DNA of 63,004 nucleotides, the filler included, from Dugesia japonica (lineage: Eukaryota), in assembly GCA_001938525.1 (NCBI GenBank). It is 5 parts of 5 records of this genome, joined end to end, with 100 filler letters (N's around TTAATTAATTAA, not from the genome) between each part and the next. Parts side by side here need not be neighbours in the genome. Positions count along the whole stretch, not along the records: positions 1 to 14,782 come from MQRL01587507.1; 4 more parts are not named here. The stretch is one strand, 5' to 3'. Under the pieces are notes generated by a model that was not told the origin of the DNA, did no database searches, and saw only the letters and a list, made by a program, of their open reading frames with translations. Below, one piece after another: positions 1 through 63,004 of the stretch (position 1 is its first letter; each line of letters opens with the position of its first letter). Made by a program: the position numbers and the translations under genes.

Positions 1-181
1 TTTATTAATATTAAATTCATTAATCTTACAAGAGATAATTCGTGGTAAGCCACAGAATTACTACAAATATGAAATGAATTTTTCAAGAAGACTATAATTT
101 GTACTTTCCAGGTAATATTATTTTTTTGATTACTTTTATTATTATTTTGATTTGGTAACCTGTTAAAGTTTAGAAATGTAC

Positions 182-646
182 CTATAGTATGCTCATGACT
201 GAAATAAGTTTGGATGATAAATCCATGCTGAATGAATTGTTTTCGAGAATCAACAAACTAATAGATACATCATCCATCAGCTTAAAGGAAGAGATCACCT
301 ATGACAATTCGAGTAAATTATTGATTAAAGCTGTAATACTCGGATAAAGTGATTGGAAAACAAAGTGGCTCCGATATGAAAAGTTAAAAGTATTAAAAAG
401 ATAGAATAGATTTGATATTTTAATAAATATTTTAATTTGAGCATGTCTTTTAGTTATTATTGATTTACTTATTACAGTTGTCTTATTCATCATGTTCTGA
501 AAATCCATCATCATCACTAAAATCTGTATCTTTGCATGCAATAGTGTAACTCATATTTATCAATTTGATTTCTATAGTATGCTCATGACTGAAATAAGTT
601 TGGATGATAAATCAAGGCTGAATGAATTGTTTTCGAGAATCAACAA
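182..646 (+). repeat. ~75-bp direct repeat pair (182-256 and 572-646)
   Basis: ctatagtatgctcatgactgaaataagtttggatgataaatc..gctgaatgaattgttttcgagaatcaacaa occurs twice with 2 mismatches. Confidence 0.85.
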
Positions 647-744
647 TGTACATTTCTATCATACAAATATGTATAAATCATCTTTGTTCACGTTTTGAAA
701 TGTGCATCCTTCATGCATGTATTGATCATGTCTTCTGCATTGAT

Positions 745-1205
745 TTAGTTTTTCATAATTAAATAATTCAAATCAGAAATCAGACCATTGACTTGAGGTT
801 GATAATCTAATGTTTTGATTCCCACAAAGACTACTTTTCTAGATGAAAATACATTTACACAGATTGGATTGAATTTTGTGTACCCCAGGAAATAATTCAG
901 GTTCAAACATGCATGTAGTTTTTCTTGCAAAATTATATAAATTGATTGAATATTCTAAATTGATAACAATTGTAAGTGACTTAAGTTGAATATTTTTTAT
1001 ATCATATTGTAAATGTTTTCTGTTTCTTACGGTTTCTTATTTAACGGTTTCTTACATCCCATAAGTATACACCTTCCGGATTTGAAGATTACTAAAGTAT
1101 ATTTTTCCGTTTTGTCGACAACTTGTGATGGTCCGCCAACTGGAAAATTCATTTTTTTGTAACCTCTTGTGAAACTCTGCCTCTGTAATTAATATTTGCA
1201 ATCAT
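745..1205 (-). pseudogene. Compact TBP-like (TATA-binding protein fold) gene of Polinton copy 1, frameshifted
   Basis: Manual translation across frameshifts: MIANINYRGRVSQEVTKKMNFPVGGPSQVVDKTEKYTLVIFKSGRCILMGCKKPL / KHLQYDIKNIQLKSLTIVINLEYSINLYNFARKTTCMFEPELFPG / TKFNPICVNVFSSRKVVFVGIK. This matches TBP repeat motifs IFxSGKxVxTGAK (twice) and YEPELFPG. Confidence 0.82.
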
Positions 1206-1264
1206 AATTATGTCAATAAAATTTTTAAAAGTGAATATATACATATACATAAACAATAATTTAA

Positions 1265-1876
1265 TTGATACATTACAACAACAATAATAGAATAAGAAAT
1301 TATGCTCTTTACCAAATTGTAGGTCTAAGCGGAAGTAAGAAAACTCTATTTGTGTTTAAATTATTGAAATCAAAATTCAATAAAATATATTGGCATAGAA
1401 AAGCTGATGAAGAACATGAATTAACTCAATCCGAATTCTGTGATATAAAAATGAAAATTATAAACGGTTTTGCCGAGAATTGGAGCAAGAGATTGACTAA
1501 AGGTAATGTGGTTAATGTTGATTATTTTTACCAGAAAGCAAACAAGGAAAATGATGTTAACCATTTATTCACCAAGGTATCAAAACATTGTAATGTGACT
1601 GTAATATTTATTACTCAGAATCTATTCTATCAAGAAAGTGGACATAGAACTCGTAATTTAAATGTACAATACATGATTTTATTTAAAAACCCAAAGGATT
1701 TGCTGATTTTCTTGCAAGATAAGCATATCCAAACAATAGATAATTTATTCTGGATTCACTCAAAGATGCAACAGTAAATCCGCATGGATATCTTTTTATA
1801 GACTTTACACAACAGATGAACTTAGAGTAATAACTGATATTTTCAATCCAAACGGTGTTACCGTATATAAACAATA
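1265..1876 (+). pseudogene. Polinton A32/FtsK-like DNA-packaging ATPase
   Basis: Degenerate Walker A (IVGLSGSKKT) and Walker B region, LFTKVSKHCNVTVIFITQNLF, LNVQYMILFKNPKD; after a frameshift FLARQAYPN..PHGYLFIDF. Confidence 0.92.
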
Positions 1877-1902
1877 AACGTAATTTCTTATTTCCTTTAC
1901 AA

Positions 1903-2495
1903 ATGGCGAAATTTACTAAAGTGATAGTTGATCAACTCAAGAATAAAATGATTAAACAAGATAAAAATCCAAAAGATTTCAAAACAAATAAAGAAAACAA
2001 CAAAGAAGTCGACAAAGATTGTTTTTAAAAAGAAGTCAACAGAGAAAAAACAATCAAAGAAGCAGTTGAACAAGTTCAAAACACTAACAAATAGCTTTGG
2101 AAAAAAACTATCAAATGTAAATAAAAAATGGATAAAGTTACAAACAAATAACTTACTGTGATATTTAATAAAATTATGAAATTTCAACAAAGTCTTCCGT
2201 ATTTTAATAAATAACTCAAGACTCCAAAAAAGTCTAGAGCAAAAATGTTGCAATTATTTCCATCATTTGTTGTTGACGATTTACTAGAGATTATTGCAAA
2301 CATAGTTCGTGGTAATTTAATTATAAGCAAAGTTAGAAACCAAGCATTGGAAAAACATTAAAAATCATTGGTTACACTTGTGCATAACAAGAATAAGAAA
2401 TTAATGAAGAAAATATTATACAAACAACATGATAGCTTATTGCTGCATTTCTACCTATTGTATTGTCTGCCTTAGGTCTAACAAATTTTGCATAA
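1903..2495 (+). pseudogene. Lys-rich basic Polinton protein with hydrophobic C-terminal peptide
   Basis: K-rich N-terminus, then MLQLFPSFVVDDLLEIIANIVRGNL...KKILYKQH / IAAFLPIVLSALG. Resembles the conserved small Polinton protein (NILKGN...QxGGFL..LLP). A homolog lies at 9500-9930 (-). Confidence 0.6.
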
Positions 2496-2521
2496 ACAAT
2501 ATATCAAATTTGATATAAGCA

Positions 2522-3190
2522 ATGGGAAATTTAGAAGCATTACCTAGAATTAATCCAAGATTTGCATCATATTTTTGTAATTCACAAAATCGAGATGATA
2601 TGAACAGATCCGAAAAATCCACCAGAATTCAAAGGAGTGGAAAAACTATGAAAAACATTACAAAATTCGAAGGACAAGACACAAAGTGGCTATCGGGTCA
2701 ACTAGCGCATGGTCTAAACCAACCAATGTTGAAAAGATTTCCAACAAGTCTCTATAAAANNNNNNNNNNNNNNNNNNNNNNNNNNNNNNNNNNNNNNNNN
2801 NNNNNNNNNNNNNNNNNNNNTAATAAAGGATACAAGTTCATTTTAACATGTATCGATTTGTTTAGAAGATTTGCGAGAGCTGTTCCGGTGAAGTCAAAAT
2901 CTAAAAATTAAATGGAAGCTGCAATCAAGTTAATGTTTGAGGATGGACATCAAGATAATTTACAAACTGACCTGGGAAAGGAATTTTACAACTCTAAAGT
3001 CAAGATTATTATTTCACATCTAAAGATTAACCACTATTCAGTATATTCGCAATCCAAAGCGGCATATGTTGAAACATTTAATCAAACAGTGAGAGATGCG
3101 TTAAAAAAGTACTTTGTGTATACTGTAAATAAAACATGGATACATATGTTACCGAAAAACATTTCACATTTATAATCATACAGATCATAA
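2522..3190 (+). pseudogene. Polinton retroviral-type (rve) integrase
   Basis: NKGYKFILTCIDLF (first D), LQTDLGKEFYN (second D), INHYSVYSQSKAAYVETFNQT (E); in-frame stop at 2909-2911 and an N gap. Confidence 0.93.
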
Positions 3191-3260
3191 TGGATTAAAT
3201 TTAAAAACCTTGAAGATGCAAAATGATTTGGATTTGAAAATTTAAATAACGACATTAAAA

Positions 3261-3560
3261 TTGCAAACACATTTATTTCTTTCAGACGTTATAAACGATG
3301 ATTCAATAGAATCCATAAAAATAAAGTTATTTTGTTCAATAGAAACTGTCAATGTCATTCAGTTTAAAGATGATTTGTACATACTGGAAATGAAGCAGTT
3401 GAATAATTATTTTGCAGAAAATTGTTTTAATATATTTAAAACTCTTTATCTAAACAAGGATGAACCATTTAGATTTTCGATGCTATATAATGTTATAAGT
3501 GTAATATTTGATGGAATCCTAACAAAAACACTTGGATTAATCAAACAAAAGTATTCCTGA
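3261..3560 (+). pseudogene. Possible Polinton minor capsid (penton) fragment
   Basis: Position between integrase and capsid genes; beta-rich open frame ending VIFDGILTKTLGL. Weak motif support only. Confidence 0.3.
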
Positions 3561-3579
3561 AGTGATATAATTGCAACTC

Positions 3580-3850
3580 AATGAGCTATTGAATTCACTG
3601 TACCTAATAAACCGAAATTGTTGAACTAGTATAGTACTAGTCAAGCCGGGAAGAATTACCACATTTTGTTGGAAAACAGTATTGCTCCGGAAAGTTGCAA
3701 ACACGTGGTCGATTTGTTTTGCTTATTCTTAGATGTATTGGAGCTATTGATATGAAAACAGCTCAGATGTAATGTCAAATAATTCAAAACTTTTGCCATC
3801 ATTAAAAGCAAATGCAATGTCTGAATTCACCAATTTTGTAGATTCTGAAG
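3580..3850 (+). pseudogene. Polinton core/pVII-like small protein
   Basis: Across frameshifts: YSTSQAG/EELPHFVGKQYCSGKLQTRGRFVLLILRCIGAIDMKTAQ/VMSNNSKLLPSLKANA. Resembles the Polinton YxxQxGxGLPxF.G..QxGxG..L.R.A.P.L protein. A basic tail probably resumes at ~4460-4550. Confidence 0.6.
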
Positions 3851-4450
3851 AACTTTCAAAAATGATGCCTGTAATTGTGTTTTTAAGCGGATTGAAATTT
3901 TTGTTCTTTGATTGGAACATATTTTTTTAAAATCTTTTATTTAAAAATTGAAGTCACACATTAATCAAGAAATCCTTGTAAATCAAATTAAAGTTTTGGT
4001 AAAAAAAATTATGTGTATTTAAATATTATTTAAATGTATTTAAATATTTTAATAGAAATGATTGTTTATTTAAAAATTTAGGATACAAATATCTTAAAAG
4101 AAATGATTATTTATTTACAAATTTAGAAAATTAATATTTAATAAAAATCGTTGTTTATTTAAAAAGTTAGGAAATTAAAAATTAAATATTTTAATAGCGA
4201 ATGGTTGTTTAATTTAAAAATTTAAGAAATTAAGAAAAATATTTTAATAGCGAATGGTTGTATATTTTAAATTTTAAGAAATAAATATTAAATTTTTTGG
4301 TAAATAATTTCTTATTGAAGCATTGGTTTTAATTTGTTTGAATAAACAAATAGTGATGTTATAGTTTTTATTTAAATAAATTTTATGGAGTTGAATTTTG
4401 ATGTTGATAATCCAATGAGTACTCAAAACTCATCTAACAATACCAAAAAA
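3850..4450 (+). mobile_element. Gypsy 5'-leader fragment inserted in Polinton copy 1
   Basis: 4335-4440 (aataaacaaatagtg..ggagttgaattttgatgttgataatcc..aaaactcatctaaca) matches the reverse complement of 42350-42455, just upstream of the Gypsy gag. It is preceded by ~50-bp degenerate tandem repeats at 4040-4290. Confidence 0.65.
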
Positions 4451-4551
4451 ANNNNNNNAAATCATAAATGTGCTGGAGTTAAACGTAAGAAATCAACAAT
4501 ATCAGGTATAAACAAACGAATGAAAGGCTATGAAACTAGTTTTGAAAAATT

Positions 4552-5760
4552 ATTTGTGGAAAAACTGAACTATGCATTTTTGATCGTCTGTCTCCACAAG
4601 GTAGAGATGAATATGGATCATTTGGAGATGTGTTACCAATGTATTCAATTTCAGAAATGAGAAATGATGTAGAGTTTTTTATAAATGGATCACAAACTGA
4701 TTAACTGGATTTAAATTATACTTTGTTGTATGTACAAGAAAAAGGTGTCGATAAAGTTGGAAAAAACTTTGGTGAAAAGTCTGATGCAGTACCAAGCAGC
4801 TTTATGTTTCATACACTATTGAAAGATATTATCCTTTCATTCAACAATATCAAAATCGAAGGTGGTAACAAAACTCATATTTAAAAGGCTACGATTGAAA
4901 CTGTTTTGAATTATAACGGAGATAGTAAGAACACTTGTATTGCAGCGATTAGTTGTGGGGATAAAGAAGACATACAAAAGTCAATTAAATTATCAAATTA
5001 AATTATTATCAATTAAATTATTGTCACTGTGTAGTTCTTTGTAACTAGATCTCATGGATAAACCAAAATATCTTATTCCTGGTGTCAATGTTCACATTCG
5101 AATGAAAAGAGCAGCCAATAGAATGAGTTTTGAAACGTCAACTGAGAAACTTAAATTTTTATTGCTTGATAAAAATTTAATGGTTAGAAGAGTTTGAGTT
5201 GAATCATCAGTACTAACAGGTCATCAAATTGGATTAAAGAAAAAAATGCAGTATATCCAATAAGAACTAAGGAAATTTTGGCTTATGCAATCAGCAAAGA
5301 TAGTACAACGTTTTATAAGAAGCAAATCTTTGGAGATCGTCGATTGCTCAACGTTTTGCTGGTAGCATTTCAAAGTAGAAATCAATATAATGGTCACTTA
5401 AAAACATCAAGCTTAAATGTCATTCATTTCAAGTCAAATCTATAAATCTATCTAAAAACAGTGATTATCAAGAATCATATACTCAAAACTTCAAAGATGA
5501 TAATTATAGCATATTATACATGCAATCAATAGTTCGAACAATGGGATATCTGAACTAGAATATGAATAGTGGAAAAACACTTCAGGAGTTTTTCAATGAA
5601 TATTCATTCTTTAACTTTGAATTTGCTCTGAATTTTGATATTAATCAGAGTCAATTGCCTCAACAAGGGAATATGAAATTGGATATTTTAAAATGAAATC
5701 CAAATTACATCAAACACAGCTATACTTATGTAAAAAATCTCAATATCATAAAATAGTTAT
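4552..5760 (+). pseudogene. Polinton major capsid protein (double jelly-roll, PY/hexon-like)
   Basis: Not in the ORF track. Manual translation: KTELCIFD..DVEFFINGSQTD*LDLNYTLLYVQ..FHTLLKDI..KATIETVLNY..KYLIPGVNVHIRMKR..LMVRRV*V..GHQIGL../AVYPI..QYNG..QGNMKLDI. Confidence 0.9.
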
Positions 5761-5814
5761 CCGTAAGTAAGTAAGATTTGAATATTTCTTTGATATTACT
5801 TTAATAGTTCNATT

Positions 5815-6140
5815 CAGATAAATCAAATTGCTACAAAATAGCTTGNATCAGAGTTTCTAGGTGTGTATCCATTGGACAAGTTTCCATTTATTGCAGTCAA
5901 TAAAGCCATAATCGTCAATAATTTACCATCAAATCTTGGTGGAGAACATTGGTTAGCAGTGTACAATGAACCAGAAAATATACTGATATACGATCCATTT
6001 GGATTTTATTACCCACCAATATTGATCTCTCATCTGTCAAGATTCTCAAAACCAATTTTGTACAACAGAATTCAGTATCAACAATAGTTAACAACAACGT
6101 GTGGACAGCATTGCTAATTAAGGTTGAAATTTCAAAATTG
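5815..6140 (+). pseudogene. Polinton adenain-like cysteine protease, copy 1
   Basis: FLGVYPLD..IIVNNLPSNLGGEHWLAV..YDPFG..YNRIQYQ..TCGQHC (His/Asp/Gln/Cys catalytic pattern). Confidence 0.92.
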
Positions 6141-6358
6141 TAATGTGTGATTAGATTAAATAAATTTCAAAATAAACCATTTTTAAATAAATGTATTTTT
6201 AAAAATGTGTTTGTTATTTACTTTGTTATTTATTGGTGGATTTTGTTGTTTTATGTCTTCATGAGTAATATAAATGTTATAATTACAATTATTGTGAGAA
6301 TAATTGTTGGACTTAACCATTGGTCACATTTGAGATTTCATTAAAATATGTTCCATGT

Positions 6359-6465
6359 AATATTGATGTTCCCCAATAATATTAACATTAAATATTAATC
6401 TGCCATGGCAATATTAACATTAAATATTTATATGCCCCAGCAATATTAACAATAAATATTAAATT
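6359..6465 (+). repeat. 32-bp minisatellite (~3.5 units)
   Basis: aatattaacattaaatattaatctgccatggc / aatattaacattaaatatttatatgccccagc / aatattaacaataaatattaaa. Confidence 0.75.
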
Positions 6466-6956
6466 AATTTTAAAATTTTTTGATATAATTTCGAATTAAA
6501 ATAATAATAATAATAATACATGCAATAATAACATAATAATAAATAAAATAACAACAGAAAAAATTACAAATATTTTATAAACAAAATTTTCGTTACGTTG
6601 CAGTTTTTATTAATACATTAAATACCTGTGGTTTTATTTTAAAATATTTTTCTCATAAGGAAAATATGAATTCAACACTAGAAAATTATACACAAACAAA
6701 AGAACAATGCATTGTAAATTTATGTAGGATACACGGAGTCATGATAGTTTTGATTATGAATATTACAACTAACTGACTCAATGCCATCGAATAAGACGAG
6801 AGCAAAAGCAACGAATTGCTGATGGATTAAGTCAAAAAAACTTCAAAAATGTACATTTTTATAAATAAATGTTGTTAATTTGTATTATGTTCTCTTTTTA
6901 TTCTTAATATTTTAAGTTTTATTAAATAACCAAGATTTTATTTTCAATAAAAATAA

Positions 6957-7262
6957 TTAATTTTGTTTTTTCAACCATAATAAACAGTGTTGTTCACATG
7001 TTTTAAATGGATTTTGATATTGAACTCTATTGTATACTATAGGTTTCAAGGATTTCGATAAGTGAGACACCAACATTGACGGATAATAAAATGCTAGTAG
7101 ATCAAATAATAGTATGTTTTCAGGTTTATTGTAAACAGCGATCCGATGTTCTCCGCCTAGATTTGATAAATGAGTATTGAAAATTAAGGCTTTATTTACT
7201 GGAATATAACTTGGAAGTTTTTTAACGCCGTATTTCCCAACCTTTTTCTTGCAATGCTCCAC
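6957..7262 (-). pseudogene. Polinton adenain-like protease, copy 2
   Basis: NKALIFNTHLSNLGGEHRIAVYNKPENILLFD..YNRVQYQNPFKTCEQHC; clearly paralogous to 5815-6140 but inverted. Confidence 0.9.
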
Positions 7263-7689
7263 CTCATTAAACGTTAAGGAGATTTTTCCAAGCTTTTAAA
7301 AGAATTAAGTGATATTAAATCAAATATATTTTTAAAAAAACGATACTTTTATAGCAATTTAACTGAAACACTGACTTCAAATTAAAACTAACGAAACGAT
7401 GAAGAGACAGATAAATGTGAAAATTGCAAATTAAAATTATTTGAATGCATCACAGCCACCTTATAATATCATTTCATTGATCTTATAAGCAGAGTCATTC
7501 GTTAAGAGATACGTAGTAAAAATGACGAGAAATATTGAAATAGTGGCCAAATGTTATTTGCACTCCATACTGGATATTTACTTAACTTGAAAGATGATTT
7601 AGAGTTGCCATATGATTAAATTTGGATTCTTTAAAAATTCATTTTTTCAATTGTCACCCTGATCAATAGAATTGCTCTCCTGTGAGGCA

Positions 7690-8885
7690 AGTATTGCGAT
7701 AAAGATCCAAAACATGGGGTGTGAAGGCCTACTGGATACCTGGGCAAGAATTATTGTGATGGGTATGGATGCGTTTAACAAGTTCAGGGATATCCCGTTA
7801 CTAACAACCAAGGACAGACTACGGTGCGCTAACTACAGTTCATTAAGTACCTGAGGAAGACTTGAGGGGGAAGTGAGGATCGGCCATACGACTAGATGAA
7901 TTAATTTCATAGTTGTGGAAAAGGTAACTCCTACCATAATTAGTGGCATTGAGTTGCAGACAAGGTTTGGATTAGAACTATATTGCATAGAAACAGCAGA
8001 AAAATATAATCAAGATCAGATTTTCAATATAGAGCTGCATTTTAGAATGATTATTACAAATGAAGAAAGATGTCAAAAAGCTTTGAGTGAGATAAATACA
8101 TTGGAAAATGGCACGATCAAGGAGTTAATAAGAAATCATTCAAATATCGTTATGGTAGATAAATGGGACATATGATGCACAAAACTGGTGAAGCATAAAA
8201 TAGTAACAAAAGGAGGACCTATAAATGTTAAGCCATGGAGAACACCCATGAACCTAGAGGATAAGTTAAACGAAAGAGTACGTAATCATTTTGAAAATGG
8301 AATTATACGAAAGTGCAATTCAACATGGAACACTCCGTTGATATGTATCTGGAAAAAAGAAAAGAAAGACATTCGTCTCTGTCTCGATTTTTGACAGCTG
8401 AATGCTATTAAGGAAAGACAAGTATTTCCAATGCCAAATGTAGAAGAGGTTCTGGATACATTAAGCGGGTCCAAATTTTTCAGCTCATTAGATTTAGGTA
8501 ATGCTTACTATCAAGTTGAGCTTGAAGAGGAGTCAAAAGATAAAACTGCCTTTTCAACAAAGTCAGGTCAATACTGTTTCAAAGGAATGCCATTTAGCAT
8601 AGCTGCAGAGCCTGGGACATTCCAGAACCTCATGAAAAAGGTTTTAGGTACAACAAAGGGAGCAACGGTGTATTTAAATGATATTCTAATATATTCAGAA
8701 AACTTGGAAAACTATTAAAAAACACTGGATTTTGTAAAATACATCAAGCAGGACTACGTTTAAGTCCGTCAAAATGTTAATTGCTAAGAAAAGAAATCAA
8801 ATTTTTGGGACACATCACAAGTGATAAAGGAGTTTAGACCGATGCAAAATGGTTGCAATACAGACATACCGTAAGGCCAAAATGC
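7690..8885 (+). mobile_element. Ty3/Gypsy pol fragment (protease + reverse transcriptase), decayed
   Basis: LLDTWA (DTG-like), WNTPLICIWKKEKKDIRLCLDF, FSSLDLGNAYYQV, KTAFST, MPF, VYLND(D)ILIYS, IKFLGH. Confidence 0.92.
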
Positions 8886-8889
8886 GTAT

Positions 8890-9500
8890 GTACTCAATTA
8901 TATCGGTTTCTTGATCTTTCTGCAGTAATAAATTTTTCACTTGTTCTTTTCGCTTACAAATTTGTGTAGAACTCTTCTGATCTATGTCCACCATTACCGC
9001 ATCGTTTACACCTCACTTCTTGATATAATCTTCTAATATGGCCAACCTTTCCACAACCAAAACATTTTGTTCGTTTTTCATTTGGACAATCTCGATTTAT
9101 ATGTCCTGTTTTATAACAAGTCCAGCACTCTACCACTTTATTTGTCGGACAATTTACTTTAGTATGACCGATCTTTTGACATGACCAAAATTCGATATTT
9201 TGTTTTTCCTTCCTTTGATCCACATGTCTATTCACTGTATGATTTACCGGTTTCTGATAATTTTACCATATGTTAATAAATATGATAAAAAATGCCATAC
9301 GTAAATGAGCCTGAAAACCTTCAACATTTTTTAACGTTTTGCATATTCTTCAAACAAATCTTCATCTAACAAACACGAGACTAATCTCTCCTGTTTTTTC
9401 ACATGGGTGATGTTTTTAGCTTCAAAATACAATTCACACCGCTATATGAATTTCTCAATATCATTTCCTCTGCAGAACACATTCGGCAATAATCTGAACA
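8890..9500 (-). mobile_element. Ty3/Gypsy gag fragment with tandem CCHC zinc knuckles
   Basis: LLPNVFCRGNDIEKFI..ELYFEAK (homologous to the gag start near 42300); knuckles CWTCYKTGHINRDC, CFGCGKVGH, CKRCGNGGH. Confidence 0.88.
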
Positions 9501-9930
9501 TTATTTATGATAATCCCAAGTAAATCACCTATAACAGGGGTGGGCAATAATTGAAGAGCCAATAATTGAATTATTTTTTTTCGAGAGCCAAACTTAAAAT
9601 TTAAGATGTGAAATAGTAAAAACGGAATACTTATTTCTATTTTAATGTTTTTATATATCCAGTAACACAAGTATACTTACCAGTTTATTGTTTATAATGA
9701 TATTTATTTTCCATTCATCATTTTCGGTTTCTTTCCATTCTTTTTTGTTTTTTATAACGTATTCACTTTTTTATTTTTATTTACACGCTGCTTTTTACAT
9801 ACATTTTACTTATGTGATTGTTTTCTCATTTTCCCATTCATTTTCTTCACAGCGGCTTCTTTCAATGTTTAACAACATCACCACTAGTTACTTGGTCAAC
9901 TAGAAATTTCTTAAATTTTGTATTATAATA
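9500..9930 (-). pseudogene. Lys-rich basic Polinton protein, copy 2 (truncated by Gypsy)
   Basis: K-rich stretch and LQLLPTPVIGDLLGIIINNV, homologous to LQLFPSFVVDDLLEIIANIV of copy 1. Confidence 0.55.
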
Positions 9931-9939
9931 CTAAAAAAA

Positions 9940-10570
9940 TTACCTATTTTATTTAGACACTGTGATTCCACTTGGACTGAATATAAATGATCTTACTTGA
10001 TAGTCTTTTGGACATCATTGTGAAAAGTCGAGAAATAAATATTCATGGGGATTTTCTGTTGCATCTTAAAATGATTACAAAAAATTGTTTTTCATTTGGG
10101 TATGCTTGTCTTGCTAGAAAATGAACAACAGTTTGATCTCTAGGATTTTTAAAAAGAATCAAGTATTGCAATTTTAAATTAAGTGTCCTATGACTAACTC
10201 TTTGATGAAATATATTTTGAGTAATGAATATCACAGTTACACTACAATGTTTTGATATCTTTGTGAATAAATTATTTAAATCCTTTTCTTTATTTACCTC
10301 CAGAAACAGATCATCAACAACAATGACATCACCTGATTTCAATTTCTTGCTTCAATTTTTATCGAATCCATTTATAATTTTCATATTACAAAATTCAGAT
10401 TGTGTCAGGCCATTCTCTTATTCTGCGCCCCTATGCTAGTATACTTTGTTAAATTTAGACTTGAATAAATTCGATTTCCATAATTTACATAGATACCAAG
10501 TTTTCAATTTGATAGACTAAATCATTTCTTAATTTCTTCATTTTGTCTTTTCTTTAATTTATTCATAATT
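9940..10570 (-). pseudogene. Polinton packaging ATPase, copy 2
   Basis: KSGDVIVVDDLF (Walker B), LFTKISKHCSVTVIFITQNIF, LQYLILFKNPRDQ, FLARQAYPN. Confidence 0.92.
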
Positions 10571-10652
10571 TAGTACATTGTTTATATTATTTTTAACGAA
10601 CCAATAAAAATAACTCCATCAAAATCCCAATGTTCCTCATTAAGTCATTAAT

Positions 10653-11106
10653 ATTATAACCAATATTAATTACAGAGACCAAGTGTCGCAAGAAATAAAA
10701 AAGAAAATCAGCTTTCCTATAGGTAAATCGTGTCAATTCAAAGTTTAAAGTTACAAGTATACAATTATATTCTTCAGAACAGAAAAATGTAAAATAATGG
10801 GGTGCAAGAAACCTTTAGAATCGCATGTTTAGAACCCCTATAATATTAAAAATATACGATTACAATCGCTAACAATTGTCGTAAATATAGGAATTTCAAA
10901 AAGAATCGTATAAATTAGCAAGAATAATCAACTTTTGGTTTGAATCAGAGTTATTTCCTGACTTAAGACTGGTAAAATATGACCCTTTCTGCGTAAATAT
11001 GTTCTAAATAGGAAAACTAGTAATACCTGGACTTAAAAATATGAATTTTGAAGGTTATTTGGATAACATTACTTCAGATTTATTTAATTTCATTGAAAAA
11101 ATTTAG
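10653..11106 (+). pseudogene. Compact TBP-like gene of Polinton copy 2
   Basis: Not in the ORF track: ITNINYRDQVSQEIKKKISFPIGKSCQFKV*SYKYTIIFFRTEKCKIMGCKKPLE..YNIKNIRLQSLTIVVNIG / YKLARIINFWFESELFPDLRLVKYDPFCVNMF*IGKLVIPGLKNMNFEGYLDNITSDLFNFIEKI*. Co-linear with 745-1205. Confidence 0.82.
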
Positions 11107-11769
11107 AAAATTCTCAACATGAAAGCAAAACTAGCACAGTTTAAATACAAAAAATATCAATTTAAATTTAGATATTTAATTTTCAAATAATTAATTTATT
11201 ACGTCGTGGTTTTTTATTGTGTTTATAAAATATATTGCATTTCATTATTATCTAGTTTCAAAATGACTAAAGAATATATTAAATTTATTTATGATGATTA
11301 TAAAGAAAAATTAATCGAAGTTATTTAAGAAGAAGACATGAAAAACGAAGAGGAATTATATCCAGATCAAAAAGCAACATTTATTTTTATTATTAATATT
11401 ATTTTATTCATGTTTTTAGTTATTCTTAAGGGGATATTTCTAGAAATATTTCGGATAGTAAAGGTGCTAGTCGAAACATGGAAATATAATTTCTGGGAAT
11501 ATATGGACTATCTACTAGAAATCGATTTTGATTCCGNAGTTGTAGCCTACGAACGACAAATCGCTTTCGCTATAATATTGGAAGAATATACCAGAAAGAA
11601 TTTAAAGCTTAAATTTGATGTAGCTTTGTATGGAAAATAAAGAAAACAACTTGTGAATGTACAAACCGAACCTCTTTTGGGCACAAATAGTGATTGGTAT
11701 AAAAATATTTTTATAAAAAAATAAATGATATCTAAATTACTTGTGTTTAATTTTTTGATATTAATAAAA

Positions 11770-12125
11770 ACGAATTTATGTAATAAAACACTTTTATAAG
11801 TTTTCAACTTCTCATCTTTCAAAACTCTTTGAATCGTGGTTGGTGGAATATTAGTTTCTTCGAATCGAAGTTTTACCATTTGTATCATCCAATGCATCTT
11901 TAATAACGGTTTTACATCCACTGGCTAAAGAAATCATCCCATGAGGTACATTGAGAACACTGCCAGTTGTCGGAAATTTCCGAATAAGTTTGGTTACTGA
12001 CGAACAGGTGCGTGGGTTTTTAATTAAATTTCTTTCCCTATTGATTTGTCTGATTGCAGTTGAAGGAGAATTTGAATTTGCATAATAACATCAAATGATG
12101 TAAATTTTCAAATCGAGATTCATAT
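11770..12125 (-). mobile_element. Tc1/IS630-like transposase N-terminal HTH fragment (DUF4817-type)
   Basis: CYYANSNSPSTAIRQ..PRTCSSVTKLIRKFPTTGSVLNVP..TSIRR / TNIPPTTIQRVLKDEKLKTYK. Confidence 0.7.
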
Positions 12126-12346
12126 GCATATTTATGATATTTTTAATAAATATATTATTTAAACAAAATCTANNNNNNNNNNNNNNNNNTTTTGAAATTT
12201 AAATAAAATATAGTATGCTACAAAACTGATAGGCAAAACAATTTTTTCCTTGGTTTTGAAACAACAAAATGATAATTATTATAAAAAATTAAATTAAATA
12301 AAAAATTTAAGAAATATTATTGAAATTGAAAAAATAATCTATAAAC

Positions 12347-12500
12347 CTTGATTTTCAAAGTTGGACGAATTTGTTCCATATTCAATTGTTAAAGGGTTTA
12401 AAAAGTAGCTTTGATTTGATTTATTTACAGAATTTATTTGAAATCTTTCCTCATTATTAATCTTTTTTTGAATTAACGATTGACCTGATATTGGTTCTAC
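12347..12500 (-). CDS. Possible isolated host exon, unknown protein
   Basis: ttttaattAG acceptor, 154-nt open frame VEPISGQSLIQKKINNEERFQ..SSNFENQ, GT donor. No recognisable homology. Confidence 0.25.
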
Positions 12501-14782
12501 CTAATTAAAACAAAATGATTTAAGGTTAGAAAAACGAAAAATATTATGTAGTCAACAAAAAAAGTGGTTTGTAAACTTTATCAGGATAGTCAATTATTAA
12601 ACAATGCAAAGCTAAATCCTTCATGCTTTCTATTGTTCAATTATTTACGAAGCGATTTTATTACCAAACCAGTATCTTTCTTTTATTTTAAAATGAGGAT
12701 AATAAAACCGGATATTGGTTAAGTGATGATAAAAAATTGACAATCTTGGAGTTATTAAATCTTCATTAAGCAGTTTTTAAACAATGAATAATAATAATAA
12801 TATAAATTATTATAAAATTATATAAATACTATGTAAGTTTCAACAAATAGTAGAAATTTAAATTTCTACTAAATTTGTACCAAATTTTATTAAAACAATT
12901 TACTAGATCACTCAATTTAATGAGAAATTTTAGGAATATTTACTTATCATTAAAATAAATGTTATTTATCTAAAACTTATCAAGTGATCATCATTAGGAA
13001 AAAACCAAGACAGATTCAATAGCAGGATTAGAAAAAAATTGTATGATAATTGACAAATCATCGATTTCGATTTGACCAGTTGATAAAGAGTAATTTTAGC
13101 TGTTTAAACAAAGATTTATTTATTATTTATAGCAGTCATATCTAGTTGTAAAGTTGACTATTTTTCAGCAAGAGATTTTTAGTTTTTCGTGATATGAAAA
13201 ATGAAAAGCAAATAAATAAATAAAAAAAACATAAATAAATTTAATTTAAAGTTATTTAAGCAATATTAATTAAAGATCAACTTGTTATTTAAAATTGATA
13301 TTATAATTGTTATTACTATTGAAAGCTATATTACCAGTGTATTTAATATTTGTAATTAAAGGTCCGGAAAAGAGATTTATTATTATTTAAATCAATATTA
13401 TTAAATTATTATTATTACAATAATAATTATTATTATTATATGTTAAGATTAGGAAAGAATTACTGAAATAAAATACTATTTAGGAAAGAATAGGGAAATT
13501 TTATTTAGTATTTTATATTGTTATTAAACTATTTATATTTGAACATGTATTACTCCTTATTTATATTCCAATGTCCAATAACCCGGATTTTTAAGAATAT
13601 TATTTTAAAAAATCAGTTCGTCCTGATTGACTGCGTATAAGTTCAATCAACTAGATGACAATGAAAAACTCTAAATTTGTTTGTTTGGTCCTGCAGAATA
13701 TATAGAATATTTATGATGATCACACTGTTATCGGGTGAGCATCGAGGCCACAGAAGAATTACTCGCTAACAACAGGTGAGAACTGAGATTAACAAATGTT
13801 CTAGATACCGTATCGCGTGAGCACCGATGAAATGAGAATGAATAGTTTATCATATTGTATTGAGTATTGTATTGATGTAAAGAAACAAGAATAAATATGT
13901 ATACTATCGGCGGTGACCATCTCAGGATAAATCTCAAAATTTTCTTCTACAATTCCAAAATGGTACAGCCCAACTGTGTAACTGTCAATGTTGATGATAA
14001 AAATTGCTATATAAGCAATTTCTAAAAAAATTACCATAAAAGACCTTAAAAATTTTTCATCACTAAACAGTTTTAAAAAATTATAAAAATTTTCACAAAA
14101 GTTTTTATCTTAAAGTCTAAATTTCCGGAGAAAAAACTAAAGGTCATTTTGAATTATTAACCATTTTAATGATTATTTGGATCTTTATAACATAAACATT
14201 GGGTGAGATCATCCACCACTAACCTGATAATGTTATTAACGATAGAAAGGTTAGAAAGTAAGTGAAGGCAAATAACTTAAAGTGATGTAAGCAAATAATA
14301 TGAATTGATAAAAACTCTTGAAGGCAAATAACATAAAGTGATAAATAATATTGATATATTAAATAATGAATGAAGTAAAAGCAAATGATATAAAGGGATG
14401 ACAACCAAAAATAAAGTTACTAATCGAGATAACTAAAAGATGAGAAAGGTCGATAACTAAACAAATAATTAAATTCAAATTTAACAGTAAATGAAATACG
14501 ATTGGTAGTGTTGAAAAAAAGAGCACTATTAGAGAATGCTGTAAACTGACGATATTAAATGAATTGATAAAGGTGAAGGTTAAGCTCTAATAAATGAGAA
14601 GAATGTTGAAAAACATATATGGTGGTGCTTAGTCCCTTCTCATTTTCGATTGGATTTCGAATTTATGAAAATTTATTGTAAGATATTTTTGAATTAACAA
14701 TATCAATTTTATTTTATAATTTTAGCTTATTAATGTAATTTACGTTTCATTTTAATTAATATCATTTACTAATATAAGACAG

Positions 14783-14882
14783 NNNNNNNNNNNNNNNNNN
14801 NNNNNNNNNNNNNNNNNNNNNNNNNNTTAATTAATTAANNNNNNNNNNNNNNNNNNNNNNNNNNNNNNNNNNNNNNNNNNNN
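14783..14882. other. Artificial contig spacer 44N-TTAATTAATTAA-44N
   Basis: Exactly 100 bp, stop codons in all six frames, identical at four sites. Confidence 0.95.
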
Positions 14883-16253
14883 TACGTAAAATCACCAGTG
14901 ATTTCAATTTTTTCACATATGCTTTAAATTCACAATATTTGAAATGTTAAAAAAAACAAATAGAAATACTTAGGAGAAAATAATTTCCAAATAATTAAAT
15001 CAATGTTTTCCATTTTAATATACTACAATTTAATTGGACTTTTCAGGATACCCAAAATTTCTTAAAACAGATATATTAAGGATCACTATTGAAATAAATG
15101 AACAAATATCAAAAGGCCAAGTACAATGGACAAGTAAATTCAAACAAAATTTAAATAAACTAATGAACAATTAAATTTTTTTCCAATTTAACAATATTTA
15201 TAAAATCTCCTTGGCAACGGAAATAAATTTCACCTTTCGTATTGTTTGTACATAAAAATTAAACTGAGCTTGAAATTTAATTTTCTTGTTAGTATTGCAT
15301 TTGTAAATAAAATATTTACAGAAAAATTCACAGAATACTTTCACATTTATTTTTGAATAGTTAATTTAAGAAAATTTCACACATTTCAATTGGAAATTAT
15401 TTATGGCAACGACTTTTATATAATCCCATTATTGTATAATGCACTTAAAATACAACGTTGATAATTCTTTATTCTTCTTAATCTAGTCAATATGGATACC
15501 TACATAATCAAAAAATAGTTTAGTAAAACATCATTTTTAAAAATTTTCGCTAATTACATACTATAAACAAATGAATTTCAAAAAATTGATATGCTTTTTT
15601 AGAATTCAGAGTTGATAATTCGATATTTTATTAGAAAATATTTAATTATATAACTTCCAAAAATGAAAATTAATAAAATTTCCGTAATTTAAGATTTTAA
15701 AGAATGGGTTTAAAATCCGAGTNNNNNNNNNNNNNNNNNNNNNNNNNNNNNNNNNNNNNNNNNNNNNNNNNNNNNNNNNNNNNNNNNNNNNNNNNNNNNN
15801 NNNNNNNNNNNNNNNNNNNNNNNNNNNNNNNNNNNNNNNNNNNNNNNNTAATAAATTTCCAAAGTATAACCGCATTTAGATAAATTTGGTAAACAGTCGC
15901 CATTTTGTAATGTAGTCAATACACTTGATAGGACATCAATATTTTCTATCTGTATTACGAATGTAGCATAAACAAACCAATGAAATTAAAACACACATTA
16001 TAACAACACAAGGTTAGAAAAATAATCGCTTGCTCATCATTACTTTCATTATGTGTGTATTTAGTTATGCTATTTTGTTAGAATATATTATTGATTTTTA
16101 ATGGAATCAATTATACATACACACTATTTTTCTAGTTTCTAGATTACTCTATTTTAGCATTGCATTTGTAAATAATTTCTAATTCGTGATCTATAGAATT
16201 GGAATATATAGTGCACCTTTTATGTTAACTTAAGTGGAATATTTGTTTTGATA

Positions 16254-19200
16254 ATGAAAATTACTCGTTATTTGTGGATTAATAATTTATCAAACAATTG
16301 TGAAGAAAATGATATACGTCAAACGTTTCAAAGGTAAATTTTATAACTAATTTAAACATGTTAAAACGAGCTTTTTGGAATATCACATTTTCTAAAATGT
16401 TAATTGTAATTTATGCAGCCATGGGAAAATTCAAACGATAAGAATTCACAAAAATAATAATTCAAGAGGTGCTATAGTTGCATTTATAGATTGTAAATCA
16501 TCAACCAAAGCTTTTGAAAGCGTTAAAACTCTAATGGATATGCCACTAAAGTTGGAATATTGTGAAGCAAATGGAGAACCTGGAATTAATTGCTTAGGAA
16601 ATAATGGAAATAATTCTGAAAATATGAAGTATAACATGTTAAATGTTTACAAGTTGAATTCTAATAATTGTCAACATTATAGAGTTATTGAAAAAAATCA
16701 TCAGAAACAAGGATTCAAAACTAGTACATCATCAAGATCTAGAAGTAATAGTAGTAATACTAGTAGTTTTGGGTCATCTATAGATGATTGTTCAAAGTAA
16801 TTATTTTATTATTTAATTCAATTGATTTGTATGTAAACTAATTTTAAACAAATGGTATCTGTTAGATACACATTTATTAAATAATCGATTTGTTATAGTT
16901 AAATCAATTTTATTATTAAATGGCAGTCAAAATTTATTAAATTGATTTTAACTATGCTAATTAATTCAAGGTATCCTGGAATTCAACAAACTAAACGTGT
17001 TGATGAAAATAGCAACAATTATGATATGAATGAAATTGATAAAAGTAAAATATCAAACAATAGTTCTGAGCCGATTGAAGCTGACAAACAATGTTTAAAT
17101 AAAGAATTATGTGGATTACTTATAGAAAATTTATCTCAACGTTCATCAGATACAAGTTTACGAGAAGGATTATTTCATGAATACAAAAAACATGGCAAAA
17201 TAACTTCAGTAACAGTGATGGGACAAGCCAGTGGACGTTATGCTATTATTTCTTTTAAACGAAGCGAAGATATGGAGAAAGCTTTTGAAGCATCTCAGGG
17301 GAAAATATTTTTTGGCAATCAAATCAAAGCAAAACAACACAATGGATTTAATTATATCGATCCAGATCTTTGTCCACCAGAACATGCGATGGATGAGTAT
17401 CATCCGAAAGCAACGAAAACTTTGTTTGTTGGAAAATTAACAACTGGATCTGTTAATGAATCCGATTTGAAGAAAACCTTCAAAAAATACGGAGAAATAA
17501 TAGTTAGCAAAAATAATTAATTTTGATGATTGAATTTTTACATATTTCGTTTTGTCACAGGATATTGATATTAAAACACAGAGTAATCAACCAGATACGT
17601 CATTTGCATTCGTGCAATATTACGACATTTCAAGTGTAGTTCGTGCATTACGCAATCAAGACAACATTAAAATCGATAACAAATCCGTTAAATTAGGATT
17701 CGGTAAAAGCCAACCAACAAATTGTTTATGGATTGGGAATTTACAACGTAACACAAATGACGCTTTTCTCAGGAGACATTTTCGGAGATATGGATCGATT
17801 ATGATCGTGATTCCTGATCCGGAATATTCATGTGCTCTCATCCAATTTGACTGTATTGAAGATGCACAACGAGCATTGACTGACACTCGAGAAAGATCGA
17901 ATGGAAACAACAATAACAATAATAATAACAATAACAACAACAATAAAAGAATGCAAGTGGATTACGCAAGCAATGAATANCAAATGGCATTTATGAATCG
18001 TTTGAGAAAATCATGCCAATTTGATACTCACGATTTCATGAAAACTTATGCCGATCCTTATCAGTAAGTTGAAATAAATTTTCAATTAGAATACCTTTTG
18101 ACTATTAATTAAATCAATCAATTAATTAAGTTTATTATTAGCTAAATTAATTCAATATTAATTAATTATAAATTTTATTAATTAATTAAATTAATTAGGA
18201 CGGAAAAAATCCAGAATTTACTAATTTCATATACGAAATATTTGGGATTATTAGAGGAAACACGACCGCAATCATTTGACAGATATGAAAACAAGAGTGA
18301 TTATGAAGAATACGATGAAACATATTCTGGTAGACAACCTCGTCATAGAAAATCTGGACATCAACGTGCATATGGAGATAATTATGGAATCGAGGATGAT
18401 TACAGTGATGATTACCGATATTCTAAATCGAATACGAGACATTATGATGATTATTCGCCAACTCATTCGCCTGTTCGTTACTCTCGTTCTAATCAGAAAT
18501 TCTCATCGGAACAATATAATTCTCGTAAATCGAATTATCGATATAATAACGATTATTATGATACGAAACATGAGCAAGTTTCCAGTTCGAATGCATATTA
18601 TCCTCATCGTCGTAGTCCGGAGCCTGGATTTATACATTCTAATCATAATCGCAGTTACAGCCCGTCACCAACATCGTCAGTGGATTATTGCGTCGATAAT
18701 TCCCGGTATAATCTCACAAGCAAGCAACGATACAGACATAATAGTAAAGATTATCGTTCTAGTCGATCAAAAGTTGTCGATAGTCACGAATCTCGTAGTT
18801 CGCGTTATGAAAGAACGTCTGAAAATCGAAGTTGGAATAAATCTAATCGATATGATTATAATGGATATATTCAATATCGTTCTAAATCTGGCAGTCGACA
18901 CTCGCGAATATCTGGAAGTATTTCTCCAAATTCTCGGCATTCTGTCAGCCAACAACGTAGTTATCGTAATGAATCTACGAAGAAAAACCGTACCCGTAAA
19001 ATCGTTAGTAATTCAACCGCTACTGATCAAATGCGTCAATCGGTACAAAAGTCTATTCCTAAACCAAATAATTCCAAATCGACTCCTTCTACATATATTA
19101 CAAAAACTAATATCAATAATAATAATCTTGACGCATCGATTGTTTCTTTAACGGATGCAGCAAAATCATCTATCAATTCTATAAACACTAACAATACAGT

Positions 19201-22200
19201 TTCTCAATCAGCTGATACTCTCTCGAAATTAGAGCGTGAACGAGCGAAATTGCTGCAAGAATTATCAATGTTAAGTGAAGACGGTGGCGGTGTCAGTGCT
19301 AGTAACAAAACTGTCAAATCATCATCATCTTCATCATCGAAACTCAATGATCTAGAAACACGTAGCGGTAGTCACAAATCTCAAAGAAAGCATGCATCAC
19401 CACCTAATATTGTCGCTAATGAGTCTAGTCAACCTGTTAAAACTGCAGTGCCAAGTGCAACCGGAAACATCATTGATTATACCAATAATAACAGTAATAT
19501 CGATTCCACTCTCCAATCACAACACTTGTTACATGAAGACAAATCGAAAATCGCAGAAGTTATTAAAATCGAAGAAAAATGTGAAACAATTCCAATTACG
19601 CCATCAATAATATTGGAAAATATTAATATCAAATCAGAATCGTATTTGACATCATCAATCGATACAACTCTACCAAAATCTGAAATTATGGATTTATATG
19701 GCATGGAATCATCTAATTTATCGAAAATCTCTCATTCTGTGATGATTTCATCAAGTTCCGATGTTGTTTCCAATGAATCTGTCAATTCTATTCAGTGTCG
19801 TGATCCCAGACTAACTTGTTCAAATTATAATATTCGTTCGTTACCATCTACATTTTGTTCTCTTTCTCCTGTCGAGCATAACTTATCGGTATCAGTTGCT
19901 ATGCCAATCACGACTACTGTCAGTTCAGCATCATTTTTCTCAGATTCTACCACCAACAATACCTCACAAACATTATCTCTCATTACTAGCAGTTACAAAG
20001 ATTCTACTAGTGATTCTGATCTTGATCATTTCAGTAATGTCGAAAATGAGGTCGATAAACGAATTCGTGAACTCGATGCAAAACTCAATCGTTCAGAGCA
20101 AAACGTTCGCACATTGGATTATAGTAAATTTCGAATCAGAAAGAAAGTTTGTGATAATATTGGAAATTGTTCGACATCTTATAACAGTAGTGGATTAATT
20201 TCATCTCCAACGTGTTTATCAGCACCAATTTCCTCTTTGTCGGTGACTTCAAGTTTANTGGATGTTGGTTATTCAAATATCAATCGTGATAACAATTCCA
20301 ATACTTCGGAATTTATCAAAACTATGCTCAATCAAACCAAACCAAAAAGCTATCATTTGTTGACAGATAGTTTGCCGACTACTGATCATTTGACGTGTAA
20401 TTATTCTGCTGTGGTGTCAACAAATTCTTTGTCTTTTAGAACTGTCGATCTTGGAGCTAATGATATTGAACGTCGAACTCTATATTCCCGATATGGATCT
20501 ATGGCTTCAAATAGTCTTCCATTATTGGATACTAAACTTAGTGTTGATACAACTCATTTGAGTCCAACAATTAACACATTCAATTCGAGATTTGTGTCGA
20601 CAACAAGCTCCATCAGTAATTCTAAAATGCCATCAACATTAACAATTTCTCCAACTGCAACAATTAGTAGCACCACTTCTACACCGACTATTCTCCATGA
20701 TTCTAATCAACCTATGAAATCAATATTGAAAAAATCCATTCCTACAACACCAGTTACTCCAAAACCCTCATCAGAACTGCCTTCTATTGGAAAATTTAAA
20801 GCCTCAATAGACTGTACAAACACTGCTGAATCAAAACCATTATCAAAAAAATCATCATCTAATTCTCTTAAACGTAAATCCCAATCCGAATCAGAAGATA
20901 GTATTGAATATTCATCAAAACCACCAAAGAAAATCAAAATTGAATCAGGTCCCGTATTAGACGATTCGTTATTCCAAACATATCCTTCAGCACCAGTTAA
21001 AAAATTCAAAAAATCGAAAAATATTTTTACAACTGCAACTTCGTCGTACGTATCAAAATACGAAGATAAAAATTCTATTGTAACGAAAAAATCTCCATCT
21101 TCTAATATGGTTTACGGCAACAATAATTCCAGTAACAGAAATAGCGTAAACAGTGAGAAAATTGGTGTGTCAAAAAAATCAGGAAAAATCAACCAATCAA
21201 ATTATTCTAATCAAAAATCAAGTAAATTGTATAAAGATAAGAAAAAATCAAGTTCTAAATTATCAATTTCTAAAAAATCGAAACCTAAAGTTACTTCAAA
21301 CAGAAAAAACAAACAAATTAAGTCGGAAAAAATTAAAAAATCTACAAAGCGATATAAAGAAAAGGAGTTTTATGACCATAACAGTAATAATGATATTAAA
21401 GAAGACGATGTTGAAGATAATAATCATGATCTTAGCGAATTCGACGATGATTTCGATAAAGATAGCGAATCCTCAGATATTGGAAATTATGAATCCATGT
21501 ATGATAAAATCAAACGTAGAAATAGTAAGAAATCCGTGTCTTCTGGTAAAAAAAGACGTAATAAACATTTAAACTCCCTTGCAAATGCAGCGAGTTCGGA
21601 TGCAATGGATAGTGAAGACAGTGAATATTGGATAAGTAAGACCAGTAAAAAATGCATCCCAGCTAAACGAAAAAGAGCTCGACTGTCTGATCTTAGTAGC
21701 AGTCATTTTTCCGATAGTAATTCTTGTAAAACTACACCTTGCGGTAAATCACAAGAGCCTCATCTATCGTCAGATTATTCCGATATTAAATCAGATATAG
21801 TTAATCAAAATAGTTTTTACAATTTGAAAGTTGCTGATGAAAATACTAAAGACGAGTCAGTAACTGATGAAAGTAAAGCTCCTGCAGAATCATTCAACCT
21901 CAGTAGTCCACATAATTCGTCTCAGTGTTCAAGTCCAAAATATGGTAAAGAAGTTAATACGGTATCGATAAATAAAGATGTTGAAACTACTAATGTGATT
22001 GCGCAATCCATGTTGACATTCCGAGCCAGGTCTTTACATCGACCTAATGAAGGTCCTCTTAAAAAACGACCAATTGCTGAACCTATCGTATTGTCAGAAG
22101 ATCTACCATATTTAGAAAAACAGGCAGATGAAGAATTTATTGCTACTAGTCCGACTAGTATAAATGAGGAACCCCCGAGTCAATTGGAATCGATGTATGA

Positions 22201-24787
22201 TATGCCTTCATCTCAACAGACCAATGTTTTGGAAGAAGTAATATTAGATGATCATCAACACGCATTGGATGTTGTTGAAGTTGAGTATGGTTTACAAGAT
22301 GTTACCAATGATTTAAATCAAATCGAGGTAGATCCTCCTTTACCCGCAGATGTAAATTCAGCTTCGCATATTCTCATGACAATGAAAACACAACCCAATA
22401 TTGATATCGAGTATGCAAATATTACAATAAATAATGAGCCTGATCAGCAAATACAATCCGTCGCGGAACATTTGATAAGTCTCGCACAAAATTCAATTGT
22501 TAGTTCTATTGGATTACCTCAATGTGAATCAGCTGTGATGGTCACCGAAGAAGAAAAGCAATCACAAATTGCATCTTCCCGTGCATGTAAAGTGAGTAAT
22601 TCAAATAGTAAACAGAAGGATTATGAAGTAACAAACTATGTGAAAAATATTATTGATAAAATTAAAAAAGAAACTGACTTAGCAAATCTATTGAATAAAG
22701 ATAAATTGGTTTGTAAACGAAGTAAGAAATCAAATCCGTCAAATATAGCCTTGAGTAAACCGATAAATCAAGAATCTAGGCCAATTTTACCATTAGATAT
22801 TGATATAAATAATCGCACATCAGTAAGCACAACTTTCCAACAAATAGACCAATCTATTGTTTCTTCAAATAGTTTAATAATGCCAATCACTCAATTACAG
22901 GAACCAGCTCATCAGGCTCCACAACAACCAGTACCACAATCACAACCACAAACACAACCACAACAAAAATGCCAATTAATCAAACCTCTTGAAACAAAGA
23001 AATCAATTCAATCAGAAGAAGCAGCAAGTACTCCATCAACTGGTCGTAGAACTCGTCATAATAGTGCAAAATCGGATAGTCAGCTGCAGTCCCTTGATGA
23101 AACCATTGATAACGTTGTAAAAAGCTCTATGAGTTCGTCTGTATCAGATGCAGTATCAAATAAATCCACTCTTGACGGAGATAATAATCCTGATGGTGAA
23201 TTATTGAAATCTAATTCCAATGAAATAAGTTCTGTAACAAAATGTGGTGATTTTTCGTCTCTGGAAGAAACGATGAATGAAGTAATTCATAAAATGAACA
23301 TTAGTTCTCCAAATGTTGTAACCAACACAGCACAGTTGGCAATGTCAGAAGTAGATGCTGTTAAAACTGTGAATAACAATGCCAAAGTATCTATTCCAAG
23401 TCAGGAAATAAGTAAACCAAAAAAACTCAATGTTAACCATGTTAAACCTCCAATGTATCAATTATCTGGTAATATGAGCGGTATCACCAATCTATTACTA
23501 GGAATTCCATCCATATTAACTGTCAATTGTCAAACAAATGCATTGGGACAGAATAAAATGCCTTCACAATTAACACTTCCTATCAGTAAATTAGCTGTTT
23601 CGACTATCCAATCAAATATCGTCTCAGCATCCACTCTAGTTCCGTCAAGTATAACACTTCACAGTCAACCGAATTCTGTAACAAGTGTTCAGTCTACTGA
23701 AGTTATGCTTACGAAATTGAATTCACTCACTCCAATAATGATTCCTGCACCATTGAGAAATCTTACACCAATTGGTCAAAATAATAATTTATCAAGTCAA
23801 TCTTTAATAGCTAGTAGACCGTTGTCAAATCCGGTTTGCGGCACTATAATGAGTGGATCAAATCCAAATACATCTGATAATTCTTCGTCCAAACTTATCA
23901 GTGTTTCCTTAACACCATCTATAAATAAGCCTATCACAAGTCCTATAAATGTAGTACCAAGGTCTCCTATCACTCCTAATCCGGGTTTAAATCTATCGAA
24001 ACTTCCCAACTCGGTAGATGTACTTAATAATTATATATTCATGCAAAGACAAGTTAATCAGGCTAAATCAAAAATGCCAAATATGTGCCAACAATCAACA
24101 TCCAATGATAATAATGTCTCCCAAAATGTTCCTGGTTTGACAGCATCTATTAGTAATACTGGTCATTCGATTATTTTATCCCAATTAACTCATGCCAACA
24201 CTGTATTATCTCCAATTAATACAGCTTATTTAACTGCTTCCGTTAATAGAACAACTAACCCAACTACAAATTTGTTGCAGTCTTTACCAACCACCAACGG
24301 TATTACTCCGGGAATTTCCAATGTTGCTCCTTCATCTGTTATACTGAGACCTATGAACATTCCACTTCCAAAATTTGAAGAGAAAGATGACTGGTTAAAA
24401 CAAAACAAACAAGTTGAATTAAACTTTCCAATACGATGGACCGGTAAATTGTGCCTTAAGAATGATGAAGTATTTGTTCAAATGCATATGATTGCTGGCA
24501 ATGAAGATTTGATAAAAAATAGCATGAACTTAATTTCTAATGGTCAAATTTTATCTCAGCCCCTAAGAATAGTTCAAAGAATGAGATTAGAACCAAATCA
24601 GTTAGAAGGTCTTCAAAGGCGATTAACTCGACCGCTTGAATTTTGTACTTGTTTGACATTAGCAGGTGGAGATAAGTCAGATGAATTAAGCCGAACCAGT
24701 TCTATCTTGAATGATAATTTCATCAAATATCTCCAGGAAAAGTCAGCAGCTGGTATTATCAATATATGCATACCAGAATCACAACAG
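16254..24787 (+). CDS. spen: Split ends / SHARP (Msx2-interacting protein) ortholog; exons 16254-16333, 16419-16796, 16971-17502, 17561-18063, 18199-24787; terminal exon not found
   Basis: RRM1 MKITRYLWINNL..AFIDCKSS (cf. SPEN MVRETRHLWVGNL); RRM2 LSQRSSDTSLREGLFHEYKKHG; DEYHPKATKTLFVG; DIDIK..KLGFGKSQPTNCLW; YESMYDKIKRR; SPOC FPIRWTGKLCLKND..LRIVQRMRLE..KYLQEKSAAGII. All introns are GT-AG with consistent phases. Confidence 0.96.
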
Positions 24788-25176
24788 GTACTTGTCAGAT
24801 TATTTNNNNNNNNNNNNNNNNNNNNNNNNNNNNNNNNNNNNNNNNNNNNNNNNNNNNNNNNNNNNNNNNNNNNNNNNNNNNNNNNNNNNNNNNNNNNNNN
24901 NNNNNNNNNNNNNNNNNNNNNNNNNNNNNNNNNNNNNNNNNNNNNNNNNNNNNNNNNNNNNNNTATTGAAATATTGAATTATTAACCAATTATAACATCA
25001 CATAATTATTTAGCTGAAATATTTGTTAAGACAATTTTTTCACAACTGTCACATCACACACACACAGGATCATTATGTTCTATTCTGAATATAATTTATT
25101 TGTTATAATCGATGTCCACAATAGGGTGCAAACTATGTAACTGCACTCCATAGATTCTTTATAAATACTAATACTA

Positions 25177-25850
25177 TTTAACCCTTTCATTGCCTATGAT
25201 GCCAAATCGAGTCAGTGAATATTTTGTTCAGGAATACAAATATATGCTCATTGTTTGGTTTGTGTGATTATTCAAGTCATGGCACACACACACACACAAA
25301 TGAATGCAACTTGATGTTTTTATTGGCTTATTTAGTGTGATATTCCCAATATGGTAAGCTAACTAATAATTCTTTTCCCTAAAAAGGGCTATTAAATTTC
25401 TAATAAATGTAATATTTCTTTATTATGTGGTATGTTAAAAATATCTCAGCATGATTTTCACTAACGTAAATAAAATTTTCCGTAAAAAGTGATAAAATTG
25501 TTTTTTATTTATCAATTTGAAACCCGTGAAATTTGGAACGTATTCTTCACATTAAGCGGGTATTACTGTATAGTATTGATTGTTCAAATTTTGAATTTTG
25601 ACAAATTTAAATTATCATAATCAAAAATAATAAGTTTAAAATTAATTCTATATTTTTCAGAAAATAAATATTTGCATTTAGTAACACTTATTAATTATCT
25701 GTTTCATTACCAAATTAAATTCTATTGGGGAAAACATTAGTTAGTTAAATTAGCATATCGAGTATAAAAAAACATCAGGTTGTATTCATATTGTGTGTGT
25801 GATGACTTGACCAATGACATAAATCAAACAATGAACATATTTCTATTAAA
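25177..25850. mobile_element. Degenerate non-autonomous DNA element with ~85-bp inverted repeats (25238-25322 vs 25765-25850)
   Basis: atatgctcattgtttggtttgtgt..caagtcat..cacacaca..atgaatgcaacttgatgttttt has an inverted copy; a TTAA-CCCTTT piggyBac-like left end lies at ~25178. Confidence 0.45.
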
Positions 25851-26990
25851 GTTTGCTGTTATTAATTTTTTCTTTAAAAGTTTAAAATTACAAAATATAA
25901 TTTCTAATTATTTCTAATAAATAAAATATTTCAGAATATTAACAAAACATAATGAGTATTACAAAACAATCAAATTGATTGTGAATATTTAAAATTTCTT
26001 AGTAATAAAAATTTTAATTAATTTTCAATTTATCGATGAATTTCTTGTTATAAGAGTGCAAATTTTGTGAAATTTCTAAATATAATTTCTAAATGTAATT
26101 ATAGGATGAAATATTTNCATTTAGAAAATGTAATTCTATTTCATGTGATTTATGAAATTTGTTTAAAGAAATTGAACTAATACATTCTCTGTGGTTATGT
26201 AATGCAAATAAATAATTGGATATTGAATGAAATGTTAAGGATTAAATTCTTCCTTTTGATTTGGCAAAAATTAATAAACATTTCTTTCAGATTAGTCTAT
26301 TTGAAAATAAGTTTAAATTACTATTTTTATACGCATTTTTATTGTTGGAATTTTACAAAAAACGATAATATCGGTTTTAGTTTGGGTTTATAGATAAATA
26401 TTGATTGATAGACAGAGATGTACAAAAATTTCATCGTTCAAGTAGAAAATAATCTTGATTTATAAAATATCACAAATTATCAATATTTTCAAGTTGATAT
26501 ACTTTCAAATAATTCTAAAAAATTAGTTTTTAATACAAAAATAAACATGTGCATAAATTATATATTCATTTCAATACATTATTTAATTAGATCTCTAATC
26601 CTACACACACACACGCGTGTGTGTGTATTTATAACATGACTCAGTTATATTATATATGGCACTGGTATGTTTTCTCGTTTCTCTATGTGTTTCTCTACAA
26701 TTAATACGGTCCTCTTTTTTACACACTTTTAACCACGAATTAAAGGAGAACAGTTGTAGGATTTAATATATTTCGTTTTATTGGTTAAATTAAGAAGTAG
26801 CAGTACTATTTTAATATTGTATTAAATGGACACTTGAAAGAATTATATGATGATTCACGAAATCATTGTATTTATAATTGTTGAATTTTTCTATGCTGTA
26901 ATATGTTGTAGAAGTGTTCATTTTAAATCATCACCTATTAAACTTATAATACGTATTGTTTATCGTTAATAATTTAAGAAGGTTGCTCAT

Positions 26991-27090
26991 NNNNNNNNNN
27001 NNNNNNNNNNNNNNNNNNNNNNNNNNNNNNNNNNTTAATTAATTAANNNNNNNNNNNNNNNNNNNNNNNNNNNNNNNNNNNNNNNNNNNN
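26991..27090. other. Artificial contig spacer 44N-TTAATTAATTAA-44N
   Basis: Identical 100-bp spacer. Confidence 0.95.
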
Positions 27091-27655
27091 AAAAGAACCT
27101 TTAAATTGATTAGAAATTATACCTAAAGATGAAAAATATTCTTTCAGAACATGTAGTAAAATATATTTTGAAAAGGCGTTTTAAAGTCTTTATTAAACTT
27201 AAAATGTTTGTGATTGATTTCACGGGTCAGATATTTCACTCTTCTTTCTATTTAGTATCTTTCAACTATTCAAATTCAGAATTTCTTTCAGAAAGTTAAA
27301 AACTTTTCATTAAACAGTTTAATGAAATTTTTTTTTTCCATAAAATTTATAGAATTAACTATATAGAAAATATATCAGTGTTTATTGTGTTAGCACAAAA
27401 TCACTGTTTACAAAAACATAATTAAAAAATAAGTTTTATTAAATATTTTAATTAATGAAAATTCCAGTCAATTATTTAATTACATTTAATGGATATCATT
27501 CTTTGAAATTGAGATTTGTTTTCTAATTGAAAAATTTCTTTAATTAACAACAATATGATTGGTTAATTTCTCAACCAATCCATAAAAAATGCAAATAATA
27601 CATTCTTTTATAAAAATACCTTTCGAAATATTTTTTGAAAAATTATTATTTAACA

Positions 27656-28642
27656 ATGGATAAAGAAAAATTTGACAATAATTCATCGAAATTTGACTTT
27701 ATTGATTCTGACGATGAAAACGTTAGTAATATAAAAGATAAAAATATTGATAATGAATCACCAAATGGTTATGAGAATATTAGATATGACAAAAGAAAAG
27801 ACGAATCAGACGAAAAATCAGAATATGAAAATGAAATTACTGAATCACCGATTGAATCGAAAACAAATAATGATGAAATGACAGAAAATAAACGACCGAT
27901 TGAACGGAAAATCGTGATTCTTGATCCTCAAGATGAAGACGAACAAGACGACACTTTGATTATTTTAAGTCAATTACCATTTTTCGATAAAACAGAAAGT
28001 TCTCAAGAGAAAATCGGTAAAGAATTGAATATGTCTTCAACACAGTTAAATGAAATGGAAAAGCGAACTGAAAATCACCAAAAGACCTTTGATAATATAG
28101 ACTTAGAAGCTTCATTTAACGATAAAGAAAGCAAAAGTCTGATTCGATCTACATCAGAAAAATATCACAATAGAAAACCCAAAATTCCGAACGATGAAGC
28201 ATTAAAGTTTTGGAAGAGTAAAGAGCACTGTGTACTTTTTAGTAAATTATCTTTATCACTATTATTCAGTAATATCGGTCTGACGTTTTTAATAACCGTT
28301 TACATTCTTTTTGGTGGAGTTATGTTTCGATATTTTGAGTTGGATTCTGAATTACAAACATTTCGAAGCTATTCAACAAAAATCACCGAAAATCTTAACA
28401 ATTCAAAAGAAATCATTTGGTTAAAGCATCACAATATTTTCCAAGCAATTAATAACGAAACGAAAAATAATCTTACGAACTATTTGAAAATAAAGTTGAT
28501 TGAAAATCAAAATCAAATTAATAAACTGATTAATATAATTGATGAAACAGAAATCCAGATCAAATCCAGTAAAAATGATTTAATTGATAAATTAAACAAT
28601 AACATATTTTGTCAATTGTCGTCGAATCTTTCTTGTGATAAT

Positions 28643-28695
<53 letters not shown>

Positions 28696-29136
28696 NNNNN
28701 NNNNNNNNNNNNNNNNNNNNNNNNNNNNNNNNNNNNNNNNNNNNNAATAATAATAATAATAATAATAATATAACTTTGATTAGTTCAAATATTTTACGTA
28801 ATGTAACCGATGAAATTGAGAATGTTAATGAAAATTTTCGAGTTATTTTAAAACAAATCAAATTGATATCGAATATTTTAAATAAATGGAAAGTCGAAAA
28901 TTATTCTAATAACGAAATGGATATTTTATTAATTGAAAAATCATCTTTTAATCAAAGGGAAACTTTTCAGACGTTGTTAGATAAAACACTAGAAAATTTG
29001 ATTGCAAAAGTTTCAGAAGCTACAAATAATGGTTGGATGCATGATAAAAATCATAGTAAAGATAAAGAATCTAGTCGAATTCTATGGACGTTAGGAGGGT
29101 CAATTTTGTATTGTATTACAATAATTACCACAATAG
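27656..29136 (+). CDS. Two-pore domain (K2P/TWIK-family) potassium channel, first coding exon (N-terminus, M1, cap, pore 1)
   Basis: M1 LLFSNIGLTFLITVYILFGGVMFRYFE; pore helix WTLGGSILYCITIITTIG ending at the G|gtaag donor. The apparent frame change coincides with a 50-N gap inside an (AAT)n repeat. Confidence 0.9.
28643..28771 (+). repeat. (AAT)n microsatellite encoding poly-Asn, collapsed by a 50-N gap
   Basis: Direct sequence. Confidence 0.9.
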
Positions 29137-30339
29137 GTAAGCCAATATTTATTAGAAGACTTATTTCAAAATCGAAAACTATTACGTAATCATACAATAT
29201 AACATCATATTATATAATCATATTAAATCATATTAAATATTTGATATATGTAAATAATTTTTGCCATTTACATTAATATCTCTAATGGATTTTATTAGTT
29301 TAGCTGTTTAAATATGAACATGAAAAATTGATACATTCAAAAATTGCAAATTAACACTCAAATCACCACTTCCGACCGATATATATATATATATGATTTC
29401 TGAATAAATAAACAAGATTACAATTTCACTTTAATTATATCCATATGACATAATGAAATCACATTTTCGGAATAAATATAAATAAACTGATTTTTTAAAA
29501 TTCAAATTAATTAAATTTTTATTTTATTAATTTATTTAATTATTTTTTGGAATAAAATACATGAAAAAATTAAAAAAATAAATAACGAAAAGAAAAACAA
29601 ACATTTGAAACGAATTGAAAGTATAAAATATAAACAAAGTAAATCTAATTATAAAATTTTCAACAAATATCAAATAAAAAAGAATCGAAGTAAAAAAATG
29701 CGCAAAGAATATATTAATTGCACGAATGAAACTATTAAAAATATTTGCGCTCTTTCTGCAAGACGAACTTTTACCTGATTCATGGAGTCAGGTCAATTTA
29801 TTAATTTGCAAGTAAATATTCTAATTCGAGTTTTGTGTTGGAAGCACCCAAAAAATATTTCTTGTAAAAATAAAAACTAAATAAAATGTCCAAATTGAAA
29901 TTAAATACAATTTATTATTATTCAAAAATTTAAAAAATAATGTCAATTTATTGATAAACACAGAAACACTTCATTTAAACTAATATTTATTAATACCTAT
30001 ATCTTTCAACAGTATATCTTTCCTTTTCAAGCAAACGCTTTTAAACTCTGAATAGAGTTTATATATTAAAAGTCCGTATTATGCAATTGATTACGTAACA
30101 GTCTCAATAAAATTCAAATTAAATAAAGATAATCAATAAAGATTTAGAAAGACCCGTTTAAACCTTAATTTTTGAATCATAATATCTAATCATCAATGCT
30201 TCGCACATGACTCTTTCCCAATAATCTTTAAAATTTCTGGACAAAATTTTAAAGAATATTGGGAAAGAATCACGTGTGAAGCATTGATGATTAGATCATA
30301 TGATCAAAAAATTAATTTTCAAACTGGTCTTTCTAAATC

Positions 30340-30341
<2 letters not shown>

Positions 30342-30393
<52 letters not shown>

Positions 30394-30443
30394 NNNNNNN
30401 NNNNNNNNNNNNNNNNNNNNNNNNNNNNNNNNNNNNNNNNNNN

Positions 30444-30502
<59 letters not shown>
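30342..30502 (+). repeat. (TTA)n microsatellite with 50-N gap
   Basis: Direct sequence. Confidence 0.9.
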
Positions 30503-30503
<1 letters not shown>

Positions 30504-31141
30504 TTTAATATTAGTATATTCCAAGTTTATGAATTTTTGAAAATTTAATTTAGGTTTAATATATAAGTTTATACTTCTTTTGTAAAGTATTTAAATAAAA
30601 ACCACTTCTAATGAAAGTTTTAAATTTATTTCTATCACTCAATTTAAAATGAAAAACCAATTAAAAGATTTGAATTATTATTTTTTATTTATTTTGTCAT
30701 CATTTATGTCAATATAAAAACTGTGAATAATATAGAAACTTTTCAGAGTATGAAAATATCTCTCAGTGGTTTTGAAATTAAATATTCGTTATTTATTTTT
30801 ATATAATGGAAATAATTACGAAAACTAGATAAATTTTATAATAACTAAATTAAAGTGAGAAAAATTATTTCGAATGTTCTTATCTTTAAATTGTGTATTT
30901 CAATTCAATTATCTCCCATTATTCTCCAATTCATTATATTCGAAAATCAAAATTCCTGTATATAATTGATATTTTATCTCTATTATTAACAAGAAACTCA
31001 ATGTTTCATTTGTCTGGTTTTAAACGAATTAATTAAAATAAAATTTTTCCAAAAAAATCTTGGGAAATTTTTATAAAACGTAATGAAAATTCAATCATCT
31101 TTTTTTATGAAATCTAAGCTATACAAAACGCTATACAAAAA

Positions 31142-31172
<31 letters not shown>

Positions 31173-31599
31173 CATAAATACTCGCATTCGAAATTACAAA
31201 TGATTATTTGTTGTGTGTTTCGATATACATTAACATTAAACTAAAAATTATTAATCTATATTTATTCATCAAAAGTAAAAAAAACATGAATCAAATGATT
31301 TTTCTTTAAATTTTGTTTTTTACTTTTATTAAAAATTGTTAGGATTAAGTAAAATTAAGACTTGGGGTAAATTCTAAAATAAATTAAAAATTGTAAATAA
31401 TTATAAATTTTGATTGAATTAATAAAATATAATTATATGTATGTTAATTGTAAATAAATTATGTTTGTATAATATGCATGTGAGATTTTATTATTTCAAG
31501 GCTTTGGAATGGTGAGCAATACCTAAAAATGTAAAATATGAAATAAAAAACAACTTTATTAGTTAATTAAAATTGAAAAGTAGGCAAATATAAGTGAAA

Positions 31600-31860
31600 C
31601 AAGAAAGAAAACATAGAAGGTCAAAAATAAACATAGGATTATTGATGTAATAAAGATGAAGAAGCAGATAATTATTTACTGTCAAATTTGTCAAGAACAG
31701 AAAAAGATAAAAACCTGACACCAGAGCGCATTCTATATGAAGTACAAGATTAAGTAAACAATCAGAAGAAGAAATTATTGATAAAGAGAAAGAGACAATT
31801 AAAGAGACAAAGGTTATTTTGTGAATTAGAAACGCGTACGAAAGGTTAAGTATAAATTAA
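31600..31860 (+). mobile_element. Highly decayed Gypsy integrase remnant
   Basis: IIIYCQICQEQK (zinc finger) and ..ETRTKG, similar to the integrase tail near 38480. Confidence 0.35.
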
Positions 31861-31919
31861 ATTGTGAAACTGAATACAGTTTTGATAACTGAATTTTTTT
31901 ATCAGATTTATCTGAATAC

Positions 31920-32700
31920 TATCTTCTACCATAGCCCCAAGAATCGATATAACTACCCATTGAGTTTTGTCAAATAGAGTCGTATTGATTTGAACTGTTA
32001 TCAACGTATTTGTAACTATCTTATTGATTAATACATTAATACATTAAACAAACACTAGATTTAAAGTCAGAGTAATTTAAATAAATTTGTATTTCATTTA
32101 TAAAACCCTGAAAAAGTTTATAAGAAGGTTGATATATTCTAAAATATTACAAAATGATCATAATTTCTATCGTTGCCTTGTTACTAGAAATATTACCCAC
32201 TCCCAATAATATCTAATGGACATAGTGAACTAATTTTCACGTAAAGTATTATAAGTTGTTTCAAAGATTAATTTTACTTTTGATGTGTTAACTACAACAT
32301 GGTGCTGTAATTCATATACAATTCAAAGTAAAGTTTGAACTCATTCTAGGGCAATAGAAATCGCTACTTGTGTGTAATTACCGTATTGATCTATATATTA
32401 AATTAAGTCCTATATTCTACCTTTATTTATAACAGATTTATAACAACACCATACATACACAATACTATTCAAACATGGTGATACCATTAAGGCAGTAACT
32501 TAGATTTTTATTGCTCTGTTTGGTTTAATTCAAGACTTCGGCAATACATCACTAATAGTTTGCTGAGAAATCTGATCCTTTTGTTTTAATCGTAATTATC
32601 GTAACAAAATTTTGGCCTTTCAGTGGTGCGTGGTACACTCTGATTCCAAAAGAATTTATTAATTAATAATCTTTACAACTTTTATTGGGTCTTGGTGAAG
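31920..32700 (-). pseudogene. Possible decayed Polinton capsid-gene fragment
   Basis: YKLFQGF..LNYSDFKSSVCL resembles the MCP C-terminus; adjacent to pPolB. Weak. Confidence 0.25.
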
Positions 32701-33054
32701 AATCTAAGTGGCTTTTCCACTGGTTTAAATAAATGTTTTAAATGCTTCAAGATAATAAAATAAAACTATAAGGGTAAATTAAAAATGTACAATTGATTCT
32801 GAAAATCTTTTGAAATATTCTAGATGTTTTTAAGAGTTTTAAAATATTTTTAATGAAGTTGAATTAATTGTGAAAAATATTAAAAATAATTGTAAATGCA
32901 AAACAATAACTGGGACATATTTCGTTAAAATAAATTGTAGCTCAAGTATTCTTTGTATTTTTCACTTACTGTTTTGTTCCGAATACTTTGAAATTTCAGC
33001 ATTCGCTTTTTCTGTTATTTTATCCATAAAATCATCTATAAATCAAAACAAGAA

Positions 33055-34190
33055 ATGAAAAGCACACATTGCTATATGTGAGTAGGCCATAAAAACTAGT
33101 TGGTTCGTGATCATAATCACTATACTAGAAAATATCTCGGAGCTGCATGCAATCAGTGCAATTTATCATGGAAGATTAAAATAGAGTTACCTGTAGTTTT
33201 TCATAACTTTAAATGTTATGATTCACACCACATTATCAAATATATGCTTAACTAGTTTCCATATTGGGATCTCAATCTAATTAGACAAACAACTGAAAAG
33301 GATTTGACAATACTTGCACATGTTGGAAGTCATATTAAAGTACGGTTTATCGATTCATTCCAGTTTATCAACATTGACGAAAACTCTTGAAAGCTGGCGA
33401 ATAACATCGACTGAATTTCCATACGGGCAACAAAACAAAGGTATATTTCCATACAAATTTGCAACTTCATATGAATGGCTCATAAATCAAACCGAGTTAC
33501 AAGCACAATGGCCAGAAATAACAAGTGAAGAATATGCAATTTCAAAGTTGCCGTCGGTAGAATCGGGATGCACTAACTTGTTGGAATATATGATTTACTA
33601 TATAAAGCTAGACATATACTTGTTAGCTGATGTCTTTCAAACATTTTGTAAAAAAGCACTTAAAGAGTATGGATTGGAGTCTTCACGATTTGTTTTATTG
33701 CCAGGATTGAGTTGGTCAAGCGCTCTCAAGGTTTGACACATACATTAATAACCTATATGATTAAGCCTTAACATAACCTTTACCATATATAAATTTTGAA
33801 TTTAAATCTTAAGACCAGATGGAAGGAACATAACAAAAGATGTTTGCCAACAACAATAATGAAATTGGATACCTGCGCAAAATTAAAATTACCTATTGAA
33901 AATCATGATGAGTTATATCAATTATCTTTGGCTCCAGAACATAATTGTCCACCTGGATTCAAAGTTAAGAAATTACTGATGACAGATGAATCAAAAACAA
34001 ATTATGTTATATATATGCGATTATTGGAACTTCATAGAAAGCTCGTGATTTATGCAACTGCAGTACATAGAATAATTCAGATCAAACAAACGGAAATATT
34101 TACCAATTATATTAATGCAAATTCTGCGAGAAGAGAGGAATCAAAGTCCAAATTTGAAAAAAGAATTCTACAAACAATTATATAATGCGC
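33055..34190 (+). pseudogene. Polinton protein-primed DNA polymerase B fragment with EndoVII-like Zn motif
   Basis: VRDHNHYTRKYLGAACNQCNL..LPVVFHNFKCYDSHHII..RFIDSFQF..KGIFPY..YIKLDIYLLADVFQTF..LPGLSWSSALK; after an internal deletion LAPEH..KVKKLL..VHRII..KFEK. Confidence 0.9.
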
Positions 34191-34329
34191 TATCATTAAT
34201 AATGATAATGATAAAATTTATTATGCCAGTTAAAAATTGTGTATTTTAATGTTAAATGTCATTAAATTGATTACTTAATGTCTAATTTTATGCTTATTTT
34301 GTGTGCATAAATTATGTAATAGACCAAAT

Positions 34330-35140
34330 TTCATTCTCAACTGTTTTCCTATGTGTCTATCAATCTACTGAAGAAAGAATTTGTGTACATTTAAAAACAC
34401 AAAAAATATAAAAGAGGCAATAACATTTGTGCGTAAGATCAAGAAACACAGAATAAATCAATCTAGTTAAGAGTTAATTAATCGTAACATAGTATGTAAG
34501 GCTTTGAAAAATAATGCTTAGAGAAATATATATAAGACAAAATTGAAAGATAAATTTTAGGGTGTTAGTTGTTCCATATATTCGGTCATACCTGGCGAGA
34601 TTATCCAAAGAAAGAAATGGTAGACTGTTGGATGTGTCATAAAAGGGACATCTAAGTCGAGTTTATCCAGATAAAACATAAACAAGATGCTTCTTTAATG
34701 AGAAGATGGTAAAAACTAGGAACTTTAATTTACGTCAATCTGATTTAATTATTATCTGATTTTGGATAGTAATGAACTATCATTTAATTGGTCACAGTGT
34801 CCAACAATCAGTCAACCATTTGATTTTTCATAAAGAAAATAAAGGAATCAAGTCAGGACAAATCAACGAATTGGTAATATTATCAGCTCTTTAAAGGTCA
34901 CTGAGAAGCCTAAATTTCTGAAACAAAGACCAAGCAAAAAGACATTAAACTGATATAATAAATATCAAAGGTTCTATGAAGCCTCACTTTCACGGGAACG
35001 GGTGTAGAAAGAAAAAATCAAATAGTTCCAGGAATTATTGAGTTAATTACCCGTATAAGTAACCACACTAGTGTTTAATATCTTTGAAATCAGGAACATA
35101 ATCCGTTCAGCCTTTAATAGTGAATAGAAGGAGAGAGACT
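34330..35140 (+). mobile_element. Decayed Gypsy gag/pol remnant
   Basis: Degenerate knuckles (FGHTWRDYPKKEMVDCWMCHK) resembling the other gag copies. Confidence 0.45.
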
Positions 35141-35354
35141 AAAAAAGAATCTGTATAATGGTTACTAACTAAATTTCTATCTTATGAATAAAGAATTAAA
35201 GTTTAATTTGTGTATATCAAAATCAAGACTTTTAAGAAACTAGAAATATATAGTGTTAAGTGTTTTTCAAATTTTTAGCAATTAATAGATAAAAGATTTA
35301 TATTTTATTTTCAGTATGTAATAACAACCCAATAAAAACCATATCTATAATATA

Positions 35355-36080
35355 TAAGGCTGTNNNNNNNNNNNNNNNNNNNNNGTATGGTTTTCAAAGT
35401 TAATTATTTATATAAAGAACAAATATCCATTAGTTATATATTGCCCGTTTTGTTCAAGAACCTTTTCGAATCTTTTGACAAGCTTCATAATTACTCGTTT
35501 ATAAAGAGATCCGTCTTTATTAATGAAAAATTGAACAAAGTGCTGTTCAGTGAAAGGTATACTAGGCAGGGTATTTTAAAGAACGTAAAGCAACTAAAAA
35601 TCTGAAAGTGCTAGGATAGTTGAGTAAGGTGAATATTTGAGAGAGATTGTATTAACACATTCCTCCCAAGCATCAACTATGTAGACTTGTTTGTCGTCTT
35701 GCATTGTCATACTGAAACAAAATGCTTTTTTACGATTAACGAGTGCTAGATGTTTTTGGATGATATATTTATTGAAACTCGTTAATCACCAATAGTACTA
35801 CTTTGAATTGATTGTTTTGTTTCTTGTTTCTAAAAATACATAACCTAGCAAATTGAAAGCGTAATGTTTTCTGAAAAATGTCTTTTTTCGATGTCATTTG
35901 AGAGGAATCATTACGCTTGAACCAAGACTGATTTTACAATACATTAGTCTTATCATCAGTTATTAGTCTTTTCAAAAGCGAGTCATATTCTTTACAATTA
36001 ATAAGCATATCGTATATGTATGTGTACGCGTTAAATGAACTTCTTTGAGTTTATGAGGAATCCAAGTATCATCTGCTAAT
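35355..36080 (-). mobile_element. Mariner (DD34D) transposase relic
   Basis: TWIPHKLKEVHL (WVPHEL motif), LLKRLITDDK, TINS, ALVNRK, QYDNARR. Confidence 0.85.
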
Positions 36081-36725
36081 AAAATATACTGTTTATTATC
36101 AGAAAAACTATGACAAATAATATCTGTAGAACAGTAACACAAATTCACATATGAGCTATGAACTTTACAAAAGTTGGGTTCCAACGGTAAAAGATAGAGA
36201 CCCAAGTCTCTGTATTGCGAGTTCAAATTTCTCAGAGAATATATCCAAAGTTAACAATTGATAAAGAATTGAAGAAATTGTCTTCATTTAGAGGCCAACT
36301 ACAAATAAGTAATTATGATAATGAGTCAATATGAGTGAGTGAGTATGATAAATGCTACCATTACAAGTGGTATCGAAAACTCTGAATGACAGAAAAATTT
36401 CATAGCAATCGGTACATAGATAATGATTATATTAAGTTTCTGTCTTATTATAATAAGTTACTATTATAATAAATGTCTCATACCTTTTATAGTCAATGAT
36501 GTAACGCTATCTAAGCGTCACGAGTAGCACCATAATCCAAGAAATACCGAAAGTATTTTGAACTAGATCTACTTCAAACTGTCAAACAGAACACTTGATC
36601 GCAATTGTAAATGTTCACTGGGGTTGAAATTCTCCAGATTTAAGAAATTTTAATTCATCCGAGTTAAATAATTATTTAACATTACTTAATTATTGAATTA
36701 ACAAGATTTTCTTGGTTAAAAAACG

Positions 36726-36763
<38 letters not shown>

Positions 36764-36914
36764 TGAGATATGACTAAAAATTTAATAAAATTTTTATATT
36801 GACTTTTGAAAGAGTACATTGACATATTTATTTGATAAAAGGTTAATGTGTGATTGATTTTTTGAAATTTCTATGACTTTGAATCAGTTAAAAAAAATAA
36901 TTATAAAAGCGTTT

Positions 36915-38192
36915 ATGACAACAGATCCAGTAAAATTATATTAAATAGTGGATTCAAAATTAGAAATTTTGAAACAAGTAGTAGAAAAGCATTTTCAGAG
37001 CTTTTAGATCTTGGTAAAGATCTAATTAATACCTTGAAATATCAAAGGCTTAAAAAATCACCAATTTCAATTTTTTAAAAGTTTAGAAATTAGCAGTCAG
37101 CGAAAGAAAAACTGATTAAATTCCTTTTATAAAATTCAGTGAATGATAAAGAAGTTAAAAAGGAAATTAAAATGCAAGATATTAAAGATGTTGAAAAAAT
37201 GAAAGACGTTATTATTAAATTGATGAATTGAAAAAGGAAATGAAACTAGAATATGCAATACCAGTGTAGAAGAAAGAAATTACATATGGAACAGTAACGC
37301 TTACATTTCCAAATTCAAATAATAAATTTAATATACCAAGATTGAATGGAAATTTAAATCAAAGTACAAGTTATATGTAGAAAATTGATTCCAAAATATA
37401 TCGAATAAATATCGAAAGATCTATGAGAAAAAATAATGAATCCAATGATTAGACTTTCAGAGTGAGAAAATACTGAGCATGCAGAGAAAAAGGTCATATA
37501 CACTCACAATGCCCTAATGTTAAATGTGCGGATTGTANGAATCCAGGATATCACAGATTTCAATCCCATAAAATTAATCCTTTGCTAGTAGAAATAAGAC
37601 AAATGTATAACAAGCCACGAAGATTTCAAATGAATGCCTATGATGATAATGATGTTGATGATAATTGTCCCAGTAATGAAGTAGATCAAGAATATAATTC
37701 GGGAAATGCCAAAGCTCTGACGATAGAGGATGTCGTTGGAGCAATAAATTTATGTGAGATAATAATGTTTTGAACACTAATGTATGTAATATGAATGTTT
37801 ATTTGATGTGAATAATGAAAATTTTAAAAAATAGAACGATTTATTTCGCTTGAATAAATATCAATATTTGTTGATAGATAATTTTTTTAACAAAACTTTA
37901 GAAAATGAACCTTTTATAGATAACATATTAATTTCTAATAATGTTTTAGTTTTAAATAAGGATATAAATTATGAATAATTATGAATTGGTTAATAATAAT
38001 TGTTTACTTGATACTGGTGCTAACGTTAATGTGTTCAATATCAAATGAACCACGAGACTGCGAAAAAATAAAAATGTAAACAAAAGTCTTAGCAATTGAG
38101 CTTAAAAGAGATGGTCATAAATAGCGAGAAAAATGTGTCTATAACTTTAAGGGCGCAAACATTATTACATAACCGATTCCTCAAAAGATATA
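36915..38192 (+). mobile_element. Ty3/Gypsy gag-protease relic (different family)
   Basis: ACREKGHIHSQCPNVKCADC knuckles; CLLDTGANVNVF aspartic protease motif at ~38000. Confidence 0.7.
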
Positions 38193-38292
38193 NNNNNNNN
38201 NNNNNNNNNNNNNNNNNNNNNNNNNNNNNNNNNNNNTTAATTAATTAANNNNNNNNNNNNNNNNNNNNNNNNNNNNNNNNNNNNNNNNNNNN
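38193..38292. other. Artificial contig spacer 44N-TTAATTAATTAA-44N
   Basis: Identical 100-bp spacer. Confidence 0.95.
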
Positions 38293-41200
38293 GATTTTAA
38301 AAATAAGATCACCAATCACACAAAATTTTCAACCCGCTTTTCAAAACATACCCACATCCCCCATTGAAAAATTTTCTCTATGTTTCTTTCGAAACTTTTT
38401 CCGTTTGTATCTTCCAGAATGTGACGTCTGTTATGAACTTTCCTCTTGATCTGATCTGGTCCTTCATAACGATCTTGGTTCTTGTTTCAGCTTTCACTAA
38501 GACCTCATCACCGACCTCGAATTGTCTTTTGGTTAATATTTCTTCCTCTTGTTCTTTGCGCACTCTTTGAGTATTTGTTTCATACCATTTTTCTCTGCTT
38601 ATTCTCATCCCAAATACGATTTCAGCCGGGTTTTTCCCGATAGTTTTCTGTTTTGTAGCGTTTAAGGTAAATTCTATCTCTGGCAACACATCAGCACAAT
38701 CTGAGGTTTTACTTTCTTTCAGTGTTGCATTTATCATATCCCGCATAGTTCTGAACTGTCTATCGATTTGTCTATTTGGGTTATGATGATTTGGACTCGA
38801 AAACGAGAGTAATTCCATGTTCAGTTGCAAATCTTTCATTGATTTAGACTCAAATGCTCTTCCACAATCAACTCAAATTTCTCTCGGACACCCGAATTTT
38901 AATATCCACTTCTCCAATATTGCTTTATGTATGGTATCTTCATCTTGTTTTGTTATTGCTATCAATGCTACATACTTACTGCATTAGTCTATTATACCGT
39001 GAACATGTATTCTTTTTTACCTCTTGTCTCCGGCAAGGGTCCACACACATCTATAAATAACAGTTCAAACATTTTGGCTGGCTTCGTCGTTTTTGTTTCT
39101 TCCTTCGTTTTTGCTGTCAACACTTTAGCTTTCTGGCATGTTATACAGTTTCGAACAACCTCTTGTACTTTGCTCCACAAATGTTTCGTTTTATATTTAT
39201 GCTTCATATACGCTGCTACTGTTCTACTCTAGCATGACACAAAAGATGGTGTATCCTCATTATAACTTCTTCTACTTTATCACCAGGTATCCATGTTGCT
39301 TCATCATTCTCACAAAAATTGCATTGTTGTTCTTGAATATCTACTGTATTTAACATCCTTGTTTTTAATTTTCCACTTTTGGGATCCTCATGTGACATTA
39401 TATATTGGGTACATGTATCGCATTCACTCCAGGATAAGATATCTGCATTTGTATGAAGCCATCCTTTTCAATATTCCAAATTTATATCTAAACTGTCTTT
39501 ATGGTCTGTTCTGCGGATAAATCTCTTTCCATATAAGTAATGCTTGAAATGAATACAAAAATAGTTAATTATGAGTAATTCTTCCAATGTAGTACAATAT
39601 CCTTTCTCATGATTCGTGATTGCGGGTGACCCATATGCAATTACTCTTTCTTATCCATTGTAATCCTTTTGAGATAGTACTACCCCAATCGTATCAAAAC
39701 TCGCACCCGTGTCCAAAATAAATCCTCTATTTATATCTGGAAAACAAAATATTGGAGAAATCATTAGTGCTTCTTTCATTCAATTAAAACTTCTTCTAAT
39801 TCATTCGCTTATTCAATTTTCTTGTTATTTCTCCCAGTATACAGTTGTTCCAGAAATCTAGTTTTTTTCGAATAATCTTTAATACACTTTAGTAATTGCA
39901 AACTCCTAAAAAGCTTCTCATTTTCTTAACGCAGTTTAGATTACCAAAGTTCATAGTGGCTTCTATTTTAGTTGGATCTGTTTTGACACTTCTTTACTGA
40001 TAACGTGTCCCAAAAATTTGATCTCCTTTCACATGAATTGACATTTCTCCGGATTAACGCTTAAACCAGCATTCTTAATTTCTGTTAATACTTTATTGAT
40101 TATTTCATAGTGTTGCTTTTTGTTTCTGTAAATATGAGTATATCATCTAGATAAACCATTGCTCCTTTTATTATCCCGATTACTTTATTCATCATTTCCT
40201 GGAACTTACCTGGTGCTGCTGCAATTCCAAATGGCATTTTATTGAAACAAAATTGCCCTTGTTTGGTAAAAAAGCAGCCTTTTCTTGAGAACCTTCACTG
40301 AGTTTCACTTGTTAGTATGCATTTCCGAAGTCTATTGAGCAAAAATACTGCGTACCTTCCAAAGAATCTAGCATTTCGTCAATATTTAGCATAGGAAAAG
40401 CTTGTATTTCCGTTATTGCATTGCGCTGTCTAAAGTCTAAGCATAATCGTATATCCTTTTTCTCCTTTTTCCAAACGCATATTAGTAGCTTATTCTATTG
40501 TGAATTATACTTCCAAATGATACCATTATCATATAGATTCTTGATGGTCTCTTCAATTTTCTCTTCTAGATACATTAGTTGGCGATACGGTTTTATGTTG
40601 ATTGGATTTTCTTTAGTGATTATTCGATGCTTCGTTAAGTGTGTACATCCAATGTCACATTTATCCGACATAAATACATCCTAATTATTCTGACAAATCG
40701 CAGTAAATCTATGATCTTTGTTAATTTCTAGAAACTCAATTGCATGCCTCAATCGTTCCAAAATTTTCTCGATGTTGCAAACCAATTTTTTTAGATGATT
40801 ATTGATGTCTACCTTATAGTTATTTTGAAGATGATACCCAAAGGTATTCTGAAATTCCACTCCAACAATTATATCTGGTATTAATTTCTCTACTATTATA
40901 AATGTTACTTCTTTGCACATCTCTGAAACTACAACTTCGTAACGTATTTTTCCAATTGTCTCCAATGAGCTGTTATTCGCGCAATGCAATCGTTCCTCGC
41001 CTTTCTCTAACATTGTTTCTCCGAGTCTATTAAATTCTGTCATGCTCATTACATTTATTCTCGCTCCTGTATCTAAGAAACAATCAAACTATTCACCATT
41101 GATCATCACTGAAATGGTAGGTCTCCCTTGCATTTTATCATACGATATTTCTACATTCTGTTTTTATTCAATTATTCCTATCACTTCTGCTTTGTTAACT

Positions 41201-42460
41201 TCCGCATCATTGAAACTTTCTCCTTTTAAGAATCTGCAAAGCTTTTCTCTTATTTTACTCGTCTCATCCAATTTTTCGGCCTCTTGAGGATATTCAAGCA
41301 GTATCTCATTTAATCAATAGCTACGACCAACTCCTCTACTGACGGAGTCCTGCCTTAAGGGTATTCTCTTATTGGATCTTCATTTTTTNNNNNNNNNNNN
41401 NNNNNNNNNNNNNNNNNNNNNNNNNNNNNNNNNNNNNNNNNNNNNNNNNNNNNNNNNNNNNNNNTATAATCTTTTGTTTGTTGTCCACTTTTAGAATTGT
41501 ATCTTCTCTCTTCTAGTCTAGGTTTATTAATGTTCGAATAACATTCTTCTACTTTGTGACCCGGTCTTTTAAATCTAAAACATATAATTTCTGTGCACCC
41601 AAAACATTTTGGTGGTTTCTTGTCTTGACAATTTCTACTTAAATGCCCTTTCTTGTGACACGTCCAACATTCTACATGAGAATTTTTTGGACAGTCTCTT
41701 TTTGTATGCCCATAACTTTGGCATATCCAGCACTGTGGTTCTGTTCATTTTGTAATTCTCTCGATATTTTTTCTCTTTTCTTCGAAACGTTCTCCACGTG
41801 TTACACCCGCGTAACTCTTTAATACGTTAATAGACTCTCTTTTTTCTATTTTTTCAAGTAATAATAGTGTTTCTTTTATATCTTCTAATTTCTCTGATTT
41901 TTGCATGATAATCTCTTCTTCTGCTTTTTTAATATCTGAAAATATTATTAGCATTTTTGATAAGAATTTTTCTTTCGCCAGCTCTCCATTTGCTAAAGAT
42001 TTATCGATCAAATCTTCATCCTTTTAAAAATCGTCTCAAGTTCTTCATTAACACGTCGAAAGCTTACAAGATTCTGTAAATCTTTTATTTTGTCTCTCTT
42101 GCTCTAAAAAGCTAATCGCAATCTCTCTCGATGGCCATCCGCTTTCTTCAATGTCTTCACATTTGGTTCCATTAAATCTTCATGTATCATACATGTTACC
42201 CAACGTTCCTGATCTTTCTTAACAACGATGTTCTTTGACTCAAAGTATATTTCTTATCGTTTAATAAACTTTTCTAGATCATCACCTCTGCAAAATATTT
42301 TTGGCAACAAACTATCTGTAATCGCATCGGTGTTTACCGATACCATCATGTTAGATAAGTTTTAAAAACTCGGATTATCAACATCAAAATTCAACTCCAA
42401 AAAATTTATTTCAAATAAAAACTATATCCAACACTATTTGTTTATTTAAACAAATCGAAC
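38293..42460 (-). mobile_element. Near full-length internal region of a Ty3/Gypsy LTR retrotransposon (gag-PR-RT-RH-IN), decayed; PPT and start of 3' LTR at ~38356
   Basis: gag ATG at 42349 with several CCHC knuckles; CFLDTGARINVM; DIRLCLDF; VYLDDIL; ILDTGASFDTIGVVLSQ (RNase H); HHLLCHA / CITCQK; FIDVCGP; DRQFRT. Ends with PPT-like AATGGGGGA followed by TG. Confidence 0.93.
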
Positions 42461-43369
42461 TCATTTTTCAAATTATTTAAAATTCATTTTAAGTTATTTT
42501 AAAAAAATTTAACTAAATTTTCGTTTATATCAAAATCCTAATTTATAAATAATTGTCATTGTTAGGTTAATTCATGAATTTCAAATATCTGAGATTTTTT
42601 AAATTTTTATATATAATATAAAATTGGTTTTTTGAAACTTTTAAAATATTAAAAGATATTATTATTGTTAGTCATACATAACTCTGGAATAGAAATGTTT
42701 TCTTTGATTAAAAATATTTATGTTTATTACATAAATTTATTTATTAATATTATTCCTTGATAAATGCCTTCATTTTTATTTAAACCTTTTCAAGTAAGTA
42801 TGCTAATTTTTGATTTTTTATCGTTAATTTAAATATTTAGAAAATTATGAAGTCAATGAAGATTATGATGATGAAGAGAAAATGGATTCAATACACAACA
42901 TTTAACACAATCATAAAGAAAATCTAGAAAAATATGCCCAGTGGTTTGATTTTTAGATTTTTTGAATTTAATACTCAATTAATTAATTTATAACGATATT
43001 TTAATTAATTTACTAACACATCACCTATTTTAAATGTTTTTTTAATTAAGTAATTTAAGATTTTTTGATTATTATTATTATTAATTGAATTATTATTCTT
43101 TAGATTATTATTGATGACTTGTTATTATGGGTATTATTATTATTGACAAAATTAATTTTCTTTTGATTTATTATTAAAAGAATTATTAATTATACATCAA
43201 TTTTTTAAATTAAATTAATTTTACATAACCATTTTTTAATTTCTATAATTTTCTTAAATAGTCAAACATTTTAAATTTTCTAGAATTTAATTATTTAAAA
43301 TTTTACTTATTATTATTATTCTTTTTTTTAATTAATATTAGTTCTTAAATTTTCCTTTCCTTTGATTTT

Positions 43370-46300
43370 AAATATTATTTGAATTATCATGAATATTATT
43401 ATTATTGTTGGGTTCATGGGTGATATGGCTCAAAAAGTATATCTCAAACAACCCGAAACTGGGATTTAAATACCCGTCCTGAGAGAATGTTGATGGCACC
43501 CCCGGTGACTCTTGACCGACGTCAAGAGTGCATGAGCGCACCATCTGCGTGTAGTTTGGGTTCATTTTTTGGTGTCGACGATAGAAGTCGTAAAGAAGGA
43601 AAGTAAATAGTCGTAATTATAATATTTTACATAACAATATACAGTAGTCAATGTCGTGCTGACAAAGTAATCAAGAATTCAGTTGTCAAACATATCATTT
43701 TCGGATATGTCTATGAAGATTTTCCGTGTTTTTCTTGGAGGAGAAACTGAGGAAGACATTGATGGTCGACTATGTATCCTATCACTCAATTGCTTATTTT
43801 CAGTACGGAGTCATTCTACTTCAACTTCCAGCTCCCATATCTTCATACCCTCGGGTTGTGTCCCTCCGAGTATACTCAATATTCTGGCGGCGGAGTTGGG
43901 TCATCTCGAACACCAACATCCCTATTTTTTCTTGAAGAGCTTGGCAGGCTCTTGACCAATTAGTTGTGGTGGCTAACTGTCTATCAAAGCTAACTGATAT
44001 TTGCACCTCTGCTCCAAAGGTTCGACTTGGTCTGAGCTGGAACAGATACTGGTTAGCAATATTTTTTGATGCATTCTTGTCCATGCCTAAAAGCATCAGA
44101 TTAAATCGTACTTAATCTGGATTTCATTATTTGTTAATGAATTATGACGATCGTGAGTCTTAACGAAGATTTTGGAAAAGTATTTTTTGCGTTGCTCTTA
44201 TAGTGCTGATAGTTAAGTTTTAGTGTAATGTGAGGAATAGAACTATAACTATGGTGAGGNNNNNNNNNNNNNNNNNNNNNNNNNNNNNNNNNNNNGAGCA
44301 TCCATGTTCGTCTTATGAGTATTATAGTATGGATGGTAAGATATACTGAATGAATTGTAATATGTTTATACTTATAGTTACCGTAATTTAATGTTGGCTT
44401 TATGTTACTGATAAGTTAATTAATTTATAAAAAAAATGGCAATAAGCTAAAAACATATAGGATATTATGATAATGAATGAATAATAATAATTTATATTTA
44501 AACCTTTAACGGTAGTACTATAATAACAGTAGTGGTTATAGATGAATGACAATTTATCTGATTTTAATAATGCTAAATATAATTATAGGTTTAAAAGACA
44601 ATAGATCTAATGGTAATTATAGGGAAGATATTGATGACATGAGTAAGGGATAAATCTCGTAATAATAACTATATTAAGATCAATCACTAAACTGGGAGTA
44701 AGGCTAATATCAATAAAATAAATGTAAGTTGAACTATAGTAATAATTCCTATCGCTAAGTAATAATATTAATGGTGGCGACAAATACTAACAACATTAAT
44801 AATTTAATAGGTCGTAATCAAATTCTATATCCTAAAGTTTTCATTTTGAAATTGAAATTTTTATTAAGTTTATCATTAATAAAAAAAACAAAATCATTTA
44901 ACTAAATTTTAATGTTATAATTTATACAAATAATAACAGAATAATAATAAATAAAAATATTTCTTACTGCTAAAATAAATAAACGAGTACTAGGGGAGCA
45001 CAGGAATTCGATGAATCGTCGATAGATAAATTGAATAAAAAGGATCTTGATTTGGAGCTTCTTGGAGAATCTTCTGTGAGAATGGTACGAGATTGCTGAG
45101 ATAGTTGCTGAAGATTTGATCGAACTGTTACGTATTGCAACGATCTATCGTAAATCGAAAACTTGGAAAATTTGAATTAATTTGACACTCTGGAGAGTGA
45201 GTATTTATATTAATTCTCGTTGGTAATTGTCAGGAAAAACTGTTGATTTGACAATCGCTTCTTGTTTGGATTTGAGATTCTTCTCGGGTAAGTGTGTAGA
45301 TTTCTTAATTTGTTTACTGATTTCTTCTAGACAATTGAATCCGCAATTTGATGGACTTGATCTGGTGAATTCCAATTGTCAAAAGATTGTCAAATTTGGG
45401 AATTTGGTAAGATGATGAAAATAATTTCTTTAAATTTTAGTATTGTAATTTCCAGAAATTCTAAAAGTTAATTAACGCTGCAATGGGCTGAATTGGATTG
45501 GAATTTCTGGTAAGTAATTTTTTCTGAATTTTGGTTGATTTTCACTTAAATTTTTTTATCGCGATCTGAGTTTGATGTGCAATATCAAGTTGAATGACAC
45601 GATTTATTAGGGTAAGTTTTGTCTATTTTTGAGCCCTTTTTATAGTAATTTTATTTCAGATTTCCTTTCCGATTGGCTACTTTTATTTCGATTTTGGAAT
45701 TATTTCAAGAAAATTGATTTTGCATTTCTCAGAAAATCGATCATTTCACAGGTAGATTATTTGTTTATTTTATTGTTTATTTTCTCCTGGATATTTTTGG
45801 GATATTATCGGATATATCTTGCAAATTGGTAAGATATTTTCATTATTATGGNNNNNNNNNNNNNNNNNNNNNNNNNNNNNNNNNNNNNNNNNNNNNNNNN
45901 NNNNNNNNNNNNNNNNNNNNNNNNNNNNNNNNNNNNNNNNNNNNNNNNNNNNNNNNNNNNNNNNNNNNNNNNNNNNNNNNNNNNNNNNNNNNNNNNNNNN
46001 NNNNNNNNNNNNNNNNNNNNNNNNNNNNNNNNNNTTATTATTATTATTATTTGAAATAATATGAATATTATTATTATTATTTTAATTATTATTACTTAAT
46101 TATTGCTTTTATCTGTTATTTTAATTAAATTTAATACATTGCATTTGATAATAGTGAGTTGACGTTCCATATCATTTTTGCGGATTCGAGTCTAGTCAAT
46201 TATTGACGATGATGACTAACGGTTTTTATTTCATAAAGATAGTTGTAGTATTGTACATTCATGACCGGATGTGAACGGTTGGAATCATTGCTACCGGAGA

Positions 46301-46470
46301 TGCACATACTGCAATCGAGCGTAGCCTAGTTAAAACTACGCAAGCTGATCGACAAGTTCATATATGAACGTACTCAATTGGAAACTAAACGTCTTGAGCG
46401 TTAACAATTTGAGATTGGATGTGAACAGTTGGAATAATAGCTCGACTGTACTACCCGGATCAGATAATGT
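43370..46470 (-). mobile_element. Unassigned repeat-like region with decayed ORFs and an LTR-like TATA promoter (~45200), possibly part of a large LTR element
   Basis: Locally higher GC; coiled-coil-like frame KIWELEVEVE*LRTENKQLSDRIHSRPS; minus-strand atataaatactcactctcc. Confidence 0.3.
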
Positions 46471-46884
46471 AATGATATGGAAAGAAAAGAAACTATTATT
46501 AAAATTCAATGTATGAGAATAATTTATCATTTATAACTAAATTTATAATTTATTTATTTTCTTATAAACAATAAATCTTAAAAATCTATAGGAAGTGACT
46601 AATGTTTACATTTAAATTTGACTATTTCCAATGAAATTTCTAGCAAATAAACCGTAATTGACTGAAAATTGATCCGATTTGATCTGATTGAGTAAATTAT
46701 TCAACTAAAATCATTTAAATTTGTCTGAATATACTAAAAATAAGCAATAATTGTCCTAATTAGTTATAATGAACTTCATTTATAACACATTATTCTAAAT
46801 GATATAATAATCACTCTATATTAGGTTGGTAAATTACAAATAAATTGCCTCTAGACCAAATAAGTAAAAAAAATTATTCATAAA

Positions 46885-47077
46885 CAGTAACTACTCTCTT
46901 CTACGCAAACTCTCTTATCCGCCAAACTCCAATAAACGCCATTTTAAATAAAGAAATAAATTTTTTACTGGATTTTTTAATAAATTGTATAATTTGTTAC
47001 TCTAAAAGCCGTCATTTTCTAGAAACTGCTGCCTTTTTTCACAGTCCCGTTTTTGGAGGATAAGAGAGTAGTTACTG
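46885..47077. mobile_element. MITE (Tc1/pogo-like), 193 bp
   Basis: Perfect 16-bp TIRs CAGTAACTACTCTCTT ... AAGAGAGTAGTTACTG, followed by TA on the right. Confidence 0.8.
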
Positions 47078-47084
47078 TACATTT

Positions 47085-47405
47085 TAAACATTTTACTATA
47101 AGATTTATTGAATCATTATGTTCTACATTATTTTCATTAAAAGCATTTCCAGAAACATATGGTTTTAAAGGATCAAAAACGAATTTACTCATTTATTTAA
47201 CACAGTGAATAATCAAAGCTATATTGGTTCTTATCAACCTTTATCTTTTTTTGGATATGATACGAGTAATACTTTGAAGGAAAACGACTCAGGTGAATTA
47301 ACAATGAATCAAAACATAAAAGCATGGCATGACGAAAGAGTAAATAATAATGAAATATTTAATTTTCAAAATGAATTCTTTTTTTTACTGTTTAACAGAT
47401 GTTTA
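47085..47405 (+). pseudogene. Polinton pPolB exonuclease fragment of a second polymerase lineage
   Basis: IRFIESL..LKAFPETYG../HLFNTVNNQSYIG..KAWHD..IFNFQNEF../YCLTDV; matches the IRFIDS..FPKTFG..FPHLFN..YCxSDV pattern. Confidence 0.8.
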
Positions 47406-47912
47406 ATATATAAATATGTATTTTTGAACATAAATATGCCTAATTGTAATTTATTATAATTAGACCAATTTCTATATATAACCGGCTTAAACCATCATCG
47501 TTTGAAAACCAAAAACCGCCAAAATTCTTTATTTATCAACTTGTAAAATGACAAAAAACCCCACGAGGTAAATGATCATTTCGTATACTTAACACCAGTA
47601 AATGTTCATTGTCAAATCAAAGGCTCAAAATGATGGGTGCAAAGTTTATCGTTTTCAAACTATGGTGATGCAAGCTGAGGCCACCTTGTGTAAAATTTAA
47701 ATATGCAAATATATTTTTTAAAAACTGAAATTAAAACGATTTAAATTCTTAAATTTTAAATAATTTAAATAATTAAATTAGTACAATTAAATATTGTAAA
47801 ATATAATTTCTAATAAAATGAAGTTATCATTACATTTTAAAAAAATATGGATATTTATAATTACAATTATTGTGAGGATAATTGTTGAACTTAACCATTG
47901 ATCGCATTTGAG

Positions 47913-48066
47913 ATTTCATTAAAATAAGAAAAGGCTTCGATCAAAATAAAATATATTTGTAAAAGGTTCAAATTTTCGACAATAATCTTCATCTATTGTC
48001 AAAAATTTGAACATTTTAATAAATAAATTTTATTTTGATCGAAGCCTTTTCTTATTTTAATGAAAT
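47913..48066. repeat. 154-bp near-perfect palindrome (~72-bp arms)
   Basis: atttcattaaaataagaaaaggcttcgatcaaaataaaat...attttattttgatcgaagccttttcttattttaatgaaat. Confidence 0.9.
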
Positions 48067-48471
48067 GGATATTTAATTTATATAAATAAATATTGAATCT
48101 TTTTCGCAAATAAAAAAGAATTCTACTTTCAATTAAAATGTACAAAATTTAATTACTAATTTGATCAAATATGAATTTTAAATTGAACAATAACAACAAT
48201 TTAAATAAAAAAATAAATAAAAGGATTTAAAAAATCACAGAAAAATAGACTTTTATTTTGTTATCTGAAATGATTTAAAATTCATTAATTAACATTCAGT
48301 CAAGAGAAAATAAGCTTTTGTAATTATGATAAATGATAAGAGAATGGATTAAGTAAAATCAACATTTCTACCCAATATAAATATCATTAAATATTTATTT
48401 TTCTTAAAATTTGTTTTCTTTGATTTTTACACTTCTATTTTAATATTTATACATTTAAATTGCAACTATTG

Positions 48472-48472
<1 letters not shown>

Positions 48473-48539
<67 letters not shown>

Positions 48540-48622
48540 NNNNNNNNNNNNNNNNNNNNNNNNNNNNNNNNNNNNNNNNNNNNNNNNNNTTGTTGTTGTT
48601 GTTGTTGTTGTTGTTGGTGTTG
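48473..48622 (+). repeat. Compound (TTA)n-(GTT)n microsatellite with 50-N gap
   Basis: Direct sequence. Confidence 0.9.
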
Positions 48623-49399
48623 TAGGGACGAAACCCAACAAATTTATTTATATACGATCTTAACACAAGATTAAAATTAATCGGAAAATTTAACTGAAAA
48701 AAAATAAATAACAAAAATGTGAAAAATGAAATTGATAAAATAAATGGAACAATACTCCCTATTTATCTCCAAATTATCCTAATAAATCCACCAAGTAATA
48801 TATTTACAAAAAATAATTTCACCAACAAATAAATAAAGTTTTTAAAAAAATAGAACCTTTTCCCAGAAAATGCAAATGACTTGTAGGGAATAAACCAAAT
48901 ATTCAGCAATAACAACGAATGGAAAATAAATCTAAAAAATAAATTTGTATAAAAGCTTCGGAAAAAATAGAAAACAGCCTTAAAAATTCAAGCAGTCAAT
49001 TATTGTTGAAAATTACTGCACGTTTAAAGCAGTTAGAAATTTAAAAGAATTCAACAAGAAAATTTCTTACGAAAAATTCATAATCATAAAGTTAAAATAA
49101 AATATTTTCATCATCTGTACTAGTAGGAAGATAGTGACGTATTGTATCATTCCCCCTCACCAGCAAAGTGATAAAGAATTTCAGTGATGCAGTATCCTGC
49201 AATATGATTTGTAGAAAGCATGTTACTAAATATAAGTGATACAGTATCCTGTTATCTGATTGGTTAATACATATCAGTAGAAAAATATATTCTTTTAATT
49301 TTATTTCAGTTATTTATTTTTTTTAGTTTTTTTATTTTTAAAATTATTTTTTATGTTATGGGGAATAAATCTGATATTATTAATCTGATATAATTACCA

Positions 49400-50125
49400 T
49401 TAATTTGACAGCTCTTTCTGTATTTTGATCAGAGTTAAGTCTTCTGCTCCAAAATTTATTTCTTGTATAGATTTCTATAATAGTGCATTTTAAATAGGTT
49501 TTCTCTAAAGTTTTCACCATGTTACGATGACCATTTGCCGTATCCTGGCGGTATTTTTGGATTTATTTTATTTGTCATTGACTAAATCAATATGTAATCG
49601 TATCTACTTTTGTGTAAGATAATTAAGCCTTTTACTTTACCTATCCCATATCCATTTAGATACATTTTAAGTGACAAAAATAACCTTTTTAAACAGATAG
49701 AAAGAGGAGCTAGTATAATGTAATCTTTCTCAGAAGAAGGTCGTGTAAGAGCCAATTTAGAAAGAAAATCTGTGATTTCCCAGATATAAGCAAATACTAA
49801 ATAAATAGTATCTGCAATAGCAATAGATAAAGATTCGGTTACTTGATTCGGTATTTCTTTGAAATATTTTCTCAAATCATCGTGTGCTCTATGAAATTTA
49901 TAAGAATGGTAATAAATTACTGACTGTGGTTACTCAGGTTTTCCGGAAGTTGGTCCATCTTTTGTTCTATTCTTTATGTGTTCATTTAACTCAACATGTC
50001 TTGCTTCAAACGTGCATATGTATACATATTCTTTAAGTGCTTTGATACATATTTGTTTATGTATACTCACTTTTNCTAATTCCTCAAAGCACTGATTTGG
50101 CCATTTATACACGTTCTGAACATAC
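49400..50125 (-). pseudogene. Unidentified decayed long ORF
   Basis: ORFs 49930-50112 and 49582-49875 share one frame, joined through a single stop; about 230 codons with only a few stops. Confidence 0.4.
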
Positions 50126-50492
50126 TTGTTATAAGAAAATAAAAAAATTCAACTAAAGAAATAGAGTAAAATAATTGTTATTATACAATTAGTTCTGATT
50201 TGGAAAACAAATTATCATTGGAAGATTTACCTAACATTGTGGCAGCGGTAAATATCTATTCGATTACAGAGATTACAAAGGAATTGATATAAAAAATCCA
50301 TAAATCGTTGTAAATTCTATTTTTGTGCTAAAAGATTGCTGGCTCGATGACTATTTGCTGGAAGTATAAAACGTTGAAGGGTTTCAAGCTTGTTTACGTT
50401 TGTCACTTGAGAAAAAGAAAGATGTCAAATATTTAAAAGATTTTACCAATTACTGGCGTGGGATTTAAGAGATTGAAGTTTATTTTAAAAAT

Positions 50493-50592
50493 NNNNNNNN
50501 NNNNNNNNNNNNNNNNNNNNNNNNNNNNNNNNNNNNTTAATTAATTAANNNNNNNNNNNNNNNNNNNNNNNNNNNNNNNNNNNNNNNNNNNN
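50493..50592. other. Artificial contig spacer 44N-TTAATTAATTAA-44N
   Basis: Identical 100-bp spacer. Confidence 0.95.
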
Positions 50593-50678
50593 AAAACTAT
50601 GAATTTTATAGTTTTACCAAATAATGATTAAATAAACCAACTAACCAACAAATTTTTATTTGCATTATATAATAATTT

Positions 50679-53600
50679 TTAATGATTATATTGTATAATT
50701 TGATCAATGCTTCTGTGAATAAAAATTACAGCAATAAAACACAGTGCCATTAAAATGGTACCAAACACTAGAATTATTGTTTCTGATTTTGAAGTCGGTA
50801 ACATAAAAAGTCGAACATATCTTTCACCAACGATACCGCGTCTGTAAGTATAGATTTCTTGGGAAGTTCCATTATTGAAAACTTTCAAACCGTCAAAGAC
50901 ATCACGATAATGAATCAAATTTGCTTCGACACAATAATATTTTTTTTTGATTGCTGAATGTTTTATATATTCACTTTAAAATATAAACAAATGAAAAATA
51001 TGAAAAACAGAATATGTTAAACAATATATTTTGGAACTTGGGTTAATGTTTTTTGAATTTTTGTTTTAATCAAAAATTAATTAAATATATTTTTTCATTT
51101 TTAAAATTAAAAATTTAATAGTGTAAGTGAGGATTTGTTAAATTTATAATTTGCTTTGGTATTGTATATTTTTATTGTTACACTTGCTAGTATTTGTTAA
51201 AAAAATTGAATAAAGGATTGTTGTTTAAATATTGCGAATTTTGTTGAGCAGTTTTTTAAAATAAGACATGAGTAAATCTTTTAGAATTTTGCAAGAATTA
51301 ATATTCAGATCCAAGGAATTTCTATAAGAAGAAAGAAACAATCAATTTATTTAATATGAATAACATTTTGGAAACTAATTATAATTCTGTTATTGATAAT
51401 AACTCTAACAGTGTAAGGAAATATTGAAATGAATTTTTTAAGTTAACGTAGACTTAATTAAATTTAATTTTAATATGATGTTGCAGTTAGTGTGGTCATT
51501 AGTATTAATAATTTTAAAATTTCGTGCATAAACTTTAAAGATGATTGGGTGACAGTTATGTGTGAAGCATTAATGATAAAATAGATAAGGTCATTCTAGG
51601 CCAGTAGATAGATATGAGCGCACCAAATCAGGGCCTCTCGAGGGAGGGGCTTAACCCCCACCATACCCCCATAGGTCATCAAATTTTTTGGAGGTGGGTG
51701 ATGAGTCATAGGGTACTCCTAAAAAAATTGTAAGGTCATAAGGTAACACCATTTTTTTAATTTTTTGTTTAAACTTTTTTTTTTAATTTTTTTGTTTGTA
51801 AAATTTTTTATATTATAAATTTTTTTTTTAATAAAATTTTTTTTAAAATATTTTAAATTTTCATTTTTTAAAAAATATTTTTTACGCTCATTTTGTTTTG
51901 ATGAGTCATACTTTTTCTTTATAAATTTTCTAAGTCAGAACAAAGATCTTATCCCTCCCCTAACCCCCACCCTACCCTGCGGCCATTTTGAAATTTTGTT
52001 TTGATGATTCGTACTTTTTCTTTGAAAATTTTCTAAGTAAGAACAAAAAACCATATCTCCACTCGGAAACCCTTAACTTTTAAAATTAAATTTTGAAATT
52101 TTTGTTCAAATGATTGTTTATTTGAACACTTATATTTTTTTTGAGAAATTTTTATAAGTATTTTCAAAAATTTTTTCTTTTACAAAACAAAATTTGAAAT
52201 GTTTTTTGTTTTGTTTATTTGAATATTTTTTAATTTGACATATTTATTATACATTACTAAAGAAATATCCTTTTACATTAAAATTTTATTTATAACCAAC
52301 TACAATTTATGTAATCACAAACTAAAATCATGTATAATAATTTTCTGCATTAGACTGTATGAACATGGCTCATTTCCATTTAGGGTGACTATTTCGAATT
52401 CAAATTCAAAAATGTATAACACATCTTTGATATCAATAAGTTCTTTTTCCAATACGTAATACCAATAATTGTCTTCTCCCAACAGTTTTGATTTTCTTTC
52501 ACATTTCAGGTGCATTTCATTAACTATTCTTCTTGCAAGATCTGAAAAATATAATAATAATAAAATAAATAAGTAATTAAAAAATAATTCCTTACCACGT
52601 TCAGTTATTTCTTCTCCATTGTTTAAAATCATTTTGAATTTGTATTTATATGAAAAATTAATTGCTTTACATACTAATTTGATTTAGAGCAACTTGTCCA
52701 TTAAAATTCAATCAATTAAAAAGATTTAAATGCTTTGTTTAACTTGCATTTGCATTGCACTTATTTTGCAATTATGTTAAAACAAAGAAATACCAGTCAA
52801 AAAATTATTGCAATGAAAGTAACACAAATAACACCAATAAAATAAACACATACAAACTATACCTTAAATATTTTTCAACATCAAGTATATAAAATGAAGA
52901 AATTATTATTTAATTTCAGTTTAAATGAATAAAAAATTGAACGAAAATCAATTACAATGGAGACACGCTATCGCGGATACTTGCAGAAAGCAAGCAGTGT
53001 TCAAATAATTATTTTCATTTATTTTTAAAAATCTTTTATTCAGAAAAATTTACAAGAAAAAGGGACAATACACAATTCCTTCTCATAAAAATATAAAGAA
53101 AAATCCCAACACAATGGATATATGTACCCTCAGCTATAAGAAGTATTTAAAAACCTGCAAGGTTATTAAAAAAAACAAAATCAACAAACGATACCCGTTA
53201 ATAAATTTGACTAACCACCTTTCAAAAATCAATAGTCAAGAATTTAACTTAAAACGATGGGATTTGGAGTAAAAAATTCAAGAGGGTTTGATGTAAATTA
53301 TATAGGCTTAAATATTGGACTCACTTATTATGAGCAAAACAACCGATGAAGACCAAGAAAAACTGAAATTCTGTCCGTAAAATTTGGAAAACATAACATA
53401 TTTGTTAACAAAATTCACAAATTCTATAGGAATAGTGCCAGAAACTAAGTATATTGAATCAATAAAGAAAGTTATTAAATTAAATGTGCCTGGAATCCCA
53501 CAACAAGTTAAAAATCAACATGCAAAAGATCTCAGTTTAATAGCTAAAGCGGAAGCATTAAGCAAGAATCAATGTTGTAAATTAGGTAATAATACAGGTA

Positions 53601-56600
53601 ATTTATTATTATTAAGGCATATATTTAATAATTAATTTTAGAACCTGATTGTCTCATCGAAGGAACAGAATTACATCGCAAATGAATGTATTAAAATATT
53701 TTTAGTTTAAATAGTTGTTTATTTTATTTTTTTTATAAACCTATATGGGTATATCTTAATAAAATAATAAATAAATAAATACACTTAAGTAAAAATAAAT
53801 ACAATTTTTATTTTAACGAGTTATTGCCTCATAAAGGACATAAATATCAATCACAATTTATGGTCCTAAAGAGGACCGATATACATTCTCAATATATAAT
53901 TTTTTTTATTTTTTCTTTTTTCCTTTTTCTTTACATTCCCTCCTGTATTCTGTACTGAAACANAATTTATTATTTATTATTTATAATATACGGTAAATAT
54001 ATCATTTTATAATTTCTTTTTACAAGTCCAATTGCAAATCTTCATTTTCGAAGTCATAATCTAGATCTAAAATTAAAAATATAAATAATTTTAATAATAA
54101 TATTATGAAACTATACCAGTAACGGTTTCTTCATTGTCCTTTAGTTAGGAAGATACTACACTGTCCTCTATGCTACTTAATTTGCAATAAACATATGGTA
54201 CAGATATGTTTTTGCTTGTCCACACTCGCTTATCATCGTTATTAGTGAGTGCGACATTTTTGTTCTTAAAACTTTATAACTGGTGGTTTATCAAACCAAT
54301 TCTAAATTGATCTATTGAGACCAGCAAATTATTCTCATAACAGTTAATGTATGACTGATGTCTTAAATTATTATTATTTATTGTTATCCCTTTTGCCTTC
54401 ATCGTTGCTTTATCACTCAAAAGGCTATAACACTTCGGTATCAAGAAAATTCATTCTTTGTACTTAACCTCTCTACTTTCATCCTTAAATTTCCCTATGA
54501 CTGAAATGAGATTGTTCCTGTAAAGTGGATGGCTTGTGTTGTAATTGGATGTATCCAATAACTGGTCTTTCACCATCAAACCGGTTAGCTTTTCCAAACT
54601 TATATCTACAACTTCAAGGAAAAAGCTATCCGTGTCGCCGGCTACAATATTTATTTTACAATTTTCTTCTATACGATACTTTCCCAACTGAATGTACTGA
54701 AGTTGGTACATTCGTAACTTTGAGAGGTCAAGTAATGTCTGTCCAATGAAGCTCTGACGATTTAAACATATTATTTCCTTATTGAGAAGAAAAGCTATCA
54801 GACCATCGTCTCTTTTGATTGTTCTTTTAAATCCAGCTTTCGAAGTGTATGTCATCAACTTCTCAGCTGAATTAAACAAGCGCAAATTTATTCTCTCTTT
54901 CAGGTTCTCCATCGTTTTTTCATATAGACTATTGTTGAGCAATTTGTAGTAATTTTTATGCAACTCTGTATCCGCTTCTGATCTTAACTTTGTATTAATA
55001 TTGATATACTTCTTAAATATTGATCCTTGACTAAATCGAACTCCCCTGTGTACCTATGTAACCTGTACACCTAACTTTATATACATCTGTAGCAGCCTCC
55101 AGTGAATGATGTAGTTTTTCTTCGGATAATGAGTCAACATCAATTTTTCCACTTTACTGTCTGGAGCGCAGTAAAGTTCCGCTGCTACCGGAAGACCGTT
55201 TAGATATTCCTGTATTTCTGCTGGAATAACCATATCCACCTCTAATGAGTATCCCTATGACAATGATTCAAAGTCCGTCGTTTTATATTTCTCCAAAACA
55301 TTTTTTAAAAAAATTTTAATGGGGGTACCCTATGACTCATCACCCACCTCCCAAAAAAATTGATGACTCATTGGGGTAGGGGATTAGGCCCCCTTCCTCG
55401 AGGGAGCTAATTTGGTGCGCTCATATCTTCCTACTTAGGCCTTTATTTTTAATTCATTTGATTCTCTGAATGGATTGCATAAATCATTACATAATCAGAA
55501 TTTTAACATGAGAACTTTAAATTAATTTAAAAATTATATCCTACGATGACATATGTTCTATGGAAACATGTAAAAGAATATATTTGAAAATTGTGTTTTA
55601 AACTATTTATAAAAAATGACCATTATTTTTTAATTATTAGGTTGTTACAAATTTCTGTTACGCCTGTGAAAAAATGCAAAAATAAAATTTTTTGAATTTC
55701 AAAACAATAGCAACTATTCAAAGTATGATCCATCATTATTCACCACTTTCTGCAAGCGGTATGCAAGTTTCGGACTCTGTTCAAAGTACCCATATGACTT
55801 CTTAAAATGAAATAATGCTAGCACGTTACTTCGACTTCAACAAATTATTCAAATAGATGATCATTTAAGAAAATTGCACTCAGGTGATACAATGTTTGGA
55901 ATGTGGTAAATCCTCGACGAGATCTAACTTTTCAAATTTTTCCTTAAGCTACTTGGTAGTGTATGGCTTGGCATTTCTCATGAAACTAGTCGCGCTCTCA
56001 ACAGAATAAAGACGAATACTTCTCCACCAATTTTTCATAAATACTACCAAGTTGCCGACAGTAAAGTTCAGAATCAATATCACGATCATTAAGAATTATT
56101 TAGAAGTGCAAAACGCCTTCAAAATTCCACCTGATACAAATCATAAGCTTCTTGCCAAATCAACGTGTAACTGACGGCACTGTCTAGCCACGTGGAATTT
56201 AGCACTTATTTTTATTGTGATTGACCAAAACCTACTTCTCGTCCAAGGTCACTATCCGTTTCCAGAATCGGTATTCCGATTGAAAGCTGAGCAGTTGATC
56301 ACAAATATCTACTCTTTTGACTACTTGTTCTTTAGTGAGGTCACGTGGAAGTTGTCGTGGCTTCTTATGAGAATAGTCATGTTGCAGAAGATGATAATGA
56401 ACCATTGATTTAGCAGTCCCAAGTTTAGATTTGTGAGTCCTTGATGATGGTTCAGCTTCTTAAGAAGCTTACAATTCATTATAGTCTAACTTCTAAGGCC
56501 GACCGGGACAAAGTTGATCTGTAAGACCTGGTGACCAGACAATTCGACACATAGACAAATCGACACATATTTCTTATAATTTATGATTTTTTAATGTTTT

Positions 56601-59600
56601 TTATTATTTTTAATAATTTTTACTGGTAATTATAATAAGTCATTTGGTATAATTTTAAAAAATGAATTTTTTTGGTATAAATTTTAATCGTGAATTTTTT
56701 TAGTAAAATGTTTAATAATGAATTATTTTAGTATAATTTTTGAATATTCTTCAGTAAGAATTATTTGTATTTAAATTTTAAAAAACATGCCCTCTCATAA
56801 CTAATTCAACAATATGATCCCAGAGTAGGCTTCCATCATACCCAAATTTAACCATTACTATTTTCAGGGAGAATTATTTTCAAGGGGAAATTACTTCCAA
56901 AGGAAAATTATTTCTACGGGGAATTATTTTCAAGGGAAATAAAATAAGATAAAATAACTGATATAATAATATAAGTAAAATATAAATATATTTAAAAATC
57001 AACATTTGACATAAAAAATGTAAAAAAATTTGAAGATTTGACACTACAAGAAAATATTTTATTCTCTGAATTGCATTATACAGTAATCACTGCTTTATTT
57101 TAACTTGTTACTACAGCAAGTTGGCTAATTTTCTCAAACATTTCAGCTTATCCTGTCGTCTTAGGTGACCCTTCCGCTGCTGTCTCGTGATGATTTCAAA
57201 CTATGATTGGAAAATGAGGATCTCTGCCTGCCGCAGCTTCTATGTATGTTGAGAAAAAGTAGGTCAGTACATCATTATAATAATTTTCATCAGGAAATGT
57301 AGATGCCAGCTGATCAAAAATGTTCCTAACATTATCGATTAGAACAAACGCTAAAGCTGCGAAGGATTTCAACTTCAATCTAATGTAGATGTTATTTTCA
57401 AAATCACTTTTGTGACCAACACTATTTATCTTCCTGATCAAGCTCTGACACAAATGAAAATAGCATCCCTTGACCTCAGCATGTGGAAAGGCAATTCTAG
57501 CTGCTATCATGCAGGCCTTCTCAAAATCCACCAGAACTTCCTGCGGTGAAATATCTGAAAGTAGCTCCTTAAGAATTTGAAACATTCTGCTGTAGGTATC
57601 TTATTCTTTCGCTACAAAAGGAAGTAAATGCACGGAGGATATGAATTTCCAAATCGAGTATGCCAGGTGTAGAGTTGGTAAAACATATTGGGTACTTTAT
57701 CAAATGTACCATCACCAAAGATAGTATCTTTAACCAGCTCGTTTAGAAAATTTCTGTCTCCTATTGCCAAAATTCTGTCAGGGTCATGCTCTCCAGAGTC
57801 ATGAAGAATAAAAGGTTTATATTTATCAACAATGACAAATTCTGGAGTTGTTGGATTAGGCAGGTGGACTCCTTCTCTGTGACGTAACAGATTTCTAGAA
57901 ATAGAAGACTGCTTTGGAAAATAAGCTAAGACATCACTGTTCACTTGTGACAGGATATTTCCCATAACATTTCTTATAGTAGCACCAACTGCTTTCATCT
58001 TCTGTTTCATTTTACCTTTTGCGATTTTTGCTTGTGCAGCTTGTCATGACTATGTTTTGGAACTACTCCTTGAAGGATTCCCGCTTTTGCCCTTATGAAA
58101 GCCTTGTAATTGATATAATGATGTTGTCTGCACCTCCAAGTTATCACATCATTGTCCTTATTTTCTCTAAATTTGGAATATTCAAAACCAAGTCAAAACT
58201 TGATTTCCTCTCTGAGTTGTTGAAAATTTCATTTGGAGGTCTGTCTATAGGCAAATAAAAAAAATAAAACATAATTTCATCTAAACCCACTTGATTGAAA
58301 AAAATATTTAGAAGATAAAAAAATCATTTATACAAATATCAAAAAAATTCATTATTAATAATTATTCAAAACTATTACTGCGGATTATTAAAAAAAATTA
58401 CAAAACATGATAATAAAAGATATACCAAAAAATTTCACGATTAAAAATTATACCAAAATAATTCGTTATTAAAAATTATAACAAATGACTTATTATAATT
58501 ACCAGTAAAAACTATTAAAAATAATAAAAAACATTAAAAAATTATAAATTATAAAAAATATGTGTCGATTTGTCTCTGTGTCGATTTGTCTCTGTGTCGA
58601 TGTGTGTGTGTCGATTTGTCTCTGTGTCGATTTGTCTCTGTGTCGATGTGTGTGTGTCGATTTGTCTGTGTCGATTTGTCATGTGTCGAATTGTCATGTA
58701 ACCAATTGATTAGTATAATCTTTTATTATACTTGTAATCTTTGCAATAATTAATTTTCGATTAATTAACGATTAAAATTAATGCAAGTAAAGCATTTAAA
58801 CACAATTAGAATTAAAACAAAATATAATAATAAGGTTACATGACAATTCGACACATGACAAATCGACAACCGACAAATCAACATAAAGACAAATTGACAC
58901 AAACAAATCGACACAGACAATTCGACACAGACAATTCGACACATATTTTTTATAATTTTTTAATATTTTTATTATTTTTAATAACTTTTACTGGTAATTA
59001 TAATAAGTCATTTGGTATAATTTTTAATACTGAATTTTTTTGGTATAATTTTTAATACTGAAATTTTTTGGTATAATTTTCAATACTGAATTTTTTTGGT
59101 ATAATTTTTAATAATGAATATTTTCGATATAATTTTTAATAATAAATTTTTTTGGTTTAATTTTGGTGCAGATATATTTTCCCTTTGGAAATAATTTCCC
59201 CCTAAAAATTATTTTATCCATTTAAAAATAGAAATAGGAAGAAAAATAATAAAAATATTAATTAATACATTATAACAAAATAATTACTAAACATAGAAAT
59301 ATATTAATTTACTCCTGGAAATAATTTAGTACTGCGTTGTTATTAAGAAATTTTGCGACATTTAATGATATTGATTAAATTAAGAAATTTTAAAATTGAG
59401 AAGATTTGACAGTACAAGAAGAAAGTTTGAAACTATATCTTGCAGATATTGATATTTCTGTATTTTTACGACCTATTTGTGCATTGGCTAGAGTAAGCCT
59501 GTAGCAAGCAATGTCTTTTTGAAGACCATCAAACAAATACCAAATACTGTGATGACTGCAGTGGAATAAAGAATTGAGCACATTATGGAAGCCCTCGCAA

Positions 59601-62600
59601 CAGTTTGTGATCTTTGATGACTCTTCTTCTGCTGTCTCGCAATGACTCTAAACTCTGATTGTAAACTGAGGATCTCTGCCTGCTTCACATTCAATATATG
59701 TTGAGAAAAAGAAGGTCAGCACATCATTATAATAATTTTCATCAGTAAATTTAGTAGTCAGCTGATCAAAAATATTCTTAACATCAGTGATTGTAACAAA
59801 CGCTAAAGCTGCCAAGGACTTCAACTTCAATCTAATGTTGATGTTAGTTTCAAAATCACTTTTGAAACCAACAATAAAGGGTTCCAAGTATCCGGTTTTG
59901 AACCAGGCAGTCCTTTAATTAAACTGCTTGTCCGGTGGGAAAAAATTAGAAGGAACGGACGTATATTTGTTTGGTATTCCTACCGACGGTTCAAAAATCT
60001 TTAAATTTAAATTTATTTACATCAGTAGGCTATGGAAATTTCTATTTTATATAAGTTATAGTTTATATAAAATATTAAAGTATTATTTAAAGTTTTTGCT
60101 AGTGTGGTAAAAGTGATAAATTAATAAATAAATTTCAAAGTATTTACAAATTGAATAATTAAGTGAAAAATTAAATATTAAATTTGTAGTATTAAAGATA
60201 ACGCACATACGACAACCATAAGAAAAATTCAGCCAAGACACACATATTACTCACCACACAGATAAGAAATCAACCAATATGTGATCATAATCCATTTCCC
60301 CATCATTAATTTTCTTATTGCTCTCTGTTTTAGAAAGAAAAATCAACTAGGTATGTATAACTTTAATAGCCAAATAATTTTAAATTAATTGAAAGTAATT
60401 CTAGCTAAGAAATGAATGAGGTAGAAGGTGGTTCCACAACAAAGAGAAGGAAGTGCAATTACAATACAGATTGGCAAAAAAAACTATAATTGGGTAAGCG
60501 AAGGTTATGTTGGAAATGAAAAATCAAACAGCAAAGCAAGATGCAAATTTTGTATTATAACGTTTACTTTTATTTAAGATGGTATTAAAGCCCTAACTCA
60601 ACAAGCAAACTCAAAAAAACACATTGAAGCTGAAACTGCTGCAGCTTCTTCTCAAAGATTAAAATCTTTCTTTTCACCGAAAGACAGTTCCTAAGACGAT
60701 GCAGTTGCTATTGCTCAATTATTGCAAATCTGTCGTGATGTAAAGCACTATCTATTATACTTGGCTCAGGGATGTGAAATTAAAATTATAAAACAGACAT
60801 TTTTTTATTCTATAATCGCTAGAAATGTTACAGCTGGACGTACTAAAGCTTCGGCAGTTGTACAATATGTTTTGTACCCCTTTTCAATTTAACTTGTGAA
60901 AAACGATTTGAAAAATAACGTACCATTTTCTTTTTCTGCTGAACATTTGGATAAAGGTTTTGTAAGCTATTTCCTGTAGCCATTCAATTTTATTTTTTAC
61001 AGAATGGTTTGACTTTTAAAATATTAAATTTCTATGAAGACACTTTCGAAGATTCAAGATCGATTAAAAATGAGCTATGTCGAGTATTAAATGAGAACGG
61101 ACTAATTTGGAACAATATAACTGCATATGATGCCGATATTGCTAGCGTGAATTACGAACTAAACAATTCGGTTTTTCAAAGATTAGTGAATGAAGAAAAT
61201 AAAACCATTATTGCAGCTCATTGCAATAATCATATAATTCATAATTGTGCTAAAAAGGCTTTGAAATTATTATCATTCGACATTGGAAACGTTATATTGA
61301 AAGTGGTTGCTGAGTTTTCTAATTCAGCCATAAAGCGAGAAAATTTGAAGGAATGTTATGATTCGACATAGTCATATTAGATGTCTATCTTTATTTAAAA
61401 CAGTTGATCGCTTGTTACTAAGCTGGCAGCCACTCAAATATTATTTTTTAGTCTTAGCAACACTATTTATCTTCCTAATCAAGGTCTGACACAAATAAAA
61501 ATTTTACCTAAAAAATTCAATATTAAAAATTATACCAAAAAAATTCAGTATTAAAAATTATACCAAATGACTTATTATAATTACCAGTAAAAGTTATTAA
61601 AAATAATAAAAAAATATGTGTCGATTTGTCTGTGTCGAATTGTCTGTGTCGATTTTTCCGTGTCGATTTTTCATGTGTCGAATTGTCGTGCGTCGATTTG
61701 TCATGTGTCGAATTGTCTGGTCACCGAATAATGCATATAAATTGAATCTTTCGCTGCTGTAACTGAACTTTTGGGGAAACATAATATTTAAAATTTTATT
61801 TGATAATTGACATTTTTCAAACATCAATTAAATACAACAATAATTATTTTACTCAATGGTTTTACCAATTTATTCAAAAACAGAAATCAATCTACCATCT
61901 GTTTTGAACTTAACTTTTTCGTTGTTTTAAAAAAGATTCTTTAATTTTAGATCGATTTTAGATCGATAAATATCCAAGTAATTATTAAATAACAAAAGAT
62001 TTATTATAAACTTTCCATATTCTGTTTAATTTTTTATTTCTTTTAAACTTGCTATTCATTTGATTATTTATATTTTGGATTTACAATCGATTATTACTGA
62101 TTTTTATCGTCGAAAATTTGGATAAATAACCAAAATTGCAAATTGAACTTTTTTATCAACGATTTTTTTATTATGAAAATTAAAAAACAATTGAAATCAA
62201 ATTTAAAGAAGTCCAACAATTATTTTTTTAGAATAAATTGTAGTTGTAAAAATCAATATTACACTTTTATTCTTTACAAAAATAAAATAATAAAAAATTT
62301 AATTCAAGTTTTTCGATGAAATAATAAAAATCTTACCTATTTTAAAATGAAGATTTTTTGAACAATTTTGTGATCGAAATCGTTTATAATATAATAAAAA
62401 TGGTAGAATCTGACTCAATATTTCACTTAGTCTTGGTGATAAAGTTTTCTTTTGATAATACATATCATAAGTAAATTGTGTAACAAATGGGCTTGCATAA
62501 TATTTGTAGAAAACATTTTCACCATGATGTTCCACCTTAAAATAGTTTTATTAAAAAACTCTAAACGTCATTATTAAAAATACTTTATCTAATAATTGAC

Positions 62601-62679
62601 AATAAGGATTCCTTGTCAAACATTCATAAATACTTTCAGTATAATTACTGAAATTTGCCTCATTAACATATCCAATGTA
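50679..62679 (-). CDS. Nicastrin-like gene, 3' exons (62679-62584, 62535-62337, ~50972/50953-50679)
   Basis: GT-AG exons: IYECLTRNPYCQLL (cf. nicastrin LYCFLxSxxCxLF), YYASPF..ILSQILPFLLYY..QNC, and terminal YCVEA..VRLFMLPTSKSETIILVFGTILMALCFIAVIFIHRSIDQII* (cf. RIFLxPSxxxExxTLxVG-TM). Confidence 0.55.
52315..52632 (-). CDS. Polinton accessory ORF, probably spliced (54-nt intron at 52542-52595)
   Basis: G|gtaagg..tttttcag| in-frame, T-rich intron inside an otherwise open frame. Product unknown. Confidence 0.4.
   Translation of the reverse strand: MILNNGEEITERGKELFFNYLFILLLLYFSDLARRIVNEMHLKCERKSKLLGEDNYWYYVLEKELIDIKDVLYIFEFEFEIVTLNGNEPCSYSLMQKIIIHDFSL
54180..55260 (-). pseudogene. Polinton pPolB, C-terminal polymerase half
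   Basis: GYSLEVDM..KVEKLMLT..NYIIHWRLL..YYKLLNNSLYEKTMEN (motif B), IGQTLLDLSKLRMY, AGDTDS (motif C), LDTSNY, IGKFKDE, KAKGI, NDDKR. Confidence 0.93.
55635..56529 (-). mobile_element. Mariner transposon relic, 5' end truncated by a MULE
   Basis: PGRP, RQLPRDLTKEQ (WVPHEL-like), RIVTLDEK, KKLMICIRWNFEGV, IDSELYCRQL; TIR-like tattaggttg at 55635. Confidence 0.85.
56530..58703 (-). mobile_element. Mutator-like (MULE) DNA transposon A with FLYWCH + MULE transposase pseudogene (~57100-58255)
   Basis: Long TIRs GGTGACCAGACAATTCGACAC.. / ..GTGTCGAATTGTCATGTAACC with ~15-bp subrepeats; FGDGTFDKVP..YQLYT, DFEKA, GCYFHLCQS. Confidence 0.92.
58834..61725 (-). mobile_element. MULE transposon B (same family, internally deleted, interrupted by a hAT)
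   Basis: TIRs GGTTACATGACAATTCGACAC.. / ..GTGTCGAATTGTCTGGTCACC; transposase C-terminus at 59390-59876, continuing at 61458-61500. Confidence 0.9.
59877..61457 (+). mobile_element. hAT transposon relic (BED finger + DDE, ATG ~60412), 3'-truncated
   Basis: 5' end (A)AGGGTTCC; KARCKFC..KKH; AGRTKA; LFPVAI; KILNFYE; AYDADIASVNY; CNNHIIHN; 8-bp TSD CAACAATA/CAACACTA. Confidence 0.85.
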
Positions 62680-63004
62680 CTAAGAAATTTATAAATAGAA
62701 AATTATTCAAATAATAAAAATGAAAATAAAAAAGGGATTTTTTTAAAAAATTGTTATTTCAAATAATTATCAATAAAATAAATTCATTCAAACAATCGAG
62801 AAGAGCTGGAGAAAAAAAGAGAATTAAAAGATGAATCAAGAAGACTTGATTGAGAATCAAAGCAGCTGAATTGAAGTAAGAATTAAAGTGAATAAATTTA
62901 AACTGAAACTAGAAAATAAAAAGAATAATTGAAATAATAGAAGAAATAGTTTATTTTTGAATCATTACTTGTTAAATCAATCTCATTATATATATATATA
63001 TATA

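Follow-up and report, generated by a model that had tools for sequence, protein, structure and literature searches.

A short TBP-family gene borne by Polinton-type elements, with a matching putative late-gene promoter box and two decayed copies in Dugesia japonica

Cellular TATA-binding proteins (TBP; Pfam PF00352; for example, yeast 1tbp and 1ytb and Sulfolobus 1mp9) are two-repeat saddles with an EPELFP stirrup and the phenylalanines F116, F190 and F207, features that they have in common with the element-borne protein described here. Unlike them, the Polinton protein is only about 150 aa long, has no N-terminal tail, a short helix H1 and a largely absent helix H2 in its N-repeat, and lacks F99, while its DNA face carries the changes V122R, T124M, N159S/T, V161T/S and L205N. 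TRF2/TBPL1, a cellular full-length paralogue of TBP, has lost intercalating phenylalanines and serves a subset of promoters; we know of no TATA-like box that it binds.

Viruses provide further points of comparison. TBP mimics are known from beta- and gammaherpesviruses (KSHV ORF24 and relatives). According to the available text of PMC12529657, the KSHV protein ORF24 reads TATTWAA at late promoters by means of a polar TBP-like surface and works with host Pol II. The herpesvirus late system and the Polinton have in common a TBP-like protein with a polar DNA face and a variant TATA sequence. By contrast, ORF24 is described in the same available text as a large multidomain protein which acts within a six-protein complex and is devoid of the acidic TFIIB contacts, whereas the Polinton protein consists of little more than the saddle (∼150 aa), keeps these contacts and has YATAAACR as its candidate box. 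No herpesvirus vPIC-type partners were recognised among the neighbours of the TBP loci, and by analogy the Polinton TBP would at most work like the herpesvirus late system, not being a member of it. Nucleocytoviruses and poxviruses (VITF-3) encode TBP-fold stage factors serving their own RNA polymerase (PMC12917281, as far as the available text goes), and virus-encoded TBP-fold matches were seen in our structure search of BFVD. Here the difference lies in the polymerase, as neither an RNA polymerase nor a TFIIB gene could be identified in the Polinton TBP loci, most of which are on partial contigs.

Polintons/Mavericks, or adintoviruses (Starrett et al., 2021; PMC8502044), as described in the available part of that paper, share with the present elements the ATPase, the pX-like gene, the integrase, genes in the penton and hexon positions, the adenain and, in relatives, PolB. 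In the figure text of its Fig. S2 there is an SSDBP label and no TBP label; in the rest of the available text TBP appears only as an abbreviation in the legends of figures on MELD viruses, without analysis. The available main texts of PMC11161782, PMC8097293, 10.1101/2023.08.22.554363 and 10.64898/2026.06.19.733378 contain neither TBP nor TATA, and no promoter box was found in the papers searched on Polintons, Mavericks and adintoviruses, with Repbase reports and subscription journals outside the scope of the search. A first-pass annotation of the locus, made from the sequence alone, had been aware of no basal transcription factor described in Polintons. TBP is named in a legend of Starrett et al. 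(2021), the one pertinent work that the literature search returned. What we describe is a TBP variant that is conserved, widespread and carried by the elements, together with a late-gene box to match; the gene has once been labelled in print.

The whole stretch of D. japonica DNA that was analysed (63,004 nt; assembly GCA_001938525.1) is called the window below, and the features found in it are listed in Table 1.

Table 1. Features of the two decayed Polinton-type elements in the window
Feature	Position	Strand	Basis or remark
Decayed C1-family gene, probably SSB (T7 gp2.5/ASFV CP312R type)	60-400 (limits approximate)	+	Profile match 114-275, iE 1.3e-5
Short TBP-family gene, copy 1	745-1205	-	Pseudogene, three frame changes; Pfam PF00352 and PDB TBP matches
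Ordinary TATA-like element TATATATT, putative early promoter	1234-1241	-	36 nt before TBP start
CATAAACA box, putative late promoter before ATPase	1248-1255	+	Back-to-back with TBP promoter
A32-like packaging ATPase, copy 1	1280-1877	+	Broken, degenerate P-loop; tblastn 60% to cluster C2
TATAAACA box	1866-1873	+	36 nt before a small ORF whose start is at 1903
pX-like small core protein gene (cluster C4), broken	2176-2480	+	Cluster homology, profile match
CATAAACA box	2491-2498	+	30 nt before small MG...C ORF (2522) preceding the integrase
Retroviral-type integrase fragment	2577-3181	+	54% to cluster C6, profile match
Putative penton (C7) and small basic protein (C10) fragments	3282-3778	+	Profile iE 4e-5 and 3.9e-11
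TATAAACA box upstream of putative capsid C8	4507-4514	+	Sequence
Putative major capsid protein (C8), broken	4555-5687	+	Homology to cluster C8
Adenain-type maturation protease, copy 1	5836-6135	+	Pfam Peptidase_C5, E 9.1e-5, above cut-off
Protease of second, inverted element	6960-7253	-	73% nucleotide identity to copy 1
Second copy of the packaging ATPase, broken	9949-10560	-	72% nucleotide identity to copy 1
TATAAACA box upstream of ATPase copy 2	10579-10586	-	Sequence
Short TBP-family gene, copy 2	10645-11106	+	Stops and frame change; profile iE 1e-18 and 2e-14

The first-pass annotation had reconstructed a TBP-like protein across frameshifts, and both half-repeat signatures quoted by it are indeed present on the minus strand of 745-1205. 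Three reading frames are used, with changes near 1150, 1030-1015 (a short local duplication) and 880. TLVIFKSGRCILMGCK lies within the piece 1030-1188, MFEPELFPG within 842-1036, and VNVFSSRKVVFVGIK within 745-954. When four raw minus-strand pieces were compared with Pfam, two matched TBP alone, below the cut-off (E 0.0016 and 0.0059), and the other two gave no match. Read with an X at its break, the C-terminal repeat scores 26.1 bits against a PF00352 cut-off of 22.9 (E 7.8e-6), which bears out the assignment of the repaired protein. The same repeat has 35 matches among the PDB sequences, all of them TBP or TBP-containing (best 1mp9, E 3.1e-8), and is 67% identical to an intact relative, P0008, compared with 29-34% to canonical TBPs. 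A homologue search with one 65-aa piece of the protein yielded none among 10 candidates. As the intact relatives start at, or a few residues from, an N-I-N-Y-type motif, we set the start of the window gene at ATG 1205 by the conserved N-terminus of the family, M-x-x-N-I-N-Y. Given this start and an ATPase profile match spanning 1289-1874, the gap between the two genes is about 75-80 bp. They are divergent, as had been claimed; the claimed spacing of ∼60 bp was too short.

Like TBP copy 1, the ATPase of this copy is broken; its intact relative matches Pfam Pox_A32 (E 3.8e-6). The C1-family gene at 60-400 is convergent with the TBP gene, and a part of it is duplicated at 572-646. Among the other genes, the intact relative of the pX-like gene has a weak match to Adeno_PX (E 0.017), and that of the integrase matches rve (E 1.7e-12) and, in addition, carries a chromodomain; the penton (C7) and small basic protein (C10) are named from their positions. 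The putative capsid protein has the size and position expected for a double jelly-roll major capsid protein, and no match to it was found in Pfam, PHROG or the PDB sequences. Of the Polinton genes named earlier, the integrase and the protease are confirmed, while the capsid label rests on homology to C8, size and position. The gene order of copy 1 (SSB-like C1, TBP on the minus strand, ATPase, pX-like, integrase, penton-like, C10, putative capsid, protease) matches that of the intact loci L003, L012, L044 and L045. Copy 1 runs off the window start, and no PolB gene was found in 1-12 kb; decayed PolB fragments related to the polymerase of L003 and L012 are located at 33058-34167 (+) and 54172-55320 (-). 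Neither terminal inverted repeats nor a target-site duplication were recognised in 1-12000, where the elements are truncated and the long inverted matches are genes of the two opposed elements. AT-rich tandem arrays are present inside copy 1 (4042-4289, units of 45-53 nt) and just after it (6354-6462, 32 nt). Two other segments are repeated in the window, 6277-6348 at 47855-47926 and 4332-4439 at 42349-42455.

The observation turned out to be larger than first annotated, as it includes a second TBP/ATPase pair at 9949-11106, plus a promoter box. In the second element the TBP and ATPase genes are also head-to-head, the two elements being 70-73% alike at the DNA level, and most genes are broken in both. 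The profile match of TBP copy 2 spans 10656-11094 and that of ATPase copy 2 spans 9949-10504. This TBP is 65-67% identical to intact relatives, and its pieces taken alone have no match in Pfam. Two public runs mapped to 500-2760 at 80% likeness yielded 4177 and 4243 contigs, and the element belongs to a high-copy, diverged repeat family; dozens of the contigs cover the TBP part, and one of them spans 1157-1449 across the TBP/ATPase junction. None of the 818 RNA reads over 500-2760 (run X22) matched at 99% or more. They come from diverged copies and, therefore, are uninformative on the expression of the window copy.

Other mobile elements have also left remnants in the window. Between the two Polinton copies, at 7700-9300, there are fragments of LTR retrotransposons (RVT_1, zinc knuckle), more gag/pol-like fragments are found near 38-42 kb (37400-42000), and a fragment of a MULE transposase near 57 kb (57196-58043). 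A host gene at 16903-24985 has RRM domains, a C-terminal SPOC domain and an open stretch of 2267 codons; by domain order we take it to be Spen/SHARP-like.

The window copies are dead, and the interest rests on the TBP family. With an alignment of the window TBP pieces as query, 51 candidates were obtained, of which 23 are intact proteins (144-158 aa), in a search covering protein lengths of 20-158 only; an intact relative matches Pfam TBP with 63.7 bits in two stretches. In an HMM search of 50%-identity clusters, 46 clusters matched with E<=1e-30, and 455 matched with E<=1e-10, the latter including canonical TBPs (12 among the 150 matches listed). On metagenome contigs, 55 of 80 candidate TBP loci were confirmed, with GC content of 27-47% and several gene orders. 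This spread over contigs and clusters gives no support to the restriction to a flatworm lineage that was proposed at first. A core Polinton ORF is found beside the TBP gene in 22 of these 55 loci and in 14 of the 21 loci of 3 kb or more, so that Polinton flanks, expected from the initial observation, do accompany the homologues; the remaining loci are mostly short or have only SSB-like and DEDD-like neighbours. In particular, the neighbours match Pox_A32, rve with chromo, Peptidase_C5 and DNA polymerase. In L003 (PHROG, E 4.8e-20) and, by cluster homology, in L012, a single contig carries both the polymerase and TBP. The PolB proteins of L003 (9122-12391) and L012 (10209-12818) bear an endonuclease VII domain. 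Scans of viral contigs with the window ATPase and with TBP, ATPase and capsid alignments produced no matches, and neither did an ATPase search of a phage collection.

Fifteen related loci contain both the TBP and ATPase genes. In 13 of them the two are in tandem, in two they are divergent with intervening genes, and in none are they directly divergent. This rules out the head-to-head arrangement as a conserved trait; the order is specific to the window lineage. The median pairwise dN/dS of the TBP genes is 0.29 (0.12-0.49), calculated over the 109 of 1176 pairs from 49 intact ORFs that had dS of 0.1-1.5; for the ATPase it is 0.11, over 10 of 91 pairs. The TBP family is under purifying selection, in agreement with the earlier notion of an element-borne gene. 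A FastTree phylogeny built from 73 sequences over 148 columns groups the 41 short TBPs in a single clade (stem 0.95, support 0.78), which falls outside the clade of 23 eukaryote-type TBPs (support 1.0); the tree included 12 of the 23 near and 29 of the 87 distant members of the family, and was built without animal TBP, TRF2 or an identified viral TBP. The long stem outside the eukaryotic clade, in this tree lacking animal TBP, gives no support to the suggested capture from a host TBP. Four proteins (P0106, P0139, P0188 and P0206; 272-420 aa) seemingly have more than two TBP repeats and may be annotation or assembly artefacts.

Two kinds of genes are frequent companions of TBP. A DEDD-type nuclease-like ORF (C3, IDFE...ELC, labelled by eye), for which no match was found in Pfam, is usually located between the protease and TBP (L012, L026, L029, L032-L034, L036-L038, L040, L045, L046 and L049). 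An SSB-like superfamily (C1, C5, C9 and C13) adjoins the TBP gene in L001-L055 and in the window at 60-400. For a modelled C1-family relative, the best chains were CP312R (Z 5.4) and T7 gp2.5 (Z 4.2), both weak matches; a further weak structural match of the superfamily was to the Enc34 SSB, and it also matched the Atlas clusters DUF5871/DUF2738. C5 and C1 resemble two exons of one gene, with a predicted AT-rich GT-AG intron of 43-46 nt in 6 of 9 loci. Such predicted introns would fit nuclear Pol II transcription.

The AlphaFold2 model of P0008 has a mean pLDDT of 93. With Foldseek, 44 PDB matches had E<=0.001, and all those at the top of the list were TBP entries (E about 1e-9). The VIA comparison with TBP gave Z 12.6 over 146 of 151 residues with an rmsd of 2.9, the next fold being at 6.5, and the structural identity to cellular TBP is 20-27%. 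The TBP fold proposed for the window protein is thus recovered in its intact relative as a two-repeat saddle, and the family is a conserved, ∼150-aa version of this saddle borne by the element. In the first repeat, the model shows a helix of five residues and lacks the long basic second helix. The span between G125 and Q158, comprising 33 residues in yeast, has only 18-21 in all but two of the 23 near members and varies from 14 to 51 in distant ones.

The roles of the DNA-face positions are known for yeast TBP, as is the contact of E186 and E188 with TFIIB. Some of these yeast positions and the acidic TFIIB contact also find support in the available text of PMC12529657. We compared these positions, with the yeast-like TBP P0276 as a ruler (yeast + 3), across 23 near members and 105 distant ones, the latter being those left of the 150 listed after removal of the 12 canonical TBPs and of proteins shorter than 135 aa. 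F116, F190 and F207 are kept in all 23 near and in 99-104 of the 105 distant members, and P191 is kept too; F99 is lost, with K/P in that region, and so three of the four intercalating phenylalanines remain. Also retained are E186 (22/23 near, 94/105 distant) and E188 (23/23 and 103/105). By contrast, all 23 near members have arginine for V122 (99/105 distant), methionine for T124 (103/105), asparagine for L205 (104/105) and serine or threonine for N159 (104/105). V161 on the DNA face is replaced by threonine or serine, and the DNA-face changes are each seen in 97-104 of the 105 distant members. N4 would correspond to yeast N69 if the VIA register holds; MAFFT placed it elsewhere, and the N-terminal register is uncertain. 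The full pair of base-reading asparagines and the hydrophobic DNA face of a canonical TATA-binding TBP were not found. A DNA face that is invariant and yet altered suggests a new target rather than decay.

We then compared the regions upstream of genes in the related loci. ATAAAC is present 10-60 nt upstream of the ATG in 15/15 ATPase genes (12/12 distinct) as opposed to 1/43 TBP genes (1/33 distinct), with Fisher p 4.5e-10 and 3% in random windows; 43 of 54 TBP ORFs had a usable start and flank, and after removal of near-duplicates at 75% identity the loci remain related, not independent. The survey covered TBP-carrying loci only, so the box may be general to the elements. In the 12 distinct ATPases the distance from ATAAAC to the ATG is 31-36 nt in 11 and 47 nt in one. 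Within 90 nt upstream, ATAAAC is found in 42 of the 54 genes of the late-type set, and within 60 nt in 5/8 MCP, 4/7 penton, 6/9 pX, 1/6 C10 and 0/4 protease genes. The late box also precedes 3/4 C9 SSB-like genes, 6/10 C3 DEDD-type ORFs and some genes of unknown timing. An LRR gene (Pfam LRR_8, E 1e-16; signal-peptide-like start), seen in L026, L029, L031 and L043, has the late box in 4/4 cases. TBP genes have a different upstream region, with TATA[AT]A[ATG] in 18/33 and TCA[TC]T in 17/33, compared with TATA[AT]A[ATG] in 2/12 ATPase regions; C13 SSB-like genes have these motifs in 6/6 and 5/6 cases, respectively.

In ten late modules, TATAAACR occurs 46 times in the sense and never in the antisense orientation, while canonical words have no sense bias (TATAAAA 10/16, TATAAAT 11/11, TATATAA 16/18). 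An ATG is found 28-40 nt past YATAAACR 0.76 times per site (145 sites), compared with 0.19-0.36 for five control octamers. Immediately ahead of ATAAAC there is a T in 34/46 and an A in 1/46 cases, and a G follows it in 8/46. Given the rarity of A, together with the lack of a same-strand gene upstream of the window ATPase, we rejected a derivation of the box from a poly(A) signal. In the window, YATAAACR occurs between 1200 and 6200 six times in the sense and never in the antisense orientation, the background being 0.78 per 5 kb per strand; ATAAACA shows no enrichment in the window as a whole (44 vs. 37.5 +/- 6.3). Overall, the ATPase and capsid-module genes stand behind YATAAACR at a set distance from the ATG, and the TBP and SSB-like genes mostly have an ordinary TATA and TCATT upstream.

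In 8/8 integrase loci (L001, L003, L008, L012, L028, L044, L045 and L048), a conserved small ORF of ∼20-45 aa is found just before the integrase, with ATAAAC 20-47 nt upstream; it starts with MG and has a cysteine pair (CC or CAC) at its end. In the window it is located at 2522-2580. Judging by sequence, its product could be a myristoylated, acylated virion peptide.

The best reading of the window TBP gene is a dead copy of what would be a late-transcription factor of a Polinton/adintovirus-type element. We estimate at roughly 0.65 the probability that, in such elements, an early-made mini-TBP reads the YATAAACR box and recruits host Pol II to the late genes. Host TBP/TFIID would first transcribe the early genes (TBP, SSB) from ordinary TATA promoters. 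The mini-TBP of the element would then bind YATAAACR in the minor groove and recruit host TFIIB and Pol II via its conserved stirrup, while escaping host regulators that dock on the deleted helix. The outcome would be a one-protein early-to-late switch for virion genes. In the window lineage, the putative early and late promoters would be placed back-to-back between TBP and ATPase. The late-gene-specific box lends indirect support to the earlier proposal that the TBP may serve to transcribe the element's own genes.

The box could also be a weak, non-canonical TATA read by host TBP, the TBP of the element then having another task, such as to damp host transcription through competition for TFIIB or promoters of the host, or to act on early genes or those of Pol III type. 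We take the C(-25) TATA variant of PDB 1qn3 to be TATAAAC. According to the title of this entry, wild-type TBP has been crystallised on the variant; moreover, a decoy for host TFIIB would need the stirrup that the mini-TBP has kept, and the box was compared in TBP-carrying loci only. This explanation seems unlikely, as it does not account for the strict C, given unbiased canonical TATA words and a 46/0 bias of TATAAACR, and as a DNA face invariant but unlike that of host TBP fits a changed target better than lost binding. It is improbable that the mini-TBP, once bound to the box, represses transcription or bends DNA for replication or packaging instead of activating genes: the conservation of E186 and E188 and the location of the box at core-promoter distance from start codons, rather than at element ends, argue against such roles, even if the loss of one phenylalanine and of the N-repeat helix could impair assembly of the pre-initiation complex and TBP often adjoins SSB-like genes.

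Forkhead factors have the consensus RYAAAYA, which ATAAACA fits, and GTAAACA is also sense-biased in the late modules (10 vs. 1). Still, we regard as very improbable that the box is a host Forkhead site unrelated to the TBP gene, since other Forkhead-type words are unbiased (ATAAATA 12/20, GTAAATA 8/11), while the box is mostly preceded by T (34/46), can be followed by G (8/46), and has a fixed orientation and spacing. Finally, both window TBP copies are intronless and broken, as would be a processed pseudogene, or a recently captured host TBP, lodged in a Polinton. The chance of this is close to negligible, as the identity to intact element proteins is 65-67% compared with 29-34% to canonical TBPs, the arrangement is kept in two independent copies ∼70% alike, selection is purifying, and the family branches outside the eukaryotic TBP clade in the tree without animal TBP or TRF2. 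The same identity, selection and tree placement, together with the Polinton neighbours, set the homologues apart from processed host pseudogenes, and Pfam, fold, neighbours and dN/dS agree on the core of the first-pass annotation, namely that a Polinton-type element bears an intronless gene with the TBP fold.

If the early-made mini-TBP does direct host Pol II to the late genes, it would be a natural minimal TBP of altered specificity with the TFIIB contact apparently kept, useful for understanding how TBP reads DNA. A dedicated late promoter and a dedicated TBP would provide a direct handle on the expression of Polinton capsid genes and on a possible regulated virion phase; late start sites, as well as small late genes missed by annotation, can be predicted from the box, and the factor lends itself to reporter assays. 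We put at slightly better than even the odds of a broader claim, that a widespread Polinton/adintovirus class runs a temporal cascade with a single specificity-switched mini-TBP, which would act for host Pol II much as an alternative sigma factor, would have arisen independently of the six-protein herpesvirus system and would mark a programmed virion-forming phase. If true, such a phase would exist in elements long regarded as transposons.
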